Of a DNA stretch of 64,000 nt, positions 1 through 64,000 are shown piece by piece. A program made the translations under genes and the position numbers. The notes beneath the pieces were generated by a model that was not told the DNA's origin, did no database searches, and worked only from the letters and a program-made list of their open reading frames with translations. Origin of the DNA: an uncultured Coxiellaceae bacterium (GTDB lineage Bacteria > Pseudomonadota > Gammaproteobacteria > DASZBR01); the NCBI GenBank assembly GCA_964559315.1, contig CAZLGL010000010.1:7624-71623 (forward strand), given 5' to 3'. Position 1 is the stretch's first letter, and each line of letters opens with the position of its first letter.

Positions 1-1056
1 ACAGCATGCCAAAAAGGCAAAGATGAAAACGAAAAACCCCTTAATAGCGTTAAAATAAGTGTTCAATCTCAACAAATCGCAGGAATCCAAACGCGGATTC
101 TTGAGCTAAAAAGTGTGTCAAAAATAATTACAGCACCAGGTGAAGTGATTCCCAATGCTGATTTGTCGAGTACTGTAACTCCTCGTGTAAGTGCTCAAGT
201 TGTTAAGCGTTTAGTACAAGTAGGGCAAGTAATTAAAATAGGGCAGCCATTGGTAGTATTATCAAGTGTTGATATGGCTAAAGCACAGGGCGACGCATTA
301 ATGGCGGCCCAAGAATGGGAGCGTCTTAAACAATTAGGCAAAGAAGCAGTTTCTGCTAAAAGATACAATGAAGCAGAAATTAATTTTCAACATGTGAGTG
401 CTAAATTAATTGCGTATGGTATGACTTCTGATCAAGTTGATGCATTACTCAATTCCAAAGACTCTAAAAAAGCGACCGGCGAATTTGAGCTGCTTGCACC
501 TCGAGACGGGACAATTTTTAAAGCAAATGCTGCTGAAGGTGAAATTGTTGAACCGGGCAAACTTTTGTTTGATATTGTTAATGGTTCTGCCGTATGGATA
601 GATGCTAAATTATCTCCAGTTCAAGCCAAGCAAGTTTTGTTAAATTCATTAGCATGGATAAACATTGAACAACAAAAATTTTCTGGCAAAGTTATTCAAG
701 TGCATCCACAGCTAGATGAGACGACGCGAACTCAAACTATACGTATTGAAGTTCCTGATGCAAATAATAATTTACGTCCAGGTCAGTTTGTAGAATGCGA
801 AATTGCTGTTGGGCAAACTCCTCCTGTTCTTGCGGTACCCACTGAAGCCATTTTACGATCTGGAGACGGTGATGCGGTTATGTATGTTGAAATAAAGCCA
901 GATTATTTCCAACAACAAGAAATTAAACAAGTCGATACTATTGGAAATCAATCAATTATTGAGGGTATTAAACCTGGATCACGCGTTGTTACGAAAGGGG
1001 CTTTTTTTGTGCATTCAGAATTAAATAAAGGTGATATTCAAAGCCACGGACATTAA
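1..1056 (+). CDS. czcB: RND efflux periplasmic adaptor (membrane fusion protein), CzcB/CusB-like; 5' end outside window
   Basis: Frame 1 is open from base 1 (..VKISVQSQQIAGIQTRILELKSVSKIITAPGEV..), so the listed GTG at 115 is internal. HlyD-type segments are present (GQPLVVLSS, LLAPRDGTIF, IRIEVPDANNNLRPGQFV). The gene ends 15 nt upstream of an RND pump gene. Confidence 0.8.
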   Translation, partial: TACQKGKDENEKPLNSVKISVQSQQIAGIQTRILELKSVSKIITAPGEVIPNADLSSTVTPRVSAQVVKRLVQVGQVIKIGQPLVVLSSVDMAKAQGDALMAAQEWERLKQLGKEAVSAKRYNEAEINFQHVSAKLIAYGMTSDQVDALLNSKDSKKATGEFELLAPRDGTIFKANAAEGEIVEPGKLLFDIVNGSAVWIDAKLSPVQAKQVLLNSLAWINIEQQKFSGKVIQVHPQLDETTRTQTIRIEVPDANNNLRPGQFVECEIAVGQTPPVLAVPTEAILRSGDGDAVMYVEIKPDYFQQQEIKQVDTIGNQSIIEGIKPGSRVVTKGAFFVHSELNKGDIQSHGH

Positions 1057-1071
1057 TGAGCAGGATGCAAG

Positions 1072-4000
1072 ATGATAAATAAATTGATTGATTTCGCGGT
1101 TAATAACCGTCTCATGGTTGTTCTTGGTCTGCTGACTATTTTGGTCGCGAGTTTTTTCATATTACCTAAACTTAATTTAGATGCTTTCCCGGATGTCACT
1201 AATGTTCAAGTAACGATCAACACTGAAGCGGCAGGTCTTGCTGCAAAAGAAGTTGAGCAATTAATTACCTATCCTGTTGAAGCAGGAATGTATTCACTCG
1301 CAGATGTTCAAGAAGTGCGTTCTATTTCTAAAACTGGATTATCCGTTGTTACCGTAGTATTCAAAGACAATGTGAATATTTATTTTGCAAGGCAACAAGT
1401 TTTTGAACGTTTACAAGCAGCGCGAGCTGAAATGCAAGAAGATGTAGGAACTCCAGAAATTGGTCCTAACACATCTGGTTTAGGACAAATTTTTCAATAT
1501 ATTTTGCAGCCAGATGATCCTCAACAGTATGATCTGATGACGCTTCGCAGTATAAATGATTGGTTGGTAAAATTAATTTTAGCTCCTGGTGAAGGCGTGA
1601 CAGAGGTTTTATCTTTCGGTGGTGAGGTACGACAATATCAAGTGCAACTTAATCCTCGTCGTTTACTTGCATATAACTTGAATGCGGAAGAGGTTGTCAA
1701 TGCAGTTAAAGCAAATAATCGAAATGCAGGTGGATGGTATGTGGATCGTGGCGCTGAACAATATGTTGTACGTGGTGAGGGTTGGGTACGCAGTGGCGAA
1801 AAAGGACTACAAGATATTGCAAATATTCCGCTTAAAAATGAGGATGGCACTGTTGTTCGCGTAAGAGATGTAGCACACGTCGCATATGGTAGTGAAATAC
1901 GTCAAGGAGCTGTGACCATTACCACGCGAGATGTAAAAGGCAAACCACAAGTACTAAATGAAGTTGTTACAGGTCTCATTTTAAAACGAATTGGTGCTAA
2001 TACCAAAGCTACTATTGATGGTATTAAAGAGCGATTACCTTTAATTCAGAAAGCTTTACCCCAAGGTGTAAAAATTACCCCAATTTACGATCAAACAGCT
2101 TTAATTGATAAAGCTGTTAATACCATGGTTAAAGCATTGCTTGAAGCATTTGGCCTCATCCTTGTTATTCTTTTTCTTTTTTTAATGAATTTACGTGCAA
2201 CTTTTTTGGTTTTACTTTCAATTCCTATTTCAATAATTGTTGCATTAATGATGATGGCCTATTGGGGAATTTCTGCTAATTTAATGTCATTGGGAGGATT
2301 AACTATCGCTATCGGAATGATGGTGGATGGCTCTGTCGTCATGATGGAAAATATTTTTAAACATTTAATTCATCCTGATGCCGCACATGAAAGTTATGTT
2401 CAAAAATTTGTAGCACCAGGTGATCCTGATCCACATGCCATTGGTGAAAATCATGTGGGTGGAATCCCCCTTAGAATTCAAGAAGCCGCACGAGAAGTCG
2501 CACGACCAGTTTTTTTCGCCGTATTAATTATCATGGTTGTCTTTGGGCCTTTGTTTAGTCTACAAGGTGTCGAAGGTAAGCTTTTTCACCCTATGGCTCA
2601 AAGCATTATGTTGGCTATGTCTATGTCACTCATAGCCGCCTTAATCATCGTTCCTGCACTTGCTACCTATCTTTTCAAAAATGGATTAAAGCATCGAGAA
2701 AGCTATATATTTTCTCCTATTAAACTGTTTTATGAGCGTTCACTCGACGCAGCTTTAAAAATACCCAAGAAAATCACGATGATAGCGATAGTGCTATTGC
2801 TTACTGCATTAATTATTGCACCCTTTCTAGGAACAGAGTTTGTCCCTGAATTGGAAGAAGGCACATTGAATATTCGTGTAACATTAGCTTCTTCTGCAAG
2901 TTTAGACACAGCGATTGCAGTATCTAAAACGCTCGAACAACAGTTAATGACATTTCCTGAAATAATTTCTGCGTCGAGTCGCGTGGGCCGTCCTGAATTG
3001 GGAGGAGATCCGGAACCTGTATCTAATATTGAAATAATAGCTAACTTGAAACCTGTTTCTAAATGGAAAACTGCAAATAACCGTCAACAACTTCAGGCTT
3101 TAATTGAGAAAAAATTATCGACTTATCCAGGACTACTCTTTTCGTTCTCACAACCGATTGCAAGTCGAGTTGATGAATTACTGTCAGGTGTAAAAGCACC
3201 TTTAGCGGTAAAATTATTTGGTCCTGATTTAAGTGTATTGGAGACTCAAGGTAAAGCCATTGAAAACATAGTAAAAAATACAAAAGGAATGCGATCGGTT
3301 GCAATGGAACCTATTACGGGAGAAGCACAGCTAGTCATTACTCCCAATCGTGAAGCAGTGATGCGCTACGGTATTTCGGTTGCACAAGTCATGGCTCTAG
3401 TATCAAACTCTATCGGGGGTGAAAAAGCAGGACAAGTTATTAGTGGAAATGAGCGTTATGACATCTACGTACGTCTTGCTAAACCGTATCGTGACAATTT
3501 GCAGGCAATTGAAGATTTAATTTTAAAAGCACCCAATGGAGCCTGGGTAAGATTAGGCGATGTTGCCAGCGTTAAGTTGGAATCTGGTCCTCCCCAAATT
3601 CGACGCGATAATATTCAACGACGGATTGTGATTCAAGCCAATATTGAAGGACGTGATATGGGTGGTGCCGTTAAGGAAATTAGACAAAAAATTAATTCTC
3701 AGCTAAAGCTTCCAAGTGGTTACACGGTGACGTACGGAGGCCAATTTGAAAATCAACAACGTGCCCAAGCACGATTAATGATTGTCGTGCCATTGTCGTT
3801 GGCACTTATTTTTTTATTACTCTATTTTGCCTTTAATTCAGTTCCTCAAGCATTATTGATTATGCTGAATGTTCCGCTTGCCTTGATTGGCGGGGTTTTT
3901 GCCTTGTTTATTTCGGGTCAATATTTATCAGTGCCGAGCTCAATTGGATTCATTGCTTTGTTTGGTATTGCGGTTTTGAATGGTATTGTTTTAGTCAATG

Positions 4001-4272
4001 CGATTAATCAAAAAATTGAAGGGGGGATTCCGTGGCAACGCGCAGTGTTTGAAGGTTCTGTTTCGAGATTAAGACCCGTATTAATGACCGCACTTATTGC
4101 AGCGCTGGGCTTAATCCCGATGTTGTTAGCTAGGGGTGTAGGATCAGAAATTCAACGACCGTTAGCAACCGTTGTAATTGGAGGCTTGCTATCGTCTACA
4201 CTTCTTACTTTATTTGTATTACCAACACTTTTCGCTTTCTTTTCAAAAGACAAAATAAATGGAAGTAAGTAA
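1072..4272 (+). CDS. czcA: Heavy-metal efflux RND inner-membrane pump (HME family, CzcA-like)
   Basis: 1066-aa ORF. N-terminus is MINKLIDFAVNNRLMVV..LDAFPDVTNVQV; C-terminus is RPLATVVIGGLLSSTLLTLFVLPTLF. Two large periplasmic loops and multiple TM blocks fit the RND layout. Confidence 0.9.
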   Translation: MINKLIDFAVNNRLMVVLGLLTILVASFFILPKLNLDAFPDVTNVQVTINTEAAGLAAKEVEQLITYPVEAGMYSLADVQEVRSISKTGLSVVTVVFKDNVNIYFARQQVFERLQAARAEMQEDVGTPEIGPNTSGLGQIFQYILQPDDPQQYDLMTLRSINDWLVKLILAPGEGVTEVLSFGGEVRQYQVQLNPRRLLAYNLNAEEVVNAVKANNRNAGGWYVDRGAEQYVVRGEGWVRSGEKGLQDIANIPLKNEDGTVVRVRDVAHVAYGSEIRQGAVTITTRDVKGKPQVLNEVVTGLILKRIGANTKATIDGIKERLPLIQKALPQGVKITPIYDQTALIDKAVNTMVKALLEAFGLILVILFLFLMNLRATFLVLLSIPISIIVALMMMAYWGISANLMSLGGLTIAIGMMVDGSVVMMENIFKHLIHPDAAHESYVQKFVAPGDPDPHAIGENHVGGIPLRIQEAAREVARPVFFAVLIIMVVFGPLFSLQGVEGKLFHPMAQSIMLAMSMSLIAALIIVPALATYLFKNGLKHRESYIFSPIKLFYERSLDAALKIPKKITMIAIVLLLTALIIAPFLGTEFVPELEEGTLNIRVTLASSASLDTAIAVSKTLEQQLMTFPEIISASSRVGRPELGGDPEPVSNIEIIANLKPVSKWKTANNRQQLQALIEKKLSTYPGLLFSFSQPIASRVDELLSGVKAPLAVKLFGPDLSVLETQGKAIENIVKNTKGMRSVAMEPITGEAQLVITPNREAVMRYGISVAQVMALVSNSIGGEKAGQVISGNERYDIYVRLAKPYRDNLQAIEDLILKAPNGAWVRLGDVASVKLESGPPQIRRDNIQRRIVIQANIEGRDMGGAVKEIRQKINSQLKLPSGYTVTYGGQFENQQRAQARLMIVVPLSLALIFLLLYFAFNSVPQALLIMLNVPLALIGGVFALFISGQYLSVPSSIGFIALFGIAVLNGIVLVNAINQKIEGGIPWQRAVFEGSVSRLRPVLMTALIAALGLIPMLLARGVGSEIQRPLATVVIGGLLSSTLLTLFVLPTLFAFFSKDKINGSK

Positions 4273-4302
4273 GATTTTTTTAATTGAAATGAAAAGGACG
4301 TC

Positions 4303-5217
4303 ATGAGTATTGAACGTAATCTTTCGCACTCAAATTTTAAACTAAAAAAAGAAAGCTCTCTTTTATTCGCGGTGATATTAACGCTTACTTTTCTTATCGT
4401 AGAAGTTGCAGGCGGGTTGATTACTGGCAGTCTTGCTTTAATCTCCGATGCGGCGCACATGTTAACCGACGTTACTGCGCTAGCTATTGCTTTTTTTGCT
4501 ATAAAAATTGCTCAACGTCCAGCAGATTCACTCAGAACATTCGGCTATTACAGATTTGAAATTTTAGCTGCTGCATTTAATACGATACTTTTATTTTTGG
4601 TGGCAATTTATATTTTATATGAAGCCTATCAACGGTTAAATTACCCACCAGAAATACACTCTATGGGAATGTTAATTATTGCTACAATCGGACTAGGTGT
4701 AAATTTGGCATCAATGCGTTTGTTAACTGCAAGTAACGATAAAAGTCTCAACATGAGGGGTGCTTATCTTGAGGTGTGGAGTGATATGGTGGGATCCTTA
4801 AGTGTCATCATCGGGGCTTTAATTATCCGCTTTACCGGATGGGCATGGGTTGATTCCATTATTGCTGTGTTAATCGGTTTATGGATTTTACCTCGCACAT
4901 GGATTTTGCTTAAGGAAAGTATAAATGTGTTACTAGAAGGAGTTCCGGAAAATATAGATTTAAAAAAATTGAAGCAAGCCCTTTTTACTGTTAATGGGGT
5001 ATTAGATGTTCATGAGCTTCATGTGTGGGCTATTACAACTGACAGAATCAGTTTAACTGCCCACGTCATAATTGACTCAAAACGTGATTGCGAAACTATT
5101 TTAATTAAACTGCGTAGACTTTTATCACAACAATTCAATATTGCACACACCACATTCCAACATGAAAAAACACATTGTTCTAAAGAAGGTGAAAAGTGTG
5201 ATTTTTTACACTCTTAA
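4303..5217 (+). CDS. czcD: Cation diffusion facilitator (CzcD/ZitB-like Zn/Co/Cd efflux)
   Basis: Shows GSLALISDAAHMLTDV and FGYYRFEILAAAFN TM motifs and a C-terminal cytoplasmic domain with HELHVWAIT. Lies directly downstream of czcA. Confidence 0.85.
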   Translation: MSIERNLSHSNFKLKKESSLLFAVILTLTFLIVEVAGGLITGSLALISDAAHMLTDVTALAIAFFAIKIAQRPADSLRTFGYYRFEILAAAFNTILLFLVAIYILYEAYQRLNYPPEIHSMGMLIIATIGLGVNLASMRLLTASNDKSLNMRGAYLEVWSDMVGSLSVIIGALIIRFTGWAWVDSIIAVLIGLWILPRTWILLKESINVLLEGVPENIDLKKLKQALFTVNGVLDVHELHVWAITTDRISLTAHVIIDSKRDCETILIKLRRLLSQQFNIAHTTFQHEKTHCSKEGEKCDFLHS

Positions 5218-5273
5218 ATTAAATTTATTTGCAGAATACAAATTTTTGTTTCTAATGATCTGGAGGAAACGCC

Positions 5274-5963
5274 ATGAAAAAAACATTTATTATCATCACT
5301 GTCGTCACACTAGCAGTTTTAGGTTTTATTGCTACGGGACACTTTTATAAAAAAGCACAGCCGCAAAGCACTATTGAAAACTCAACGACAATTGCTGTAC
5401 AAGCTGCAACGAATACCGAGGATAATTCGCTCGTACGGCCACATTCGCCTATCATTGGTCGGGCTGATGCACCCATAACAATTGTGGAGTTTCTGGATCC
5501 ATCGTGTGAAAGCTGCCGAGAGGTATTTCCCCGCGTCCATAAAATCTTGAAAACATATCCAAACGACGTCCGCCTGGTGGTACGTTATGCAGCTTTTCAC
5601 CGAGGATCTGACGTTGCAATTAGCATTTTAGAGGCCGCTAGAAAGCAAAATATGTTTGAAAATGTGCTGGCGGCTTTATTTGAAAAACAACGTTATTGGG
5701 CTACACATCCCGTGCCAAATTTAAATAGGGCTTGGGATATTGCAGAGGCTGCCGGTTTGAATATTCAGAGGGCGAAAGTAGATGCTGCAAGCCCAGAAGT
5801 CATAAAAATACTTAAGCAGGATGCAGCAGATATTAAAACTAACAATATTCGCGGTACACCTGCATTTTTCGTAAACGGCAAGCCCGTTCTTGTGCATGGC
5901 CCTACCGCATTAAGCGATATGGTAAATGGCGCTGTACAGGAAAATAAAAAAGAACGATCATAG
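5274..5963 (+). CDS. DsbA-family thiol:disulfide oxidoreductase, membrane-anchored or secreted
   Basis: N-terminal hydrophobic anchor MKKTFIIITVVTLAVLGFI. Thioredoxin-fold active site FLDPSCESCRE (CxxC). C-terminal GTPAFFVNGK is typical of the DsbA family. Confidence 0.8.
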   Translation: MKKTFIIITVVTLAVLGFIATGHFYKKAQPQSTIENSTTIAVQAATNTEDNSLVRPHSPIIGRADAPITIVEFLDPSCESCREVFPRVHKILKTYPNDVRLVVRYAAFHRGSDVAISILEAARKQNMFENVLAALFEKQRYWATHPVPNLNRAWDIAEAAGLNIQRAKVDAASPEVIKILKQDAADIKTNNIRGTPAFFVNGKPVLVHGPTALSDMVNGAVQENKKERS

Positions 5964-6110
5964 TGATCGATATTAGGACTTGTGCCAAATAACTTCATTT
6001 GACCAACCCAGTTTGTATTCGATAAACCTTTCTTATTGTTTATTATTGGGCGGTGTAACATATGCCTTTGTGAATGAAGGAAGTTTGATTTCACTGAGGT
6101 TTTTTCCAAC

Positions 6111-6260
6111 TATATATTAAGTAGCGATTCAGAAATCACGCGTCTTGTTGCAACGCCGATGATTAGTGGAATGAATAGTGATACGTTATTAACGTTAATT
6201 GTTATTCCTGCAGTTTATTTTTTGTGGAAGCAAAAATTTTTATTAAAGGGGGGAAGTTAA
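6111..6260 (+). pseudogene. 3'-terminal stump of a CusA-like RND pump gene (last ~50 codons only)
   Basis: The frame with codons starting at 6111 reads YILSSDSEITRLVATPMISGMNSDTLLTLIVIPAVYFLWKQKFLLKGGS*. This matches the extreme C-terminus of CusA-type pumps (..GSEVMSRIAAPMIGGM..LLSLFIIPAAY..W..) recalled from E. coli CusA. A stop codon at 6075 closes the frame upstream and no pump body is present. Confidence 0.6.
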
Positions 6261-6262
6261 AG

Positions 6263-6532
6263 ATGAGCGTAAAGAGACGCAGTGCAATTATTACAGCGAT
6301 TGTTGCGGGTTTAATGTCAAATGCAAGTTATGCGGATACATCTGCTATGTCTGGTGGTGCAATTCCAACGGCTGCTGTGCATTGTATGGGCATTAATAGC
6401 TGTAAAGGTATGGGGTCATGTAAAACAGCAACAAATGCTTGTAAAGGAATGAATTCCTGCAAAGGAAAAGGAATAATGAATACGACCACAGCTAAAGACT
6501 GTACCGACAAAGGTGGTACGGTTGTTCAATAG
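6263..6532 (+). CDS. Secreted 6-Cys peptide, bufferin-like (BufA2/DUF2282-superfamily-like) precursor, copy 1
   Basis: ATG at 6263 follows AAGGGGGGAAG (the GTG at 6224 in the ORF track is unlikely). Signal peptide is MSVKRRSAIITAIVAGLMSNASYA. The core is VHCMGINSCKGMGSCKTATNACKGMNSCKGKG..DCTDKGGTVVQ. It is a paralog of the ORF at 10014. Confidence 0.6.
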   Translation: MSVKRRSAIITAIVAGLMSNASYADTSAMSGGAIPTAAVHCMGINSCKGMGSCKTATNACKGMNSCKGKGIMNTTTAKDCTDKGGTVVQ

Positions 6533-6788
6533 TGTTTTGCAATTAACTACGGAACTTAAGCTAAGCCTCGTAGTTAACCTTGCCATTGGCATGTTGTAAT
6601 TTTCAGTTGAGAGGGATTCTCTTGTTTTTTCAATCTGATCTGATTTAGAAGATAAAATCTGGTTCGTAAAATTTGTGCATTACTAACATTGCTCGTTGTT
6701 TCCGCTATATCTTTTTTATGGGAACAGTATTTTATTCAACAGAAGGGACCCACCCATTAGTACCTGTGAATGTCATCAAGTGGAAGCG

Positions 6789-8939
6789 TTAACGAAGTGA
6801 AAAATTCTGTATACCATCACCAAAGTGTAACAATCTTAATCCATTAAACACCACTAATAAACTTGCACCCATATCAGCAAATACTGCCATCCATAGTGTT
6901 GCAAATCCAAATAGAGCTAAAATGAAAAATATTGCTTTAATTCCTATTGACAGGCTTATGTTTTCAATCAGTTTGCGCCGAGTGCGTCGGCTAAGTGCAA
7001 CAAAAAATGGTAGCTTAATAAGGTCATCTTCCATCAAGGCAACATCTGCTGTTTCAAGTGCAATATCCGTTCCTGCGTGACCCATAGCAAACCCAATAGA
7101 GGCTTTAGCAAGGGCGGGAGCATCATTAATTCCATCGCCTACCATACCTACTGCGCTATATTTTTTTAAAAGAATATCAATAGCAGATAATTTGTCTTGA
7201 GGGAGTAAATTGGCTCGTATATTATCAATGCCGACTATTTTTGCGATAGCCTTTGCAGTAGTGGGATTATCTCCTGTGATCATTACGGTTGTGATACCTA
7301 GTTTATGAAGCCATTCAATAGCTGCTACACTTGTTTTTCTTACGGTATCTGTCACAGCTAATATGCCAAGTACTTTTTCTTGATTACCTAATACAATTGT
7401 TGTTTTTCCTTCGAGTTCTAATTTTTTTAAAATAGATTCTATTTTGGCGATGCATACTTTTTTCTCTTCAGCAAAATGATGATTACCTAAAAAATAAGGT
7501 TGGTCATTAATATTGCCTATAATTCCTCGGCCTGGGATAGTTTCAAAGTGCTCTACTGTTAATAAATTTTCTTTTGACGATAAAATTTTCCATTTGTTTA
7601 AAACAGCTCCTGCTACGGGATGTTCGGAATGTGATTCAAGACTAGCCGCAAGATGTAATAAAGTGTTTTCTGAAATTTCTGATAATTGCATGATATCCGT
7701 GACTATTGGTTTGCCAATAGTTAATGTTCCCGTTTTATCAAAAGCAATGGCCTTAAGTTTGTTCCCTAACTCTAAATAAGTGCCACCTTTAATTAAAACA
7801 CCATGTTTTGCTCCTGCGGCTAAACCACTCACAATAGTGACAGGAGTTGAAATCACTAGCGCACAGGGACAAGCAATAACTAAAAGCACTAGCGCTTTAT
7901 AAAACCATGGGTAAAATGGCAAGCTCAATAATAGTGTTGGGAGGGTTGCTACTAATACTGCTAATAAAACCATTATAGGAGTGTAGTATTTAGCAAACTG
8001 ATCAACAAATCTTTGGGTAGGTGCGCGTTCTGACTGAGCTTGTTGTACCGCTTTGATAATTTTTGCAATGAGTGTTTCATTGATTTCTGCGGTGACTTTA
8101 AATTCAAATGATCCACGTTCGTTAATTGATCCCGCAAACACGGTGTCACCTTCTTTTTTTTCTACAGGGATGGATTCTCCTGTGATAGGTGCTTGATTGA
8201 TACTGGATTGGCCTTTGGTAACTCTGCCATCGATAGGAATACGTTCTCCTGGTTTTACCCAGATAATATTATTTAATTGAACCTCATTAACTGGTTTAAC
8301 TTGCCATCCGTCTTTTGCTGTTTTCACTGTTGCAAAATCTGGAGTGATTTCCATTAATTGCCGAATAGCATGACGAGCCTTATCTAAAGAATAGCTTTCA
8401 ATCATTTCAGCTAGCGCAAAGAGAAAGGTCACCATCGCAGCTTCTGGCCATTCACCGATAATCATTGCGCCAATGATGGCTACCGTCATTAAAAAATTCA
8501 TATTGAGAGTAAAATAGCGTACCGCTTTGATTCCCTTGATGACGGTACTGTGGCCACCGATTAAGATTGAGGATAAGGCTAAAATAATAATTAAAGGAGA
8601 ATTTTCAGCGTGGGTAAGATAAGTGGATACTTCTGCAATAATGGCAAGCGCGCCCGAAACGCCCAATATAATCCAATCACGGAAATTTACATTTGACTGA
8701 AGTAAGTCGAGACTTTTCTTGGTATAGGAACCATTTTTAATTTCGGCTTTCATTCCTATTGAAATCAATGCTTGTTGAATCGCATTTACTTCAACATCTT
8801 GGTAGGTAACTGTTAATTCTTGTTTGATAAAGTTGAAATTTAATTCTAAAATTCCTGGTAAAGAGCTTAGATGATTTTTGATTGTTTTTTCTTCTGTTGG
8901 GCAATCCATTTGCGGTATTTGGAAGATGACTGTAGCCAT
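6789..8939 (-). CDS. P1B-2-type heavy-metal ATPase (Zn/Cd/Pb, ZntA/CadA-like)
   Basis: Motifs: CPC (VIACPCALVISTP), [17 protein letters not shown], and TM8 ADMGASLLVVFNGLRLL (the DxG signature of Zn-type pumps). The N-terminal metal-binding domain has IPQMDCPTEE. The probable start is Met at 8939 (MATVIFQ); the ORF-track extension to 9029 is unsupported. Confidence 0.85.
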   Translation of the reverse strand: MATVIFQIPQMDCPTEEKTIKNHLSSLPGILELNFNFIKQELTVTYQDVEVNAIQQALISIGMKAEIKNGSYTKKSLDLLQSNVNFRDWIILGVSGALAIIAEVSTYLTHAENSPLIIILALSSILIGGHSTVIKGIKAVRYFTLNMNFLMTVAIIGAMIIGEWPEAAMVTFLFALAEMIESYSLDKARHAIRQLMEITPDFATVKTAKDGWQVKPVNEVQLNNIIWVKPGERIPIDGRVTKGQSSINQAPITGESIPVEKKEGDTVFAGSINERGSFEFKVTAEINETLIAKIIKAVQQAQSERAPTQRFVDQFAKYYTPIMVLLAVLVATLPTLLLSLPFYPWFYKALVLLVIACPCALVISTPVTIVSGLAAGAKHGVLIKGGTYLELGNKLKAIAFDKTGTLTIGKPIVTDIMQLSEISENTLLHLAASLESHSEHPVAGAVLNKWKILSSKENLLTVEHFETIPGRGIIGNINDQPYFLGNHHFAEEKKVCIAKIESILKKLELEGKTTIVLGNQEKVLGILAVTDTVRKTSVAAIEWLHKLGITTVMITGDNPTTAKAIAKIVGIDNIRANLLPQDKLSAIDILLKKYSAVGMVGDGINDAPALAKASIGFAMGHAGTDIALETADVALMEDDLIKLPFFVALSRRTRRKLIENISLSIGIKAIFFILALFGFATLWMAVFADMGASLLVVFNGLRLLHFGDGIQNFSLR

Positions 8940-9159
8940 ATCACGCCCTCTAAAGTTAGTTGCTAAGCCACAGCTTACCTTTACGATACCCTTTATTAAG
9001 TGTAATTGATGAGCGATGAGCATAGCCATTTAAATTTTAAAATGAGCAAGGAAAGATCAGGTTAGCTTGCTTTGATAGAGTGATGCTAAAAAAGCTGAAC
9101 AAAATTAACGCACCACCCTAAGTAGAGTTCATTTTTTGTTCAACGAGCCCAATTTTTAT

Positions 9160-9840
9160 TTACAGATTAGCTGTTTTGTTCCGAAACCCTATCTTACTTT
9201 CACTTGCATCTGAACGATCTGAGGAGCAAGTAGTTGTTGCGCATGAAGCGCTTTTGCAACGTTTGTCATCTTGACTGCTTTTCCAGAAATAGCTTAAAAA
9301 TGAGGAAGGTTTCTTGTGAGACTCTGCAGTTTCAGTTGTTTGTAATTGTTGGCGATTTTCTGCAGAAGCTGCTGATTGGCTAGTAACAAGAGAAGCAGTT
9401 TGTCCTATTCGAGCAGCAGTTGTTGTACATATTCCACCGCAACATCCTCCTGTCATAGTTTGAGCACCTACCTGAACCATTTGTGCAACACTCGATGAAA
9501 TAACGGATTCAGAAACAGCAGCTTTCTGGCTTAATGGTGCTGAAAAATCAGTGGCGGGAGTTATATTCGTCTGACGAAAATAGCGAATACCTGAACTAAT
9601 TGCTCGACCAGTAGCCCAGGAAAGAGAAACATTAACCACCATTCCAACAGGATGTTGACGAACTTCATTTAATAAAATTTTACCTGTTTCGATGGGATGG
9701 TAAAGTGCGTAGGCCGTATCTTTGACGGTTTGAATAGGGTGTAACAAAAGTTTTTTCCAACCTGAAAGATAAAGTGTGCATCCATATTTTACTTCGTTGC
9801 CAACATAATAAAGGTAGTCAGTGTAATTTTGCTCAAACAT
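9160..9840 (-). CDS. Hypothetical protein with Cys clusters (GGCCGGIC and CKSASCATTTC); no signal peptide
   Basis: 226-aa ORF. It has a globular N-terminal ~100 aa followed by a Ser/Thr/Ala/Gln-rich tail carrying two Cys clusters. It is co-directional with and upstream of the Zn-type ATPase, and divergent from bufferin-like copy 2. I recognise no family. Confidence 0.5.
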   Translation of the reverse strand: MFEQNYTDYLYYVGNEVKYGCTLYLSGWKKLLLHPIQTVKDTAYALYHPIETGKILLNEVRQHPVGMVVNVSLSWATGRAISSGIRYFRQTNITPATDFSAPLSQKAAVSESVISSSVAQMVQVGAQTMTGGCCGGICTTTAARIGQTASLVTSQSAASAENRQQLQTTETAESHKKPSSFLSYFWKSSQDDKRCKSASCATTTCSSDRSDASESKIGFRNKTANL

Positions 9841-10013
9841 GTCTTGCCTCCTCTCATTAAAAGGGTTTACTAAAGATTAGATAGCTCGTATTCAGTTTAA
9901 CATGCTGCTCGAGTTGGTACCTTATCTCAAAATGGAGAAAGACTTTTTATTTATACGTAATTCTGTTAATTTATTTTTGTAATATCCACTTTTACCTCAC
10001 AAGAGACCATTTT

Positions 10014-10286
10014 ATGAGCATCCAAAGAAGACGCGCCATCATCGCTGCTGTTATCGCGGGTTTATTTGCTACCGAAAGTTATGCAATCGCTACATCATCA
10101 ACTCCTGTTCCAGTACCCACTGTAAAATGTATGGGCGCACATAATTGTAAAGCTATGGGAGCTTGTAAAGCGGGCGCGAATGGTTGTGGAGGAAAAAATG
10201 CGTGCAAGGCTGTCAATCCGAAAAGCATTGTCACCAATTTGTCTGCACAAGAATGTACAGATAAAGGCGGTACCGTAGTGCAATAA
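10014..10286 (+). CDS. Secreted 6-Cys peptide, bufferin-like precursor, copy 2
   Basis: Signal peptide MSIQRRRAIIAAVIAGLFATESYA. The core is VKCMGAHNCKAMGACKAGANGCGGKNACKA..ECTDKGGTVVQ. It has the same Cys spacing and the identical CTDKGGTVVQ end as copy 1. Confidence 0.6.
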   Translation: MSIQRRRAIIAAVIAGLFATESYAIATSSTPVPVPTVKCMGAHNCKAMGACKAGANGCGGKNACKAVNPKSIVTNLSAQECTDKGGTVVQ

Positions 10287-10333
10287 TTCTTTATTTTTGC
10301 CGCTTCAGTAAATTTTCGGGATTGATTATTTTC

Positions 10334-10365
10334 TTGACTTTAACCTTGGGGTTAAGGTTTATATT
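10334..10365 (+). promoter_or_regulatory. MerR/CueR-type promoter with long spacer and dyad operator
   Basis: TTGACT (10334-10339), a 19-20 nt spacer containing the dyad TTAACCttggGGTTAA, then TATATT (10360-10365). It lies ~55 nt upstream of the lipoprotein/copAB operon. The half-sites match the operator at 16422-16437. Confidence 0.6.
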
Positions 10366-10419
10366 GAGTAAAGTATTTTTTCGTGAGGTTACCAGACATA
10401 TTTGATTAAGGATGAATTT

Positions 10420-10845
10420 ATGAAAATTGCTCTTAAAGTTAAGTTAGTGATCGGTAGTCTTTTTGTTTCAGTTCTTGCGGGGTGTGCATCAGTACCCCTA
10501 GACCCAGGTGCAGAAAAGGTTGTTTTTACGGCAATCACTGTACCTCAATCATGTAAATCATTGGGTCAAATTTCGAGCACTGATGTTAACGGCGTTACAA
10601 CCGCGTATACTTCTCACTCAAATTTACAGACAATGGAAATTAATGCTCTCAAAAATCGAGCATTGGCATTAGGCGCGAATGTTGTTGTTCTTACCGGCCA
10701 TCAAACGAAGTATGTGCCTGGATCGCGACGACAAGTTGATGACCATACATTAATAGGCAACGCTTATGTTTGTCCTGCGAGAGTTTTAAGTAAGTTACCG
10801 AATATGAATTCATCAAACATTTCGGATGCTCATGTAAGACACTGA
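10420..10845 (+). CDS. Lipoprotein (DUF4156-like)
   Basis: ATG at 10420 follows AAGGA. Lipobox is SVLAGC. The size and the C-terminal GNAYVCP pattern resemble DUF4156 lipoproteins (from memory). It is the first gene after the CueR-type promoter. Confidence 0.6.
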   Translation: MKIALKVKLVIGSLFVSVLAGCASVPLDPGAEKVVFTAITVPQSCKSLGQISSTDVNGVTTAYTSHSNLQTMEINALKNRALALGANVVVLTGHQTKYVPGSRRQVDDHTLIGNAYVCPARVLSKLPNMNSSNISDAHVRH

Positions 10846-10878
10846 TTTTTATAGGGAACTTTGCCAGAGGGAAGGGAC

Positions 10879-13350
10879 ATGCGACCAGAATGTAGAAAAG
10901 CTTTTAGTTTACTAATTAATGCTGTTATTTTGGTCGCCGGTTTCTTAAGTGCTCCAGCTGCTCTCGCGAATAATGTTGTAGTTAGATTGGATGTTGGTTA
11001 TAAAAATGTGAATTTTGCAGGGAAATCCATTCAGGCAATTGCAGCTAATAATCAAATTCCTGCGCCGACATTACATTTTAAACAAGGCGATACCGTAACT
11101 ATCAATGTATATAATCATTTGGATGTGGGTACAGCTATTCATTGGCATGGTTTGATTCTTCCGTGGCAAATGGATGGCGTTGAAGGCATTTCTCAAAAAG
11201 CTATTCCTCCAGGAGGAATGTTTTCGTATCATTTCACACTCTATCAATCGGGTACTTATTGGTATCACGCTCATGCAGGTTTTCAAGAACAGCAAGGGTT
11301 GTATGGTGCATTTATTATTGATCCATCTACGCCACATCTTAATAAATACACCAAAGATTATCCAATAGTTTTATCTGATTGGAGTAATACAAATCCGGAT
11401 AAAATATTGGCTAATCTGAAAAAAGATGGCGATTATTATTCTCCACGATTTCCAATGCAAGCATCGCTTGTGCGTTTTATTCGAGAATATTGGCATGCTT
11501 CACCTGAAGGGCGTAAACAATTAATCGAAGATTATAAAATGATGCAGAGTATGCGTATGAGTATCTATGATCTGAGTGATGTGGCTTATGACGCTTTTTT
11601 ATTAAACGGACAGACGAATAGCGCCCCATGGCAAGCATTGGTTAAAGTGGGCGATATCGTACGGTTACGTTTTATTGGTGCGGCTGGTAGTACTATTTAT
11701 CATGTAAAAATTCCGGGTACTTTAATGGAGATGGTGAGTGTTGATGGTAACAATGTAAGACCCTATATTGTTAAATCATTCACGATTGCACCAGGTGAAA
11801 CGTATGATGTATTAGTAAAAATTACTCAAAATCAACCGTATATTATTTATGCTGAATCGAAAGATGCGCTAGGTGCAGCAGAGGGCGCTTTAATCACAGA
11901 ATCTGGTCAACCGGTTGATTATGCTCATGTAAAACCTTTTTCTGAACCTGAGCCTGTTACTCGAGAAATGATGGATAACATGATGTCTGGTATGACAGAT
12001 CACAATAGTTCTAATTCAATGAGCATGGATAAAAATATGAATATGACAATGAATATGGATTCAAGCTCATCGCATGAGATGCATCATGGTATGTCTATGA
12101 ATATGGATATGCCCACGGAAGCTTCAATTATAGGAGATACAATGTCTCCGCCTAATTCTTTTCAAGCCACTACCTCAGGTACGAAATATCAAAACTTAAC
12201 TGCCGCGGTTAAAACAAATAATCCCCATAAACCAATAGCTGGAATTATTAGAATGCAATTATTTGGCTATATGGGACGTTATATTTGGTTCATCAATGGT
12301 GAGACTGAATTTAAAGCTAAGCCCATTATTATTGAACCCAATAAGCGATATCGCATTATATTTACGAATGATTCCATGATGAATCATCCCATGCACATTC
12401 ACGGGCACTGGTTTATTTTGCGTAATGGACACGGAGTTTATGATCCACTGTTGCACACTATTGAAGTAGCCCCAGGTGCTACTGCTGTAGCCGATTTTGA
12501 TTCAAATGCCAGTGGCCAATGGTTTTTCCATTGTCATCATCTCTATCATATGATGACAGGAATGGCGCGTGTATTTCAGTATTCAACGATTATTGATGTT
12601 GCAAAAGGTACGATGAAACCTGAAAAAGAAATTTCCCTTGGCACCTATGTTAATCAACCAATCGTCAGAGAAGATGAAGTTATGCCAATTGATACTTCAT
12701 TGATTCATCATCCCATGGCGCATGCTATGGGTTTATACCTTGCAAGCTTTTTAGACGTAGGCGAAGATCCTTTTGATAATGTACAAAAAGTTACATTTAA
12801 GGGTTTATACGGTAGTGACTATAACAAGCTTGAATTATTTACTAATGATGCTGAGGTCAATAAAGGGAGCATCAAAAATGCTGATATGGATATTTTTTAT
12901 TGGCATTTAATCAGTCAGTTTTGGGCAGTAAAGGGTGGCGTGAATTATGTTTATCGTCCTGCTGAACATCCTTATCTGCAACCGGGTATCGGAATCGAAG
13001 GATTGATGCCGTATTTTATAGATACAAATATTAGAACGTATTATCACGATGGAAGTGAGTCACTTGATGTTGAGTTATCACGTGATACGCAAATTACTAA
13101 TAACTTTTTTATCCGGACAGGTATTCGCAGTATTTTAGCCACCAAAACAGTGGCTGAAGATGAAATTGGCAGTGGGTTAAATCAAATGCGCTATATTCTT
13201 CGCCCGTATTATCGTGTTGCCCCTGGCGTAGATGTATTTAGTGAATTTGAAAGTGAGCATGATTATGGTGCATCAAGAAATATCGTTCAAAATGCGGGTG
13301 AATCATCCACAGAAAATACAGTAACCTTTGGTGTTTCAATTTTATTTTAA
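10879..13350 (+). CDS. Fusion protein: CopA/PcoA-type multicopper oxidase plus CopB/PcoB-type outer-membrane domain
   Basis: ATG at 10879 follows AGGGAAGGGA. MCO copper-ligand motifs are HWHG, WYHAH, HPMHIHGH and HCHHLYHMMTGM. There is a Met/His-rich insert (MMDNMMSGMTDHNSS..MHHGMSMNMDMP). The last ~230 aa match the CopB pattern (GIGIEGLMPYFIDT.., EDEIGSGLNQMRYILRPYY, terminal ..FGVSILF). No stop codon separates the two parts. Confidence 0.8.
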   Translation: MRPECRKAFSLLINAVILVAGFLSAPAALANNVVVRLDVGYKNVNFAGKSIQAIAANNQIPAPTLHFKQGDTVTINVYNHLDVGTAIHWHGLILPWQMDGVEGISQKAIPPGGMFSYHFTLYQSGTYWYHAHAGFQEQQGLYGAFIIDPSTPHLNKYTKDYPIVLSDWSNTNPDKILANLKKDGDYYSPRFPMQASLVRFIREYWHASPEGRKQLIEDYKMMQSMRMSIYDLSDVAYDAFLLNGQTNSAPWQALVKVGDIVRLRFIGAAGSTIYHVKIPGTLMEMVSVDGNNVRPYIVKSFTIAPGETYDVLVKITQNQPYIIYAESKDALGAAEGALITESGQPVDYAHVKPFSEPEPVTREMMDNMMSGMTDHNSSNSMSMDKNMNMTMNMDSSSSHEMHHGMSMNMDMPTEASIIGDTMSPPNSFQATTSGTKYQNLTAAVKTNNPHKPIAGIIRMQLFGYMGRYIWFINGETEFKAKPIIIEPNKRYRIIFTNDSMMNHPMHIHGHWFILRNGHGVYDPLLHTIEVAPGATAVADFDSNASGQWFFHCHHLYHMMTGMARVFQYSTIIDVAKGTMKPEKEISLGTYVNQPIVREDEVMPIDTSLIHHPMAHAMGLYLASFLDVGEDPFDNVQKVTFKGLYGSDYNKLELFTNDAEVNKGSIKNADMDIFYWHLISQFWAVKGGVNYVYRPAEHPYLQPGIGIEGLMPYFIDTNIRTYYHDGSESLDVELSRDTQITNNFFIRTGIRSILATKTVAEDEIGSGLNQMRYILRPYYRVAPGVDVFSEFESEHDYGASRNIVQNAGESSTENTVTFGVSILF

Positions 13351-13364
13351 AAGGAGCCTAGTTG

Positions 13365-13888
13365 TGAGTATTCTTCAAAAACTTTCTGTTTTAAGTAGTC
13401 GATTACAGCAGTTCTTTGTGAAAACCCCACAGAAAATACAAAAAACAGATGATTCTTTTGAATTATACCATCAGGACAAAATAGCGGCTGAATGGAAGCA
13501 ATGTCGTCAGGTTATTGTAGATAGCGCAAATCGATATTTACGTATGCATTGGGGAAAAGAAAGAGGATTTCTTTCAGTCTTAACCACTGGAGTTCAAGGT
13601 CATCAACGAGCACAAAGTTTAAAACAATTTGTGTATAGTCTCGATCTTTCGAATGCAAAAGGACAGCGTGATTTGATAGCTTCAGTTTCAGCTATTCGTT
13701 TGTCATCCTCAACGAATTTAACAGGCGAATTAGACCAACAGTTAAAAAGACTTAAGAGTAAGACATTCGATGTTAATCAGTTCAATTTAAATAAATTAAG
13801 CAAACGAGAACAAGAATTAAAACGTTTTTTTGACGGAAATATAAATCAACATACATCTCATCTACGTTCAAGGTTTGGAATACGATAA
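13365..13888 (+). CDS. Hypothetical protein, co-transcribed with the copAB fusion
   Basis: GTG at 13365 lies 6 nt after AAGGAG and 15 nt after the copAB stop. The product is basic and helical with no metal-binding motif and no signal peptide. I recognise no family. Confidence 0.45.
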
Positions 13889-13990
13889 TTGCTATCATGG
13901 TGCGCAAAAACCTATAAAAAGCGCTAGTTCATATTTTAAATTAGCCTTTTTTACATTCAAACGCCTTGTTTCCGGCAGCAACATATAATT

Positions 13991-14362
13991 CTACTGTGTA
14001 AAAATTAATTTCCCTCTATACATACCCATTTGACAGGTAAATTCGTACTCACCTGGTTGTTCAATAGTTAATTTAATTTCGATAGGTTTATTTAACGGTA
14101 ATTGTTTATTGATTTTTAATTTATCAAAAACGACAAATTCAGCGCACGGAGTCGCATCTTCACGAATGAATCTTAGCGTAATAGGTTGGTTCACGGAGGC
14201 GTTTATTATTGCCGGTTGGTATACGCCATCTTTAACTTTAATTTCAATCGTACCCGAAACTTTTTTAATGGATGTATTTTTTTTGTACAACCAAAACCAA
14301 CTTACGATAACAAAAATAAGTAATAAGCCACTAATATTAATCAGAACAATATTTGCATTCAT
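13991..14362 (-). CDS. Membrane-anchored cupredoxin-fold protein (Cupredoxin_1-like)
   Basis: N-terminal TM segment [17 protein letters not shown]. The C-terminal [17 protein letters not shown] is a Cys/Met copper-site-like motif. Its start overlaps the copA stop (ATGA), indicating translational coupling. Confidence 0.7.
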
Positions 14363-16377
14363 GCTTTTTGCTCTCCAAGATTCAAAAACCGTAGTCGATT
14401 CGCATTCATCACAACGGTTACAGACGATAATGCCATGGCAAGACCCGCAATCATGGGATTTAATAATAGTCCTGTAAGCGGAAATAGTATTCCTGCGGCT
14501 AATGGAATTCCAAGTACATTATATATAAATGCCCCGAATAAATTTTGTTTCATATTACGAACCGTATATTTTGAAATCAGTATTGCATCTGCAATACCCT
14601 GTAATGAACTTCTCATTAATGTAATAGATGCACTTTCAATTGCTACGTCTGTTCCACTCCCAATCGCAAAGCCCACGTCAGCACGTGCAAGAGCAGGGGC
14701 GTCATTAATTCCATCACCGACCATACCGACTTTTTTACCGCCAGTTTGTAATCGTGCTATAACATTGGCTTTATCTGCCGGTGATACCTCTGCAATGACA
14801 TCTTGAATGCCAACTTGTTTTGCCGTGAAATTTGCTGTCATTTTATGATCGCCAGACAATAAAATAATTTTTAAGCCCATTTTTTGTAATTGATCAATGG
14901 CTTTTGCTGAATCTGGTTTAACTTTATCTGAGACGGTAATAATTCCTGCAATTTTTTGATTTACCGCGAGATAAATTGGTGTTTGACCTCGTTGAGCGAA
15001 TGATTCGGCTTGTTGGATGATGTTTTCAAGAGCAATGTGTTGTTGTTCCATAAGTGCTTGATTGCCGAGATATATTTTTTGATTGTTGATTACGGCAATC
15101 GCACCACGGCCTGGAAGTGTTTCAAACTGATTCGTGGGCAGCAGAGCAATATTGCGTTCACTTGCAGCTTCTACAATTGCTTCAGCTAAAGCATGTTCTG
15201 AGCCTACTTCTACACTTGCTGCGAGTTGTAATAAAGTTTTTTCATCCCAAGAGTTCACCGGAAGAATTTCTGCCAAACTGGGTTTGCCAGTAGTGACAGT
15301 TCCGGTTTTATCTAGTACAAGAATTTGTAATTGACTGACTTGTTGAAGCGCATCGCCATGACGAATGAGTATTCCATATTCTGCGGCTTTTCCTATTCCT
15401 ACCATGACAGAAATAGGGACGGCCAATCCTAATGCACACGGACATGCAATAATTAATACAGACATGGCAGTGACTAATATATATGCAACGTTGGGTTCGG
15501 GTCCAAAATTAAACCAGATGAGGGCTGTTAAAATTGCGATAATCATGACAATAGGAACAAAGATAGCGGAGATTTGATCTGCAAGACGGGCTATCGCAGG
15601 CTTTGAGCTTTGTGCTTGTTGAACGATCTCAATGATTTTTGCTAAAACAGTATCCGAACCAATTTTTGTCGCTTTAAAAATAAAGGTTCCGGATTTATTT
15701 AATGTTGATCCAGTGACGATGCAGTTAACCGTTTTTTCAACTGGAAGTGGTTCACCTGTGAGCATGGATTCATCAATACTTGAATATCCTTCGATTAATA
15801 TACCATCTACGGGAATTTTTTCGCCGGGTCGTACACGCAGCATATCGTCAATCTGAACAGTTTCAATCGGGACGTCGATTTCTTGATTATTTCTGATAAC
15901 TCTTGCTGTTTTAGGTTGTAAACCAATTAATCGTTTAATGGCGGAAGACGTATTTTGACGCGCGCGTAATTCTAATAATGCGCCTAAGTTAATTAAAGTA
16001 ATAATGACGGCTGCAGCTTCAAAATACATGTGCCTTGCTAGTGGAGGAAAATAATTTGGAAATAATACAACACTGGCCGAATATAGCCATGCGACACCTG
16101 TTCCTAAAGCAATTAACGTATCCATATTGGCTTGCTGAATACGTAGTGCATTCCATCCGCCTTTAAAGAAATGACCACCGGAATAAATTAGGATAACTAA
16201 AGTAAGCGCGGCAATAACAAGATTTGTATCATGACCAGTTGAGATGTTTAGCATTGCCATGACAAAAAGTGGTATCCCGATTGCTCCGGCAAAAAGCGTT
16301 TTGTGTAGTAAACTGCGAGCGTAGCTATTTTCTTCATTTGTGGGGTTATCGCAGCTTGAGCAGGTGGTGGCTGTCAT
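14359..16377 (-). CDS. copA: P1B-1-type Cu(I)-exporting ATPase
   Basis: Motifs: CPC ([13 protein letters not shown]), [15 protein letters not shown], and TM8 [15 protein letters not shown]. The probable start is Met at 16377 ([12 protein letters not shown]). The longer ORF to 16530 would overrun the cueR start and the operator. Confidence 0.9.
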
Positions 16378-16411
16378 AGTTGGGGTTCCATATTGATGTT
16401 CGTTGGGGAAT

Positions 16412-16443
16412 ATTCTACATTTTAACCTTAAGGTTAAGGTCAA
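16412..16443 (-). promoter_or_regulatory. CueR-type promoter/operator for copA in the copA-cueR divergent region
   Basis: On the minus strand: TTGACC (16443-16438), a spacer holding the perfect 16-bp palindrome TTAACCTTAAGGTTAA (16422-16437), then TAGAAT (16417-16412). The 19-20 nt spacer is typical of MerR-family promoters. Confidence 0.7.
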
Positions 16444-16452
16444 GGACATTTT

Positions 16453-16866
16453 ATGAGCACTACACATTATACGATAGGAACAGTGGCAAAACGCTATGGC
16501 ATTACTACTGTCACGTTGAGGCATTATCAAAAAATCGGTTTACTTAAGCCTTCTTTTCGAAGCGATAATGGATATCGCGTTTATACAGAAGATGATATGA
16601 CACGATTACATTTTATATTAAACACAAAAAATGCAGGATTTACATTAGAGGAAATAAAGTCATTATTTTTGATGATTGACAATGGCGAGCCCAACAAAGC
16701 TGTAAAAAATCTCATCCATGAAAAGTTAAAAACTATACAAGAAAAAATACTGCATTTAAAAAAACTCACAACATTATTAGAAAATCTCGATAATGTTTGT
16801 CATAAACAAATGGCCGCGCGAGATTGCCCTATTATTAAACGATTAAGAGTTAATCCTTCTGTGTAA
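16453..16866 (+). CDS. cueR: MerR-family Cu-responsive regulator (CueR-like)
   Basis: N-terminal HTH is [27 protein letters not shown] dimerisation helix follows. The C-terminal Cys pair is [13 protein letters not shown]. It is divergent from copA. Confidence 0.8.
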
Positions 16867-16964
16867 TTCCAATGGCGGGCGTGATAATCAGCGCTACGTT
16901 GCTAACCTTGATTATTATTTCAACCTTATATCGAGTGTCTATATTTGTGTTTACATATATATGA
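16854..16964 (+). pseudogene. Possible second RND-pump C-terminal stump
   Basis: The short frame reads ..[32 protein letters not shown]. This resembles the last TM of RND pumps (compare czcA in this window: RPLATVVIGGLLSSTLLTLFVLPTLF). Only ~25 residues are comparable, so the call is weak. Confidence 0.3.
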
Positions 16965-16979
16965 AAATACATATATAAT
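16950..16979 (+). promoter_or_regulatory. Candidate sigma-70 promoter upstream of arsM, containing the direct repeat TACATATATA x2
   Basis: TTTACA (16950-16955), an 18-nt spacer, then TATAAT (16974-16979). TACATATATA occurs at 16952-16961 and 16968-16977, which could be an ArsR-type operator. The element lies ~210 nt upstream of the arsM ATG. Confidence 0.35.
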
Positions 16980-17186
16980 GTTCTCGGTTGCAAAATTGTA
17001 GATTCACTTCAATTTTGTGCTCTTTGAGATTCAGAGGAGATTAGCCATGAGGGAATTGCGTACACGTAGTTCATTCGTTCCAATATACTTAGCAAAAAAA
17101 ATCTAATACAGCGAACATATTCTCACCAAACTTCCAATGGAAAACTCACTGATGACATGTCGTTTAATTTTATGAGGGGTCATATT

Positions 17187-18149
17187 ATGCAAGCACAAGA
17201 TTTGCAAAAAGATGTGGAGATTAAAAGCAGTGTTCGTGAGGCTTATGCCAAAGTTGCGATTGCTGATAACGAAGGTGAAAGTTGCGGTACAGAAAAAAGT
17301 TGTTGTGGCACAGGACCTGGTAAAGGGGCGGAATATTCTACGCAACTAGGATATTCTGAAGGTGATATTTCGAGCGTTCCTGCAGGTGCAAATATGGGGC
17401 TCGGCTGTGGAAATCCTACTGCAATTGCTGGATTAAAAGCCGGTGAAACTGTTTTGGATTTAGGTAGTGGCGGTGGATTTGATTGCTTCCTAGCTGCAAG
17501 ACAATTAGCAGGAACTGGCCGAGTTATTGGTGTCGATATGACGCATGAAATGCTAAATAAGGCACGATTAAATGCCAAAAAAGGCGGTTATACAAACGTA
17601 GAATTTCGGTTAGGTGAAATCGAACATCTTCCGGTAGAAAATAGCAGTGTTGATGTCATCATTTCTAATTGCGTTATTAATCTCTCTACAGATAAGCCCC
17701 AAGTTTTTAAAGAAGCTGCTCGAGTTTTAAAGCCGGGTGGACGTTTAATTATTTCTGATCTTGTAGCAACAAGCCCAATGCCCGAAAATATTAAAAGAGA
17801 TTTAGCCCTTTATAATGGATGTATGGCAGGTGCAACGCCGATTGAAGAACTTAGGCAGGCATTAAAAGATGCTGGGTTAGAGAATATTAAAATAGATGTG
17901 AAAGAGGAAAGTCGTTCGTTTATTAAAGACTGGTCAACGAGCGGTGTCGAAAATTATGTTGCTTCAGCGGTCATTGAAGCCTATCGACCAAACTTAGAGT
18001 TAAAACAAGTAGTCGACAAAGGAAGTGTTTCACCTACATTAGGTCGTGGATTTTATGACTTAAGCAGTAGGCAACAAACACCTGTTGTGCAAGGCCAAGA
18101 GCTGTCGAGTTGTAAACCTGGTTCAGGATGTTGTCCAACAAAAAAATAA
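17187..18149 (+). CDS. arsM: Arsenite S-adenosylmethionine methyltransferase
   Basis: ATG at 17187 follows GAGGGG. The N-terminal Cys pair is GESCGTEKSCCGTG. The SAM motif is VLDLGSGGGFD, and VISNCVINL is present. There is a Cys-rich tail, SSCKPGSGCCPTKK. Confidence 0.8.
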   Translation: MQAQDLQKDVEIKSSVREAYAKVAIADNEGESCGTEKSCCGTGPGKGAEYSTQLGYSEGDISSVPAGANMGLGCGNPTAIAGLKAGETVLDLGSGGGFDCFLAARQLAGTGRVIGVDMTHEMLNKARLNAKKGGYTNVEFRLGEIEHLPVENSSVDVIISNCVINLSTDKPQVFKEAARVLKPGGRLIISDLVATSPMPENIKRDLALYNGCMAGATPIEELRQALKDAGLENIKIDVKEESRSFIKDWSTSGVENYVASAVIEAYRPNLELKQVVDKGSVSPTLGRGFYDLSSRQQTPVVQGQELSSCKPGSGCCPTKK

Positions 18150-18165
18150 ATAATTGTTATGTGTC

Positions 18166-18227
18166 TCTCCCAGCAAATTAGACTGTTTAAGAATTAAATA
18201 GCTTTGTTTGTTGGGAGAATTTTTTTA
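18166..18227 (+). terminator. Rho-independent terminator after arsM
   Basis: A 12-bp stem TCTCCCAGCAAA / TTTGTTGGGAGA (one G-U pair) encloses a 29-nt loop and is followed by ATTTTTTTATT. Confidence 0.55.
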
Positions 18228-18263
18228 TTCTGACAGTGTTGAATTAACAGTGAGGTTTTAGTG

Positions 18264-18701
18264 ATGAAAATTTTATTTGTTTGTACGGGTAATGCTTGTC
18301 GCTCTCAAATTGCTGAAGGATATGCTAAACGATTTGGTGAGGGGTTTTGTGAGATTCAATCTGCAGGATTAGTAGCGCACGGCGTTAATCCACGTGCCGT
18401 TCAGACCATGAAAGAAATTGGGATTGATATTTCTCAGCAACAATCGAAGGTACTTACTAAAGAAATGTTGGAGTGGGCCGATCTTGTTATCACGTTGTGT
18501 GGTCATGCTGATGAACATTGTCCCGTGCTTCCTCCGAATAAACAAAAAAGACATTACCCCTTTGAAGATCCGGCAAAAGTTACCGGGGACGAGATTCAAA
18601 TTATGAAGGCATTTGCTAAAGTGCGAGATGAGATAGGTAACCGTATTGCTGTTTTAATTGATGAACTAAAGCCGGCCAAGCAGTGGAGACCTAAACTGTA
18701 A
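18264..18701 (+). CDS. arsC: Arsenate reductase, LMW-PTPase/thioredoxin-coupled type
   Basis: P-loop is LFVCTGNACRSQIAEG (CX5R). A downstream Cys pair is LCGHADEHCP. Confidence 0.85.
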   Translation: MKILFVCTGNACRSQIAEGYAKRFGEGFCEIQSAGLVAHGVNPRAVQTMKEIGIDISQQQSKVLTKEMLEWADLVITLCGHADEHCPVLPPNKQKRHYPFEDPAKVTGDEIQIMKAFAKVRDEIGNRIAVLIDELKPAKQWRPKL

Positions 18702-18760
18702 GAATGGGGTTATTTCAATTCTCCTAAACCTATAAATCAAAACTAAAAAGTGTTATAAAT

Positions 18761-19099
18761 TTGAGCATGTTAAAACCCGAAACTTTTTTTACATTGTTGT
18801 CAGACGAAACGCGTTTGCGGTGCCTTTTTTTGCTTCAGCAGAAAGGAGAGCTATGCGTTTGTGATCTTATTGATGCTTTAAAAATGATACAGCCAAAAAT
18901 ATCGAGGCATTTAGCCTTGCTACGAAAGCACAAACTCGTGATTGCAACTCGTCGAGGTACTTGGATGTATTATCAAATTAACAGGGCGCTCCCATCTTGG
19001 ATGATAAAAGTCATTTCTTGTTTTGCAGAAGTGAATCAACGTACTAAGCCATTTTCTTCTGATTTAAAAGGACTTGGTAAAAAGTGCTTGAGCTGTTAA
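18761..19099 (+). CDS. arsR: ArsR/SmtB-family metalloregulator
   Basis: Contains LSDETRLRCLFLL and the As(III)-binding ELCVCDL motif in the HTH. The start may instead be the ATG at 18767. Confidence 0.85.
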   Translation: MSMLKPETFFTLLSDETRLRCLFLLQQKGELCVCDLIDALKMIQPKISRHLALLRKHKLVIATRRGTWMYYQINRALPSWMIKVISCFAEVNQRTKPFSSDLKGLGKKCLSC

Positions 19100-19206
19100 G
19101 TAGAAAATATCGTTTTGTTTTTTTTTAGGTAATGTCATTTTCTTTTTCTGCGGCAACCTTCTTTTTTGATCATGAGAGTTTTGACTTTTAACTCTGTCCT
19201 CGAGGG

Positions 19207-19650
19207 TCAAAAGCACAACATTGCGAAGCAATGTATAGATGCGCTTTTAGACGGTTGGGGGGTGGTGGGAGCACAGCAAACGATAGTTTGTGTAAGTGCG
19301 CCTTTGGACGGGTTGAGGTTTCGGTTGGTGAAAGTTATGTTTTTTAAAATCTTTTGGGACAAGAAAAAGTGAAATAAGTGATATAAGTGATTTTGAGTTT
19401 CCCTGAATTCTTGTCTCAAAGAAAAATCAAAAATCTTCGAATCGTCCAAAGACGCACTTACATGTTGCTTCGCAACTTTGTGCTTTTAGGTTTCTGGTTA
19501 CCTCAATAACCAGGTTGTCCCAGTTTCACTTATATCACTTATTTCACTTTTTCTTGTTGGATGACCAGTCCAAAAATTTAAAGCTTAACCCCCTAAAGAT
19601 TTCAAACCGTCTAAGAGCGCACTTATACATTGCTTCGCAATTGCACGAAC
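19207..19650. repeat. Complex iteron/inverted-repeat region; candidate replication or transfer origin of the island
   Basis: A perfect 32-bp inverted repeat, ACAAGAAAAAGTGAAATAAGTGATATAAGTGA, lies at 19359-19390 and (reverse complement) 19526-19557. It contains AAGTGA x3 at 9-bp spacing. There are four copies of a ~45-nt motif (..CGTC(T/C)AA(A/G)(A/G)(G/A)CGCACTTA(T/C)A..TTGCTTCGCAA..): two inverted (19211-19257, 19278-19318) and two direct (19441-19485, 19604-19648). Confidence 0.8.
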
Positions 19651-19696
19651 TAAGCCCGTGGGTTGGACTTAGTTCTTGAAAGATCTGGAAGCTGGT

Positions 19697-21193
19697 TTAA
19701 TGAAGTACTTCGGTTTGTTCTTTGGACAAAGCTATGGGATGAACGTAATAAACTGTCGTAGGTTTACGAGTCGGAAGTTTGAGGGCTGCACTGATAAGAT
19801 TTCTATTTCTTAAAATCTGGAGTGCTTTGTTAAGGCGTTCATTTCTTCCGAGTTTTTTGTTTCGAGTTCGCTTTAATAATTCTGTTTTGCCAAATGACGA
19901 TTCGCCTCTCGACAAAATCCATTCCCAGATCCATTTGGCATCTTCCGTTGCTTCGTCCATTGCCATCAATCCGAAAGCAGCAAGTGTGTGAGGAATGAGG
20001 AGTTCTGAAACCGCAATTGCACGATTCATGGTTTGAGAATTAATTTCAGCGAGTCGTGTTCCGTGTTCGGCAACATGGAGCAGTCCTGCGATTCGAAGTG
20101 TGAACCCACAAATCTTTCCACCCCATCCCTGACAATTTCCTAATTTGCCATCGGGGCGAAGTTCAATTTCTATTTCGCGCTGAAATTGCTTCCAGGCGTT
20201 TTTTGCATCTGGGGTTAGGGTGAATATCTTTTCAGTTGAGATCTCGTCAAGGAACGCTTTAATCTTCGCGCTATAGGTTGAACGAAGTTCTTTTCTCAAG
20301 GCAGGTTTGTCGTGTGTGCGATAACCCAGTTTGCTATTAGGAAGAACATACAGAAAACGTTCGACCATTCCGTTGCCTGTGTATGCTTGTTTGGAAATTA
20401 AATTTTGAATAATGATTGGCTGAACAGCTAATACCATAGTTAAATATGGATTAAGAGAGATACTTTTATCTTTACGCCTAACACGAATTTCTCCGCCATC
20501 AATTCCCTTCAATAAAATATCTACGTTTGCTGCGCCATTACTGTAAAGCCCGCCTAATGTTTCTAATACACCGCCTTCATCAGAAAATATTGCGAGCCGT
20601 CCGTTTTGTTCGCTCAAGATTGTTGTTAGTGATTCAGGGGTAACATCGTTTACAAATAATTGTGGAGCAACGGGAATATCTTCTAACGCAGATTCTTTTG
20701 CAGTTATTTCATGAATTAATTTTTGTTGTTCATTTAAATCTTCTACCTTTGCCGCTTTTGTTCTCAAGCCTTCAATAATTTTCTCTTGAGTTTTACGTTC
20801 TGAAATATATTGCTTTATTTTGCTACGAAATGTTTTTTCCTGATCTTGTTCCCACTCGACTAAAGGTTCTTTGCAGCGAGCAAGTACAATGCTTTTATGA
20901 TTCGCCGGAGGAAGTGCAATTAACGTGTAAATATTAATGGGCTCTTCCCATCCTTCGAAAGGTGATACTTTACAGAATTTAGATGTTACAGATGAAATAA
21001 TTCCTAAGACTGTCATGACACATAAGGCTTCAGGAACTTCAACTGATTCTGCCAATGCTTTCGCAAATTCATGAAACACGCCTGGTAATAAACATGCTGG
21101 AATATCAGGCGTATCGTATTCGTTAAAAAAGATAGGATCGTCCCAAGCATCAGCATGGGTGAGTGATGGTAATTCTATTATTCCTGTTTTCAT
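19697..21193 (-). CDS. DUF3987 (YfjI-like) protein of integrative elements; putative replication/helicase-loader function
   Basis: 498-aa ORF. From memory, the pattern is that of DUF3987 proteins that travel with AlpA and P4-type integrases. A central coiled segment is flanked by ..LAIFSDEGGVLETLGG.. and ..MVERFLYVLP.. Confidence 0.55.
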   Translation of the reverse strand: MKTGIIELPSLTHADAWDDPIFFNEYDTPDIPACLLPGVFHEFAKALAESVEVPEALCVMTVLGIISSVTSKFCKVSPFEGWEEPINIYTLIALPPANHKSIVLARCKEPLVEWEQDQEKTFRSKIKQYISERKTQEKIIEGLRTKAAKVEDLNEQQKLIHEITAKESALEDIPVAPQLFVNDVTPESLTTILSEQNGRLAIFSDEGGVLETLGGLYSNGAANVDILLKGIDGGEIRVRRKDKSISLNPYLTMVLAVQPIIIQNLISKQAYTGNGMVERFLYVLPNSKLGYRTHDKPALRKELRSTYSAKIKAFLDEISTEKIFTLTPDAKNAWKQFQREIEIELRPDGKLGNCQGWGGKICGFTLRIAGLLHVAEHGTRLAEINSQTMNRAIAVSELLIPHTLAAFGLMAMDEATEDAKWIWEWILSRGESSFGKTELLKRTRNKKLGRNERLNKALQILRNRNLISAALKLPTRKPTTVYYVHPIALSKEQTEVLH

Positions 21194-21208
21194 AAGAGTT
21201 CTCCAAAT

Positions 21209-21445
21209 TTAAGAAGTTTTAATTAAGATGACGAGGACTTTGATGCTGCCTGCTTGCTGAACTTGTCGTGCGAAGTGCATAGCGGATTCAAAGTATTTCG
21301 TATCGGAATACAACACCCAGATTTCCTGTTGATAGCAAAACGAAAGCGCTCGTAGTTCACCGTGGAATAAACAAGCGCTTTTATGTCGTTTGAAATAGTT
21401 AAAGCTATCCCAATCGATAGCGATAAAAATGAGTTTTGATTTCAT
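21209..21445 (-). CDS. Small hypothetical protein (possibly a Toprim-like remnant)
   Basis: 78-aa ORF tightly packed between the alpA-like and DUF3987 genes (2-nt and 15-nt gaps). LIFIAIDWD..IKVLVILIK vaguely recalls Toprim strands. There is no firm assignment. Confidence 0.35.
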   Translation of the reverse strand: MKSKLIFIAIDWDSFNYFKRHKSACLFHGELRALSFCYQQEIWVLYSDTKYFESAMHFARQVQQAGSIKVLVILIKTS

Positions 21446-21447
21446 GG

Positions 21448-21708
21448 TTATCGAGCTGCACGAGTACCGTGAAAACTTTGTGCTGTGCTGACAAATCGCC
21501 CGTCAGCATTCAACCAAAAGTCCAAATCCTCTTTGAAATAAAATACGCGGCCACGTTTGATGAATTTAGGGCCCACACCTTTGCTGCGCATCATGGCTAA
21601 AGTTTTTTCTTTCAAACCTAAATAATTCGCAGCATTGTGAGCATCAAGTCGCTCATCAGGAAACATATAGACCGTAGTAGATTCAACAGGGTTTTTACAT
21701 AATGTCAT
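21448..21708 (-). CDS. AlpA/excisionase-family HTH protein
   Basis: LDAHNAANYLGLKEKTLAMMRSKGVGPKFIKRGRVFYFKEDLDFWL fits the HTH_17/AlpA pattern. It is divergent from the integrase. Confidence 0.7.
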   Translation of the reverse strand: MTLCKNPVESTTVYMFPDERLDAHNAANYLGLKEKTLAMMRSKGVGPKFIKRGRVFYFKEDLDFWLNADGRFVSTAQSFHGTRAAR

Positions 21709-21970
21709 TAGTAATCTCCTTCAAATTTATGATTTAAAGCACCTATAAAATAACAACGATAAAAGCCTAGAATGAAATATTTGTAAATGCAAACGATTTC
21801 GTATCAAAAACAACGGTGTGTGTTTTATAGAGAATTTTCGAGAACTTTATAGCCCAGTGTAAATACACTTGAGTCATTATTAATCAGTATTAACGGGTAT
21901 TATTCTATGTAAAATGATGTATTTAAATATTATGATAGGATTGTCTAAATTATTTAAAGGAGACGACCCA

Positions 21971-23113
21971 ATGATTAAATTCACGAAGCTAACCAGAGTG
22001 AACATTCGTAAACTCCAGTGCACAAAGAAAATCAGTGAGCACGGTATTGTTTTTAAACGGTTAAAAAATGGTGACGGGAAATATCTCATCAATATTATGG
22101 TTGATGGACAGCGAATCCATCGGCTAGTTGGGAAAGAATCCGAAGGGGTAGGGCGCCAAGAAGCTGAGCAGCTTATTTCAAAATTGCGTGAAGATGCTAG
22201 GCAAAATAGATTCAACCTTCCAAAAGGCCGAAAAATTATTTTAGGTTTTCGAGATGCTGCCGAAAAATATATTCAAAAATTAAGAGAGAGCGACGGCAAA
22301 GATATCGCAAGAAAAGAAGTTCGTTTTAAATTATATCTCTGTCCATTTTTTGAAAATAAACTACTTTCACAAATTAGTAGTTTTGATATTGAGCGTTACA
22401 AAAAAGCACGAGCCGAAACAAAAACTAAACATTCAACAATTAATCGAGAATTAGCTGGACTTTCGCATTTTTTGAATAAAGCAGTAGAGTGGAAATGGTT
22501 AGAACATAAACCGTGTTTAATTAAAAAATTCAAAGAAGATAACGGTCGAATAGTTTATTTAACCGTTGAACAAACAAGCGATATTCTTGAATCAGCGAAA
22601 AAAGATGAGTGCACATATATTTATCCATTTTTCATGATTGGTTTAGCGACAAGCATGCGGCGCATGGAAATTCTTTCTATCAAAATTGAACATATAGATT
22701 TTGATAAACGAATTATTTTTATTCCAGTAGCTAAAGCCGGAAAAAGAGAACAGCCAATGACAGAAAATTTGGCGAACTTTTTGAAAAATTATCTTAAAAG
22801 CACTTCTTCCGAACAAACTTGGTTATTTCCTGCAAAGCGTTCTTCTACTGGTCATGCAGTGAGTATTGAAAAAGCATTTAGACGAGTTGTTGTGCGAGCA
22901 GGTTTAGATCCGAAAGAAGTTGTGCGACATACATTACGACATACTGCAATTACGCATTTAGTTCAGGCGGGCGTTGATCTTCCTACGGTTCAAAGAATTT
23001 CAGGCCATAAAACATTACAAATGGTGGTTCGATATGCTCACCAAAATGGAGCGCATATCCAAGCGGCGATGGATAAGTTGGAGAAGAGGTATCAGTTTGA
23101 AGATGCGGCGTAG
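21971..23113 (+). CDS. int: Tyrosine recombinase / phage-type integrase
   Basis: ATG at 21971 follows AAAGGAG. An N-terminal SAM-like core-binding region is present. Catalytic motifs are MRRMEILS (Arg), HTLRHTAITHLVQAG (HxxR) and GHKTLQMVVRYAH (Tyr). Confidence 0.9.
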   Translation: MIKFTKLTRVNIRKLQCTKKISEHGIVFKRLKNGDGKYLINIMVDGQRIHRLVGKESEGVGRQEAEQLISKLREDARQNRFNLPKGRKIILGFRDAAEKYIQKLRESDGKDIARKEVRFKLYLCPFFENKLLSQISSFDIERYKKARAETKTKHSTINRELAGLSHFLNKAVEWKWLEHKPCLIKKFKEDNGRIVYLTVEQTSDILESAKKDECTYIYPFFMIGLATSMRRMEILSIKIEHIDFDKRIIFIPVAKAGKREQPMTENLANFLKNYLKSTSSEQTWLFPAKRSSTGHAVSIEKAFRRVVVRAGLDPKEVVRHTLRHTAITHLVQAGVDLPTVQRISGHKTLQMVVRYAHQNGAHIQAAMDKLEKRYQFEDAA

Positions 23114-23131
23114 ATATTCAGCTTATAATAA

Positions 23132-24259
23132 TTAGCTGTTGAAAATATCTACGTATCGTCGGTAAACAAAAGAACGTCCATATGTTTTGTGTTCATCTTT
23201 TAATTCTAATATCCCTAAATCAACGAAACGATCTATTGCTTTTTGCGCACCTTGACGCGTGTATTTAGTCCATTTTTGTATGTTCGCAATATTAACAATG
23301 GGTAATTTGTAAAGTTCGGATAAAATTAATGCTGTACTTTTAGCTGCGGGTCTTCCGAGAGCATGAATTTTTTTCATATCTTTTTCGCGCAGAGTAGTAA
23401 TTTTTTTAACGGTTTCAATCGCTTCTTGTGCAGTGTCTATGATTCCTGCTAAAAAGAAATCAATCCAATTTTCTGCTTTATTGCTATGATAATCCTCAAG
23501 ACGTGCGTAATACGTTTTTTGATGTTTTTTGAAATAAGAAGACAGAAAAAGTACGGGGCGATCCAGTAATTTTTCCAGCCATAGAAAAAGCGTAATTAGC
23601 ATTCTTCCTGTGCGACCGTTGCCATCTAAAAATGGATGGATGGTTTCAAATTGAGCGTGAATCATTCCCGCTTTTATAATGGGCAGAATATCGTCTTTTG
23701 TGTGAAAGAATTTTTCTAAATCTCCCATGGCTCGTATCATTTCGTGCGGAGGGGGCGGCACAAACAGAGCATCTTTTGGTGAAGTACCGCTGATCCAATT
23801 TTGTGATGTTCGAAAATTTCCTGGGTCTGAATAATGACTTGCTCGTGCATCTACCATTAATTCTTTGTGTACTTCTTTAATGACACGAAGACTCAAGGGA
23901 AAATCTTTCAGGCGTTCAAGACCATAATTGAGCGCTTGAATGTAATGTGAAATATCATCGACATCGGCTGGCAAATTTTCTGAAGTTTTTGATACAGCTT
24001 CAATGGCGTCGATCATTGTGGCGCGTGTGCCTTCAATTTGACTTGATGACGCCGCATCTTTGCAAAGATACATAAAAAGAAAAAAATCTACGTCAGGCAG
24101 GAGCTGGGTAATGCCGTCTAATTTTCCCAAAAGGAGGGTGGCTTGGCTCGCTTTCTGGATGATCTTTTTTGAAAAAGAGGTTTCTTCCTTGGGTGGGAAG
24201 GGAGCTGGAATAAAGGCTTCATACCCTTGGGGCTGCTTAATGTGGTGGCCTATGTTCAT
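23132..24259 (-). CDS. fic: Fic-family protein (AMPylase-type) with N-terminal inhibitory motif and C-terminal winged helix
   Basis: The Fic motif HPFLDGNGRTGR is present. The N-terminal SSQIEG fits the (S/T)xxxE(G/N) auto-inhibition helix. The C-terminal ..AQKAIDRFVDLGIL.. is wHTH-like. Confidence 0.85.
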   Translation of the reverse strand: MNIGHHIKQPQGYEAFIPAPFPPKEETSFSKKIIQKASQATLLLGKLDGITQLLPDVDFFLFMYLCKDAASSSQIEGTRATMIDAIEAVSKTSENLPADVDDISHYIQALNYGLERLKDFPLSLRVIKEVHKELMVDARASHYSDPGNFRTSQNWISGTSPKDALFVPPPPHEMIRAMGDLEKFFHTKDDILPIIKAGMIHAQFETIHPFLDGNGRTGRMLITLFLWLEKLLDRPVLFLSSYFKKHQKTYYARLEDYHSNKAENWIDFFLAGIIDTAQEAIETVKKITTLREKDMKKIHALGRPAAKSTALILSELYKLPIVNIANIQKWTKYTRQGAQKAIDRFVDLGILELKDEHKTYGRSFVYRRYVDIFNS

Positions 24260-24287
24260 GTCACCTCTCCGTTTGCATGTTTCGAAA

Positions 24288-24395
24288 GATGTAAACAGTT
24301 TATGTCATTTGGTTTACATCTTCAATAGGATGTAAACAGAAAGCAGGGGTCTAGTGGAAGAAGCGCCTGGCACGATTACACACAGATTACACACA
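24288..24395. repeat. Short repeated motifs between fic and the tRNA (candidate integrase arm sites or fic operator)
   Basis: GATGTAAACAG occurs at 24288-24298 and 24329-24339, with an inverted GATGTAAACC at 24311-24320. A tandem GATTACACACA x2 lies at 24374-24395. Confidence 0.7.
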
Positions 24396-24442
24396 GCCTA
24401 AAAATGGAGGAGGGGTGAATGACTCTAAGTGATTGATAAATA

Positions 24443-24519
24443 TGGTGGGCCCACCAGGACTCGAACCTGGGACCAAGAGATTATGAGTCTCCTGCTCTAA
24501 CCAACTGAGCTATAGGCCC
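24443..24519 (-). tRNA. ileX: tRNA with CAU anticodon, most like tRNA-Ile2 (lysidine type); elongator tRNA-Met not excluded
   Basis: The reverse complement is GGGCCTATAGCTCAGTTGGTTAGAGCAGGAGACTCATAATCTCTTGGTCCCAGGTTCGAGTCCTGGTGGGCCCACCA. It is 77 nt, folds as a cloverleaf and encodes CCA. The D-arm through variable loop (GAGCAGGnGACTCATAATCnCTTGGTC) matches E. coli ileX as I recall it. ileX also neighbours rpoD in E. coli. Confidence 0.85.
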
Positions 24520-24533
24520 TAATATTTAATGAC

Positions 24534-24553
24534 GGGCGAGAAGAATCTCGCCC
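24534..24553 (-). terminator. GC-rich hairpin between rpoD and the tRNA (terminator or processing structure)
   Basis: GGGCGAGA-agaa-TCTCGCCC. On the minus strand it is preceded by GTAG, giving GTAGGGGCGAG, the same 11-mer as in the palindrome at 52270. Confidence 0.5.
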
Positions 24554-24566
24554 CTACAGGTTGTTA

Positions 24567-26417
24567 CTATTCTTGTTTTTCGCCATCTAAAAAGGTCTTC
24601 AACTGCTCCGCACGACTTGGATGACGTAATTTACGCAACGCTTTCGCTTCAATTTGTCGAATACGTTCACGCGTCACATCAAATTGTTTTCCAACTTCTT
24701 CTAAGGTGTGATCCGTGTTCATGCCAATACCAAAGCGCATGCGTAATACTTTCGCTTCACGTGCCGTTAATGTCGACAAAATATCCTGCATCGATTCGCG
24801 TAAACCTTCCGCGGTAGCGGCATCAACGGGTGATATCATAGAAGTATCTTCTACGAAATCCCCTAAATGGGAGTCTTCATCATCACCAATCGGTGTTTCT
24901 AATGAAATAGGCTCTTTTGCGATCTTTAATACTTTGCGGACTTTATCTTCCGGCATCGCTAATTTTGTCGCTAATTCTTCTGGCGTTGGCTCTAAGCCTG
25001 TTTTTTGCAAAATTTCACGCGACGCACGATTAATTTTATTGATGGTTTCAATCATGTGCACAGGAATACGAATAGTGCGCGCTTGGTCTGCAATCGAACG
25101 CGTAATGGCTTGGCGAATCCACCAGGTTGCATACGTCGAAAATTTGTATCCGCGACGATACTCAAATTTATCGACCGCTTTCATTAATCCAATATTGCCT
25201 TCTTGAATTAAATCTAAAAATTGTAAGCCTCGGTTAGTGTATTTTTTAGCAATGGAGATGACTAAACGTAAATTGGCTTCGACCATTTCTTTTTTCGCAC
25301 GACGCGCTTGATTTTCGCCCGTGAGAATATCGCGATTGATTGATTTAATTTCCGCAATGGTTAATTTTTTATCATGCTCAATTTTTAATAATTTCGCTTG
25401 AGTGTGGCGAATTTCTGTTTCGTAATCTTGTAACGATTTTGTATAAGACGCTTTTTTGCGTAAGACTTTATCTAACCATTCGGGATCTGTTTCGTGTCCT
25501 TGGAAAGAATGGATAAATTCATCGCGTGGCATTTTGGCTTTCAATACGCACACTTGCATCAAATGACGCTCTTGTTTTCGCACTTGATCTAACATTTCAC
25601 GAACTTTGCGTGTGAGTTTTTCTAATTCTTTGGGCGAGAATTTAAATTGATTAAACGCTTCGGCCATTTTATCAATATGTTTTAAAGTCGCTTTGTGATG
25701 CGGCCCATTTTTTTTCATGGAAGCGATCACTTTTTTGTGCAATTCGCGTAACGCACCAAAACGTTCTGCGGCTAGGATCGGATCTGGGCCCGTGTCGGTT
25801 TCGCTTTCTTCACCGTCACCACCTTCTTCATCTTCGGTTTCGGGTTCAGCCGTTTCAAAACTTTCTTCAGATAATTCACCGTCAGGATTAATGGGAATTT
25901 CTTCGGCGGTATCGGTATAACCTACAATAATATCGCTTAATCGTGCTTGACCGGCGACGACTCGCTCATAATCATCTAAAAGTGTAACTGTGACTTCAGG
26001 ATAGTGTGCTAATGCATTGAGGACTTGTTTTACGCCGGCTTCGATCCGTTTTGCGATCGTAATTTCACCTTCGCGTGTTAATAACTCGACCGCACCCATT
26101 TCACGCATGTACATACGAACAGGGTCAGTCGTGCGTCCGGCTTCAGTTTGAACTGCAGCAAGAACAGCAACGGCTTCTTCTTCAACTTCTTCGTCAGGGG
26201 TTGCAGGCGCTTTGTCGCCCATGGCGAGTAAAATCGCATCGGCTTCAGGCGGGGTATCGCAAACGACAATGCCCAGCTCATTGAGCATCGCAATAATTTC
26301 TTCGACTTGTTCGGCGTCGATATTATCCGGCAGAACGTCATTGATTTCGGCGCGGGTTAAATAACCCTGTTCCTTGCCGTGTTCAATCAGTAATTTACGC
26401 TGTTCGAGAGTACTCAT
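24567..26417 (-). CDS. rpoD: RNA polymerase sigma-70
   Basis: 616 aa. It has an acidic region 1 and the motifs [27 protein letters not shown] (2.4/3.0) and [30 protein letters not shown] (4.2). Confidence 0.97.
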
Positions 26418-26465
26418 TCTTTAACGTTCTCGCCAAAAGTTAGAAGGGGGGACAAAAGGGTTTGA

Positions 26466-27401
26466 TTATAATGATTTTGGAGCAATATCGTCCAGATAAT
26501 CTTTTACACCAGAAGCGACATTTTTAAAAGTATGGGTGCATCCGACTTTTTCAAGTAGCGTCATGTCTGCTTCGGTAAAATGCTGATAGCGATTTTTGAG
26601 CTGTTCGGGGAAGGGGATGTAGACGATTTCACCGCCACCGTGCCATTTCAGGACAGCGTGAGCGACTTCGTTGAATGACTGGCTTCGACCGGTGCCCAAG
26701 TTGAAGATACCCGAGGTGTCGGGGTTGTCTAAAAACCAGAGGTTTACCGCGGCGACATCTTTGACGTAAATAAAGTCGCGACGTTGTTCGCCATTCTCGT
26801 ACCCGCCGCTGCCTTCAAACAATTTTACTTTGTTTTCAGCTAAAAATTGGTTATGGCAGTGAAAGGCAACACTGGCCATTTTATTTTTATGGAATTCGCG
26901 CGGGCCATAGACATTAAAATAACGTAATCCCACAACTTGGTTGGATTTATGATTTTTCCGAACGTATTGATCAAATAATAATTTGGAATAACCATAAACA
27001 TTCAACGGTTGTTCATACGCGGGATCGACTTTGCAAACGGTATTAGAGCCATACACAGCAGCGCTGGAGGCATAAATAAAGCTGGCTTTTTTAGTTTCAG
27101 CGAAGTGAAATAATTTCTTGGAATACTCGTAATTATTTTCCATCATATATTTACCGTTCCATTCGGTGGTATCGGAGCATGCGCCTTCGTGAAAGATGGC
27201 TCTGATTTTGCCGAGTGAGTCCAATTTTAATAAAAATTCATCTTTGTCGATGTAATCATGAAATTTGAGATCGACGAGATTTTTAAATTTAGTGCCGTCA
27301 GTGAGATCATCCACGATGATAATATTTTCTTCACCACGAAGATTAAGTGCGTGAACGATATTGCTGCCGATGAATCCTGCACCGCCGGTGACTATAATCA
27401 T
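26466..27401 (-). CDS. hldD: ADP-L-glycero-D-manno-heptose 6-epimerase
   Basis: [16 protein letters not shown] forms the Rossmann motif, YGYSK the catalytic motif, and the length is 311 aa. Confidence 0.85.
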
Positions 27402-27420
27402 GTCTTCTCCTACTAAATTC

Positions 27421-27441
27421 CTTCCCTCTTTATGAGGGAAG
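27421..27441 (-). terminator. Hairpin after the DUF185 methyltransferase gene
   Basis: CTTCCCTC-tttat-GAGGGAAG, followed by a second small GC hairpin, GGCGC-gga-GCGCC. The U-tract is weak. Confidence 0.35.
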
Positions 27442-27476
27442 GTGGCGCGGAGCGCCGGATGGGTGTGACGAATCTT

Positions 27477-28526
27477 CTATAACCTATTTAATCTATCCTG
27501 CATTCTAAAGCCTGGAATGATTTTCTCCCAGTCTTTTGTGAGCCCAATCACTTTAAATAATTCACCCATTTCACTGGGAAGCGTGAGCATTTTGATGGCA
27601 GATGCGTCGTTTTCGGCATCTGCAAAATCCAACAGTTTATTTTCCAATAAAAATGCGGCTTGTGTTGTATATCCCATCACGTCCAAGTCATTTTCAACAG
27701 CGGCTTCCGCTATCGCGGTAAAATCGACATGGGCGGTAATATCTTGCTCGCCGGGTTTATATAACGGATCCGAATGCGCACGATGTTGATAATGACACAT
27801 GAGTGTTCCCATGGACCGTTCGGGATGATAGAACTCGTGACGCGGAAAGCCGTAATCAATAATTAAAATTGCGCCAGAATCTAAACATTCACTCACACTT
27901 TTAATCCACGGTTTAAGCCATAAATGGATTTCGCTGGAGTAATTATTAGGTAAATCTAAGTTTTTAACAAAATTAATTATAGTTTTGTTTTGCGACGGTT
28001 CGGTAACAAAAATAAAACCATTATTTTTTTCAGCAACACAGTATTCCCAGACTTTATTATCTTTCCACAAAAATTTTGTGGCCGGAAACGCATCGATGAC
28101 TTCGTTAGCAATAATGGCGCCCGTAAAATTTTTTGGTAATTCTGTAAGCCAATTAATTTTATGACCGTAATTTTTTAGTTGTTCTTTTTGTCGTTGTTGA
28201 AGTTCGCTGCTAGGCTCTAAAATCCAGTATTTCTCCAGGGTTTGGTGATTCTCGATGATGCTTTTGGCGAGAGCACCCGTGCCTGCACCAAATTCTAAAA
28301 TTTCCGTAAAATCTGCTAAGGCATGACTGATACATTGTCCGAATAAAGGTGACAGTTCGGGGGCTGTGATAAAGTCGCCTTTCGGTCCAAATTTTTCTAA
28401 GCCATTGGTATAGTACCCGAGCCCCGGAGAATAGAGGGCTAATTCCATAAACGTGGAGAAGGGAATTTTGCCGTCAGCAGCCGAGATTTTTTCAGAAATA
28501 AGCCTTTCGAGGGCATTTTTTTGCAT
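27477..28526 (-). CDS. Class I SAM-dependent methyltransferase, DUF185/MidA (NDUFAF7-like) family
   Basis: GPKGDFITAPELSPLFG and ILEFGAGTGALA motifs are present. The length is 349 aa. Confidence 0.75.
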   Translation of the reverse strand: MQKNALERLISEKISAADGKIPFSTFMELALYSPGLGYYTNGLEKFGPKGDFITAPELSPLFGQCISHALADFTEILEFGAGTGALAKSIIENHQTLEKYWILEPSSELQQRQKEQLKNYGHKINWLTELPKNFTGAIIANEVIDAFPATKFLWKDNKVWEYCVAEKNNGFIFVTEPSQNKTIINFVKNLDLPNNYSSEIHLWLKPWIKSVSECLDSGAILIIDYGFPRHEFYHPERSMGTLMCHYQHRAHSDPLYKPGEQDITAHVDFTAIAEAAVENDLDVMGYTTQAAFLLENKLLDFADAENDASAIKMLTLPSEMGELFKVIGLTKDWEKIIPGFRMQDRLNRL

Positions 28527-28529
28527 TTC

Positions 28530-28566
28530 TTAAGGTTTCCTTAAGGTATTCAAAAGGACATATATT
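28530..28566 (+). promoter_or_regulatory. Tandem cTTAAGgt repeats (11-bp period) plus a -10 element; PmrA-box-like promoter
   Basis: cTTAAGGTT-tc-cTTAAGGTA (28529-28548) is followed ~13 nt later by TATATTATAAG. It has the same TTAA-N7-TTAA geometry as the Legionella/Coxiella PmrA element (cTTAATatT tandem). Confidence 0.4.
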
Positions 28567-28603
28567 ATAAGATACGGCGCAGTGAAATAGTACAGAGATT
28601 GAT

Positions 28604-30499
28604 ATGACTTTTGAGTTTTCACCTCAATCAGCAAAAAGTATGCCTCCGTTGCCACGGAAACGTACCCCTACATCTTTAGCTATGACAGATGAAAAATCAC
28701 CGGCATCGGTTTCGCCCAAATATGGTTTTGGGATAGATGAATTTCTGGAAGAGTTTAAATTTTTATCAGGTCTTGATTCCACGCTTCTTAATAATGCGTC
28801 GGATTATAAAATTGAAAAAAACCGTTTATATTTTTTGATTACGTGGGGTGAGAAGCTTCGTGAAGTATTGTTGCGTGAACGAAAAACACTTCAGTTTGAG
28901 GGTAGAGCATTCGATGCTCTTGTGTTGATTCTATATAGATTAAACTATGCGTTTGATGAAGCAATTAAAAAGACGAACATTGAAGCAAAAGCATCGAAGT
29001 CTAATGTCTACGACTTTGGCTTGAAGAAGTTTCTTCAGCAATATGCGACTGTAATTTCTCCTAAGTTAAAGGAATACTTTGAATTTATTCATCAAATTTA
29101 CAATAATCCTTCTGATGAAAATCAGATGTTAGGAGCATTAGTGTTTTGGGTGCGTAAAGCCCAAAAACTATTTCAATTTGATCGTGATGCGTTAACCCTG
29201 CTTGAAGCCATTAAATTTAGATTGCGTGTTGGTTTGTTGATTAATGAAGTTTTAGAGAGTACTTCGCAAAAGATGGCTTTATTAAGCAGTAAGAAAAATG
29301 AGTTGAATAAAAAATTAAAAGCTGTGAAAGCATTAGAACCTGAAAAACAGACAATAAATAACGCATTATCGAAAATTGTAGAGGAAATGAATCATCAGCC
29401 GCTCAGTAAAAGTTTAATTGAAATGCTGAAAAAATTATCAGAATCAGATGTCTCTATTGAGATGCCCATCGTTGTTTGTGAAACAAAAGCTGAAAAATCA
29501 TTAGTCGATAAAATTCAAAAAAATATAAAACGCTATAATAAGCGGGTAGAGTCATTTTCATTAAGAAAACCACCTGAGATGAACGCTTTAACTGAAAGCG
29601 AAACATCAGAAACACAGGTTGAATCAGAAGAAACTTCTCAGGAGTCTCGAGAGGAGCAAGCGTTTTTTGAGGCGATAGCTCGTATGCGTGCTCGGCGATA
29701 CAGTGATGCAAGATTTGGTTTGGAATCACCTTCGCCTCTGTCACTTTTAAAAAAAGATACGGAGTCAGCGTTATCTGATGTTGAAGAGCAAGAAGCAGAA
29801 CCGGTTAAAGTATGGTGCTTCAACACGCAGAAGGTTGAAAGCGAGTTAAAAAAAATAATGCAGAACATAGAGGACAAAAATAAACAGCTGTTGAGATTGC
29901 GCAAAATCAATATTGAATATGCAAGAAGTGTTGAAGAATTAAAAACGGAGATGTTTCGTTCAATGCCAGAAGTCGTCAAATCAAAAACGATTAAAGCTTT
30001 AAAAAACATAGACCAGAAATATCACGAATATAAAACCGCAGAAAATAAAGACGCCGTTCTAAAACAAGCTGTCATGACATCGTGGGATCGCATATGCGAG
30101 AAGTTGGGAGTGGCACTTTCGACAAGACATGCTGCAAGAAAAACTGAAATCCAAAAATATTTTCAAGCATTGGATGCGCGTGCTCAATTAGAAGCAGGTT
30201 TGCAAATCGGAAATGATGGCAAAATCGCGTCGAGCTTCAATAAGCTCACTGTTTCAGAAGGTTATTTGAACTTATGGAAGCGTCTTTGTGAAACTAAAAA
30301 TAAAGTGTCAGAAAATACTGCAAGCGGAAATAAGATTTTAGCTGAGATTGAAGAGCAACAAGAAAGATTAAAGCAAATTCAAGCTGAGCAAAAACATCAG
30401 GACGATTCAGAATTGGATGTAAAGAGTGAACAAGAGCAAAGGGTTGATGCTAAGACGAAGGAGCCATTGCAAACCAGTGGATTTATGTTGGAACTATAA
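28604..30499 (+). CDS. Hypothetical coiled-coil protein, effector-like
   Basis: 631 aa with no signal peptide and no TM. It has long Lys/Glu-rich helices, an acidic Ser/Thr/Glu tract (TESETSETQVESEETSQESREEQ) and a Glu-rich C-terminal 30 aa. I recognise no family. Confidence 0.6.
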   Translation: MTFEFSPQSAKSMPPLPRKRTPTSLAMTDEKSPASVSPKYGFGIDEFLEEFKFLSGLDSTLLNNASDYKIEKNRLYFLITWGEKLREVLLRERKTLQFEGRAFDALVLILYRLNYAFDEAIKKTNIEAKASKSNVYDFGLKKFLQQYATVISPKLKEYFEFIHQIYNNPSDENQMLGALVFWVRKAQKLFQFDRDALTLLEAIKFRLRVGLLINEVLESTSQKMALLSSKKNELNKKLKAVKALEPEKQTINNALSKIVEEMNHQPLSKSLIEMLKKLSESDVSIEMPIVVCETKAEKSLVDKIQKNIKRYNKRVESFSLRKPPEMNALTESETSETQVESEETSQESREEQAFFEAIARMRARRYSDARFGLESPSPLSLLKKDTESALSDVEEQEAEPVKVWCFNTQKVESELKKIMQNIEDKNKQLLRLRKINIEYARSVEELKTEMFRSMPEVVKSKTIKALKNIDQKYHEYKTAENKDAVLKQAVMTSWDRICEKLGVALSTRHAARKTEIQKYFQALDARAQLEAGLQIGNDGKIASSFNKLTVSEGYLNLWKRLCETKNKVSENTASGNKILAEIEEQQERLKQIQAEQKHQDDSELDVKSEQEQRVDAKTKEPLQTSGFMLEL

Positions 30500-30528
30500 T
30501 TTATATAACTAAGAAGGTAACTATACTA

Positions 30529-31761
30529 ATGAACGAACTAATAACAGATCTCGAATCATATTTAAATAAAGGTGAACTACAAGCGCATCAGCTGTCTGAA
30601 CTCAACGCGCTCGTCAACAAAATCTCCAATGGGGCGCTTATTGTTTCATCGCAAGAAGTCTGCGAAAAAATTATTTCCTTTGCCGAAACGTTAGTTAGCG
30701 AAAGCCGTGAAAAAAAAGATTTGCATGATGTCCTTTATCGTCATTTTCCTGACGCTTATTTGAGCGTTATTGAGCGTATCCAAACTCAATTAGATTTACT
30801 GAATAACCTGGAAGTTATTGTTGAAGATAAAAAAATTGACCTTGGTGTTCGCAAAAAGCTGTCGAATTTTTTGGCGAGATTGAAAGCGCAATCTTATCCG
30901 TTGAGTGTATTGTTTCGCGAAATTTTGGCGTGGGTAAAAGACTTTGAAAAGTCGCACACTTTTGATATGGATGAAGATTTAACTTGGAAAGAAACGATTA
31001 ATGAAGTACTCGAGAAATTTTCGCCTGAAATGAGCTTTAAATTGGCTGTATTTAATATTCTCTGTGCGCATTATCCTAAAAACAATTTTGGCTCTAACGG
31101 TTATTTGGATAAATTAAGTCCAAGTGAATTTTGCTGTGCGATTTATATGCTTATGGAGCAAGAAGAGTGTTCTTCAACGTGTAGTAGAAAAAATAAAGAA
31201 GCATTGCTTGCGAAAGTATTTGAAATGGATAAAGAATATTTGGATGCAAAATCACCTTCTACGGAAAATGCACATCCGTTACTGGATGTGGACACTTTGG
31301 TTTGTGCGTTAAATCATTGTCTCACTGTGACACCTGGTTTTAGCACAATGCAGCAGAATTTGGATCTGCTCTTGACAAATTTAGCAGGTAGCAATGATCT
31401 TCAGTCTGGGGATGTTTTTAAAGCGTTGGAAGCATGGGCAGGTAGTGCTCAGCATCAAACAAAAGATGAGAACCTTAGAGCAGTGTTGAGAGAATTTGAG
31501 TTCAAAATTTCTCTTGCGTGTTTAGTTCAACAAAAAAAAGCTGAGTGTTCGAGTTATATGTTGAACAAAGTCAGGAATGGTTTATTGGGAGAGAAATCTG
31601 TAGAAGAGGGTGGTAAGTATTTTGCTGTCCCTCCTCACGTTTCTCATGCGGATGGACAGCTGTTTTTGAATGTTAAACGTCGTTGCAGAAAATATCTTCA
31701 GCCATCCCAAAATGTTTCTCTGAAAACTGAATCACTTAATATTCCCTTAAGGTTATTCTGA
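30529..31761 (+). CDS. Hypothetical helical protein, effector-like
   Basis: 410 aa, starting 29 nt after the previous gene (probable operon). No known motifs. Confidence 0.55.
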   Translation: MNELITDLESYLNKGELQAHQLSELNALVNKISNGALIVSSQEVCEKIISFAETLVSESREKKDLHDVLYRHFPDAYLSVIERIQTQLDLLNNLEVIVEDKKIDLGVRKKLSNFLARLKAQSYPLSVLFREILAWVKDFEKSHTFDMDEDLTWKETINEVLEKFSPEMSFKLAVFNILCAHYPKNNFGSNGYLDKLSPSEFCCAIYMLMEQEECSSTCSRKNKEALLAKVFEMDKEYLDAKSPSTENAHPLLDVDTLVCALNHCLTVTPGFSTMQQNLDLLLTNLAGSNDLQSGDVFKALEAWAGSAQHQTKDENLRAVLREFEFKISLACLVQQKKAECSSYMLNKVRNGLLGEKSVEEGGKYFAVPPHVSHADGQLFLNVKRRCRKYLQPSQNVSLKTESLNIPLRLF

Positions 31762-31926
31762 TAAGCTGAGCTTACTTCAATAAGTCCATGATGCCGGCAA
31801 CGGTGCAAAGAGCCTGCCATAACCTACTGGTTTGATTGCATAAGCACGCATACAACCTTAGAATGGCTATTCCTTATATATATAAATAAGAAGAAAAGAC
31901 TAAAATTCGTATAATTGGGGGTGGGT

Positions 31927-33912
31927 ATGGAAGATCAACGTCAGCGTGTTCTTAAATCTTTAGAAGTTTTGATTGCGCCTCTTACAGAAAAGAAATTTGA
32001 TAAGCCTGAACAGGCGATGGCCTTCGCTGTAGTCGAAGAGATATTTATTAACAGGCTGAAAAGATTAAGTGACATTAGTCAATCCTCAAAAAATTTTCTT
32101 GTTGTCTGCGCTGATTTGTATGTTGCAGCGATGAAGTTTGATGAAGTATTTCGTTCTGTGGGCGTTTCTTCTTTTTCTATTACGCTTCCTATTAATATTC
32201 CTGGTCGCCAAAAATCTACGCTTTTTTTAGATATTCAGAAAGTGCTTGAGGGACTTAGTTTCCAAGATTCTTTACGTTTGCAAATACTGACTGCATTGAA
32301 AATCTATGCAGATAGCCAACCGAAAGAAAGAAGCGCAGATGATAGTGTAATTGAGGTATGGATAAATTCTGCTGCAAGTCCTGAAATGGCTCTGCAAACG
32401 TTGATGCCGGTGTTGAATGAAAATATAACTTCCGCGTTTCAGGGCAAGGGCAACACAAGCAAAGATAAAGACTTGCTTGTCAATTTAGAAAAAACAGCTA
32501 AATCTGTTGCTGAGCTGGCTTACTTTGAGCACGACATAGATCAAAAAGTCAGATTTCAGAGAAAAACTTCTAGAACTGCAGAAGTTGTTACTGGTACGTC
32601 TGATGATCAACTAAAGTCTGAACCTGGCTCTCCGACTGTTGTTACTGTATTGCCTCGTTCAAGGTCTTCTCGACCATCAACGCCAACGGGAGAGAAGCAG
32701 GGTCCGAAAAAAAATCGAAGAAGAAAAAAAGATTCAGAAACCCAACAAGAGGGTGAAGAAAAGGTCTTAGCAGTAACTCCACCGACTATTCCAGCAAGTG
32801 AAACTCAAACAAATCACGATGATACTGTTTTGCAAGCGGAAAAAGCGCGGCAAGAAAGAGAGCGCGCAGAAGCTGAGCAAAGAGAAGCAGCACAACGCTT
32901 AGTTAAGCTTCAGGAAGAAGAAGCTAGAAGAGCGGCAGAAGCTAAAGTTAAAGCTGAGGCTGAAGCCGAGGCAAAAAGAAAGTTAGAAGAACAACAACGG
33001 CAAAGAGAAGCCGAAGAAAGAGCGGAGGAAGAAGAGCGTGCTCGAAAATTGTCTGAATATCTGTTGGCGCAGGATAAAAAAATGAAAGAAGAAGATGCCA
33101 AGAAAAAGGCGTTGGATGCTAAGAAGCAAAAACTACAAAATGAAAAAGAGGTTCAAACGGCAAATCTTAAAGAGTTAAGTACAAGATTAGGTGAAATTGA
33201 CGAAGCGATACGATCGCATCAAGAATCATTGGCGAGAGTCAATGCAGATATTGGGGTCGCAAAATCAACCGTTAATGACAGTATGCAACGTGAGCTTAAA
33301 ACTAAGCGCGAAGGATTGGTACCTTTTAAAGGACTGCGCAGTGGCAGAGTTAAAGAAATTGAAACTGTGGGTACAAATTATGCTAATGCTAAGGATGTCA
33401 GTACGCTAGAAAGTACTGTCAGTGCATTGGCTAATACGGGGATATATTATTTTTCTCTGCTGCGCTCACTTTTCTCTTCATCATATGATGCAAGAAGAAA
33501 ATCATTTGAAAAATATCTTCAAGATTGCTACGCCGCTCAGCTCGTGACAGATAAGTTAAATTCAGCATCGGATGATGACAATGCAGCTCAACCAACACTG
33601 GTTGAGATTGGAAACAGTTTAAAAGCTTCTTTGCCTCAGTCATATAGAACATACATGGGGCTTAATCAGCCGAACGAGCAATTGCTTCAGGAGGGCGTAG
33701 CTGTTAGAAACAGTCCTTGTGATCTTTTAGAGGTTAGGTTAAAGAGCAAAAAAGAAGCTTTGGGTCAAATAGGTCAATTGCGAACGGAACGTGAGCGATT
33801 GGTGGCTGAACAACCCAAACTTCGCTCAAGACTTGATGAGATTGATGCAGAATTTAAAACGCTGGACGGTCAGGGAGCCCAAAAAAATCAGGTCTTTTCT
33901 CTGGTAAACTAG
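31927..33912 (+). CDS. Hypothetical protein with a basic NLS-like cluster and a long E/R/K/A charged helix
   Basis: ATG at 31927 follows GGGGGTGGG. PKKNRRRKK is present. About 110 aa are of the type EKARQERERAEAEQREAAQRL..AEAKVKAEAEAEAKRKLEEQQRQREAEERAEEEERARK. Confidence 0.6.
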   Translation: MEDQRQRVLKSLEVLIAPLTEKKFDKPEQAMAFAVVEEIFINRLKRLSDISQSSKNFLVVCADLYVAAMKFDEVFRSVGVSSFSITLPINIPGRQKSTLFLDIQKVLEGLSFQDSLRLQILTALKIYADSQPKERSADDSVIEVWINSAASPEMALQTLMPVLNENITSAFQGKGNTSKDKDLLVNLEKTAKSVAELAYFEHDIDQKVRFQRKTSRTAEVVTGTSDDQLKSEPGSPTVVTVLPRSRSSRPSTPTGEKQGPKKNRRRKKDSETQQEGEEKVLAVTPPTIPASETQTNHDDTVLQAEKARQERERAEAEQREAAQRLVKLQEEEARRAAEAKVKAEAEAEAKRKLEEQQRQREAEERAEEEERARKLSEYLLAQDKKMKEEDAKKKALDAKKQKLQNEKEVQTANLKELSTRLGEIDEAIRSHQESLARVNADIGVAKSTVNDSMQRELKTKREGLVPFKGLRSGRVKEIETVGTNYANAKDVSTLESTVSALANTGIYYFSLLRSLFSSSYDARRKSFEKYLQDCYAAQLVTDKLNSASDDDNAAQPTLVEIGNSLKASLPQSYRTYMGLNQPNEQLLQEGVAVRNSPCDLLEVRLKSKKEALGQIGQLRTERERLVAEQPKLRSRLDEIDAEFKTLDGQGAQKNQVFSLVN

Positions 33913-33929
33913 CGTATAATCGGGGGCCT

Positions 33930-35315
33930 ATGCCCCCGATCGATACACTAAAACGCATCATATTACCTATCGTCTCCCTGGCTCTCTTTATGGAGTCCGT
34001 GGACACGACGATTATCAATACCGCTATTCCTTCGATGGCACATAGCTTAAACGTCAGCGTCATTGATCTTAAGATTGCATTAATCAGTTATTTATTAAGC
34101 CTCGCTATTTTTATTCCAATCAGCGGATGGCTTGCCGATAAATTCGGTACGCGAAATATATTTTTAAGCGCCATTGCAATTTTTACCCTAAGCTCGTTTT
34201 TTTGCGGATTTGCGACGCATTTATATGAATTAGTCGTCGCACGATTTATTCAAGGATTGGGCGGGGCAATGATGATTCCCGTCGGGCGATTAATTATTGT
34301 GCGATTATTTCATCGCGAAGAATTAATTTCTGCGATGAATCGCGTAATTATTCCGGCATTATTAGGTCCCGCGTTAGGTCCCTTATTGGGCGGAATTATT
34401 TCGGAAGCCTTTTCATGGCGATGGATTTTTTGGGTGAATATTCCCTTCGGGATATTAAATTTTGTGTTGGCGTATTATTGGGTTCAGAATTATCAACAAA
34501 AAAATTTACCACCATTTGATTGGATAGGATTTGTGTTATTCGGTGTGGGTTTAGCCAGTGCCGTATTTGGATTTTCTGCACTGAGTGAAAGTAATTTTCC
34601 CCTAGTGCCCATTGTCTATATTTTTATTGTCGCCATTATTTTATTGGGAAGTTATGCCTATTATTCTACGCACAGTAAACATCCTGTCTTAAACGTAAAA
34701 TTATTTTTAGCGCGAACTTTTCGGGTTGCCGTCATCGGCAATTTAATTACGCGGTTAGGATTCGGTGGTATTCCCTTTTTGCTGCCCTTATTTTTACAGA
34801 TTCCGCTCGGATATACACCTAAGTGGGCAGGGGCTCTTGTCGCCATTACTGCGATTGGCGCAATGTTTATTAAATTTTTCACGAAAGGATTTATTAGACG
34901 CTATGGATTTAAAAAATTATTATTAATTAATACGGTGGGATTAGGATTATGTTTGTGGTTGTTTATGGCGGTAGGTGAAAATACGTCTGCAGGGGTAATT
35001 ATTTTCTTAAGCTTTTTATATGGGGTATTTGCGTCATTACAATATAGCACCATGAATCCATTGGCGTATGCCAAAATTGTTCCAGAAGATTTAAGTAGCG
35101 CAACCAGCATGATGAGTGTGATGCAACAAGTGGCATCCAGTTTTGGTGTAGCCGCAACGGCAATCATTTTACGTTTATCGCATGTGTTAAATTTACATGC
35201 TTTTCATCATGCGTTTTTTATATTGGGTTTAATTACGATTTTATCATCGCTGTTATTTTTAACGCTTAAAAAAGAAGACGGGGAGAGCTTGATTCATGAA
35301 ACAAAACCCGTTTGA
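33930..35315 (+). CDS. MFS transporter, DHA2 (14-TM EmrB/QacA-like) family
   Basis: Motif A-like GWLADKFGTRNIFL, about 14 hydrophobic segments, 461 aa. Confidence 0.8.
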   Translation: MPPIDTLKRIILPIVSLALFMESVDTTIINTAIPSMAHSLNVSVIDLKIALISYLLSLAIFIPISGWLADKFGTRNIFLSAIAIFTLSSFFCGFATHLYELVVARFIQGLGGAMMIPVGRLIIVRLFHREELISAMNRVIIPALLGPALGPLLGGIISEAFSWRWIFWVNIPFGILNFVLAYYWVQNYQQKNLPPFDWIGFVLFGVGLASAVFGFSALSESNFPLVPIVYIFIVAIILLGSYAYYSTHSKHPVLNVKLFLARTFRVAVIGNLITRLGFGGIPFLLPLFLQIPLGYTPKWAGALVAITAIGAMFIKFFTKGFIRRYGFKKLLLINTVGLGLCLWLFMAVGENTSAGVIIFLSFLYGVFASLQYSTMNPLAYAKIVPEDLSSATSMMSVMQQVASSFGVAATAIILRLSHVLNLHAFHHAFFILGLITILSSLLFLTLKKEDGESLIHETKPV

Positions 35316-37452
35316 GGCATTTTCGAAATTATCCCGTCAAGAACGCTTTGCGCGTTTAATGGAAATGGGTGCGCTTACGCAAGAAGATGTTTTATTCCTC
35401 GAGTCATCAGTCCATCAAGATTTTCATGATCTTGCTGAAAATTTCGTCGAAAATTCTTTGGGATGTTTCCCATTACCGTTAGGCGTAGCCGCGCATTTTC
35501 ATATCGATAACAAAGATTATGCGATTCCGATGGCTGTAGAAGAAACATCGGTGATTGCAGCGGTCAGTAATATGGCGAAATGGATTCGCCAAGAGGGCGA
35601 CATTAAAACGCGCATTATTGGCAAAGAAATTATTGGGCAAATTCAAGTTGGGTCACCAAAAGATATCACGCAATCTACAAGATTAATCTTAGAAAATAAA
35701 TTAGCATTTATTGAGTTGGCCAATAAAAACATCGTCCCCAATTTAGTTGCGCGGGGTGGTGGCGTAACCGATATTCAATGCCGTGATGTAGACGGTATGT
35801 TAATTATCCATGTGTTATTAAATCCCTGCGATGCTATGGGCGCAAATTTAATCAATCAAGTTTGTGAGTATCTGAAAAATCCTATTGAAAAGCTCACAAA
35901 CGAAAAAATAAATATCTGTATTTTATCCAATCTGGTCGATACTAAATTAACGGAAGTGATTATTACCATAAAAAATGTTGAAGAATCGTTAGGGAGGGGG
36001 ATTGAACAAGCCTCCAAATTTGCAGAAGCCGATCCGTATCGTGCCGCAACGCATAATAAAGGTGTATTAAATGGCATGGATCCTGTTGCGATTGCAACGG
36101 GGAATGATTGGCGTGCATTAGAAGCGGGCGTGCATGCGTATGCCGCGCGTTCTGGAAAATATACCGCGATTACGAAATGGCGTTATGAGAATGGTGAATT
36201 AAAAGGTACTTTGATTGCGCCTGTTATTGTGGGTACCGTGGGTGGTGTGACACGATTACATGCTACCGCAAAATTATGTTTGCGCATGTTGGGTGTTGAA
36301 AGTGCAGATGAGTTATCGCGTGTGATTGCCGCAGTCGGATTAGTCCAAAATTTAGGTGCGCTTAAAGCCTTAAGTACAAAGGGTATCGTTGAAGGCCACA
36401 TGAAATTGCATATTAAAAATTTATTATTAGCCGTCGGCGCGAAAGAAAAAGAGCAAAAAATATTATTATCAGAGTGTGAAAAATTTGTAAAAGATCATCG
36501 CAAGATTACCGAAAGCGATGTTAAAAAATTGTTACATCAGTATAGACATCACGAGGACGAATTCATGATTTCATCCGATTTTCATGTTAAAGCACACGCC
36601 AAGTGGATTTTGACCGGCGAACATGCGGTATTGCGTGGGCACACCGCGTTAGTATTTCCTATCCCGAATAAATTTATTGAATTATTTTATTGGGATAAAC
36701 CTGAAAGTTTAGCCGTCGATTTTAATGCGCCACAAGGCGAGACTCTTTTAGTCTTGTTTTGGGGGGTATTTGAGGAAGGCTTAAAATTATTGAATAAAAA
36801 ACATACGGATATTCAGGGACGATTATTTTTCAGAAATAATATTCCTATGGGGGCGGGCATGGGATTTTCCGCCGCGTTTTGTGTGACCTTAACGAAATTA
36901 TTTCAATATAAGGGCTGGTTGAAGGAAGAGCAGTGTTTTGAATTTGCGCGCCAATTGGAAAATCATTTTCACGGTAAAAGCAGTGGGGTAGATATTGCGG
37001 GTACTTTGTATGATGGCGGCATGAAATTTGATATGAAAAATGGTCCTACGCCGATTCAATTAAATTGGCGCCCGCAGCTATATCTTTCACACTCGGGAAA
37101 AATTAGTGTGACGTCCAAGTGTATTAATGTCGTCAAAGAATTATGGGAAACCAATTCAGCGTTGGCTGAACAGATTGATTTAAATATGGCAGAAAGTGCA
37201 GTATTGGCTGAAAAAGCGTTGAGTGAATCCGAGCAATCGGGATTGAATTTATTAAAAAAATCCATTTTAAAAGCCAATGAATCTTTTTCGCAGTGGGGAT
37301 TATTGGACGGTGAATTAGGTGATCACATTAAGCAATTAACGGAAGCGGGTGCGTTAGCGTGTAAACCGACCGGTGCCGGAGATGGTGGATATGTATTAAG
37401 TCTGTGGGACAAAATGCCTGAATTGCCGTTTGAAATGATTGCGGTGTTTTAA
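35296..37452 (+). CDS. Bifunctional class II HMG-CoA reductase (aa 1-423) / mevalonate kinase (aa 424-718)
   Basis: HMGR motifs: NPCDAMGANLINQ, VGTVGGVT, EGHMKLH. GHMP-kinase motifs: AKWILTGEHAVLRGH, NIPMGAGMGFSAAF, KPTGAGDGGYV. No stop codon separates the halves. An internal GAGGA lies 7 nt before the ATG at 36565. Confidence 0.8.
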   Translation: MKQNPFEAFSKLSRQERFARLMEMGALTQEDVLFLESSVHQDFHDLAENFVENSLGCFPLPLGVAAHFHIDNKDYAIPMAVEETSVIAAVSNMAKWIRQEGDIKTRIIGKEIIGQIQVGSPKDITQSTRLILENKLAFIELANKNIVPNLVARGGGVTDIQCRDVDGMLIIHVLLNPCDAMGANLINQVCEYLKNPIEKLTNEKINICILSNLVDTKLTEVIITIKNVEESLGRGIEQASKFAEADPYRAATHNKGVLNGMDPVAIATGNDWRALEAGVHAYAARSGKYTAITKWRYENGELKGTLIAPVIVGTVGGVTRLHATAKLCLRMLGVESADELSRVIAAVGLVQNLGALKALSTKGIVEGHMKLHIKNLLLAVGAKEKEQKILLSECEKFVKDHRKITESDVKKLLHQYRHHEDEFMISSDFHVKAHAKWILTGEHAVLRGHTALVFPIPNKFIELFYWDKPESLAVDFNAPQGETLLVLFWGVFEEGLKLLNKKHTDIQGRLFFRNNIPMGAGMGFSAAFCVTLTKLFQYKGWLKEEQCFEFARQLENHFHGKSSGVDIAGTLYDGGMKFDMKNGPTPIQLNWRPQLYLSHSGKISVTSKCINVVKELWETNSALAEQIDLNMAESAVLAEKALSESEQSGLNLLKKSILKANESFSQWGLLDGELGDHIKQLTEAGALACKPTGAGDGGYVLSLWDKMPELPFEMIAVF

Positions 37453-37454
37453 TT

Positions 37455-37988
37455 ATGTCAGAAATCATGCTAGTCAACGAAAACGATGAGCCCATTGGTG
37501 TTGCAGATAAATTAGAGGCGCACGAAAAGGGTTTATTGCATCGGGCTTTTTCTATTTTTATTTATCGGAATGGTCCGAATGGATTAGAAATCTTATTACA
37601 AAAACGGCAGACGAAAAAATATCACAGTGGTGGATTGTGGACCAACACGTGTTGCAGTCATCCCTTATTTAATGAAACGTTAAAAGAAGCCGCAGAGAAG
37701 AGATTAAAAGAAGAAATGGGATTGTCTTCTGATCTATTTGAAATTGGCGTATTTCATTATCGTGCCGAAGTGGGGAATGGCTTAATTGAAAATGAAATTG
37801 ATCATGTATTAATCGGCGAATTATTATCGCCAAAAATTAAAATTAATCCGGAAGAGGTTGAAGCGTTTACGTGGATGCCGGTTCAACAACTGGCGGAAGA
37901 GTTAAATAAATCCCCGGAGAAATATACGGCGTGGTTACGTCAAGCACTCGAGATATTTTTGAAGCATTTTTCTTTGGCGAATAATTGA
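37455..37988 (+). CDS. idi: Isopentenyl-diphosphate delta-isomerase, type 1 (Nudix)
   Basis: HRAFSIFI, WTNTCCSHP and ENEIDHVL motifs. It starts 2 nt after the HMGR-MK stop. Confidence 0.85.
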   Translation: MSEIMLVNENDEPIGVADKLEAHEKGLLHRAFSIFIYRNGPNGLEILLQKRQTKKYHSGGLWTNTCCSHPLFNETLKEAAEKRLKEEMGLSSDLFEIGVFHYRAEVGNGLIENEIDHVLIGELLSPKIKINPEEVEAFTWMPVQQLAEELNKSPEKYTAWLRQALEIFLKHFSLANN

Positions 37989-38890
37989 GCCCGCGAATTT
38001 AAAACATCTTTAACGGCTAGTGGTTTTCCGCCGGCTAACTGTAATTTTTTAATTCTTAAAATATGGGCGTCGCAAGTATCGCCCTTACCCGTTTTTATAT
38101 CAATACCCATTGGCCCTGAATCAACAATAGTACCCGGTGTAGTAGTAGGTTGTAGGGGCGATGCTTGCGACGCCCGGATTTCCGCTTCCCATATTTTAAT
38201 GATTTGATCATCCATATAACTATACGCCGGATAAAACGTGCGGATTTGGCGATTGATTTCTTCTGCAGATTGAGTCCAATTAATTTCAGCGTCAGCTTTT
38301 TCGACTTTGTGCGCATAAGTCACTAATGATTCATCTTGTTTGATCGGCGTAATGTGATCAATGTTTTCGAGAGTGTGGAGTAATAATTTTGCGCCCATCG
38401 TCGATAACGTATGCTCTAACGTTTTTATATTGTCAGTGTGTAATATCTTATATTTTTCTTGCATCAATATATCACCCGTATCCATTCCTTTTTCCATTTG
38501 CATAATCGTCACGCCCGTTTCTGTATCGCCTGCTAGCAACGGGCGAATAATAGGCGCCGCTCCTCGCCATCGAGGTAGCAAAGAAGGATGAACATTAATA
38601 CAGCCGTATTTCGGTTTGTTTAAAATAAATTCAGGAATTAATAAACCGTACATGGCTACCACAAATACATCAATATTTTCATGCGGAAACTCTTTTAGTT
38701 TTTCCGGTTGAAAAACAGGAATATTATTTTTTCGCGCGAGTTGTTTGATGGGGGATTCGTGTAAGTGTCGACCACGACCCGCAGGACGATCAGGTTGTGT
38801 GTAAACCGCAACAATTTCATGAGAAGCGTGAATAAGAGCATCCAAAACAGGGACGGCAAGTTCGGGTGTTCCCGCAAAAATAATTTTCAT
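37940..38890 (-). CDS. fmt: Methionyl-tRNA formyltransferase
   Basis: MKIIFAGTPELAVPVL and HPSLLPRWRGAAPI motifs. It overlaps the def stop. Confidence 0.92.
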   Translation of the reverse strand: MKIIFAGTPELAVPVLDALIHASHEIVAVYTQPDRPAGRGRHLHESPIKQLARKNNIPVFQPEKLKEFPHENIDVFVVAMYGLLIPEFILNKPKYGCINVHPSLLPRWRGAAPIIRPLLAGDTETGVTIMQMEKGMDTGDILMQEKYKILHTDNIKTLEHTLSTMGAKLLLHTLENIDHITPIKQDESLVTYAHKVEKADAEINWTQSAEEINRQIRTFYPAYSYMDDQIIKIWEAEIRASQASPLQPTTTPGTIVDSGPMGIDIKTGKGDTCDAHILRIKKLQLAGGKPLAVKDVLNSRAQLFAKEKCFKNISSA

Positions 38891-39390
38891 AGGCGATAAC
38901 GTTCTTGTTTTTTCAGTTTTTTGCGAATGCGATCTTGTTTCATCGCGGAGAGGTGATCAATAAATAATTTGCCTTCTAAGTGATCAATTTCATGTTGAAT
39001 ACAATCTGCTAACAGACCTTCAGCATGAATCGTGTGCGATTGATTATTTTTATCGAGATATTTAAAAACGACTTTTTCAGCGCGTTTTACTTTTTCATAA
39101 ATACCGGGAACGGAAAGACAGCCTTCTTCGTATTCTTTTTGGCCCTCAGAAGAAAGGATTTCAGGATTAATAAAAAATTGAGGTTGGTTGTATTCATCCG
39201 AAACATCCACGACGATTAAACGCTTTTGAATGTTGACCTGGGTCGCGGCTAACCCTACACCGCGATCGGCGTACATCGTTTCTAACATATCATCCAATAT
39301 TTTGAGGATGTCGGGGGTTACCGATTCGATGGGCTCGGCTTTTAAACGCAGCCGAGGATTCGGGTAATGCAGGACATTAAGTAACGCCAT
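38887..39390 (-). CDS. def: Peptide deformylase
   Basis: GVGLAATQV, EGCLSVPG and HEIDHLEG motifs. The probable start is MALLNVL at 39390. Confidence 0.92.
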   Translation of the reverse strand: MALLNVLHYPNPRLRLKAEPIESVTPDILKILDDMLETMYADRGVGLAATQVNIQKRLIVVDVSDEYNQPQFFINPEILSSEGQKEYEEGCLSVPGIYEKVKRAEKVVFKYLDKNNQSHTIHAEGLLADCIQHEIDHLEGKLFIDHLSAMKQDRIRKKLKKQERYRL

Positions 39391-39427
39391 GAGGTCTCCG
39401 GTTTTTAACATGTTGTGGTATTATAAG

Positions 39428-39733
39428 ATGATGAAAAAACGCATTCCAGTCTTACAAGTTGCTGTCGTGAGTACCTCTCCTTCATTGGGAGATGTTGCCA
39501 GCAATATGAATTCCGCTGCAGGTATTTTTACCAATGTTTTCACGGATATTTTTTATCTTATTGGTATCATGCTGGTGTTTGCCGCAATCGTAAAATACCG
39601 TGATCACCGAATGAATCAGCAAGAAACGACATTAACGCGCGTGTTAGTGTTGCTATTTTCAGGATTAGTGATTGGTTTTGCGCCATGGATGATTACCCAT
39701 TTTGGGAATCATGTTTCCCAATATAACGTATGA
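39428..39733 (+). CDS. Small two-TM membrane protein, tentatively IcmD/DotP-like
   Basis: The pattern is hydrophobic helix, then [12 protein letters not shown], then a second helix. This recalls the ..KFKxHKDNPTQ.. loop of IcmD/DotP-type T4BSS subunits. The comparison is from memory only. Confidence 0.3.
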
Positions 39734-39740
39734 GAACACT

Positions 39741-40490
39741 ATGAAAATTTTAGTGACAAACGATGATGGTGTACAAGCGCCGGGAATTATTGCATTAGCC
39801 CGTGCAATGCAAACTTTAGGTGAGGTGACGGTAGTAGCGCCGAATCGCAATCGCAGTGGTGCAAGCAATTCGTTATCGCTTCAAAATCCCATTCGTGCCG
39901 TCCGATTGGAAAATGGTTTTTACAGTGTAGAGGGTACGCCAACAGATTGTGTGCACTTAGCAATCACAGGATTATTAAAAGAAAAGCCGGATATTGTTGT
40001 TTCAGGAATTAATGCAGGGTGTAATTTAGGCGATGATATTTTTTATTCAGGAACAGTTGCGGCGGCGATGGAAGGGCGATTATTAGGATTGCCGTCAGTT
40101 GCAATTTCATTACAAGACAAACATGAGCATTTTGAAACAGCGGCGCAAGTCGCGAAAAATATTGTTTCTGCGTTAGTGCGAAATCGATTGCCGTCTTATA
40201 CGTTTTTAAATGTAAACGTGCCGGATGTGGCAATTGATAAAATTAAAGGCTTTGATATTACGCGTATGGGTACACGACATCGTGCGGAAAAAATGTTGCG
40301 TGAATATGACCCACGTGGACAAGCGATTTATTGGGTCGGTTTGCCAGGTCCTGGACAAGATGCAGGATTGGGAACTGATTTTTATGCGATTGAAAATGAT
40401 CGGGTTTCGATTACGCCATTGCAATTAGACATGACCCATTATCAAGTATTTGAAGGATTGGCGGAGTGGGTGAAGGATGTGGTGATTTAA
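39741..40490 (+). CDS. surE: 5'/3'-nucleotidase SurE
   Basis: [28 protein letters not shown]. Confidence 0.92.
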
Positions 40491-40493
40491 CAC

Positions 40494-41072
40494 ATGCAAC
40501 TATTCTCAGGTCTCTACAAAAAAGTTATCACGTGGTCGCATCATCGTCATGCGCCCGCGTATTTATATGCATTAAGTTTTGCTGAATCATCTTTTTTTCC
40601 GATTCCGCCGGATTTTATGTTAGCGCCCATGGCATTAGCGAAACCGGAAAAATCATTAACCTATGCTGCCTACACGACGCTATTTTCTATTTTGGGTGCA
40701 TTGTTTGGTTATTTAATTGGATTTTTCTTCATGCATTTATTATGGTCCCATGTTGTTCACTGGGGATATGCGCCGACCTTTGAAAAAGTCCAACATTTTT
40801 TTGCGGTATGGGGGTTTTGGGTCATGTTTGTTGCGGCATTCGGTCCCATTCCGTATAAATTTTTTACGATAACCGGTGGTGTAATACATATGGCATTACT
40901 GCCGTTTATTTTAGGATCACTGGCAGGGCGTGGGGGGCGATTTTTTTTAGTCGCGTTATTAATTCGCTACAAAGGTGAATCCATGGAAAAGTTTTTGCTA
41001 AAATACATCGACCGATTAGGATGGATTGTATTAGTGCTGATGCTGAGTTGGGGGATTTACCATTTTGTGTAA
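40494..41072 (+). CDS. YqaA/DedA-type (SNARE-associated) membrane protein
   Basis: YLYALSFAESSFFPIPPDFMLAPMAL. It occupies the position where pcm sits in E. coli surE-pcm-nlpD-rpoS. Confidence 0.7.
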   Translation: MQLFSGLYKKVITWSHHRHAPAYLYALSFAESSFFPIPPDFMLAPMALAKPEKSLTYAAYTTLFSILGALFGYLIGFFFMHLLWSHVVHWGYAPTFEKVQHFFAVWGFWVMFVAAFGPIPYKFFTITGGVIHMALLPFILGSLAGRGGRFFLVALLIRYKGESMEKFLLKYIDRLGWIVLVLMLSWGIYHFV

Positions 41073-41814
41073 GCGAATTTTATTTTTTATTGCATTGTTA
41101 ATTTTTTTGACCAGCTGTGATGTTTCCAGCAGAAAATTTGCACCGGTTTCAAATGGCTGGAAATCGTCTGCGGCGTCGCAAGTCTATCGCGTACAAAAAT
41201 CCGATACCTTATATTCTATTGCATTTCGATTTGGATTAGATGTAAATCAATTAGCAACCATTAATAATATTCCTTCGCCATATCGCGTTCATCCGGGGCA
41301 AATGATTAATTTATTACCCGGTGCAACAGACAGTACTATCCAGATTGTGTCCGCTCCTGTTCCGTTGGTAAAACCGCAAACACCACCGCCCGTGCAAACA
41401 CCCGTACAACCTCAACCGGTTGCGACCGGACGTGTCGGACAATGGGCATGGCCTGCATCCGGAAAAATTATTTCACCGTTTTCGGATACATACGGTGGAA
41501 ACAAAGGCATCGATATTGGCGGAAAATTAGGCGATCCCGTGAGTGCAACGGCTGCTGGAAAAGTTGTGTATTGCGGAACCGGATTACGCGGCTATGGGTT
41601 ATTAATTATTATCAAACACAATCAACAATATTTAAGTGCGTATGCGCATAATAGTCGTGCGCTTGTAAAAGAAGGTGATGTGGTTAAACAAGGACAAGTG
41701 ATAGCGAAAATGGGAAGTTCGGATGCAACACACGTGATGTTGCATTTTGAAATTCGTCAGTCGGGACGTCCTGTTGATCCGCTCGGGTTATTACCACCAC
41801 GTAAGGGAAATTGA
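41065..41814 (+). CDS. nlpD: LysM + M23 peptidase lipoprotein NlpD
   Basis: Lipobox is FLTSC. LysM segment is [30 protein letters not shown] Pro/Gln linker follows. M23 motifs are GIDIGG..HNS..MLHFEIR. Confidence 0.9.
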
Positions 41815-42662
41815 TGCATCCAAAAAAAACGGACGTAGATGCAGCGAAGCTGTATCTCAGTGAAATTGGATTCACGCCATTATTAAGTGCTGAAGACGAA
41901 GTATATTACGGACGCTTAGCGCAAGCCGGTGATGAAAAAGCCCGAGTTCATATGATCGAAGCGAATTTACGCTTGGTCGTAAAAATCGCACGACATTATG
42001 CTAAACGCGGCATGGCTTTTTTAGATGTCGTTGAAGAAGGCAATTTGGGATTAATGCATGCCGTTGAAAAATTTGATCCGGAACGGGGATTTCGTTTTTC
42101 GACGTACGCTACATGGTGGATTCGCCAAACGATTGAGCGTGCATTAATTAATCAAACGCGTGCGATTCGATTACCCGTGCATGTTGTGAAAGAATTAAAT
42201 GTGTATTTGCGCGCTGCTAAAGTATTGACGAAACAATTACATCACGATGCTACACCGGAAGATATTGCCAATGCGTTAGACAAGCCACTCGAAGAAGTCA
42301 AAGAAGTTTTGGCGTTAAATGAACCAGTGACCTCTGTCGATATGACATTAGCAGATGAAACCAGCAAAACAATTTTGGATACCATTGAAGATGGCAAAGG
42401 TGATCTCGAAGATAATATTGTCAATGATGATTTGCATTTGCATTTAGAAGGCTGGCTCGAAGAATTAACGCCACAACAACACGAAATTATTGCGCGTCGT
42501 TTTGGATTTGAAGACTATGAACCCATGACGTTGGAAGAAATTGGCAATGCCATTGGATTAACGCGTGAACGCGTACGACAACTGCAAGCGGAAGCACTAA
42601 AAGTATTGCGTAAAATTGTCGAATCCCATGGACTTTCACACGATACTGCAATGCATAAATAG
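41811..42662 (+). CDS. rpoS: Stationary-phase sigma factor RpoS
   Basis: [49 protein letters not shown]. It lies downstream of nlpD. Confidence 0.9.
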
Positions 42663-42673
42663 AACAGGAGATA

Positions 42674-43597
42674 ATGATGACGAAAAAAACAGCAATGGTT
42701 TTTCCCGGACAAGGTTCACAAAGTGTTGGTATGTTAAATGCGTATCAGCCCCATCCGCAGGTTAAAATACTGCAAGAATTATTTTCTCGCGCATCCGAAA
42801 TTTTATCGTATGATTTATTAAAAATTATTCAAGAGGGTCCTGCTGAAAAATTAAATCAAACGGAAATAACACAGCCAGCATTATTGGTGTCCAGTGTTGC
42901 ATTGTGGGAAATGTGGAAAGCATCCGCTGAGCATAATCCCATTGTTTTTGCAGGACACAGTTTAGGCGAATATTCCGCACTGGTATGCTCGGGAGTACTG
43001 TCGTTTGAAGAAGGTGTAAGATGTGTTTCCAACCGCGGAAAATATATGCAAGAAGCGGTGCCCGAAGGCAAAGGCGCCATGGCAGCGATTATTGGGTTAT
43101 CGCCTGAAAAAATTGATGAAATTTGTTGTGCGGTTTCAGAAGGTGAAATCGTTTCGGCAGCAAATATTAATGCACCAGGTCAAATCGTCATTGCGGGTGA
43201 AACACATGCCGTTGATCGTGCAATGGTCGCGGCAAAAACGGCTGGCGCGAAACTGATTAAAAAATTAGATGTCAGTGTGCCGTCGCATTGTGCGCTCATG
43301 AAAAGCGCAGCAGAAAAATTAAAAATCTTAATGGAAAATATGTCCTTCCATGCGCCGCATATTCCGGTTATTCAAAATACGTCGGCAAGTATTAATGCGA
43401 CTATTCCCGAAATTAAATCCGCATTATGTGATCAGTTATTTAGTCCCGTACGATGGGTTGAAAGTATCGAAAGGCTTTCGCGTGATTTTGCGCCTGAAAT
43501 CATTATAGAATGTGGTCCGGGAAAAGTATTAGCCGGATTAAATAAACGTATTATGACAATTCCGACCATTTCAATTGAGGAAGCTTTGCATGTTTAA
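42674..43597 (+). CDS. fabD: Malonyl-CoA:ACP transacylase
   Basis: FPGQGSQSVGM, GHSLGEYSAL. Confidence 0.93.
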   Translation: MMTKKTAMVFPGQGSQSVGMLNAYQPHPQVKILQELFSRASEILSYDLLKIIQEGPAEKLNQTEITQPALLVSSVALWEMWKASAEHNPIVFAGHSLGEYSALVCSGVLSFEEGVRCVSNRGKYMQEAVPEGKGAMAAIIGLSPEKIDEICCAVSEGEIVSAANINAPGQIVIAGETHAVDRAMVAAKTAGAKLIKKLDVSVPSHCALMKSAAEKLKILMENMSFHAPHIPVIQNTSASINATIPEIKSALCDQLFSPVRWVESIERLSRDFAPEIIIECGPGKVLAGLNKRIMTIPTISIEEALHV

Positions 43598-44294
43598 CTT
43601 ATCAGGAAAAACAGCGTTAGTGACAGGTGCAAGTCGCGGTATTGGATTTGCGATTGCAGAAACCTTACGAAAAATGGGTGCTACCGTAATTGGTACTGCT
43701 ACTACACTGGAAGGTGCTGCCAAAATTAATGGCAAAGTCTTGAATGTTGCGGACCCGAAATCCATTGATGCTTTGTTAGCTGAGATTCCGAATGGCCCTG
43801 ATATTTTAATCAATAACGCCGGGATCACGCGCGATAATTTGTTATTACGCATGAAAGACGAGGAGTGGAACGCGGTTATCGAAACTAATTTATCTGGCGT
43901 TTTTCGTTTAACACGGGCGTGTTTGAAACCCATGTTAAAAGCCCGTTGGGGAAGAATCATTACGATTGGTTCGGTGTCGGGTGTCATGGGAAATCCGGGC
44001 CAAGCGAACTATGCGGCAGCCAAAGCCGGATTGATTGGGTTTTCGAAAGCCTTAGCCCCTGAGATTGCCAGCCGAAATATTACCGTCAATGTCGTTGCCC
44101 CGGGTTTTATCGACAGCGATATGACGCGTGCGTTGACCGAAGAGCAACGAGGGAAAATTTTCGAGCGGATTCCCGCAGCGCGTTTGGGGTCCCCCGAGGA
44201 AATCGCCGCTACCGTGGGCTTCCTAGCCTCCCCCGAAGCGGCCTACATCACGGGAGAGACTATTCAGGTCAACGGTGGCATGTATATGCAATGA
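43590..44294 (+). CDS. fabG: 3-oxoacyl-ACP reductase
   Basis: The start is MFNLSGKTALVTGASRGIG. YAAAKAG and ITGETIQVNGGMYM are present. Confidence 0.93.
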   Translation: MFNLSGKTALVTGASRGIGFAIAETLRKMGATVIGTATTLEGAAKINGKVLNVADPKSIDALLAEIPNGPDILINNAGITRDNLLLRMKDEEWNAVIETNLSGVFRLTRACLKPMLKARWGRIITIGSVSGVMGNPGQANYAAAKAGLIGFSKALAPEIASRNITVNVVAPGFIDSDMTRALTEEQRGKIFERIPAARLGSPEEIAATVGFLASPEAAYITGETIQVNGGMYMQ

Positions 44295-44339
44295 GTTTTA
44301 TGGTAAATTCGTTTTTTTAATTGAGGAGAGATGCCAACA

Positions 44340-44579
44340 ATGAGTATCGATATTGAAAAACGTGTAAAGGAAATTGTCGCAGAACAATTAGGCGTAAATA
44401 TTGAGCAAGTTACTAACGAAGCTTCGTTTGTAGATGATTTAGGCGCTGATTCTCTTGATACCGTTGAATTAGTGATGGCGCTGGAAGATGCATTTGAAAT
44501 TGAAATTCCAGACGAAGAAGCTGAGAAAATCGGCACCATTCAACAAGCGATTGATTATATCAACGCTCACAAGAAGTAA
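44340..44579 (+). CDS. acpP: Acyl carrier protein
   Basis: [35 protein letters not shown] lies 11 nt upstream of 44340. Confidence 0.95.
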
Positions 44580-44587
44580 TTCCTTCT

Positions 44588-45823
44588 ATGAAAAGACGTG
44601 TTGTCGTTACCGGATTAGGTATGGTTACGCCGTTAGGCTTAACTGTACATGATACTTGGCAGGCATTGATTGCAGGGAAAAGTGGTGCAGGTCCTATTAC
44701 GCAATTTGATGCGAGCCAATACACAACACGTTTTGCAGCCAGCGTTAAAAATTTTGATTCGACCCCCTATTTAAATCCCAAAGATGCACGGAAATTCGAT
44801 ATTTTTGTGCAATATGCGGTCGCTGCGACAAAACAAGCGATGGATGATTCAGGACTGGTTATTACAGAAGCACTTGCGCCTCGCGTGGGTGTTGCTGTTG
44901 GTTCTGGCATTGGTGGATTACCCAGCATTGAAAAAACGCATCAAACAATTTTGGAATCCGGCCCGCGCCGTGTTTCACCATTTTTTATTCCGGGGACCAT
45001 TATTAATATGGCCGCCGGATTAGTGTCTATGCAATTTCAGGCCAAAGGACCAAATATTAGTATTGTTACGGCGTGTACGACAGGTGCACATAATATTGGT
45101 TATGCGATGCGAACCATTCAATATGGTGATGCAGATATTATGATTGCAGGTGGTGCAGAGATGGCGATTTGTCCATTAGGACTAGGTGGATTTGCCGCAT
45201 GTCGTGCATTGTCTACGCGAAATGATGTGCCTGAAAAAGCAAGCCGTCCGTGGGATAAAGATCGGGACGGGTTTGTATTAGGGGATGGTGCAGGCGTTTT
45301 AATTTTAGAAGAATATGAGCATGCAAAAAAACGCGGTGCGAAAATTTATGCAGAATTAGCTGGGTTTGGTATGAGTGCTGATGCGTATCACATTACGTCA
45401 CCGGATCCCGATGCGTCTGGATTTGTTGCTACGATGTCGAACGCATTACACGATGCGCAATTATCACCTGATAAAATAAATTATATAAATGCACATGGAA
45501 CGTCGACGCCGGCAGGTGATGAAGTAGAAGTTAAAGCCGTAAAATTAACGTTTGGTGAACATGCGAAAAAATTAAGCATGAGTTCAACCAAATCCATGAC
45601 AGGACATTTGTTGGGTGCTGCAGGTGCCATTGAAGCAATATTTTCTGTATTAGCGATACGCGATCAAGTCGCACCGCCCACCATTAATTTAGATAATCCC
45701 AGCGAGGGCTGTGATTTAGATTTAATTCCTCACACCGCACGTAAAATGAAAATCGAAGTTGCACTTTCAAATTCATTCGGATTCGGTGGTACAAACGGAT
45801 CCCTAATCTTTCGTACTGCATGA
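44588..45823 (+). CDS. fabF: 3-oxoacyl-ACP synthase II
   Basis: [10 protein letters not shown] (active Cys), [24 protein letters not shown]. Confidence 0.93.
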
Positions 45824-46833
45824 AGTACGTTCATTATTCTAATCGGTTTTTATTCGCGCTGGCGGCGTTAATTATTTTTCTGTTAAGCATTGCGTCATTT
45901 TTAATTGATTGGGAAATCTTTCTTCACACGCCTGCGGTTCCCGCCAACACTCATGTAGATTATATTTTGCCGGCAGGTGCATCTGTTCGAGTATTAGCCG
46001 ATGATTTAAATCAATTGGGTTTGATTAAACGACCTAAATATTTAATTTTATTAGCGTACATGAAAAATTACGCGAATCATTTGCATGCTGGTGAATATCG
46101 TTTTGAAGCAGGGACTACGCCATATCAATTATTAAAACAAATTTATGATGGAAAAGTGTTGTATCGCCAAGTCGTATTTTATGAAGGCATTACGTACGAT
46201 CAAATCATGCAAATGTTAGAAAGCAATCCTTTGATTGAACACAAATTAGCGGGATTGCCGCCAATATTAGTCTTAATGGATTTACATATTCCGCACACGC
46301 GTCCGGAAGGATTATTTTTCCCGGATACGTATCGTTATACAGCTGGCATGAGTGATGTAACAATTTTAAAACAAGCCTATCAATTAATGCAGAAGAATTT
46401 AAATAAAGAGTGGGGCAATCGCGCAAAAGATGCGCCATACTCAGACAGCTATCATGCCTTAATTGCAGCATCGATTATTGAAAAAGAAGCAGAAATTGAG
46501 AGTGATCGTCCGATTATTTCGGGCGTGATTATGCGACGGTTGCATAAAAATATGCCCTTACAAATGGATCCAACAGTGATTTATGCGATGGGCCCGAATT
46601 TTAAACCGCCATTGCGTGGCGAAGATTTAAAAATAGATAGTCCGTATAACACGTATTTACATTTGGGGTTACCGCCAACGCCCATTTGTATGCCAGGGTT
46701 GGCGTCGATTCATGCGGCGTTACATCCTGCGCCGGGTGATGTATTGTATTTCTTTGCACGCGGTGATGGCACACATCAATTTTCAGCGACGTATGCTGAA
46801 CAGAAAGCTGCGATTGCAAAATACGGGCGTTAA
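45820..46833 (+). CDS. mltG: Endolytic murein transglycosylase MltG (YceG)
   Basis: N-terminal TM segment, [34 protein letters not shown]. Confidence 0.9.
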
Positions 46834-46834
46834 A

Positions 46835-49800
46835 TTACATCCCTAGCATAGCTGGATCGAAGTCGTTATCATCATCTTCAGGGGGTAGAGCAGCGGCAAC
46901 GGGAGGGGCATTAAATAATCCATAACGCTGTGGGCAAAGTCTATTCGGGAATGTAGGTTTGCAGCACTCTGGAAAATGTTTTTCCATTGTATTAAGAAGG
47001 CGAATTTTAAGTTCTACTGCAAATGGTAATTCTTCCGATTTTGTTTTTAACCATTCATATACGTCCACAACTTTTATGCCCACCCATTTACAGAATGCTT
47101 CGATCTGATGCAATATTTTTTCGAATACGGTTTCAGTACCTTCTAATTCAGTGATCATCGATGCTAAGAATGCACAAGCCGCATAGAATTTTGAATCACC
47201 GGCTAAGTTAGCCTGGAAAACATTAGGGAACGCGCCTGCAACGACAATTCCGACAGCAATAGCATATGCTGCAATAAACATACCTTGGTGAGCAGCAGTT
47301 TGTTCTTTCCACCAGGCCCGAAATCCTTGGTATTCTGGATTATCTTTTCGAAAATCACCGTCTTGGAATTGCAGATCGCCTGCGACAACATCAAATAAAT
47401 ATTCAGAAAATTTTCTGCCCAGTGGCATTGCAGCGCAAAAACCTAATCCTATAATAAACGCCATAATTCCTGCGGATAAGGTATAGCCTATTATTGCGCC
47501 CGGAATATCTGCATTAATGATGCCTGCGTAAAGCGTGCCAGTAGATAACTGCCAGAAATTAATAAAGCCCATCGTGACAAAAACGGAAATTCCGGTTCCC
47601 GTTAAAATGCCTAACCAAAAACGGGCATTTTCATAAACGCCTTTATCTCTCACATTTTTTGCATCACGGATACATTTATCAAGAATGCGTTTAATTTGTT
47701 CGACGATAGGGCGGGCACTGATCATATTTCCGAGGAATGAAGAAAAGAAAGCCAAACGATATGTCGCTTCAGCATTGGAGTTGATGAACTGTGAAAGCGT
47801 TATCATCCCCGATGCCCAGCCTTGAAACATTTGAGTATTATTTAAAACGGTAGCCGGGAAGCTTTGAGGTCCTGTGACGATGAGTTTATTCAATCCGCCA
47901 AAGAAAAGCGCAGGAAAGAGTGCAAGGGCAGTGCCACCTATTTTGGGAAACACATCACTCGCCCAAGACCAATTTCCCGTATGAAAGGCTTCGAACATCG
48001 CTTTCAGATGATCTTCCATATTATAAATATCTAAGGCGATATTATTCAGTGTAGACGGGAATCCACCAAATTTATAAAACGCGTAGAACCAGAGTAGCAA
48101 CCATTTTCCGGCACCTGAACCAATCATGATGCTCACAACCCATTCGGCGCTTAAGCCCCACATAATAGCTTGTGCGCCGGCGGCCAGTGCTTGCATTCCC
48201 ATCGCTAACGAAAGATTTGCGCCGTAAAAAATATGAACAAACGAATTGACGACTTCAAAGCTCCACGTGCGTGGTAAATGAGAACCGCATGAGGTAGTGG
48301 TATCGTTATCTTTATCGTAAATTAATGTTACAACTTTATCGCTTCCCCAATTAACATTTTTAGGGTCAGTAATTTCTGTGCGACCATTTTTGTCGTACAG
48401 ATAATGTTTTCTGATGACTTTTTTAAGGTGGAAAACACCATGTTCATCGGCGACGTCGTCTTCTTCGACTTCAAAGAGTTGAATTTGAATCTTTTTGCCT
48501 GCTGCACTTAAAGATTCGCATAATAAGCGTGCTTCAAGATCCATTTTGGCGGGAAGTGTTTTTTTGTTGGCTTCTGTAGAGCCGACTTCTCTGCGGTAAA
48601 TATCATAAGGCGTCGTGACTTTTCGTTTTTTCGCTTCAGGAGCGCCGGCGTCCTCTTTTCCTTTGTCGCTAATGCTTTGTCCATCGGCGTGATAATAATC
48701 CACATAGGCGGGATCATTATTTAATTCTGCTTTTACCCAGTTTCGTTCGGGAAGATGTGTGAGATGATCATCGCAAGCATCTCGTAAATATTGATCGGTA
48801 TAAAAAGTATCTTTGGAAACCTTGGTATTACCAAAAATAACGTTATTTAAACCCTCGGCAACGGCTTTGAATAAACCATTGTCTTTGAGGATTTTTTTCG
48901 TTAATGGAACGAAGCGAGTCGTCATTTTCACTTGCTCGTCAGGATTGTTATTGTTTTGAGTGTGGGCTGCTAAGAATAATGTTTTTTCAACTTTCCAATT
49001 AACATCTTCTGACTCGAACGTTTTTGGATTTTCACTGGAGTTGTTGTCTTTAGTAAATAATAAATGAGTCACTTTATTCTTTTCATCTAAGAGAGAAACA
49101 TGAATTGAGACGCCGAATTCCTCGCACAGAGCGATAGCAATATTTTCCCAATTAAAATCTTTTTCATGGCATTTGATAGTTCGTCTAATTACAGCGGCAT
49201 CATATGTGTTCGTATTTTCTAGGCGATTTAATTCTTGGGCAATGGAATCAAAGAAATCATCATCCGCAGAATTTCCTAGTGTCATCCAAGAAGGCAGTGT
49301 TGCTGCGACTGCAGAAAATTTTGCAGCATTTATGGCTGTGAGAAGCAGTTCAGTTTCCTTCGATTGAAGAGGACCGTGAGTGAAACCGGATTGAACCGTT
49401 TTTTCCAATAAAACAGGTTTGTTCGGCCGTAAGGGTTTATGTTTAGGGGGAGCAGGACGCTCAAAAACTTTTTCAGGCTGCATGTTAGAATATTCAACGG
49501 GAGTTTCTACCGCTTTAAGATTTTCGGGTGCTTCGCGATGACGCAGATCACCATCTCTTCTTAATACTTCATTGAGTACAATCGTATCTTTTCTGTGTGT
49601 GCCGCCTAATTTTCCATCAGCAAGTTCAAATTTTTCACGGGCTATTTCTTCATCTGTCTTTGTACGAACAGGTTTTTCGATAAAAGGATCCGCGCTTAGC
49701 TCAATTTCATGAATTCTTTCTTGATCAATGTGTCGCGCGCCATCCACGGTAACAAGCACTTTCTCGTCACCGTCTTTTACTTCTTTTTTAAATTGAACAG

Positions 49801-52180
49801 ATTCTAATCCTACTGGCTGAATTTGTTTGGTTCCTGTTTTACCTGCTTTGTTTTTTGTTTCAACTGTTTCTGCTACCGTTAAAGGGAGTTGAGCGAGTAT
49901 TGATGGATGGACTTCAACATTTACGCTCCAATCGCCATCAAAAAATGCTTCAAGCTCGCCATTCATTTTAGGAGATAACACCACTAAAAAATCATCGCCC
50001 GGTATTTCTTTATTCGGTCTTCGTTCAAGTAAAAGCGTTGATTTATCTGTGTAATGATCAATATCAGACAGATTTGCAATACAACCATCTTGAGAAACAA
50101 ACGTATGTGAACGGGGATGGGATTTTTTATCATATTCTGTTACTGCCATTGATAAGGGAACGCCTACTTTTCTCAGCATTTCACAAATCATTACGCCTTC
50201 AATTTCAGGACATCCTGCACGTGTTGTGCCAATCGTTTTTTTATAGTTAAGGAACGCCTCTGTATCGGTAGACTGACTTTCTACCGTTTTTCTTACCCAG
50301 TGGACTGTTTCAGCCGCGCGTTTTCCCTGGGTGTTACAAAATGTTTGATAATCACCGTAAGGAATAAAATTAAGGCGACTCAGGACGGTGTAACATACGG
50401 GATTGGAACCTGGAATAATAAGAAGATCAATTTCACCTTCAGAACGTTGAGATTTCTGTTGTTCATTCAGCGTTAATTTTCGAGTACCATCGGCAGATTT
50501 TTCCCATATATTTATTGTGCATCGTGAGATCAGTTGAAATAATTTGTACATTTCTTCATGAAATCCCGCTTTGGGATGTCTGAGATACGTGTTCACATAC
50601 CACAGAAAGGCTTGTGGCGATTGTGAATAGCGCCTAATTTCTTCTTGTACTCCTTCTTTATCGTATTCTGTATGCTGTGCAACATATTCTTTGGTAAGCG
50701 ATTCGTACGATTCAGGACGTTTAAAGCCAGCATCAATTTCTTTGCAACTTTCTAAAGCTTCTGCGATGTGTTCGTATAACGATTCGCGTAATTTTTTGGC
50801 GTTGAAAAGTAATGCAACATCAGGATTGGCTTTATCCGATTGGACACCTTCGGAAATCTTCTTAACCGCGTCGACAACTTTTGAATAGGTGAAATAACTT
50901 AAAAAACTTTCTTTTGAAGCAAAAAGAAGTTTAGAGGCCGTGAGATAATGTAAGTCTTTTTGGTAATCGGTATTAAAAACATACCAGCTAATCGCTTCTT
51001 CGCTTTCACAATAATCTTTAAGATGTCGGTCAAGTTCTTCTTGTTCCTCTTCATTTCTTACAGGACGGTCATAAATAAAATTTTTAAATCGGGGTGTTTG
51101 AAATTCAGGATGTCTCACAAAAATGGTGTAAATTTCCTGACCTAATTGTTCGCGAAACGTAGCCATCTCTGGATTTCTTTCCATGAGAAGTTCTAGGAAT
51201 TCTTTTCTTGAGATATCTTTCGGTATTTTTCGTCCGGTTTCAGGAGCGTAGTGCATGTTGAATGCTCGTGAATAATAAATCGCTGCTTTATGATTTATGT
51301 CATCGAATAAATAACTTTTTATGGCTTCGTCTGAATTACAGTAATCACGTAAAGCATTTTCATCGGGCGGATTTGATTTGCCAAGAATTTTTCTAAATCC
51401 GTAGGGAGCTTCCAGGACATAATCCCAAAAGGTGTTGTAAATAATGTCGGCGAGTTTTCGTCGTACTGCGTCTTCGGGGGGTAGCGTTAAAAAATATTGA
51501 ACAATTTGATTTTTTTCAGCGCTTGAGACAGGCCCTTCTTTGAGGAAAACAACATCGCTATCTTCGTTGGCGTTGGTTTGGCCAAACGAAACGTGAGTAT
51601 TTTCAGGCCTTTCTAAGGCGAGCAATTGGTATTTTTGGAATGTTTTGCGGAGGGTACCATCTCTGAAGGCGACTTTTAATGCTTCGGGGATCTTTTCCTC
51701 GAGCGAATCGGTATAGTCATCGAGCGAATCCACATAGGCTTTAGATTTTGCGCGAAGGGCGAGGCTGAGTTGTTTTACTTTTTTGTTTTTTTTGCGGGCT
51801 ATCCGTAATGCATCATCAGCATTATTGGGCGATGGTGGAGCATTAAATTCGATACTAAAAAAAGCACCCAGGGTACCCCTTAGATTGGGTTGTGCTTCTG
51901 CCATATCAAGCAAAGCGAAGGCAACGGCATCAAAGAATCGATTGTCGGGGTTGACTGGTGCGTCTTTTTTATCGTCGGCAAGAAGGGTGTAGTCTGAGCG
52001 TTTTCCGTTTACTGACAGGGTTTCAAACTCCACGCTATCCTCTGTTTTTCGAAAAAAGGAGGACGACAAGGAGGACAAAGAGGTTCGTGCAGTGGAAAGA
52101 AAAGAAGAGGTGGTTGAGGAATCGTCATTATTACTATTGGGCTGGACAGCTTTTAATAGTGGGTCTGTATCATGAGCCAT
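46835..52180 (-). CDS. Giant hypothetical protein (1781 aa): repeat-containing soluble N-terminal ~1310 aa plus polytopic membrane C-terminal ~400 aa; effector-like
   Basis: Uninterrupted ORF. The N-terminus is Ser/Thr-rich. Internal motif repeats are described in the findings. About 8-10 hydrophobic helices lie between aa 1315 and 1680. The C-terminus is acidic (PPEDDDNDFDPAMLGM). The gene is inserted between mltG and ibaG. Confidence 0.7.
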   Translation of the reverse strand: MAHDTDPLLKAVQPNSNNDDSSTTSSFLSTARTSLSSLSSSFFRKTEDSVEFETLSVNGKRSDYTLLADDKKDAPVNPDNRFFDAVAFALLDMAEAQPNLRGTLGAFFSIEFNAPPSPNNADDALRIARKKNKKVKQLSLALRAKSKAYVDSLDDYTDSLEEKIPEALKVAFRDGTLRKTFQKYQLLALERPENTHVSFGQTNANEDSDVVFLKEGPVSSAEKNQIVQYFLTLPPEDAVRRKLADIIYNTFWDYVLEAPYGFRKILGKSNPPDENALRDYCNSDEAIKSYLFDDINHKAAIYYSRAFNMHYAPETGRKIPKDISRKEFLELLMERNPEMATFREQLGQEIYTIFVRHPEFQTPRFKNFIYDRPVRNEEEQEELDRHLKDYCESEEAISWYVFNTDYQKDLHYLTASKLLFASKESFLSYFTYSKVVDAVKKISEGVQSDKANPDVALLFNAKKLRESLYEHIAEALESCKEIDAGFKRPESYESLTKEYVAQHTEYDKEGVQEEIRRYSQSPQAFLWYVNTYLRHPKAGFHEEMYKLFQLISRCTINIWEKSADGTRKLTLNEQQKSQRSEGEIDLLIIPGSNPVCYTVLSRLNFIPYGDYQTFCNTQGKRAAETVHWVRKTVESQSTDTEAFLNYKKTIGTTRAGCPEIEGVMICEMLRKVGVPLSMAVTEYDKKSHPRSHTFVSQDGCIANLSDIDHYTDKSTLLLERRPNKEIPGDDFLVVLSPKMNGELEAFFDGDWSVNVEVHPSILAQLPLTVAETVETKNKAGKTGTKQIQPVGLESVQFKKEVKDGDEKVLVTVDGARHIDQERIHEIELSADPFIEKPVRTKTDEEIAREKFELADGKLGGTHRKDTIVLNEVLRRDGDLRHREAPENLKAVETPVEYSNMQPEKVFERPAPPKHKPLRPNKPVLLEKTVQSGFTHGPLQSKETELLLTAINAAKFSAVAATLPSWMTLGNSADDDFFDSIAQELNRLENTNTYDAAVIRRTIKCHEKDFNWENIAIALCEEFGVSIHVSLLDEKNKVTHLLFTKDNNSSENPKTFESEDVNWKVEKTLFLAAHTQNNNNPDEQVKMTTRFVPLTKKILKDNGLFKAVAEGLNNVIFGNTKVSKDTFYTDQYLRDACDDHLTHLPERNWVKAELNNDPAYVDYYHADGQSISDKGKEDAGAPEAKKRKVTTPYDIYRREVGSTEANKKTLPAKMDLEARLLCESLSAAGKKIQIQLFEVEEDDVADEHGVFHLKKVIRKHYLYDKNGRTEITDPKNVNWGSDKVVTLIYDKDNDTTTSCGSHLPRTWSFEVVNSFVHIFYGANLSLAMGMQALAAGAQAIMWGLSAEWVVSIMIGSGAGKWLLLWFYAFYKFGGFPSTLNNIALDIYNMEDHLKAMFEAFHTGNWSWASDVFPKIGGTALALFPALFFGGLNKLIVTGPQSFPATVLNNTQMFQGWASGMITLSQFINSNAEATYRLAFFSSFLGNMISARPIVEQIKRILDKCIRDAKNVRDKGVYENARFWLGILTGTGISVFVTMGFINFWQLSTGTLYAGIINADIPGAIIGYTLSAGIMAFIIGLGFCAAMPLGRKFSEYLFDVVAGDLQFQDGDFRKDNPEYQGFRAWWKEQTAAHQGMFIAAYAIAVGIVVAGAFPNVFQANLAGDSKFYAACAFLASMITELEGTETVFEKILHQIEAFCKWVGIKVVDVYEWLKTKSEELPFAVELKIRLLNTMEKHFPECCKPTFPNRLCPQRYGLFNAPPVAAALPPEDDDNDFDPAMLGM

Positions 52181-52269
52181 TATTTTATACCTTCTTGAGG
52201 TGAGGTTAATTTGTTAGCCAGGATTGTAGAGGATCTTGACAAAATTTCCAATTGAAATTAAGGGGGATT

Positions 52270-52297
52270 GTAGGGGCGAGGCATGCCTCGCCCCTAC
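52270..52297 (-). terminator. Perfect 28-bp GC-rich palindrome overlapping the ibaG stop codon
   Basis: GTAGGGGCGAGGCA|TGCCTCGCCCCTAC. It shares the GTAGGGGCGAG arm with the rpoD-tRNA hairpin. Confidence 0.5.
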
Positions 52298-52515
52298 GTA
52301 ATTGAGGTCTTTAGGGAGATGGCATGAAGCTTGCCAGATTTGATAGCGGAGTCTAATGCAGCATAGACCATTTGATGCTGTTCAATGCGTGATTTCCCTT
52401 CAAATTCCGGGCAAATAACCTGCGCACGATAATGTTTGCCGTCTTTGCTCTCAACGGTGACGCGAGCGTTCGGAAGATATGCAAGAATTAATTCACGGAT
52501 GTCGTCGTTGTGCAT
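52294..52515 (-). CDS. ibaG: BolA-family protein IbaG/YrbA
   Basis: 73 aa with ..DGKHYRAQVICPEFEGKSRIEQHQMVY.. It lies downstream of mlaB, as in E. coli. Confidence 0.85.
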   Translation of the reverse strand: MHNDDIRELILAYLPNARVTVESKDGKHYRAQVICPEFEGKSRIEQHQMVYAALDSAIKSGKLHAISLKTSIT

Positions 52516-52811
52516 GGCAATATCGCATCTAAATCACATACTTTTGCTGCGGCTAATACTTTTGCCGGTAGCTGTAAAAATAATATATTTTTCTTGTGTT
52601 CATTCGCAAAACGTAATAAACCTGTTAGTAATGCTAATCCTGCGCTATTGCTTTGCTCAATTTCGCCAAAATTAAATTTTATTTGCGCGGTTGCTTTAGA
52701 AAGAATTTCACAACCTTGTTGCAAAATATTTTCAACGTTATCGAAATCAATATTTCCCGCGAGTTTAAATTCTGTCGGGGAAACGGAAGTAATGGTAGCG
52801 TTAGTCTTCAT
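52488..52811 (-). CDS. mlaB: STAS-domain protein MlaB
   Basis: Anti-sigma-antagonist-like fold signature (..FKLAGNIDFDNVENI..IEQSNSAGLALL..). It sits in the mla operon. The start is placed at MKTNATI. Confidence 0.75.
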   Translation of the reverse strand: MKTNATITSVSPTEFKLAGNIDFDNVENILQQGCEILSKATAQIKFNFGEIEQSNSAGLALLTGLLRFANEHKKNILFLQLPAKVLAAAKVCDLDAILPCTTTTSVN

Positions 52812-53451
52812 TGGTTTTTCCATTGATAGCATCCTGTCGAGATAATTTTGCATTGTGCGCTACCAATTTTTTCGTCAAATTGGCAAGGCCGCCTTGATCT
52901 AAATCACTCGTAAATTGTGCGCGAAAATTATTTACCGCACTGACATTGTCTACACTAAAATCAACGATTTTCCATTGATTGCCTTCTAATAACAAAATGT
53001 AGCTAACGGGAACAGAAGGGCCGCTGGGTTGAATCACTTCACTTTGAACGGTAACTTGGCGTTGACCTTCATAACCGCCACGAATGGGAAAAAACTTTAC
53101 CGTTTGATTGGTGTATGACGCTAATGCAGACGCATACGTACGAGTTAATAATTCTGTAAACGCGGGGGTAAATGCGTTTTTATCTTGTGCAGTTGCACTC
53201 ATCCATGCGGCACGACCAATCACAGAGCGTGACATATATTCCATATCAAAATGCGGTAATAAAATCGAATCAACAATATTAAATACGCGGTTGGGATCGG
53301 ATTTTAATGTCGATTGATGCACTTTTAATTGTGCCAACATTTGATCGGATGTGCTTTGCAACATATCCAGGGGATTCGGAGTCTCACCGTAAGCGGATAC
53401 AGAAAATAATGAAAAAATAAATAAAATTAAAGAAAGAAAACAACGCATCAT
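52801..53451 (-). CDS. mlaC: Periplasmic phospholipid-binding protein MlaC (Ttg2D)
   Basis: It has a signal peptide and is 216 aa. It lies between mlaD and mlaB. Confidence 0.8.
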   Translation of the reverse strand: MMRCFLSLILFIFSLFSVSAYGETPNPLDMLQSTSDQMLAQLKVHQSTLKSDPNRVFNIVDSILLPHFDMEYMSRSVIGRAAWMSATAQDKNAFTPAFTELLTRTYASALASYTNQTVKFFPIRGGYEGQRQVTVQSEVIQPSGPSVPVSYILLLEGNQWKIVDFSVDNVSAVNNFRAQFTSDLDQGGLANLTKKLVAHNAKLSRQDAINGKTNED

Positions 53452-53936
53452 TTAGGTTTCTCCGAAGTGTCACTCGTGCTGCTTGGGCCGAGTTTATACA
53501 TTAATTGACCAATCAGGTTTTCAAGGATCAGGGCTGAGTGGGTAGTCATGATTTTATCACCATTTTTTAAGTTTGTGTCAGCAAACCCGGGTGTCAAGCT
53601 AATATAATTTGATCCCAATAAGCCTTCGGTGAAAATACTGGCAGTACTGTCGGTGGGAATAGTGTGTTGCGTGGGATCAATCTGCATTGAGACCATCGCT
53701 TTAAAAGTCGTGGGATTCAATTGAATACTGGTTACCTCACCCACGCGTACGCCACCAATCGATACAGGTGCGCGAATGCGTAAGTCACCAATATTGTCGA
53801 ATTCGGCGGTGACCACATACCCATTGTGGCCTACAATATTGGCGAGCCCACTGACTTGAAACGCCAACATGACTAAAGAGAGTATGCCGGCGATTAAAAA
53901 AAGTCCGACAAAAATTTCTATGCCTCGGGTTTTCAC
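53448..53936 (-). CDS. mlaD: MCE-domain protein MlaD
   Basis: N-terminal anchor MKTRGIEIFVGLFLIAGILSL. MCE segments: YVVTAEFDNIGDLRIRAPVSIGGVRVGEV. Confidence 0.9.
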   Translation of the reverse strand: MKTRGIEIFVGLFLIAGILSLVMLAFQVSGLANIVGHNGYVVTAEFDNIGDLRIRAPVSIGGVRVGEVTSIQLNPTTFKAMVSMQIDPTQHTIPTDSTASIFTEGLLGSNYISLTPGFADTNLKNGDKIMTTHSALILENLIGQLMYKLGPSSTSDTSEKPK

Positions 53937-53937
53937 G

Positions 53938-54720
53938 TTACCAACCTCCTAACATCATCGTTGTTAATACAAAGTCGAGTCCTAATACCGCAAGTGAGCC
54001 ATATACAACACATTTTGTGGTTGCACGACTAATACCTTCCGCGGTAGGGATACAATCGTAACCTTGAAAAACCGCTATCCAGGTTACGACACCACCAAAT
54101 ACGACGCATTTAATTAAGCCATTTAATACATCTTCATGAAAATTAACGCCGGCTTGCATGTTGCTCCAAAACGAGCCCGCATCGACACCTAGCCAACTCA
54201 CGCCCACTAAATAGCCGCCGTAAATCGCTACGGCGCTAAAAATTAATGTTAATAAGGGGGTAGAAAAAAATCCGGCCCAAAATCGGGGCGAAATAATTCG
54301 CCATAGTGGATCAACGCCAATCATTTCCATACTGGCTAATTGTTCGGTCGCTTTCATTAATCCAATTTCAGCGGTTAATGCAGAACCTGCACGACCTGCA
54401 AATAATAATGCTGTGACAACGGGCCCTAATTCACGTACTACGCTTAATGCAATTAATTGGCCTAATTGTTGTGTCGCGCTGAATTTTTCTAATGTATGAA
54501 AACCCTGTAATCCCAATACCATTCCAATAAATAATCCGGATACCACAATAATGGGAAGTGAAAGTACGCCGACGTTGTACATTTCTTTAATTAATAACGG
54601 AAATGATTTAATTAATTTTGGTGGACGAATTAATGACCGCAATAAAAATAGAGTAGCGCGTCCTAAACTGGCGAATGTATTTAGTCCCCAGCGACCACAC
54701 TGTGCGATTGATTCGATCAT
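53938..54720 (-). CDS. mlaE: ABC permease MlaE
   Basis: 260 aa with ..[25 protein letters not shown].. Confidence 0.9.
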
Positions 54721-55508
54721 AATAAATCCGTTTTAAATTCTGTTGCAGGATAATGGAAAGGCACAACCCCGTCTGGTAAACCCTGAATAAATTGTTTGAC
54801 AGCAGGTGAATTGGTTTTTTGTAATTCATTCGGTGTGCCATGCCCGACAACTTTTCCGCTGGATATCACATACACATAATCCGCGATGCTAAATACTTCT
54901 TGGACATCATGTGACACCACAATACTGGTCATGCCTAATGCGTCATTAAGCGTTCGAATTAATTTCATTAATACGCCGATACCAATCGGATCTTGGCCGG
55001 TGAAAGGCTCGTCATACATGATAAGTTGGGGATCTAGTGCCATCGCGCGGGCGAGTGCAACACGTCGGGCCATTCCGCCAGATAATTCGCTGGGCATTAA
55101 ATTGCGTGCACCGCGAAGCCCGACGGCTTCTAGTTTTAATAACACTAAATCATGAATAATACTTTCAGATAAAGTCGTGTGTTCACGCAATGGAAACGCG
55201 ACATTTTCAAAAGCATTGATATTGGTAAAAAGTGCGCCGCTTTGAAACAGCATGCCGATGCGTTGACGAATGTCATACAGTTTTCGTCGAGATAATTTGT
55301 GGATATTCGTGTTATCAAATAAAACTGTACCATTGTCAGGATAGATTTGAGCGCCAATTAATTTTAAGAGCGTTGTTTTTCCGGTTCCACTCGGACCTAA
55401 AACAGCGGTGATTTTTCCACGTTGCACATCCATGTCGATGGCATCGAAAATGACGCGACCGCCACGGTTGAAGCAAATGTTTCGAAGGGTAACAAGATTG
55501 TCAGACAT
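54717..55508 (-). CDS. mlaF: ABC ATPase MlaF
   Basis: Walker [10 protein letters not shown], signature [14 protein letters not shown], Walker B LIMYDEP. Confidence 0.9.
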
Positions 55509-55599
55509 CCCGAATTTATACCTGATTTAAAAATATTATGCCAGCTAGATTCGCATGGTATGATCGACCCAATTTTTTAATAGGGTGGGAGAGAATAAA

Positions 55600-56997
55600 A
55601 TGTCTGGTGAAGCAGTTGCACGTGGTGCTGAAGATTTTGAGCCTGCGTCACTCCAACAAACTGAAGCCGAGGGTAATGCGTCGGATGAGGGTACGAATGG
55701 GTTACTGGATAATCAAAGTAAAAAATATCTCCAACCTCGATTAAATATATTAAAAGGCCTGATGTATCCCTCCGGTGCATTTTTTATTATATGTTCTGCG
55801 GGCCCCTCATTTATGTCTTCATGGGTAGAAGCAGAAATACATGGGGTAAGACAAAGTGATTCAGTCTTTTTGGGTATTGTGAATTCTCTCGGGAAGCAAG
55901 CGTTACTGGCGGTATTTTTCTTTCCTAATCTCCGCTCCATCGCTGAATTTTTATCTCACAAACATCCTCAAAAAATTACGGTAAAAAAAGTCGGTGAAGT
56001 GTTTGTCCTTTATATGATCGGAGTTCCTTCGGCATTAACGTTTGCCTTATATAATTTAGCGACGTTTGATGATTTTACTGAAAAAGTGCTTAACTATAAT
56101 TCTACTGTAACGAATGTTACCTTAAGTCCGGTGCTCACTGATTTAGCCCACTGGGTGCAAACACCTGCGCCTCGGGTGCTCAGTGCATTTTCTGCCGCTC
56201 TGGTGAATTTTCTCTCAAATCCTGGTGTTATTCTTCTGTGTTATGTGGTGGGGTCAGAATTAGTGAAAGAATATAAAGAACTTCACGATAAATCTCGGCC
56301 TGAACAAATAAAATTTTGGTGTAAAACGTTGGGCACACTTCCTGCTGTAGGTATTTCAGAATGGGGCATTGTTCCGTATGTGTTTATTTCGAAAAAATTC
56401 ACGGTAACCTATTTTCATTTTCCAGATGCGTTAGGGTATGTATGGGGTGCGGCGCAATTGGCATTTATGTCGCTACTTGTTGTTGATACGTCCTATGCAT
56501 TAAGTCGTGATGGCATCAAAATGTTTATTGAAATGTTACGAAAAGAATTTAAATATCCCCCTGGTGCTCAAATTGTTATCAATGTGACAAAAGGTGCTGT
56601 TACATTAGGCATTGTGATCCCCGGTACACTTCACATGATTTGGGCAAATGGTTATGCCGGGATCACGAGTGCAGCTACAGATTTTGCAACAGGTGTTGCA
56701 TCAACTTTTTTTGAAATATTTGGTATTTATACAGGCCTATCATTATTAGAGTGGAGCGTGAAATGGTTGGGCAACAAGGCGGCAGAAGCTTACCACAAAA
56801 AATATCCTGCCATAGCAGTGGGGGAAGATAGCGTTGATGCTGAAGAAGAGAATGTCCCGCCGCCACAAACGTGGAAAGCGTGGACCCGCCAAAAATTATC
56901 TTTCTTTACTAGCTGTTGCGGTAGGAATCGAGGTAATGTACAAGACGATATTCCTGTGGTTTCGAGTGGTGGGGTTAGCATGGAGTTTGCTCAATGA
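55600..56997 (+). CDS. Hypothetical polytopic membrane protein with acidic N- and C-terminal tails; effector-like
   Basis: ATG at 55600 follows GGGAGAG. There are about 8-10 hydrophobic helices. The C-terminus is ..EDSVDAEEENVPPPQTW..FFTSCCGRNRGN.. I recognise no family. The gene is inserted in the mlaF/kdsD divergent junction. Confidence 0.6.
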   Translation: MSGEAVARGAEDFEPASLQQTEAEGNASDEGTNGLLDNQSKKYLQPRLNILKGLMYPSGAFFIICSAGPSFMSSWVEAEIHGVRQSDSVFLGIVNSLGKQALLAVFFFPNLRSIAEFLSHKHPQKITVKKVGEVFVLYMIGVPSALTFALYNLATFDDFTEKVLNYNSTVTNVTLSPVLTDLAHWVQTPAPRVLSAFSAALVNFLSNPGVILLCYVVGSELVKEYKELHDKSRPEQIKFWCKTLGTLPAVGISEWGIVPYVFISKKFTVTYFHFPDALGYVWGAAQLAFMSLLVVDTSYALSRDGIKMFIEMLRKEFKYPPGAQIVINVTKGAVTLGIVIPGTLHMIWANGYAGITSAATDFATGVASTFFEIFGIYTGLSLLEWSVKWLGNKAAEAYHKKYPAIAVGEDSVDAEEENVPPPQTWKAWTRQKLSFFTSCCGRNRGNVQDDIPVVSSGGVSMEFAQ

Positions 56998-57968
56998 AGT
57001 CGACGCAGTATTTAGATTACGCCAAAAAAGTTATTCAATTGGAAGCAGAATCCATTTCAGCCTTAGAATCTCGCATTGATGAAAATTTTTCTCACGCGTG
57101 CGACATTTTATTAAAATGTTCTGAGCGTGTTGTTGTGATGGGAATGGGAAAATCCAGTTATATTGGCGGAAAAATTGCCGCTACTTTAGCGAGTACTGGT
57201 ACCCCTGCGTTTTTTGTGCATCCCGGTGAAGCCAGTCACGGCGATCTGGGTATGATTACCCAAAAAGATGTCGTGATTGCCATTTCAAATTCAGGCGAAA
57301 CACCCGAAATATTGACGATTTTGCCATTAATTAAGCATCTCAACGTGTCATTAATAGCCATGACAGGAAATATGTCGTCGACATTATCAAAAGCGGCGGA
57401 TGTAAGTTTGGATGTGAGCATTAAAGAAGAAGCCTGTCCGTTAGGATTAGCTCCAACCTCCAGTACAACCGCTGCATTAGTGATGGGCGATGCATTAGCG
57501 ATTACCTTATTACAAGCGCGCGGGTTTACGGCCGTCGATTTTGCGCGTTCTCATCCGGGTGGACGTTTAGGTAAGCGTTTATTATTAAAAGTCAGTGATT
57601 TAATGAAAGCCGGTGACGAGATGCCGATAGTTGATGGAACCGTGACCGTTTCAGACGCATTAATGGAAATGTCCAAAAAAAGTTTGGGTATGACGATGGT
57701 AGTGGATAAAAAATCCCAGAAATTGTTGGGAATTTATACTGATGGTGATTTGCGTCGAACATTAGATAAAAGTTTAGATATTCGAACCATGGCAGTTGAA
57801 AAAGTTATGTCTAAAAATCCTAAAGTGATTGATGCTGAAAAATTAGCGGTAGAAGCCCTGAAAATAATGGAAGATTTTCGTATCACGTCATTAGTAATTG
57901 TAAACCGTGATCATATTCCGCAAGGGGTAATTCATATGCATGATTTATTGAAAGCAGGAGTGGCGTAA
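56994..57968 (+). CDS. kdsD: Arabinose-5-phosphate isomerase (SIS + tandem CBS)
   Basis: VVVMGMGKSSYIGGKIAATLASTGTPAFFVHPGEASHGDLG. A C-terminal CBS pair is present. Confidence 0.92.
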   Translation: MKSTQYLDYAKKVIQLEAESISALESRIDENFSHACDILLKCSERVVVMGMGKSSYIGGKIAATLASTGTPAFFVHPGEASHGDLGMITQKDVVIAISNSGETPEILTILPLIKHLNVSLIAMTGNMSSTLSKAADVSLDVSIKEEACPLGLAPTSSTTAALVMGDALAITLLQARGFTAVDFARSHPGGRLGKRLLLKVSDLMKAGDEMPIVDGTVTVSDALMEMSKKSLGMTMVVDKKSQKLLGIYTDGDLRRTLDKSLDIRTMAVEKVMSKNPKVIDAEKLAVEALKIMEDFRITSLVIVNRDHIPQGVIHMHDLLKAGVA

Positions 57969-58502
57969 ATGGATGGACACCAAACGTTTATCGAACGTGC
58001 CCGCAAAGTCAAATTAGCGATCTTTGATGTTGACGGTGTATTTACCGATGGGCAAATTTATGTCGATGATAATGGCATTGAAACCAAAGGGTTTAATGTA
58101 TTAGATGGCCAAGGAATTAAATTATTGCAACAAACACCTGTGCAGGTTGCCATTATCAGTGGACGTTATGCGCCGGGTGTAATGATTCGTATGCAAAAAC
58201 AATTAGGCATTCAACATGTTTTTTTAGGTGATACCAATAAATTGCCGATTTATGAAGAATTACTTAAAAAATTAAATATTAAAGATGATGAGGTTGCCTA
58301 TGTCGGTGATGATCTGCCAGATTTGCCGATATTGCGTCGGGTAGGATTACCCATGGGAGTACCTGATGCAGTACCAGCCGTGATGAAAACCGTTTCATTT
58401 GTCACCCAAAATCGAGGCGGAAAAGGTGCTGTGCGGGAAGTATGTGAAGCCATTATGAGCGCACAAGGTAATTGGGAAGCCGCATTGAAAAAATATCTAT
58501 GA
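57969..58502 (+). CDS. kdsC: KDO 8-phosphate phosphatase
   Basis: LAIFDVDGVFTDG (HAD motif I), YVGDDLPDLP. Confidence 0.9.
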   Translation: MDGHQTFIERARKVKLAIFDVDGVFTDGQIYVDDNGIETKGFNVLDGQGIKLLQQTPVQVAIISGRYAPGVMIRMQKQLGIQHVFLGDTNKLPIYEELLKKLNIKDDEVAYVGDDLPDLPILRRVGLPMGVPDAVPAVMKTVSFVTQNRGGKGAVREVCEAIMSAQGNWEAALKKYL

Positions 58503-59296
58503 TCAAACAATCCCATTTTTCATTTGCCTTAGTATTTACAACATTACTTTCCCTCTGGTTGGTATGGCATTACGTGATTAATTTTACACTGAATGGAGCG
58601 GCAAATCCGAATTTGCCGGATTCGTTTGCACAAAACGTGACGGTGACTGTCATGGATAAAGTAGGGAAGCCGCAATACCAATTTTTTTCTCCTTTGCTTT
58701 ATCATTATGCAATTAATGATCGAACGGATTTTGATTCACCGGTGATTTTATTTTTCCAACCGTCTCAATCCGAATGGCGAGGAACCGCTGAACACGGTGA
58801 AGCGTTTCAAGGCGACAGCAAAATTACGCTATGGGGAAATGTATTATTTCACCAGGCCAAAGGCCCAACAAATCCGGAAACGAATATTCAAACGCAATTA
58901 TTGCTGCTATTTCCTGAAACGCGTATGGCATCTACGCCGGAATATATTTCTGCAGTACAACCGTATGCCTCTATCAGCGGCATTGGTATGAGTATGGATC
59001 TAAATGCGCACACTATCGATTTATTATCAAAAGTGCAGGGGATGTATTTACCGCAACCGCCACAAAAAGGCGAAACCGTTCATGTGACATCTGAGCGTGC
59101 TCATTTGGATAAACAAACCGAGATAGTGACATTTTTAGGCAATGCGCGATTGCAACAAGGCCCCAACAGTTATGCTGCGCCGAAAATCGAGTATTATATT
59201 CAAAAACGTATGGTTGTTTCGCCTGAATCACGCAGCGGAAAAACAACCATTGTTATTCAGCCAAAGACGTTGAATAAAGGAAATACACATGGATAA
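58499..59296 (+). CDS. lptC: LptC fused to a segment resembling the C-terminal half of LptA
   Basis: The ATG at 58499 overlaps the kdsC stop (ATGA). An N-terminal anchor plus LptC-like body runs to ~aa 190 (..[14 protein letters not shown]). Then [60 protein letters not shown] aligns by eye with E. coli LptA ..MHYELAKDFVVLTGNAYLQQVDSNIKGDKITYLVKEQKMQAF..GKRVTTVLVPSQL. Confidence 0.7.
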
Positions 59297-60014
59297 ATTA
59301 GTGGTAAACCACCTGCAAAAATCCTATCGTGCGCGTATGGTCGTGCAAGATGTGTCGTTTGAAATTAACCGTGGGGAAATTGTGGGATTATTAGGACCCA
59401 ATGGTGCAGGAAAAACCACCAGCTTTTATATGGTCGTCGGATTAGTTCCCGCGGATGGCGGAAAAGTACTATTTGATGGAAATGATATTACGTTTATGCC
59501 CATGCATGAGCGTGCACAATTAGGCATTGGTTATTTGCCGCAAGAGCCGTCGGTGTTTCGTAAATTAACCGTATATGAAAACATCATGGGTGTATTAGAA
59601 CTTCGCCATGAATTAACACCCGAACGTCGCGAAAGAATTGTCGAGCAATTACTGAATGAATTTCATATTAATCATCTGAAAGATTCTCACGGAATCAGTT
59701 TGTCGGGTGGTGAACGCCGTCGGGTGGAAATTGCTCGCGCATTGGCAATGGAGCCCAAATTTATTTTGTTAGACGAACCCTTTGCAGGAATTGATCCTAT
59801 ATCCGTTATTGATTTAAAACGCATTATTCATCATCTGAATGAAAAGGGCATCGGTATTTTAATTACCGACCATAATGTTCGAGAGACATTAGCGATTTGC
59901 CATCGTGCCTATATTGTCAATGAAGGCAAAGTGTTGTGTGAAGGTTCGCCGGCGACGATTCTGAAAGATCAGCGCGTGCGTGAGGTGTATTTAGGTGATG
60001 ATTTTGAATTATAG
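59289..60014 (+). CDS. lptB: LPS export ABC ATPase LptB
   Basis: [33 protein letters not shown]. Confidence 0.93.
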
Positions 60015-60044
60015 TTTTTTTAAATTGAAAAAAGGAGAGCAGTG

Positions 60045-60341
60045 ATGAGTATTCCAATGACAATTACAGGGCACCATATTGAAGTGACCCCCGCATTAAA
60101 AGAGTATGCCACCGAAAAGTTAGCGCGCTTAGAAAAGCGTGGTGATCATATTACCCATATCACGGTTACGTTGACAGTTGAAAAATTAAATCAAATTGCG
60201 AAAGCGACATTGCATGTCAAAGGCGCAGAAATTCATGCGAGTCATGAATCGGGTGATATGTATGCGTCAATCGATGGCTTAGTGGATAAATTAAATCGCC
60301 AAATTACGAAGCACCGTGATTCAACTACCGATCATCACTAA
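60045..60341 (+). CDS. hpf: Ribosome hibernation promoting factor (short HPF/YfiA type)
   Basis: MSIPMTITGHHIEVTPALKEYATEKL..MYASIDGLVDKLNRQITKH. Confidence 0.88.
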   Translation: MSIPMTITGHHIEVTPALKEYATEKLARLEKRGDHITHITVTLTVEKLNQIAKATLHVKGAEIHASHESGDMYASIDGLVDKLNRQITKHRDSTTDHH

Positions 60342-60993
60342 AATTGTTTTAATAAGTGCGTTATACCTTAACGTTCCTTATCAACAACTGAACTGTCAGA
60401 ATTATGTCGAGACAGTGCTTGCGCGCGCGGTTTCGACAAATTCACAAGAACTCGAAAAAAATATGGATGCGATTCGCTATAATCACGCCCCCGATGATTA
60501 TTTCACGCGTAATCATTTTCCGGCCGCGGATTGGATTCCGAATAATATTAAAAAACATTATATTTATTACAGTTCATTGAATTCGGCAGAAATATCAACT
60601 GCAGAAGATAAACCTGCGTGGTGTATCACACAGCTACATAATAACAGCCTCTGTTATGAAAAATTCAAAAAAACATGGGTGGTGCTGCGTTATATTCCCG
60701 TATCACAGTTTTCTGAGCTAGCTTCGCAAGTTCCAAGCGGAAGTATTTTGTTTATTGTGAAACCCAGTAAATATACCTTAATTTCGCATATGGGTTTTGC
60801 GATTCAAAAGGATAATATTTTGTATTTGCGGGCAGCTTCCTCGTTAGCAGGTAAAGTGACAGACTACGATTTATTGAATTATTTGAAATTTGAACCCGGT
60901 ATCAAAGGTATTTCGGTATTATTGCCTGAAAATCGAGATGAGCCACAACCATCCGAGAATTCTGCCGGGAAAGCCGCGGGGAGCCAAGATTAA
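60316..60993 (+). CDS. DUF1460 (amidase-like) protein, possibly 5'-truncated
   Basis: ..NCQNYVETVLARA.., ..ISHMGFAI.., ..LYLRAAS.. resemble DUF1460 (from memory). The start is uncertain: the GTG lies inside the hpf 3' end and no signal peptide is seen. The 3' end overlaps convergent comEC by 75 nt. Confidence 0.45.
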   Translation: MIQLPIITKIVLISALYLNVPYQQLNCQNYVETVLARAVSTNSQELEKNMDAIRYNHAPDDYFTRNHFPAADWIPNNIKKHYIYYSSLNSAEISTAEDKPAWCITQLHNNSLCYEKFKKTWVVLRYIPVSQFSELASQVPSGSILFIVKPSKYTLISHMGFAIQKDNILYLRAASSLAGKVTDYDLLNYLKFEPGIKGISVLLPENRDEPQPSENSAGKAAGSQD

Positions 60994-62211
60994 CAGCACG
61001 CCCACCGTTGCGCGAAAAATATCAGTGTATGTAATCGTTGCGTAATATTGTGAATGCGGTAATTGGGCGAGTGCGTGCATCGCGATCCAAAAATGCATGA
61101 GCAAAAATTCAGCGATGAACCATAACGGATGAAATCCAATTCCGGCTAAACATAAGGGTAAAATAATAAATCCCACAAACGGAATCGCAATGACATTTCC
61201 TAAAAATCCCACCCATGAGAGTTGTTCGAAAAATAATAAATTTAGGGGGATTAATCCGACGGCCATAATCCATTGGGCGTGCGTCCAATGATGCCACGCA
61301 GAAAGTTTTCCTGTTCTTCCGCCCATTGCATAAATTAATAAAAATACCGCACAGAACGATAGGCAAAATGTGGGCGTAAAAATACCTAAGGGGTTAATTA
61401 AAATAACGATAAATAATGCAAGGAAATAGCTAAAAAACAAGCTGATTTTACGCCGTGATAATTCTGCGATAGTAAAAATACTGAGCATAATAATGGCGCG
61501 TTGCGCGGGGATGGCAAAGCCGGATAATGCGGCATACAGTATTGCAAACACTAAGCCTATAAATAGCGCCGCTTCTTGTGCGGGAATCCACAGCATTAAT
61601 TTTTCAGAGTAGCGCCAGAGTTTATTTGCCAAAAAAAATATAAAGCCAAATACAAATCCAATATGTAATCCGGCAATGGCCATCAAATGATTGGTTCCCG
61701 TTCCACGTAAATCATTCCATTGGGGCTCAGTAATCTGATCGCGCATGCCTATGGTAAGCGCGCTAACAAATCCTATGCCAGATTTATTGTTTAGCGTTTG
61801 TTTGAGTTGGCCGTAAATTTTTTCGCGTATTTTTTGTATAGGATAATCCCAAGATTTAGATTGGTTGTTTAAGAGTAATTGATTTTTATAATTAAACTTT
61901 ACTGTGCCGATAGCGTTGATATGTTGAGTGAATAACCAATTTTGCCATGCGGGTTTGATAGAAATTTCCAGTTGCCATTGATCGCCAATGTGAAGTTGGA
62001 CAGGAGGACAGTAATACCATCGAAGAAATATTTTTTGGTTGGTATTGTTGGGAATAAAGATAAATTGAACGGCATGTTGTTGGTGTTCGGCTATGCTGGC
62101 AATGGTGCCTGTGGTTAAGTGGGTTTGTGCTGGAAGTTGAGGGGGAAAATTAAAACTTCCCGTAAAAAATAAAATTATTAGTAAAGTCATGAATATTATA
62201 GTTTTGAACAT
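60919..62211 (-). CDS. comEC: ComEC/Rec2 DNA-uptake channel protein lacking the C-terminal metallo-beta-lactamase domain
   Basis: 430 aa. An N-terminal DUF4131-like region is followed by the polytopic Competence domain (..TGTNHLMAIAGLHIGFV..). The ORF ends right where the MBL domain normally begins. Confidence 0.75.
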   Translation of the reverse strand: MFKTIIFMTLLIILFFTGSFNFPPQLPAQTHLTTGTIASIAEHQQHAVQFIFIPNNTNQKIFLRWYYCPPVQLHIGDQWQLEISIKPAWQNWLFTQHINAIGTVKFNYKNQLLLNNQSKSWDYPIQKIREKIYGQLKQTLNNKSGIGFVSALTIGMRDQITEPQWNDLRGTGTNHLMAIAGLHIGFVFGFIFFLANKLWRYSEKLMLWIPAQEAALFIGLVFAILYAALSGFAIPAQRAIIMLSIFTIAELSRRKISLFFSYFLALFIVILINPLGIFTPTFCLSFCAVFLLIYAMGGRTGKLSAWHHWTHAQWIMAVGLIPLNLLFFEQLSWVGFLGNVIAIPFVGFIILPLCLAGIGFHPLWFIAEFLLMHFWIAMHALAQLPHSQYYATITYTDIFRATVGVLLILAPRGFPGRILGWLWLISIFRQ

Positions 62212-62630
62212 GTTACTCGCCCACCCCGATTCAGCGTAAGTTTATATTCCCCATGAATGACAAAACTGCCATTACTGCCTTCACTCATGCCATTAGGTTG
62301 AAAAGTAATCGTGTTTTTACGTGATAATTGCAGTGACGTAATATTTACGGGAGACGCAGGATAAATTTTTAATGCGTTGGCGTTACGCAAAATTTCCCAG
62401 CCATTTTGATAATTATGATTAATGGGTTTGATTTCAATGTCAGAACGTGTCAGTAGTGCTTGTAATCGAGCGTAACGCAAACCATCGGCTAATCGTTCGG
62501 TAATAATTTTTGCTTGAAGATGTTGAGTGAAAGATTTCCAGGAGGGAAGTGCAACGCAAAATAAAACACTCACAATGCCTAGTGTGAGTAGTAACTCTAA
62601 TAAAGTGAACCCATGACGAGTGTTAGACAT
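62196..62630 (-). CDS. Type IV minor pilin, GspH/FimT family
   Basis: The prepilin leader and N-methylation site is MSNTRHG|FTLLELLLTLGIVSVLF, with Glu at +5. 144 aa. It has a GspH-like body and overlaps the comEC start by 16 nt. Confidence 0.75.
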   Translation of the reverse strand: MSNTRHGFTLLELLLTLGIVSVLFCVALPSWKSFTQHLQAKIITERLADGLRYARLQALLTRSDIEIKPINHNYQNGWEILRNANALKIYPASPVNITSLQLSRKNTITFQPNGMSEGSNGSFVIHGEYKLTLNRGGRVTCSKL

Positions 62631-63445
62631 AGTACCGTTAAATTTATTATTGAGAATGAAAACATCTTGCGCGCCCAGCGTTTTTTATCTGTGATATTAA
62701 AATCTTTCAGGCCTAACGCGAACCACATCATACCAAAACATAATGCGACACCAAAATAAAAGTCATTCGCATAGTGAAATACACTGGGTAAAACGGACAC
62801 CAGTGTAAACGGTAAAATATAAGCCATGATCGCAAATTGGGTATAACGAATATTTTTACGCAGGGGTAGTACTGGAAGCGATACCGCTTTGAAATCCTCT
62901 AAACGATAAATTGCGATAGCATAGAAATGCGGCATTTGCCAAAAAAATAAAATTAAAAATGCAATAATAGCGCCCATATCAAATTGATTCGTGATGGCAC
63001 AATATCCCGCTACCGGAGGAACCGCACCCGCAATAGCACCAATGGGCGTACTTAATATAGAACGGCGTTTTAATAACACGCTGTAAATTACAGCATAACC
63101 GACAAAGCCTACAGCGGTAACTATCACCGTCAGTAAATTGGTGTAAATAAATAAAATAAGAAATCCTGCGAGGCCTAACAATGTTGCATACACAAGTGCG
63201 ATAGTGGGAGAGAGTTCATCTTTGGCTAGAACGCGATTTTTTGTCCGCTCCATAATCCGATCAATGTCGCGATCATAAACATTATTAAATACACAACCCG
63301 ATGCAATGACTAAGGATATTCCTACTAAAGTAAAAAAAAGGGTAGAAAGCTGAAGGGGATGTGGAGAGGCTAAAAAATATCCGCCCAAAACCGCGATTAA
63401 ATTTCCAAAAATAATACCCGGTTTTGTGACGGATAAAAATTTCAC
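62597..63445 (-). CDS. cyoE: Protoheme IX farnesyltransferase
   Basis: UbiA-family motifs NNVYDRDIDRIMERTKNR and WQMPHFYAIAIYR. Confidence 0.9.
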   Translation of the reverse strand: MKFLSVTKPGIIFGNLIAVLGGYFLASPHPLQLSTLFFTLVGISLVIASGCVFNNVYDRDIDRIMERTKNRVLAKDELSPTIALVYATLLGLAGFLILFIYTNLLTVIVTAVGFVGYAVIYSVLLKRRSILSTPIGAIAGAVPPVAGYCAITNQFDMGAIIAFLILFFWQMPHFYAIAIYRLEDFKAVSLPVLPLRKNIRYTQFAIMAYILPFTLVSVLPSVFHYANDFYFGVALCFGMMWFALGLKDFNITDKKRWARKMFSFSIINLTVLCLTLVMGSLY

Positions 63446-63795
63446 TAGTGCGACATCATATTGTAATTTAAGTTATACATAATCCACAAAGAGCCACCTA
63501 ATACAACAACTACCACGAAAATGGCAAATAAAAATGGATATAAATTCCAGCGTCCTTCCGGCCCTGCATTCAATCGCAAAAAACATAATGTTTGAACGGC
63601 AAATTGCAGTAAGGCTAAAACAGCGATGGTGACGTATAGCATTTCTGTGCTAAAAATTTGTTTCATGACGGCATAAAAAGCTGCTGTGGTTAATAGAAAA
63701 GAAAGTACAAGGCCTGTGAGATAGGCGCTGAGTGTTTTGGGTGAGGTGCCATAACTTTCATTGTGGGAAGCGTGATCGTGATTATGCAGAGACAT
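63445..63795 (-). CDS. cyoD: Cytochrome bo3 ubiquinol oxidase subunit IV
   Basis: 116 aa with three TM helices. It lies between cyoC and cyoE. Confidence 0.8.
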   Translation of the reverse strand: MSLHNHDHASHNESYGTSPKTLSAYLTGLVLSFLLTTAAFYAVMKQIFSTEMLYVTIAVLALLQFAVQTLCFLRLNAGPEGRWNLYPFLFAIFVVVVVLGGSLWIMYNLNYNMMSH

Positions 63796-63796
63796 A

Positions 63797-64000
63797 TTAA
63801 AGTACTCCCATTAAATAAACGAGACTGAAAACAAAAATCCAAACAATATCAAGAAAAGCCCAAAATAATCCTAAATAGGTTAAGCGTCTTTTCATTGTGG
63901 GGGTAAGTCCGAATATTGTAAGCTGAATTAATAGTACCGCCATCCACAGTAGCCCCATGCTTACGTGAAGTCCATGTGTCCCTACTAGCGTGAAAAAGGC
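63797..64000 (-). CDS. cyoC: Cytochrome bo3 ubiquinol oxidase subunit III, 3' part (5' end outside window)
   Basis: Minus-strand translation from 64000 reads [49 protein letters not shown], the conserved C-terminus of subunit III. It is absent from the ORF track because no start codon lies within the window. Confidence 0.85.

Follow-up and report, generated by a model that had tools for sequence, protein, structure and literature searches.

The gene at positions 6263–6532 of the window, by which we mean the whole 64-kb stretch of DNA analysed here, almost certainly encodes a real member of the BufA2 family of bufferins, although none of the genes that mature such peptides lies beside it. It lies in a duplicated segment derived from the end of a cusCBA-bufA2 operon, comprising the last part of an RND gene, bufA2 and a hairpin, and it sits on an integrative metal-resistance island together with a second, divergent precursor gene. 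The fate of its product is best explained by maturation in trans, in which an MNIO/DUF2063 pair encoded elsewhere in the genome would modify the precursor, and we put the probability of this reading at about 0.6. Bufferins, RiPPs that buffer copper in the periplasm, were recognised as a class only recently and are very widespread.

The gene, hereafter copy 1, is laid out as follows:

6263–6532, + strand: bufA2-type bufferin precursor gene, copy 1; intact ORF of 89 aa with a match to NF050166
6263–6334, + strand: signal peptide of copy 1, residues 1–24
6335–6529, + strand: 65-aa core of copy 1

The ORF runs from an ATG at 6263 to a stop codon at 6530–6532 and has 89 codons, with GGGGGGAAG, a purine-rich, Shine-Dalgarno-like stretch, 7–8 nt 5' of the ATG. 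A GTG at 6224 is an alternative in-frame start; the orthologue on a contig of a sister MAG (GCA_033763845.1; L007) is called at the ATG. The first-pass annotation had described an 89-aa product with a signal peptide and a six-Cys core, and both parts of that description were borne out. Read directly, the N terminus has the tripartite build of a Sec-type signal peptide, with K4, R5 and R6 in the n-region, an 11-residue hydrophobic core (AIITAIVAGLM) and S-Y-A at −3/−1; it aligns with the signal peptides of relatives, and no lipobox was found in it on reading the sequence. Sec cleavage is predicted after A24, which would leave a mature peptide of 65 aa without Trp. The six Cys, at residues 41, 47, 53, 60, 66 and 80, are invariant across 33 relatives. 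An AlphaFold2 model built on the 33-sequence alignment is of low confidence (pLDDT 58, pTM 0.35), and a profile search of PDB sequences with the copy 1 family returned no relative.

Assignment to the family is carried by the NCBIfam profile NF050166 (Cu_RiPP_BufA2, 'BufA2 family periplasmic bufferin-type metallophore'), an equivalog model with a curated cutoff of 60 bits. Copy 1 scores 80.1 bits against it (E = 1e-22, profile positions 4–78 of 79), which upholds the earlier reading as a BufA2-type (BUF_6/12Cys) bufferin-like peptide, and this is its sole NCBIfam match. The DUF2282 family, offered as another option in that reading, drops out: the PF10048 profile was run and gave no match at E <= 10, as was the case for every other Pfam family, and the peptide has six Cys rather than four. 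Among 5.8 billion proteins searched, 110 homologues were found at E <= 1e-3, mostly unannotated and 80–100 aa long. Besides the six Cys, G43, G62, N64 and K67 are invariant in the 33-sequence alignment, and copy 1 agrees with the consensus wherever a core position is conserved in at least 88% of 85 further family members. With the founder of the BufA2 family, CCNA_03001 of Caulobacter vibrioides, it shares a Sec signal peptide, a core of ~60–65 aa, the six invariant Cys in the arrangement V-H-C-x-G-x-N-x-C-K-G ... N-x-C-K-G ... C-T-D-K-G-G, and a copper-related genomic setting common to the founder family. However, the founder gene belongs to a bufA2-bufB2-bufC2 operon, whereas copy 1 has no MNIO or DUF2063 gene in 64 kb. 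Buf1 peptides (DUF2282, PF10048) form part of the same RiPP class, since they are exported by Sec and their Cys are converted to thiooxazoles by an MNIO with a DUF2063 partner, but they differ from copy 1 in having four Cys and another profile.

The absence of DUF692, DUF2063 and DoxX from the entire 64 kb, which had been claimed from the sequence at first sight, was confirmed by three kinds of search. Pfam scans of ~60 ORFs spanning the window detected no PF05114 (MNIO), PF09836 (DUF2063/HvfC_N) or PF07681 (DoxX); tblastn of the window with the MNIO and DUF2063 proteins of a canonical bufA2 operon (L004) gave a best E of 0.77; and HMMs made from 66 MNIO and 63 DUF2063 sequences of related loci had no match at E <= 1e-3 among six-frame window ORFs of at least 40 aa. 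Copy 1 thus has 6.2 kb of MNIO-free sequence upstream of it and 57 kb downstream. The 17.6-kb L007 contig, whose synteny carries ~9 kb further left than the window, likewise yielded no MNIO or DUF2063, and by that synteny the further ~9 kb upstream of the window are probably also without an MNIO.

The surroundings of copy 1 are those of a mobile element. An integrative metal-resistance island takes up the left ~24 kb of the window, and the mapping of its integrase and efflux genes agrees with the earlier statement that two precursor-like genes sit among Cu/Zn efflux genes on a mobile island:

115–5217, + strand: membrane-fusion protein gene (cut by the window start) with downstream RND and CDF genes, from Pfam and synteny with L007
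1072–4272, + strand: CusA/CzcA-type RND pump
4303–5217, + strand: CDF (cation-diffusion facilitator) transporter
5274–5963, + strand: DsbA-like periplasmic thioredoxin (CxxC), the last same-strand gene before copy 1
6789–9029, − strand: heavy-metal P-type ATPase with an HMA domain, convergent with copy 1
9160–9840, − strand: 226-aa protein, divergent from copy 2
10014–10286, + strand: second, divergent BufA2-like gene (copy 2), 90 aa, six Cys, below the NF050166 cutoff
19697–21193: DUF3987, just upstream of the integrase
21448–21708: HTH_17, just upstream of the integrase
21914–23113, + strand: tyrosine integrase, at the right end of the island
24443–24519, − strand: tRNA-Met, 3' end facing the island

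After copy 2 the order is DUF4156, a multicopper oxidase/CopB ORF, a cupredoxin gene (− strand), a second P-type ATPase gene (− strand), MerR, ArsM-ArsC-ArsR, DUF3987, HTH_17, the integrase, Fic and tRNA-Met. Because its 3' end faces the island, tRNA-Met is the probable integration site; no second att copy was found in the window, where an Rfam scan returned tRNA only. The GC content is 0.365–0.393 left of ~24 kb, that is, on the island. Elsewhere in the window it is mostly 0.40–0.44, apart from a few blocks of 2 kb at 0.37–0.39. Past tRNA-Met the core chromosome follows, with rpoD, fmt/def, surE, nlpD, rpoS, fab genes, mla and lpt. A megablast of positions 4000–12000 against the PLSDB plasmids gave short, unrelated matches only, so the segment is not a known plasmid.

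Several other ORFs of the window were recorded in passing. The 226-aa protein beside copy 2 has no Pfam or NCBIfam match; it has a 'GGCCGGIC' motif and a Ser/Thr-rich tail, and it adjoins copy 2 in the sister MAG too. An 829-aa ORF at 10861–13350 (+ strand) combines three multicopper-oxidase domains (residues 45–574) with a CopB outer-membrane domain (643–829) and is either a CopA-CopB fusion or an assembly or frameshift artefact; the exact ORF was not found in the protein collection. Outside the island, an ORF of 718 aa at 35296–37452 (+ strand), with a NUDIX (idi-like) gene behind it, unites HMG-CoA reductase and GHMP-kinase domains and has the look of a fusion enzyme of the mevalonate pathway. 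Pfam has no match at E <= 1e-4 for five large ORFs (631, 410, 665, 1781 and 470 aa; 28604–33912 on the + strand, 46835–52180 on the − strand and 55585–56997 on the + strand), which may encode lineage-specific secreted or effector-like proteins.

The origin of copy 1 can be read from comparison with the sister MAG. On L007, an intact OEP-CusB-CusA operon includes a bufA2 gene (P0111) that starts 2 nt after the stop codon of the cusA-like gene, and P0111 is 92% identical to copy 1. About 0.5 kb of the window (~6127–6620) has ~90% DNA identity to this cusA-end/bufA2 region and holds, on either side of copy 1, two further pieces of it:

6127–6260, + strand: remnant of a cusA-like RND gene, its last ~44 codons (GSEITRLVATPMISGMNSDTLLTLIVIPAVYFLWKQKFLLKGGS, then the stop codon), with ~90% DNA identity to the 3' end of the L007 RND gene
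6543–6577, + strand: hairpin just past the copy 1 stop codon, with 16-nt arms and a 3-nt loop, found as an inverted repeat and in the L007 alignment

The remnant, which corresponds to an RND gene of 1038 aa on L007, stops 2 nt short of the bufA2 ATG, and the ribosome-binding site lies inside it. The hairpin is common to both sequences, being a perfect palindrome on L007 and degraded in the window, and the duplicated block ends ~40 nt beyond it, near 6620. It is the dead RND fragment, together with the ~90% identity to L007, that identifies copy 1 as a duplicated operon tail. The ~0.5-kb segment would have been copied into the gap between the DsbA-like gene and the P-type ATPase gene. A near-identical third variant, P0113, is recorded on a contig as long as the source contig of the window (80,580 bp); it probably represents the operon-linked original, which would lie just upstream of the window. 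This history has two consequences. First, the adjacency of copy 1 to the DsbA-like gene is accidental; the idea of that gene as a dedicated bufA2 partner was rejected, since the same gene on L007 is followed by a CDF fragment and not by bufA2. Second, copy 1 has lost its native promoter and operon.

The second precursor gene has drifted further from the family. Copy 2 scores 47.2 bits against NF050166 (cutoff 60; E = 1.9e-12), departs from the family at six positions that are at least 88% conserved (N7H, G11A, A18G, K23G, G30A and G32S in core numbering) and has a 3-aa insert, 'VNP', after Cys V; by its sequence it is classed as a divergent paralogue. It holds the same place in the sister MAG.

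A precursor gene without its maturation genes had at first been taken as a possible undescribed variant of the system, and this claim could not be kept. Stand-alone precursors make up "sizeable proportions" of Buf2 and count among the major genetic organisations of Buf1 and Buf2, and both modification in trans and no modification have been proposed for them (PMC12452194). Copy 1 is an instance of this known arrangement, and current NCBI annotation would name the gene automatically. What is new, but modest, is how copy 1 arose by duplication, the coupling of bufA2 to cusA in the sister MAG, the three island copies and the divergence of copy 2. Like copy 1, the published stand-alone genes, for example those of Legionella pneumophila subsp. 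fraseri, are unlinked to an MNIO, and several bufferin-type genes occur per genome; copy 1 differs from them in its efflux-operon and island setting and in its duplicated cusA-tail-bufA2 module. For stand-alone genes PMC12452194 reports no conserved neighbours.

The frequency of the arrangement was assessed in 80 loci from GTDB species representatives and 80 metagenome loci, classed with custom HMMs, a gene being called stand-alone when at least 3 kb of sequence on either side of it was available and contained no MNIO. The GTDB loci divided into 58 with an MNIO, 15 stand-alone, two with DUF2063 only and five unclassed, and the metagenome loci (82 bufA2 genes) into 60 with an MNIO, seven stand-alone and 15 unclassed. 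In this survey ~20% of the family's loci are stand-alone. MNIO-linked genes in the GTDB set are tightly packed (median gap 95 bp, 53 of 58 within 300 bp), and for 12 of the 15 stand-alone loci the flanks reach at least 7.5 kb in both directions. Three Legionella loci (L025, L077 and L082) have the canonical arrangement. In a neighbour-joining tree, stand-alone genes are scattered among clustered ones, while the window copies, L007 and P0004 fall in a clade that is stand-alone throughout. The closest relatives of copy 1 (P0002, P0003, P0004 and P0111) are all stand-alone, and neither P0002 (67% identity to copy 1) nor P0003 (63%) is followed by an MNIO. Per-position conservation in 24 stand-alone cores, counted without the window and L007, is indistinguishable from that in 61 MNIO-linked cores (N7, 1.00 vs 0.97; K10, N26 and K29, each 1.00 vs 1.00).

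Proximity to metal-efflux genes was also considered as a general trait of stand-alone bufA2 genes and was rejected: with the window and L007 set aside, homologues of the island metal genes are absent from 20 of 22 stand-alone or short-flank loci, and the remaining two have a single RND or MFP match. Embedding among efflux genes thus seems to be peculiar to this lineage. In six metagenome loci (L096, L097, L098, L102, L105 and L109) bufA2 has an RND efflux gene within a few kb and an MNIO-DUF2063 pair ~1.9 kb away, and in the four examined more closely (L096, L098, L102 and L105) it lies 1.8–1.9 kb upstream of that pair with unrelated ORFs between; loci of this type show both a loosened MNIO linkage and a bufferin-efflux association in another lineage. 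At L004 (9196–11863), as at L005 and L006, a canonical bufA2-MNIO-DUF2063 operon stands directly after merR-merT, in keeping with a published proposal that mercury is handled by certain bufferins. At L090 (1069–1908, − strand), the gene for P0002, the closest metagenomic relative, is convergent with a gene for a DsbD-like thiol:disulfide interchange protein, and this gene and the DsbA-like gene of the island hint at a link to periplasmic thiol redox enzymes.

A model for the maturation of such a precursor comes from C. vibrioides Buf2. There, Cys I and Cys VI escape modification and are probably paired in a disulfide, and the four Cys between them are each 4.03 Da lighter, as 5-thiooxazoles (PMC11626156). 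By extension, the 89-aa precursor of copy 1 would be made in the cytoplasm, its Cys 47, 53, 60 and 66 would be converted to 5-thiooxazoles by a BufB-type MNIO and a BufC-type DUF2063 partner encoded elsewhere, and the peptide would be exported by Sec and cleaved after Ala24. By analogy with Buf2, a disulfide may then join Cys41 to Cys80, and the 65-aa product may chelate periplasmic copper, complementing the efflux pumps, P-type ATPases and multicopper oxidase of the island. The bufferin signal peptide is dispensable for modification, the core peptide being involved in recognition (PMC11626156), and tandem precursors suggest that one MNIO can serve several substrates (PMC12452194).

Maturation in trans is favoured mainly by two observations, the strict conservation of the residues that flank the Cys and the finding that, of 864 complete genomes with Buf_6-12Cys, none is without an MNIO and only one is without a DUF2063-type partner (PMC12452194, Table 3). 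It is also supported by the fact that stand-alone genes are common and as conserved as MNIO-linked substrates, and by a MAG that holds both a clustered (L036) and a stand-alone (L080) locus. The proposed partnership with efflux draws support from the 2-nt spacing of cusA and bufA2 on L007 and from RND-adjacent bufA2 genes in other lineages. Other observations count against this explanation. There is no MNIO or DUF2063 in the window or on L007, and as the nearest relatives are all stand-alone, long-term independence from a linked MNIO is possible. In addition, the host RpoD shares 92% identity with its counterpart in a single unclassified Gammaproteobacteria MAG and no more than 65% with any from a named taxon; because this points to a deep, uncultured gammaproteobacterial lineage, the statistic from 864 complete genomes may not transfer to it. 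A Legionella origin, which 40% GC and the mevalonate genes had brought to mind, was rejected on these RpoD identities. Finally, copy 1 has lost its native operon and has no convincing promoter or MerR/CueR box, which weighs on the same side.

The alternative that fares best, although we consider it unlikely, is that the peptide is exported unmodified and acts, independently of any MNIO, as a disulfide-bonded or thiol periplasmic protein, for example a metal chaperone of CusF type or a buffer that serves the RND pump; the DsbA-like protein of the island might oxidise it. CusF is the periplasmic Cu/Ag chaperone of the E. coli cusCFBA operon. The L007 operon lends this reading some appeal, in that bufA2 is its last gene, no cusF is present, and bufA2 occupies a place where a CusF-like protein would sit. 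The analogy is one of position only: in L007 a small exported protein is co-encoded, and probably translationally coupled, with a CusCBA-type pump, but CusF has Met, His and Trp ligands and an OB fold and is not a RiPP, and copy 1, which has no Pfam match, shows no kinship to it in sequence or family. Absence of a maturase from 64 kb and a nearest clade made up entirely of stand-alone genes are what this reading would lead one to expect, and the published account leaves 'not modified' possible for such precursors (PMC12452194). The two thiol redox genes, DsbA-like on the island and DsbD-like convergent with P0002, also accord with it, but the DsbA adjacency is not conserved. It is harder to reconcile with the N-x-C-K-G-type motif at every Cys, which is as strict as in MNIO-linked precursors and difficult to explain by disulfides alone. 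Moreover, bufferin metal binding requires the thiooxazole heterocycles (PMC11626156), and the published survey contains no Buf2-carrying genome from which an MNIO is missing (PMC12452194). A broader form of the same idea, in which the whole lineage-specific stand-alone clade (copy 1, P0111/P0113 and P0002–P0004) would have freed itself from MNIO chemistry and would supply an unmodified, Cys-rich periplasmic partner of a CusCBA-type pump, a CusF substitute translationally coupled to cusA and carried by a mobile metal island as precursor-only cargo, seems to us distinctly unlikely.

Whether copy 1 is in use at all bears on each of these readings. Promoter-like matches number 13 versus 13.8 expected by chance, no convincing promoter lies upstream of copy 1, and the interval 5963–6263 yielded no terminator on the + strand. 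With its native promoter lost and no terminator upstream, copy 1 probably depends on read-through from the same-strand RND-CDF-dsbA genes. Control by CueR or MerR was considered and is unsupported, since the two exact dyads (ACCTT-N6-AAGGT) lie elsewhere on the island, at 10343–10358 and at 16425–16440, the latter in the gap that separates the second P-type ATPase gene from MerR, and none was found upstream of either bufA2 copy. The first of them belongs to a promoter downstream of copy 2:

10336–10364, + strand: MerR/CueR-type promoter, TTGACT-19 nt-TTATAT with dyad ACCTT-N6-AAGGT, ahead of DUF4156-copA/B

The coding sequence itself is under purifying selection. Copy 1 and the L007 copy differ by 10 synonymous and seven non-synonymous changes (pN/pS 0.20), a comparison that is partly paralogous, so that some of the constraint may predate the duplication; outside the signal peptide there are three non-synonymous and eight synonymous changes, and no conserved position is hit. 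Neighbouring genes have pN/pS of 0.07–0.20 in the same comparison, and copy 2, likewise under purifying selection, differs from its L007 counterpart by 17 synonymous and eight non-synonymous changes (pN/pS 0.14). All five of the 90%-cluster variants keep the Cys-rich core.

These data leave the last alternative very unlikely, namely that the duplication left copy 1 behind as a functionally redundant or silent gene, now decaying, while the operon-linked copy upstream, copy 2 or both do the work: the flanking dead RND fragment, the lack of a recognisable promoter or metal-regulator box of its own, the degraded hairpin and the existence of the near-identical P0113 would all suit it, but the ORF is intact, the ribosome-binding site is kept, every family-critical residue is retained, pN/pS is ~0.2 even if part of that constraint is older, and the same-strand genes upstream could supply transcription.

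Maturation in trans by a distant MNIO/DUF2063 pair hence stays the preferred reading, and the locus offers a clean test case for the modification of MNIO-distant precursors, as no maturase lies within tens of kb. With P0113 counted as the third, a single mobile metal island would hold up to three precursor genes, near-consensus or divergent, of which one would be coupled to a Cu/Ag RND pump. If the precursors are modified in trans, such islands would boost copper tolerance by means of substrate genes alone, using the chromosomal enzymes of their host; if they are exported unmodified instead, a RiPP precursor scaffold would have been re-used as an ordinary metal-binding protein.

Follow-up and report, generated by a model that had tools for sequence, protein, structure and literature searches.

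Gene content of the locus

The window (the whole 64-kb stretch of DNA analysed here) contains at 10014..10286 on the forward strand, stop codon included, a gene recognised from its ORF, its translation and a match to the profile NF050166 as encoding a 90-aa BufA2-like precursor, hereafter copy 2. An earlier sequence-only reading had presented this gene as a bufferin-like six-Cys peptide diverged from a nearby copy 1; the ORF and translation that it gave agree exactly with the sequence, and the signal peptide MSIQRRRAIIAAVIAGLFATESYA and the core with VKCMGAHNCKAMGACKAGANGCGGKNACKA running on to ECTDKGGTVVQ are present as quoted. The Cys residues of the precursor are at positions 39, 45, 51, 58, 64 and 81. 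A 24-aa signal peptide (10014..10085, +) can be read as an n-region MSIQRRR, an h-region AIIAAVIAGLFA and a c-region TESYA, with Ser at -3, Ala at -1 and no lipobox Cys, and is followed by a predicted mature core of 66 aa with all six Cys (10086..10283, +). Copy 1, an 89-aa BufA2-family paralog (6263..6532, +), sits 3.75 kb upstream of copy 2, and a DsbA-like oxidoreductase gene (5274-5963) lies beside it on the same island.

The region immediately upstream of copy 2 (9861..10013, +), aligned over seven orthologous loci, holds a conserved AT-rich promoter-like block (...TTAATTTA..GTAATATCCACTTT...). A promoter scan of this region gave nothing strong, no MerR-type operator or dyad was found upstream of copy 2, and its Shine-Dalgarno sequence is weak (AGAGA; AGGAG in orthologues). 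A divergently oriented 226-aa ORF containing GGCCGGIC (9160..9840, −) follows further upstream; it has no Pfam or NCBIfam match and is conserved beside copy 2 in L001 and L010.

On the other side, 48 nt separate the stop codon of copy 2 from the -35 element of a MerR-type promoter (10334..10365, +; -35 TTGACT at 10334-10339, -10 TATATT at 10360-10365, spacer of 19-20 nt), whose spacer carries the dyad TTAACCTTGGGGTTAA (TTAACC-N4-GGTTAA, 10340-10355), so that copy 2 lies just upstream of this promoter and outside it, where the sequence-only reading had placed it. No terminator was found between copy 2 and the promoter, and the copy 2 transcript therefore probably reads through into the MerR-type operon as well. 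The first gene after the promoter encodes a DUF4156 lipoprotein (10420..10845, +; PF13698, E=5e-19) and is followed by one for a CopA::CopB fusion, in which a multicopper oxidase is joined to an outer-membrane CopB domain (10861..13350, +; Pfam Cu-oxidase_3, Cu-oxidase, Cu-oxidase_2 and CopB); this fusion protein scores 457.6 bits against TIGR01480 (copper_res_A). A second MerR-type operator, the perfect palindrome TTAACCTTAAGGTTAA (16422..16437), is located between a Cu P-type ATPase gene and a gene for a CueR-like, MerR-family metal-sensing regulator (16453..16866, +; Pfam MerR_1 and MerR-DNA-bind); the two operator sites found compare with 0.21 expected by chance. This regulator has only two Cys, C116 and C125, the latter within ...DCPI, and scores about 100-109 bits against each of the NCBIfam ZntR, MerR and CueR models, below their cutoffs. 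The promoter had been called CueR-type: its MerR-type nature is real, and CueR is plausible from the two-Cys C-x8-C-P-I loop, but the profiles do not single out CueR.

The island ends (21914..24519) with a tyrosine integrase gene (21914-23113, +), a Fic protein gene (23132-24259, −) and tRNA-Met (24443-24519, −), after which come core genes, from rpoD onward. Among the matches listed for rpoD in the GTDB representatives, identity reached 62% at best, and exact copies of the core proteins were absent from the collection. Copy 2 resides on this mobile tRNA-Met/integrase metal-resistance island. Identical copy 2 protein was found on further public contigs with the same neighbours. A tblastn search of a plasmid collection gave no match, and a metagenome scan with the subclade alignment, whose patterns were too unspecific, recovered only the already known L168 locus.

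Family assignment and conservation of the Cys scaffold

Bufferins are a very large family of copper-sequestering RiPPs, discovered recently (2024). The sole family match of copy 2 in hmmscan was the NCBIfam model NF050166 (BufA2 bufferin-type metallophore; E=1.9e-12, 47.2 bits), and the alignment was full-length, with residues 9-88 of copy 2 set against profile positions 3-78 of 79. The curated equivalog cutoff of this model is 60 bits: copy 1 (80.1 bits) exceeds it, P0042, P0013 and P0090 score 70-78 bits, and copy 2 falls under it together with its whole subclade (41.6-51.2 bits for the other members), which lie below the NCBI annotation cutoff and are at present labelled 'hypothetical protein'. 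The profile search that had been proposed with the sequence-only reading thus returned a match that is significant yet below the curated cutoff, and, given this score, copy 2 is filed as a divergent homologue rather than a proven equivalog. A profile built from close relatives retrieved more than 6,000 homologues, some of them named BufA2 family metallophore by NCBI, and copy 2 was nested within Buf2 in both the alignment and the tree; together with the sole match to the BufA2 profile, this upheld the description as bufferin-like.

The Pfam scan of the copy 1 and copy 2 peptides yielded only a weak match to DUF7640, below threshold, and no match of copy 2 to PF10048; one family member from the homologue search, P0112, has a precomputed PF10048 match. 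In the AF2 model of copy 2, whose confidence (pLDDT 59.5) is too low for judging geometry, the first strand carries Cys39 and the last helix Cys81. A Foldseek search of this model against the PDB returned nothing, and no match was obtained when PDB sequences were searched with the family profile.

The six Cys columns (C39, C45, C51, C58, C64 and C81) were invariant in an alignment of 53 sequences, the very comparison with homologues that had been put forward as a check. Across a wider family alignment of 85 sequences, five of the columns were complete (85/85) and the sixth was present in 77/85; within the 12-member subclade of copy 2 all six are invariant, as are the small-residue neighbours of the four central Cys. 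Moreover, dN/dS of copy 2 against six orthologues was 0.09-0.18 (with dS up to saturation), which, joined to the invariant columns, bears out the proposal of selection on a Cys scaffold. Copy 2 is a real gene under purifying selection. A pseudogene, a decaying copy or a chance ORF was ruled out by a dN/dS of about 0.1.

Compared with canonical Buf2, the subclade has CKG replaced by CKA or CKS (CRA or CRS at the second site), carries a 3-residue insertion after Cys-V and lacks the aromatic residue that follows KGxG after Cys-V. This divergence lies next to the residues modified in Buf2 and could mean that status as an MNIO substrate has been lost. The subclade is so far limited to one poorly sampled gammaproteobacterial lineage. 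Judged from profile, alignment and tree, copy 2 is a predicted precursor of the Buf2 (BufA2, Buf_6/12Cys) family, belonging to a divergent subclade of a known family.

The genomic contexts of the orthologues are partly shared. The gene order peptide, DUF4156, MCO-CopB recurs in L004-L006, where the orthologue comes second in an operon behind a MerR-type promoter (161-aa ORF, peptide, TPMT, three DUF4156, MCO::CopB, DUF2231 and Cu ATPase), so that synteny of the peptide with copper genes is found in two diverged lineages; the 161-aa ORF of the L004 type and the 226-aa ORF of the window are unrelated. Other orthologues stand in non-metal settings, among CsbD/BON stress genes in L003 and ankyrin genes in L168, and L169 has a mixed context. 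These settings, the lack of a Pfam match and the sub-threshold NCBIfam score would fit a peptide with no role in metal binding, either an unrelated Cys-rich secreted product such as a toxin, bacteriocin or effector, or a duplicate that has lost its function and is decaying. We regard such an origin as very unlikely, since homology to BufA2 is significant over the full length of the profile (positions 3-78 of 79), decay is excluded by the dN/dS of about 0.1, and the synteny with copper genes holds in two diverged lineages.

Origin of the two copies

Copies 1 and 2 are 51% identical. Common to both are RR at positions 5-6 followed by AII, A and AGL, the full set of six Cys columns and the ten C-terminal residues, CTDKGGTVVQ; the leader frame, Cys positions and C-terminal residues described as conserved between the copies were all recovered. 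In the tree, the clade of copy 1 is sister to that of copy 2, and both fall within the Buf2 family. Both copies are present in the closest MAG and the inter-copy dS is saturated; the duplication is therefore old, and copy 2 is, as had been claimed, a diverged paralog of copy 1. A copy-1 orthologue (MAG JANRJR01; L174) begins 3 nt after an intact OEP-MFP-RND operon. As a side observation, P0124 is a copy-1-like variant, and the island perhaps carries a third, unlinked Buf2-like gene; look-ups of P0124 and of copy 1 itself (P0016) gave no record.

Export of the peptide

Whether the arginines shared by the two leaders signal Tat or Sec export had been raised as a question. The leader of copy 2 has a positive n-region, an h-region of 12 residues with a mean Kyte-Doolittle hydrophobicity of 2.74 and no basic residue in its c-region and, on inspection, is a Sec-type signal peptide as expected for the Buf2 family; bufferin precursors carry Sec signal peptides, as shown experimentally (PMC11626156). 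In orthologues RR is replaced by RK, RN, KH, GK, NK or NG, and in the closest MAG the pair reads RK for copy 2 and RS for copy 1. Because RR is unconserved in orthologues and the h-region is strongly hydrophobic, we infer that copy 2 is exported via Sec and not Tat. The Tat route, by which the peptide would leave the cytoplasm folded or modified behind its RRR-containing leader, may draw on the loose agreement of QRRRAII with RR-x-hydrophobic-hydrophobic and on the good Tat-like motif (NRRKFL/NRRDF) of another Buf2-like subfamily. We consider it highly improbable in view of the variable RR positions, the very hydrophobic h-region with its c-region free of basic residues and the experimentally Sec-type leaders of bufferins (PMC11626156). 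Tat export was rejected since the twin arginine is unconserved. Taken together, copy 2 is very probably a Sec-exported, periplasmic, metal-binding peptide of the Buf2 family, and its most likely function would be that of a periplasmic copper-buffering peptide.

Linkage to MNIO and DUF2063 genes

Pfam scans and a home-made MNIO/DUF2063 HMM detected no MNIO (BufB, PF05114), DUF2063 (BufC, PF09836) or DoxX gene in the 64-kb window, and nine contexts of the lineage, covered to about 8-10 kb or to a nearer contig end, likewise had none. An adjacent MNIO and DUF2063 pair was present in 133 of 156 distant relatives (~85%), whose neighbour families were verified by Pfam, versus 0/9 here (Fisher p=1.4e-7). 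The whole branch formed by P0105, the copy-1 clade and the copy-2 clade is unlinked to MNIO. No other conserved cis partner was found either, the neighbours being TPMT in L004, a metallo-beta-lactamase in L168, CsbD in L003 and the 226-aa ORF here.

Stand-alone Buf2 genes have been described previously, and a sizeable fraction of family members is unlinked to MNIO (PMC12452194). A missing MNIO gene therefore lowers the confidence that copy 2 is a RiPP, not that it is a Buf2 homologue. For unlinked precursors the same paper proposes that the modifying enzymes come from another locus, and it leaves absence of modification open as well (PMC12452194). Among 864 complete genomes with Buf2 genes, none lacked an MNIO gene (PMC12452194). 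Within our own set, one MAG holds a pair of almost identical Buf2 genes, with linkage to MNIO at L016 but not at L020, and canonical bufA2-MNIO-DUF2063 clusters are present in Legionellales and Coxiellaceae MAGs. MNIO is widespread in Legionella, and an MNIO query taken from a Legionellales MAG returned Legionella-type maturases only.

Proposed mechanism

We infer the cleavage site, the disulfide and the copper binding of copy 2 within the following scheme. Transcribed from its own conserved upstream region, with probable read-through into the MerR-type operon, copy 2 would give a 90-aa precursor that enters the Sec pathway; signal peptidase I would cut it behind SYA(24), leaving a mini-protein of 66 aa in the periplasm. 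On the model of C. vibrioides Buf2, a disulfide would link Cys-I (39) to Cys-VI (81), and the central Cys, four in number, would serve as metal ligands. The peptide would sequester excess periplasmic copper, possibly also silver or other soft metals, working beside the DUF4156 lipoprotein, the MCO::CopB module and the island's Cu P-type ATPase.

The central Cys, if modified, would become 5-thiooxazoles through an MNIO/DUF2063 pair acting in trans from another part of the genome, as there is none in the 64-kb window or near the relatives of the lineage. Such modification in trans has about an even chance in our estimate, being favoured by the complete genomes (0/864 Buf2 genomes without MNIO), by the L016/L020 pair and by the Legionellales clusters. 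What counts against it are the sub-cutoff scores of the subclade, the diverged residues beside the modified Cys and the lack of an MNIO gene in cis. The scheme as a whole, in which a Buf2 precursor exported by Sec sequesters metal in the periplasm with its central Cys modified in trans, is our best explanation and in our judgement slightly better than evenly probable; against it also counts that copy 2 in the window is not behind the MerR-type promoter.

It is conceivable, at rather less than an even chance, that copy 2 descends from a RiPP precursor and is now unmodified, acting as an MNIO-independent periplasmic Cys-rich metallochaperone or buffer through thiolates and disulfides; copy 1 would then occupy a CusF-like slot after cusCBA, and copy 2 its place beside DUF4156-MCO::CopB. 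The linkage data speak for this (cis MNIO in 0/9 lineage contexts against 133/156 elsewhere in the family, the whole branch of P0105 and the two clades unlinked, and no maturase on the mobile island that carries the genes), as do the divergence beside the Cys modified in Buf2 with a score below the profile cutoff, the DsbA-like oxidoreductase gene (5274-5963) beside copy 1 and the copy-1 orthologue 3 nt after an RND gene, and the literature explicitly leaves 'not modified' open (PMC12452194). On the other hand, none of the 864 complete Buf2 genomes is without MNIO (PMC12452194), copy 1 is equally unlinked yet fully canonical in sequence (80 bits), the four central Cys and their small-residue neighbours are invariant as in true substrates, and in Caulobacter the heterocycles are required for copper binding (PMC11626156). 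More speculatively, and on balance doubtful, a lineage of bufferin precursors may have been freed of its MNIO maturase and exapted as an unmodified metallochaperone that spreads as cargo of copper/silver islands, with one paralog as the fourth gene of a cusCBA-like operon and the other wired to the MerR-controlled DUF4156/MCO::CopB genes. If true, this would document a RiPP precursor family evolving back to a conventional protein.

Significance

The discoverers of the bufferins raised the question of what role is played by the numerous precursor genes that have no MNIO maturase beside them. This locus is a clean test case, in which a single mobile metal-resistance island bears two, perhaps three, Buf2-like genes unlinked to MNIO. 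Copy 1 is canonical and copy 2 divergent, both are wired into copper/metal efflux operons, and within their lineage all known relatives are unlinked too. Should the peptides be modified in trans, as in our preferred scheme, MNIO maturases serve dispersed regulons; should they be unmodified, the Cys scaffold has a role in metal binding that needs no maturase. Stand-alone Buf2-type genes are already known, and copy 2 is a new divergent member.

Comparison with known systems

Copy 2 resembles the Buf2/BufA2 bufferins (Caulobacter vibrioides CCNA_03001, L. pneumophila WP_010947964; PMC11626156, PMC12452194; NF050166) in its precursor of ~90 aa, Sec-type leader, six-Cys spacing, C-terminal C-T-D-K-G-G-x-V motif and copper-stress genomic setting. 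It differs from them in its profile score (47 vs 60 bits), the CKA/CKS (CRA/CRS) motifs, the insertion and the lost aromatic residue after Cys-V, and also in having no bufB/bufC within 64 kb and in being carried on a tRNA-Met integrative island. The stand-alone bufferin precursors (PMC12452194, Fig. 3) are, like copy 2, unlinked to MNIO, and Legionella genomes are an extreme example of multiple precursors (PMC12452194). Here, in contrast, MNIO linkage is lacking throughout an entire sub-lineage, made up of P0105 and the clades of copies 1 and 2, and its genes sit inside MerR/MCO::CopB and RND efflux operons. This association is not reported in that paper, which gives extremely low proportions for other conserved genes (PMC12452194).

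Buf1 (DUF2282, PF10048) and the gig operons follow the same logic of a Sec-exported, Cys-containing, periplasmic copper-binding RiPP with MNIO and DUF2063, but Buf1 differs from the six-Cys copy 2 in its number of Cys (four) and in its profile. The CusF metallochaperones (cusCFBA) are alike as small Sec-exported periplasmic proteins at a heavy-metal RND operon, which is a functional analogy only: CusF has no sequence or fold relationship to copy 2, and its ligands are Met, His and Trp, not Cys.

A six-cysteine peptide gene and its diverged paralog

The interval 10014-10286 (+) holds an intact ORF of 90 codons, and translation of the window ORF showed that the peptide given for it in the sequence-only reading was exact. 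Its paralog, copy 1 (6263-6532, +; 89 aa), is 51% identical to this peptide (copy 2), and the features that had been proposed as common to both were all recovered, namely the leader frame (RR, AII, A, AGL), the six Cys columns and the final ten residues CTDKGGTVVQ. Against orthologues from six other loci, copy 2 gave a dN/dS of 0.09-0.18, with dS ranging from 0.33 to saturation, and independent public contigs carry a protein identical to copy 2 in the same gene neighbourhood. Copy 2 is a real gene. Antisense ORFs of 52 and 61 aa inside the same interval had no support.

In a neighbour-joining tree of the core, whose resolution was low because the peptide is short, the copy-1 clade was sister to the copy-2 clade and nested among canonical Buf2 members. 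The closest MAG, JANRJR01, has both copies, and dS between copy 1 and copy 2 was saturated, so the duplication is old. A third copy-1-like peptide (P0124; 89 aa, nine differences from copy 1) was found on a record from an NCBI contig; a third paralog may lie in the island, within the 16.5 kb of source contig beyond the window.

Copy 2 belongs to a subclade below the annotation threshold

Pfam scanning of both peptides returned nothing above cutoff, with only a weak DUF7640 match (17.7 bits, vs a 28.1-bit cutoff). The sole NCBIfam match for both was NF050166, 'BufA2 family periplasmic bufferin-type metallophore', which copy 1 matched with 80.1 bits, above the 60-bit cutoff, and copy 2 with 47.2 bits (E=1.9e-12), a significant, full-length match below that cutoff; copy 2 can thus be called bufferin-like, as had been proposed, though its score is sub-cutoff. 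All tested members of the copy-2 subclade were likewise sub-cutoff (41.6-51.2 bits), while more distant canonical members passed (70-78 bits), which is why the MAG orthologues of copy 2 are named 'hypothetical protein' at NCBI.

A profile made from close relatives retrieved at least 6,194 proteins at E<=1e-6, some of them named BufA2 by NCBI. Consistently with the expected conservation of the Cys columns across homologues, all six were invariant in a 53-sequence alignment; among 85 peptides from genomic loci, five columns were complete and the sixth was kept in 77. The residues around them set the subclade apart: canonical Buf2 has CKG after Cys-II and Cys-V, whereas the copy-2 subclade has CKA/CKS (CRA/CRS at the second site), three extra residues inserted after Cys-V, and lacks the aromatic residue of the canonical KGxG[WFY] motif. 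When 185,579 species representatives were scanned with a clade-specific pattern, the subclade appeared in two MAGs only, both labelled 'Gammaproteobacteria bacterium'.

Export route

The copy 2 leader combines a positive n-region, a 12-residue h-region (mean Kyte-Doolittle 2.74) and an S-Y-A cleavage motif, with no lipobox. Its twin-arginine positions read RK, RN, KH, GK, NK or NG in orthologues, and RR was present among the 85 family members only in the two window genes and one unrelated subfamily. Since RR is unconserved and bufferins have been experimentally assigned to Sec (PMC11626156), and given these leader features, Sec export is the best reading for copy 2. The unrelated RR subfamily (loci L029, L045, L051, L053, L065 and L081) consists of MNIO-linked Buf2-like peptides with CKGxGGC repeats, including 12-Cys tandem forms, and carries a convincing Tat-like NRRKFL/NRRDF motif, so some bufferin-like precursors may use Tat instead of Sec.

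A metal-resistance island surrounds both copies

A Pfam scan of every window ORF of at least 110 aa delimited a metal-resistance island from position 1 to ~24.5 kb, followed by core genes, rpoD first. Upstream of copy 1 lie a CusB-like membrane-fusion protein (115-1056), a CusA/CzcA RND pump (1072-4272), a CDF transporter (4303-5217) and a DsbA-like thioredoxin (5274-5963). Between the copies are a Zn/Cd-type P-ATPase (6789-9029, -) and a 226-aa ORF without family match (9160-9840, -). That ORF includes GGCCGGIC, has more Cys in a Ser/Thr-rich tail, and is conserved beside copy 2, in divergent orientation, in the window and in loci L001 and L010. Beyond copy 2 follow a DUF4156 lipoprotein (10420-10845, +), a multicopper oxidase (MCO) fused to CopB (10861-13350, +), an ORF of unknown family (13328-13888), a cupredoxin (13991-14362, -), a Cu-type P-ATPase (14359-16530, -), a MerR-family regulator (16453-16866, +), ArsM-like, ArsC and ArsR genes (17157-19099), DUF3987 (19697-21193, -), a tyrosine integrase (21914-23113, +), Fic (23132-24259, -) and a tRNA-Met (24443-24519, -). 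The CopA-type MCO and CopB form one 829-aa ORF, with the CopB outer-membrane domain at residues 643-829; a JGI relative has the same fusion (836 aa, L004 12577-15087). In JANRJR01, the island carries at its far end a 55-nt stretch (L174 124-178) identical to window 24433-24487 in the tRNA-Met region, as would be expected for the att repeat of an integrative element.

Further along the window, four large ORFs (631, 410, 665 and 1,781 aa; 28604-33912 and 46835-52180, -) had no Pfam match. Taken with the ankyrin-rich surroundings seen in relatives (L168), they suggest that the bacterium is intracellular and Legionellales-like and carries effector-like genes. One 718-aa ORF (35296-37452) joins HMG-CoA reductase and GHMP-kinase domains and adjoins a NUDIX gene, which points to a mevalonate-pathway gene fusion.

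The copper link is recurrent

A gap of 48 nt separates the end of copy 2 from the -35 element (TTGACT, 10334-10339) of a MerR-type promoter, so that the gene lies upstream of and outside the promoter, as the sequence-only reading had placed it; the spacer of 19-20 nt, which holds the dyad TTAACC-N4-GGTTAA (10340-10355), is followed by the -10 element TATATT. The operator recurs just once elsewhere in the window, as a perfect palindrome (16422-16437) flanked by the Cu-type P-ATPase and the MerR gene (two sites found vs 0.21 expected by chance). The promoter had been called CueR-type: its MerR-type architecture was found, but NCBIfam did not assign the regulator's metal, the ZntR, MerR and CueR models all scoring ~100-109 bits, below cutoffs. 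The regulator has two Cys only (C116 and C125, ending DCPI), in a C-x8-C-P-I loop, and none where the dimerisation helix begins, a pattern that we take to be of the CueR (monovalent-ion) type; it would fit a divergent, CueR-like sensor of monovalent metals.

No terminator was found between copy 2 and this promoter, and read-through is therefore possible. Upstream of copy 2 itself, an AT-rich promoter-like block and a Shine-Dalgarno sequence are conserved with orthologues, and no MerR dyad was present. On three JGI contigs (L004-L006), a copy-2 orthologue (67% identical by BLASTP) is the second gene of a MerR-promoter operon (TTGACC, 19 nt holding an ACCTT...AAGGT dyad, then TAAGAT), followed by a thiopurine-type methyltransferase, three DUF4156 genes, the MCO::CopB fusion, DUF2231 and a Cu ATPase. 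In JANRJR01, an intact OEP-MFP-RND operon (L174 436-6270) is followed, 3 nt past its stop codon, by the start of the copy-1 orthologue, which forms a fourth operon gene in a CusF-like position; in the window, a ~120-nt remnant of the RND gene 3' end (6128-6248; ...LTLIVIPAVYFLWKQKF...) lies directly upstream of copy 1. Since other orthologues lie among non-metal genes, as in L003 (CsbD/BON stress genes) and L168 (ankyrin-repeat genes), with L169 mixed, the copper link is recurrent, not universal.

A lineage without linked maturase genes

In Caulobacter BufA2, a Sec signal peptide precedes a core of 61 residues that contains six Cys. Modification spares Cys-I and Cys-VI, which likely pair in a disulfide, and the central Cys show -4 Da shifts interpreted as 5-thiooxazoles (PMC11626156). 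Gene inactivation and in vitro reconstitution showed that BufB1 (MNIO) and BufC1 (DUF2063) are required and sufficient for the BufA1 modifications; the buf2 cluster has a homologue of each, copper binding needs the heterocycles, and bufferins aid growth under copper stress (PMC11626156).

Neither MNIO, DUF2063 nor DoxX was found by Pfam among ORFs of at least 110 aa in the whole 64-kb window. For comparison, we clustered the neighbour ORFs of 156 loci of distant family members from GTDB representative genomes and made an HMM from the dominant neighbour cluster; the dominant neighbours were verified by Pfam as PF05114 (MNIO) and PF09836 (DUF2063), and the HMM had no match in the window. Of the 156 loci, 133 had such a gene no more than a few kb away from the peptide gene, in most cases immediately downstream, and in several of the 23 exceptions contig ends cut the context off. 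The window's lineage had MNIO in none of nine distinct contexts (window copy 2, equal to L001; window copy 1; the copy-1 orthologue in L174; two L003 sites; L004-L006; L168; L169/L170; and the next outgroup, P0105 in L171), with fetched flanks of up to 8-10 kb, less at contig ends (for L003 site a, one flank was about 1.9 kb). The difference gave a Fisher p=1.4e-7, on contexts that are phylogenetically non-independent.

This consistent lack of MNIO linkage across the lineage favours a peptide that works unmodified, as do a mobile island carrying its genes without a maturase, the divergence of the subclade at positions flanking the Cys modified in Buf2, and the DsbA-like gene on the same island; we consider unmodified function a real possibility, short of an even chance. 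Modification in trans, to which we give about even chances, is favoured because none of 864 Buf2-positive complete genomes lacks an MNIO gene (PMC12452194), because the central Cys and their small neighbours stay conserved, and because canonical bufA2-MNIO-DUF2063 clusters are present in Legionellales and Coxiellaceae MAGs. It is also favoured by one MAG, DASRAN01, with two near-identical Buf2 genes, one followed by MNIO (L016 4936-5220) and one without MNIO within 10 kb (L020 9992-10276), a natural example of what is probably a trans substrate.

In the most likely picture, copy 2 would be exported by Sec to give a periplasmic mini-protein of 66 aa, in which a disulfide joins Cys-I to Cys-VI and the ligands derive from the four central Cys. 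Its role would be to buffer copper, or some other soft metal, while the island also provides oxidase, efflux and P-ATPase functions.

Relation to known bufferins

Bufferins were first described in 2024 (PMC11626156), and the Buf2 family, known since then and since covered by an NCBIfam model, is not new. Legionella genomes are extreme for multiple precursors and maturases, and unlinked precursors, Legionella included, have already been described with the same two explanations (PMC12452194). What copy 2 and its relatives add is modest: a divergent subclade under the annotation threshold, and an entire sub-lineage that is consistently maturase-unlinked and wired into MerR/DUF4156/MCO::CopB and RND operons on a tRNA-Met island.
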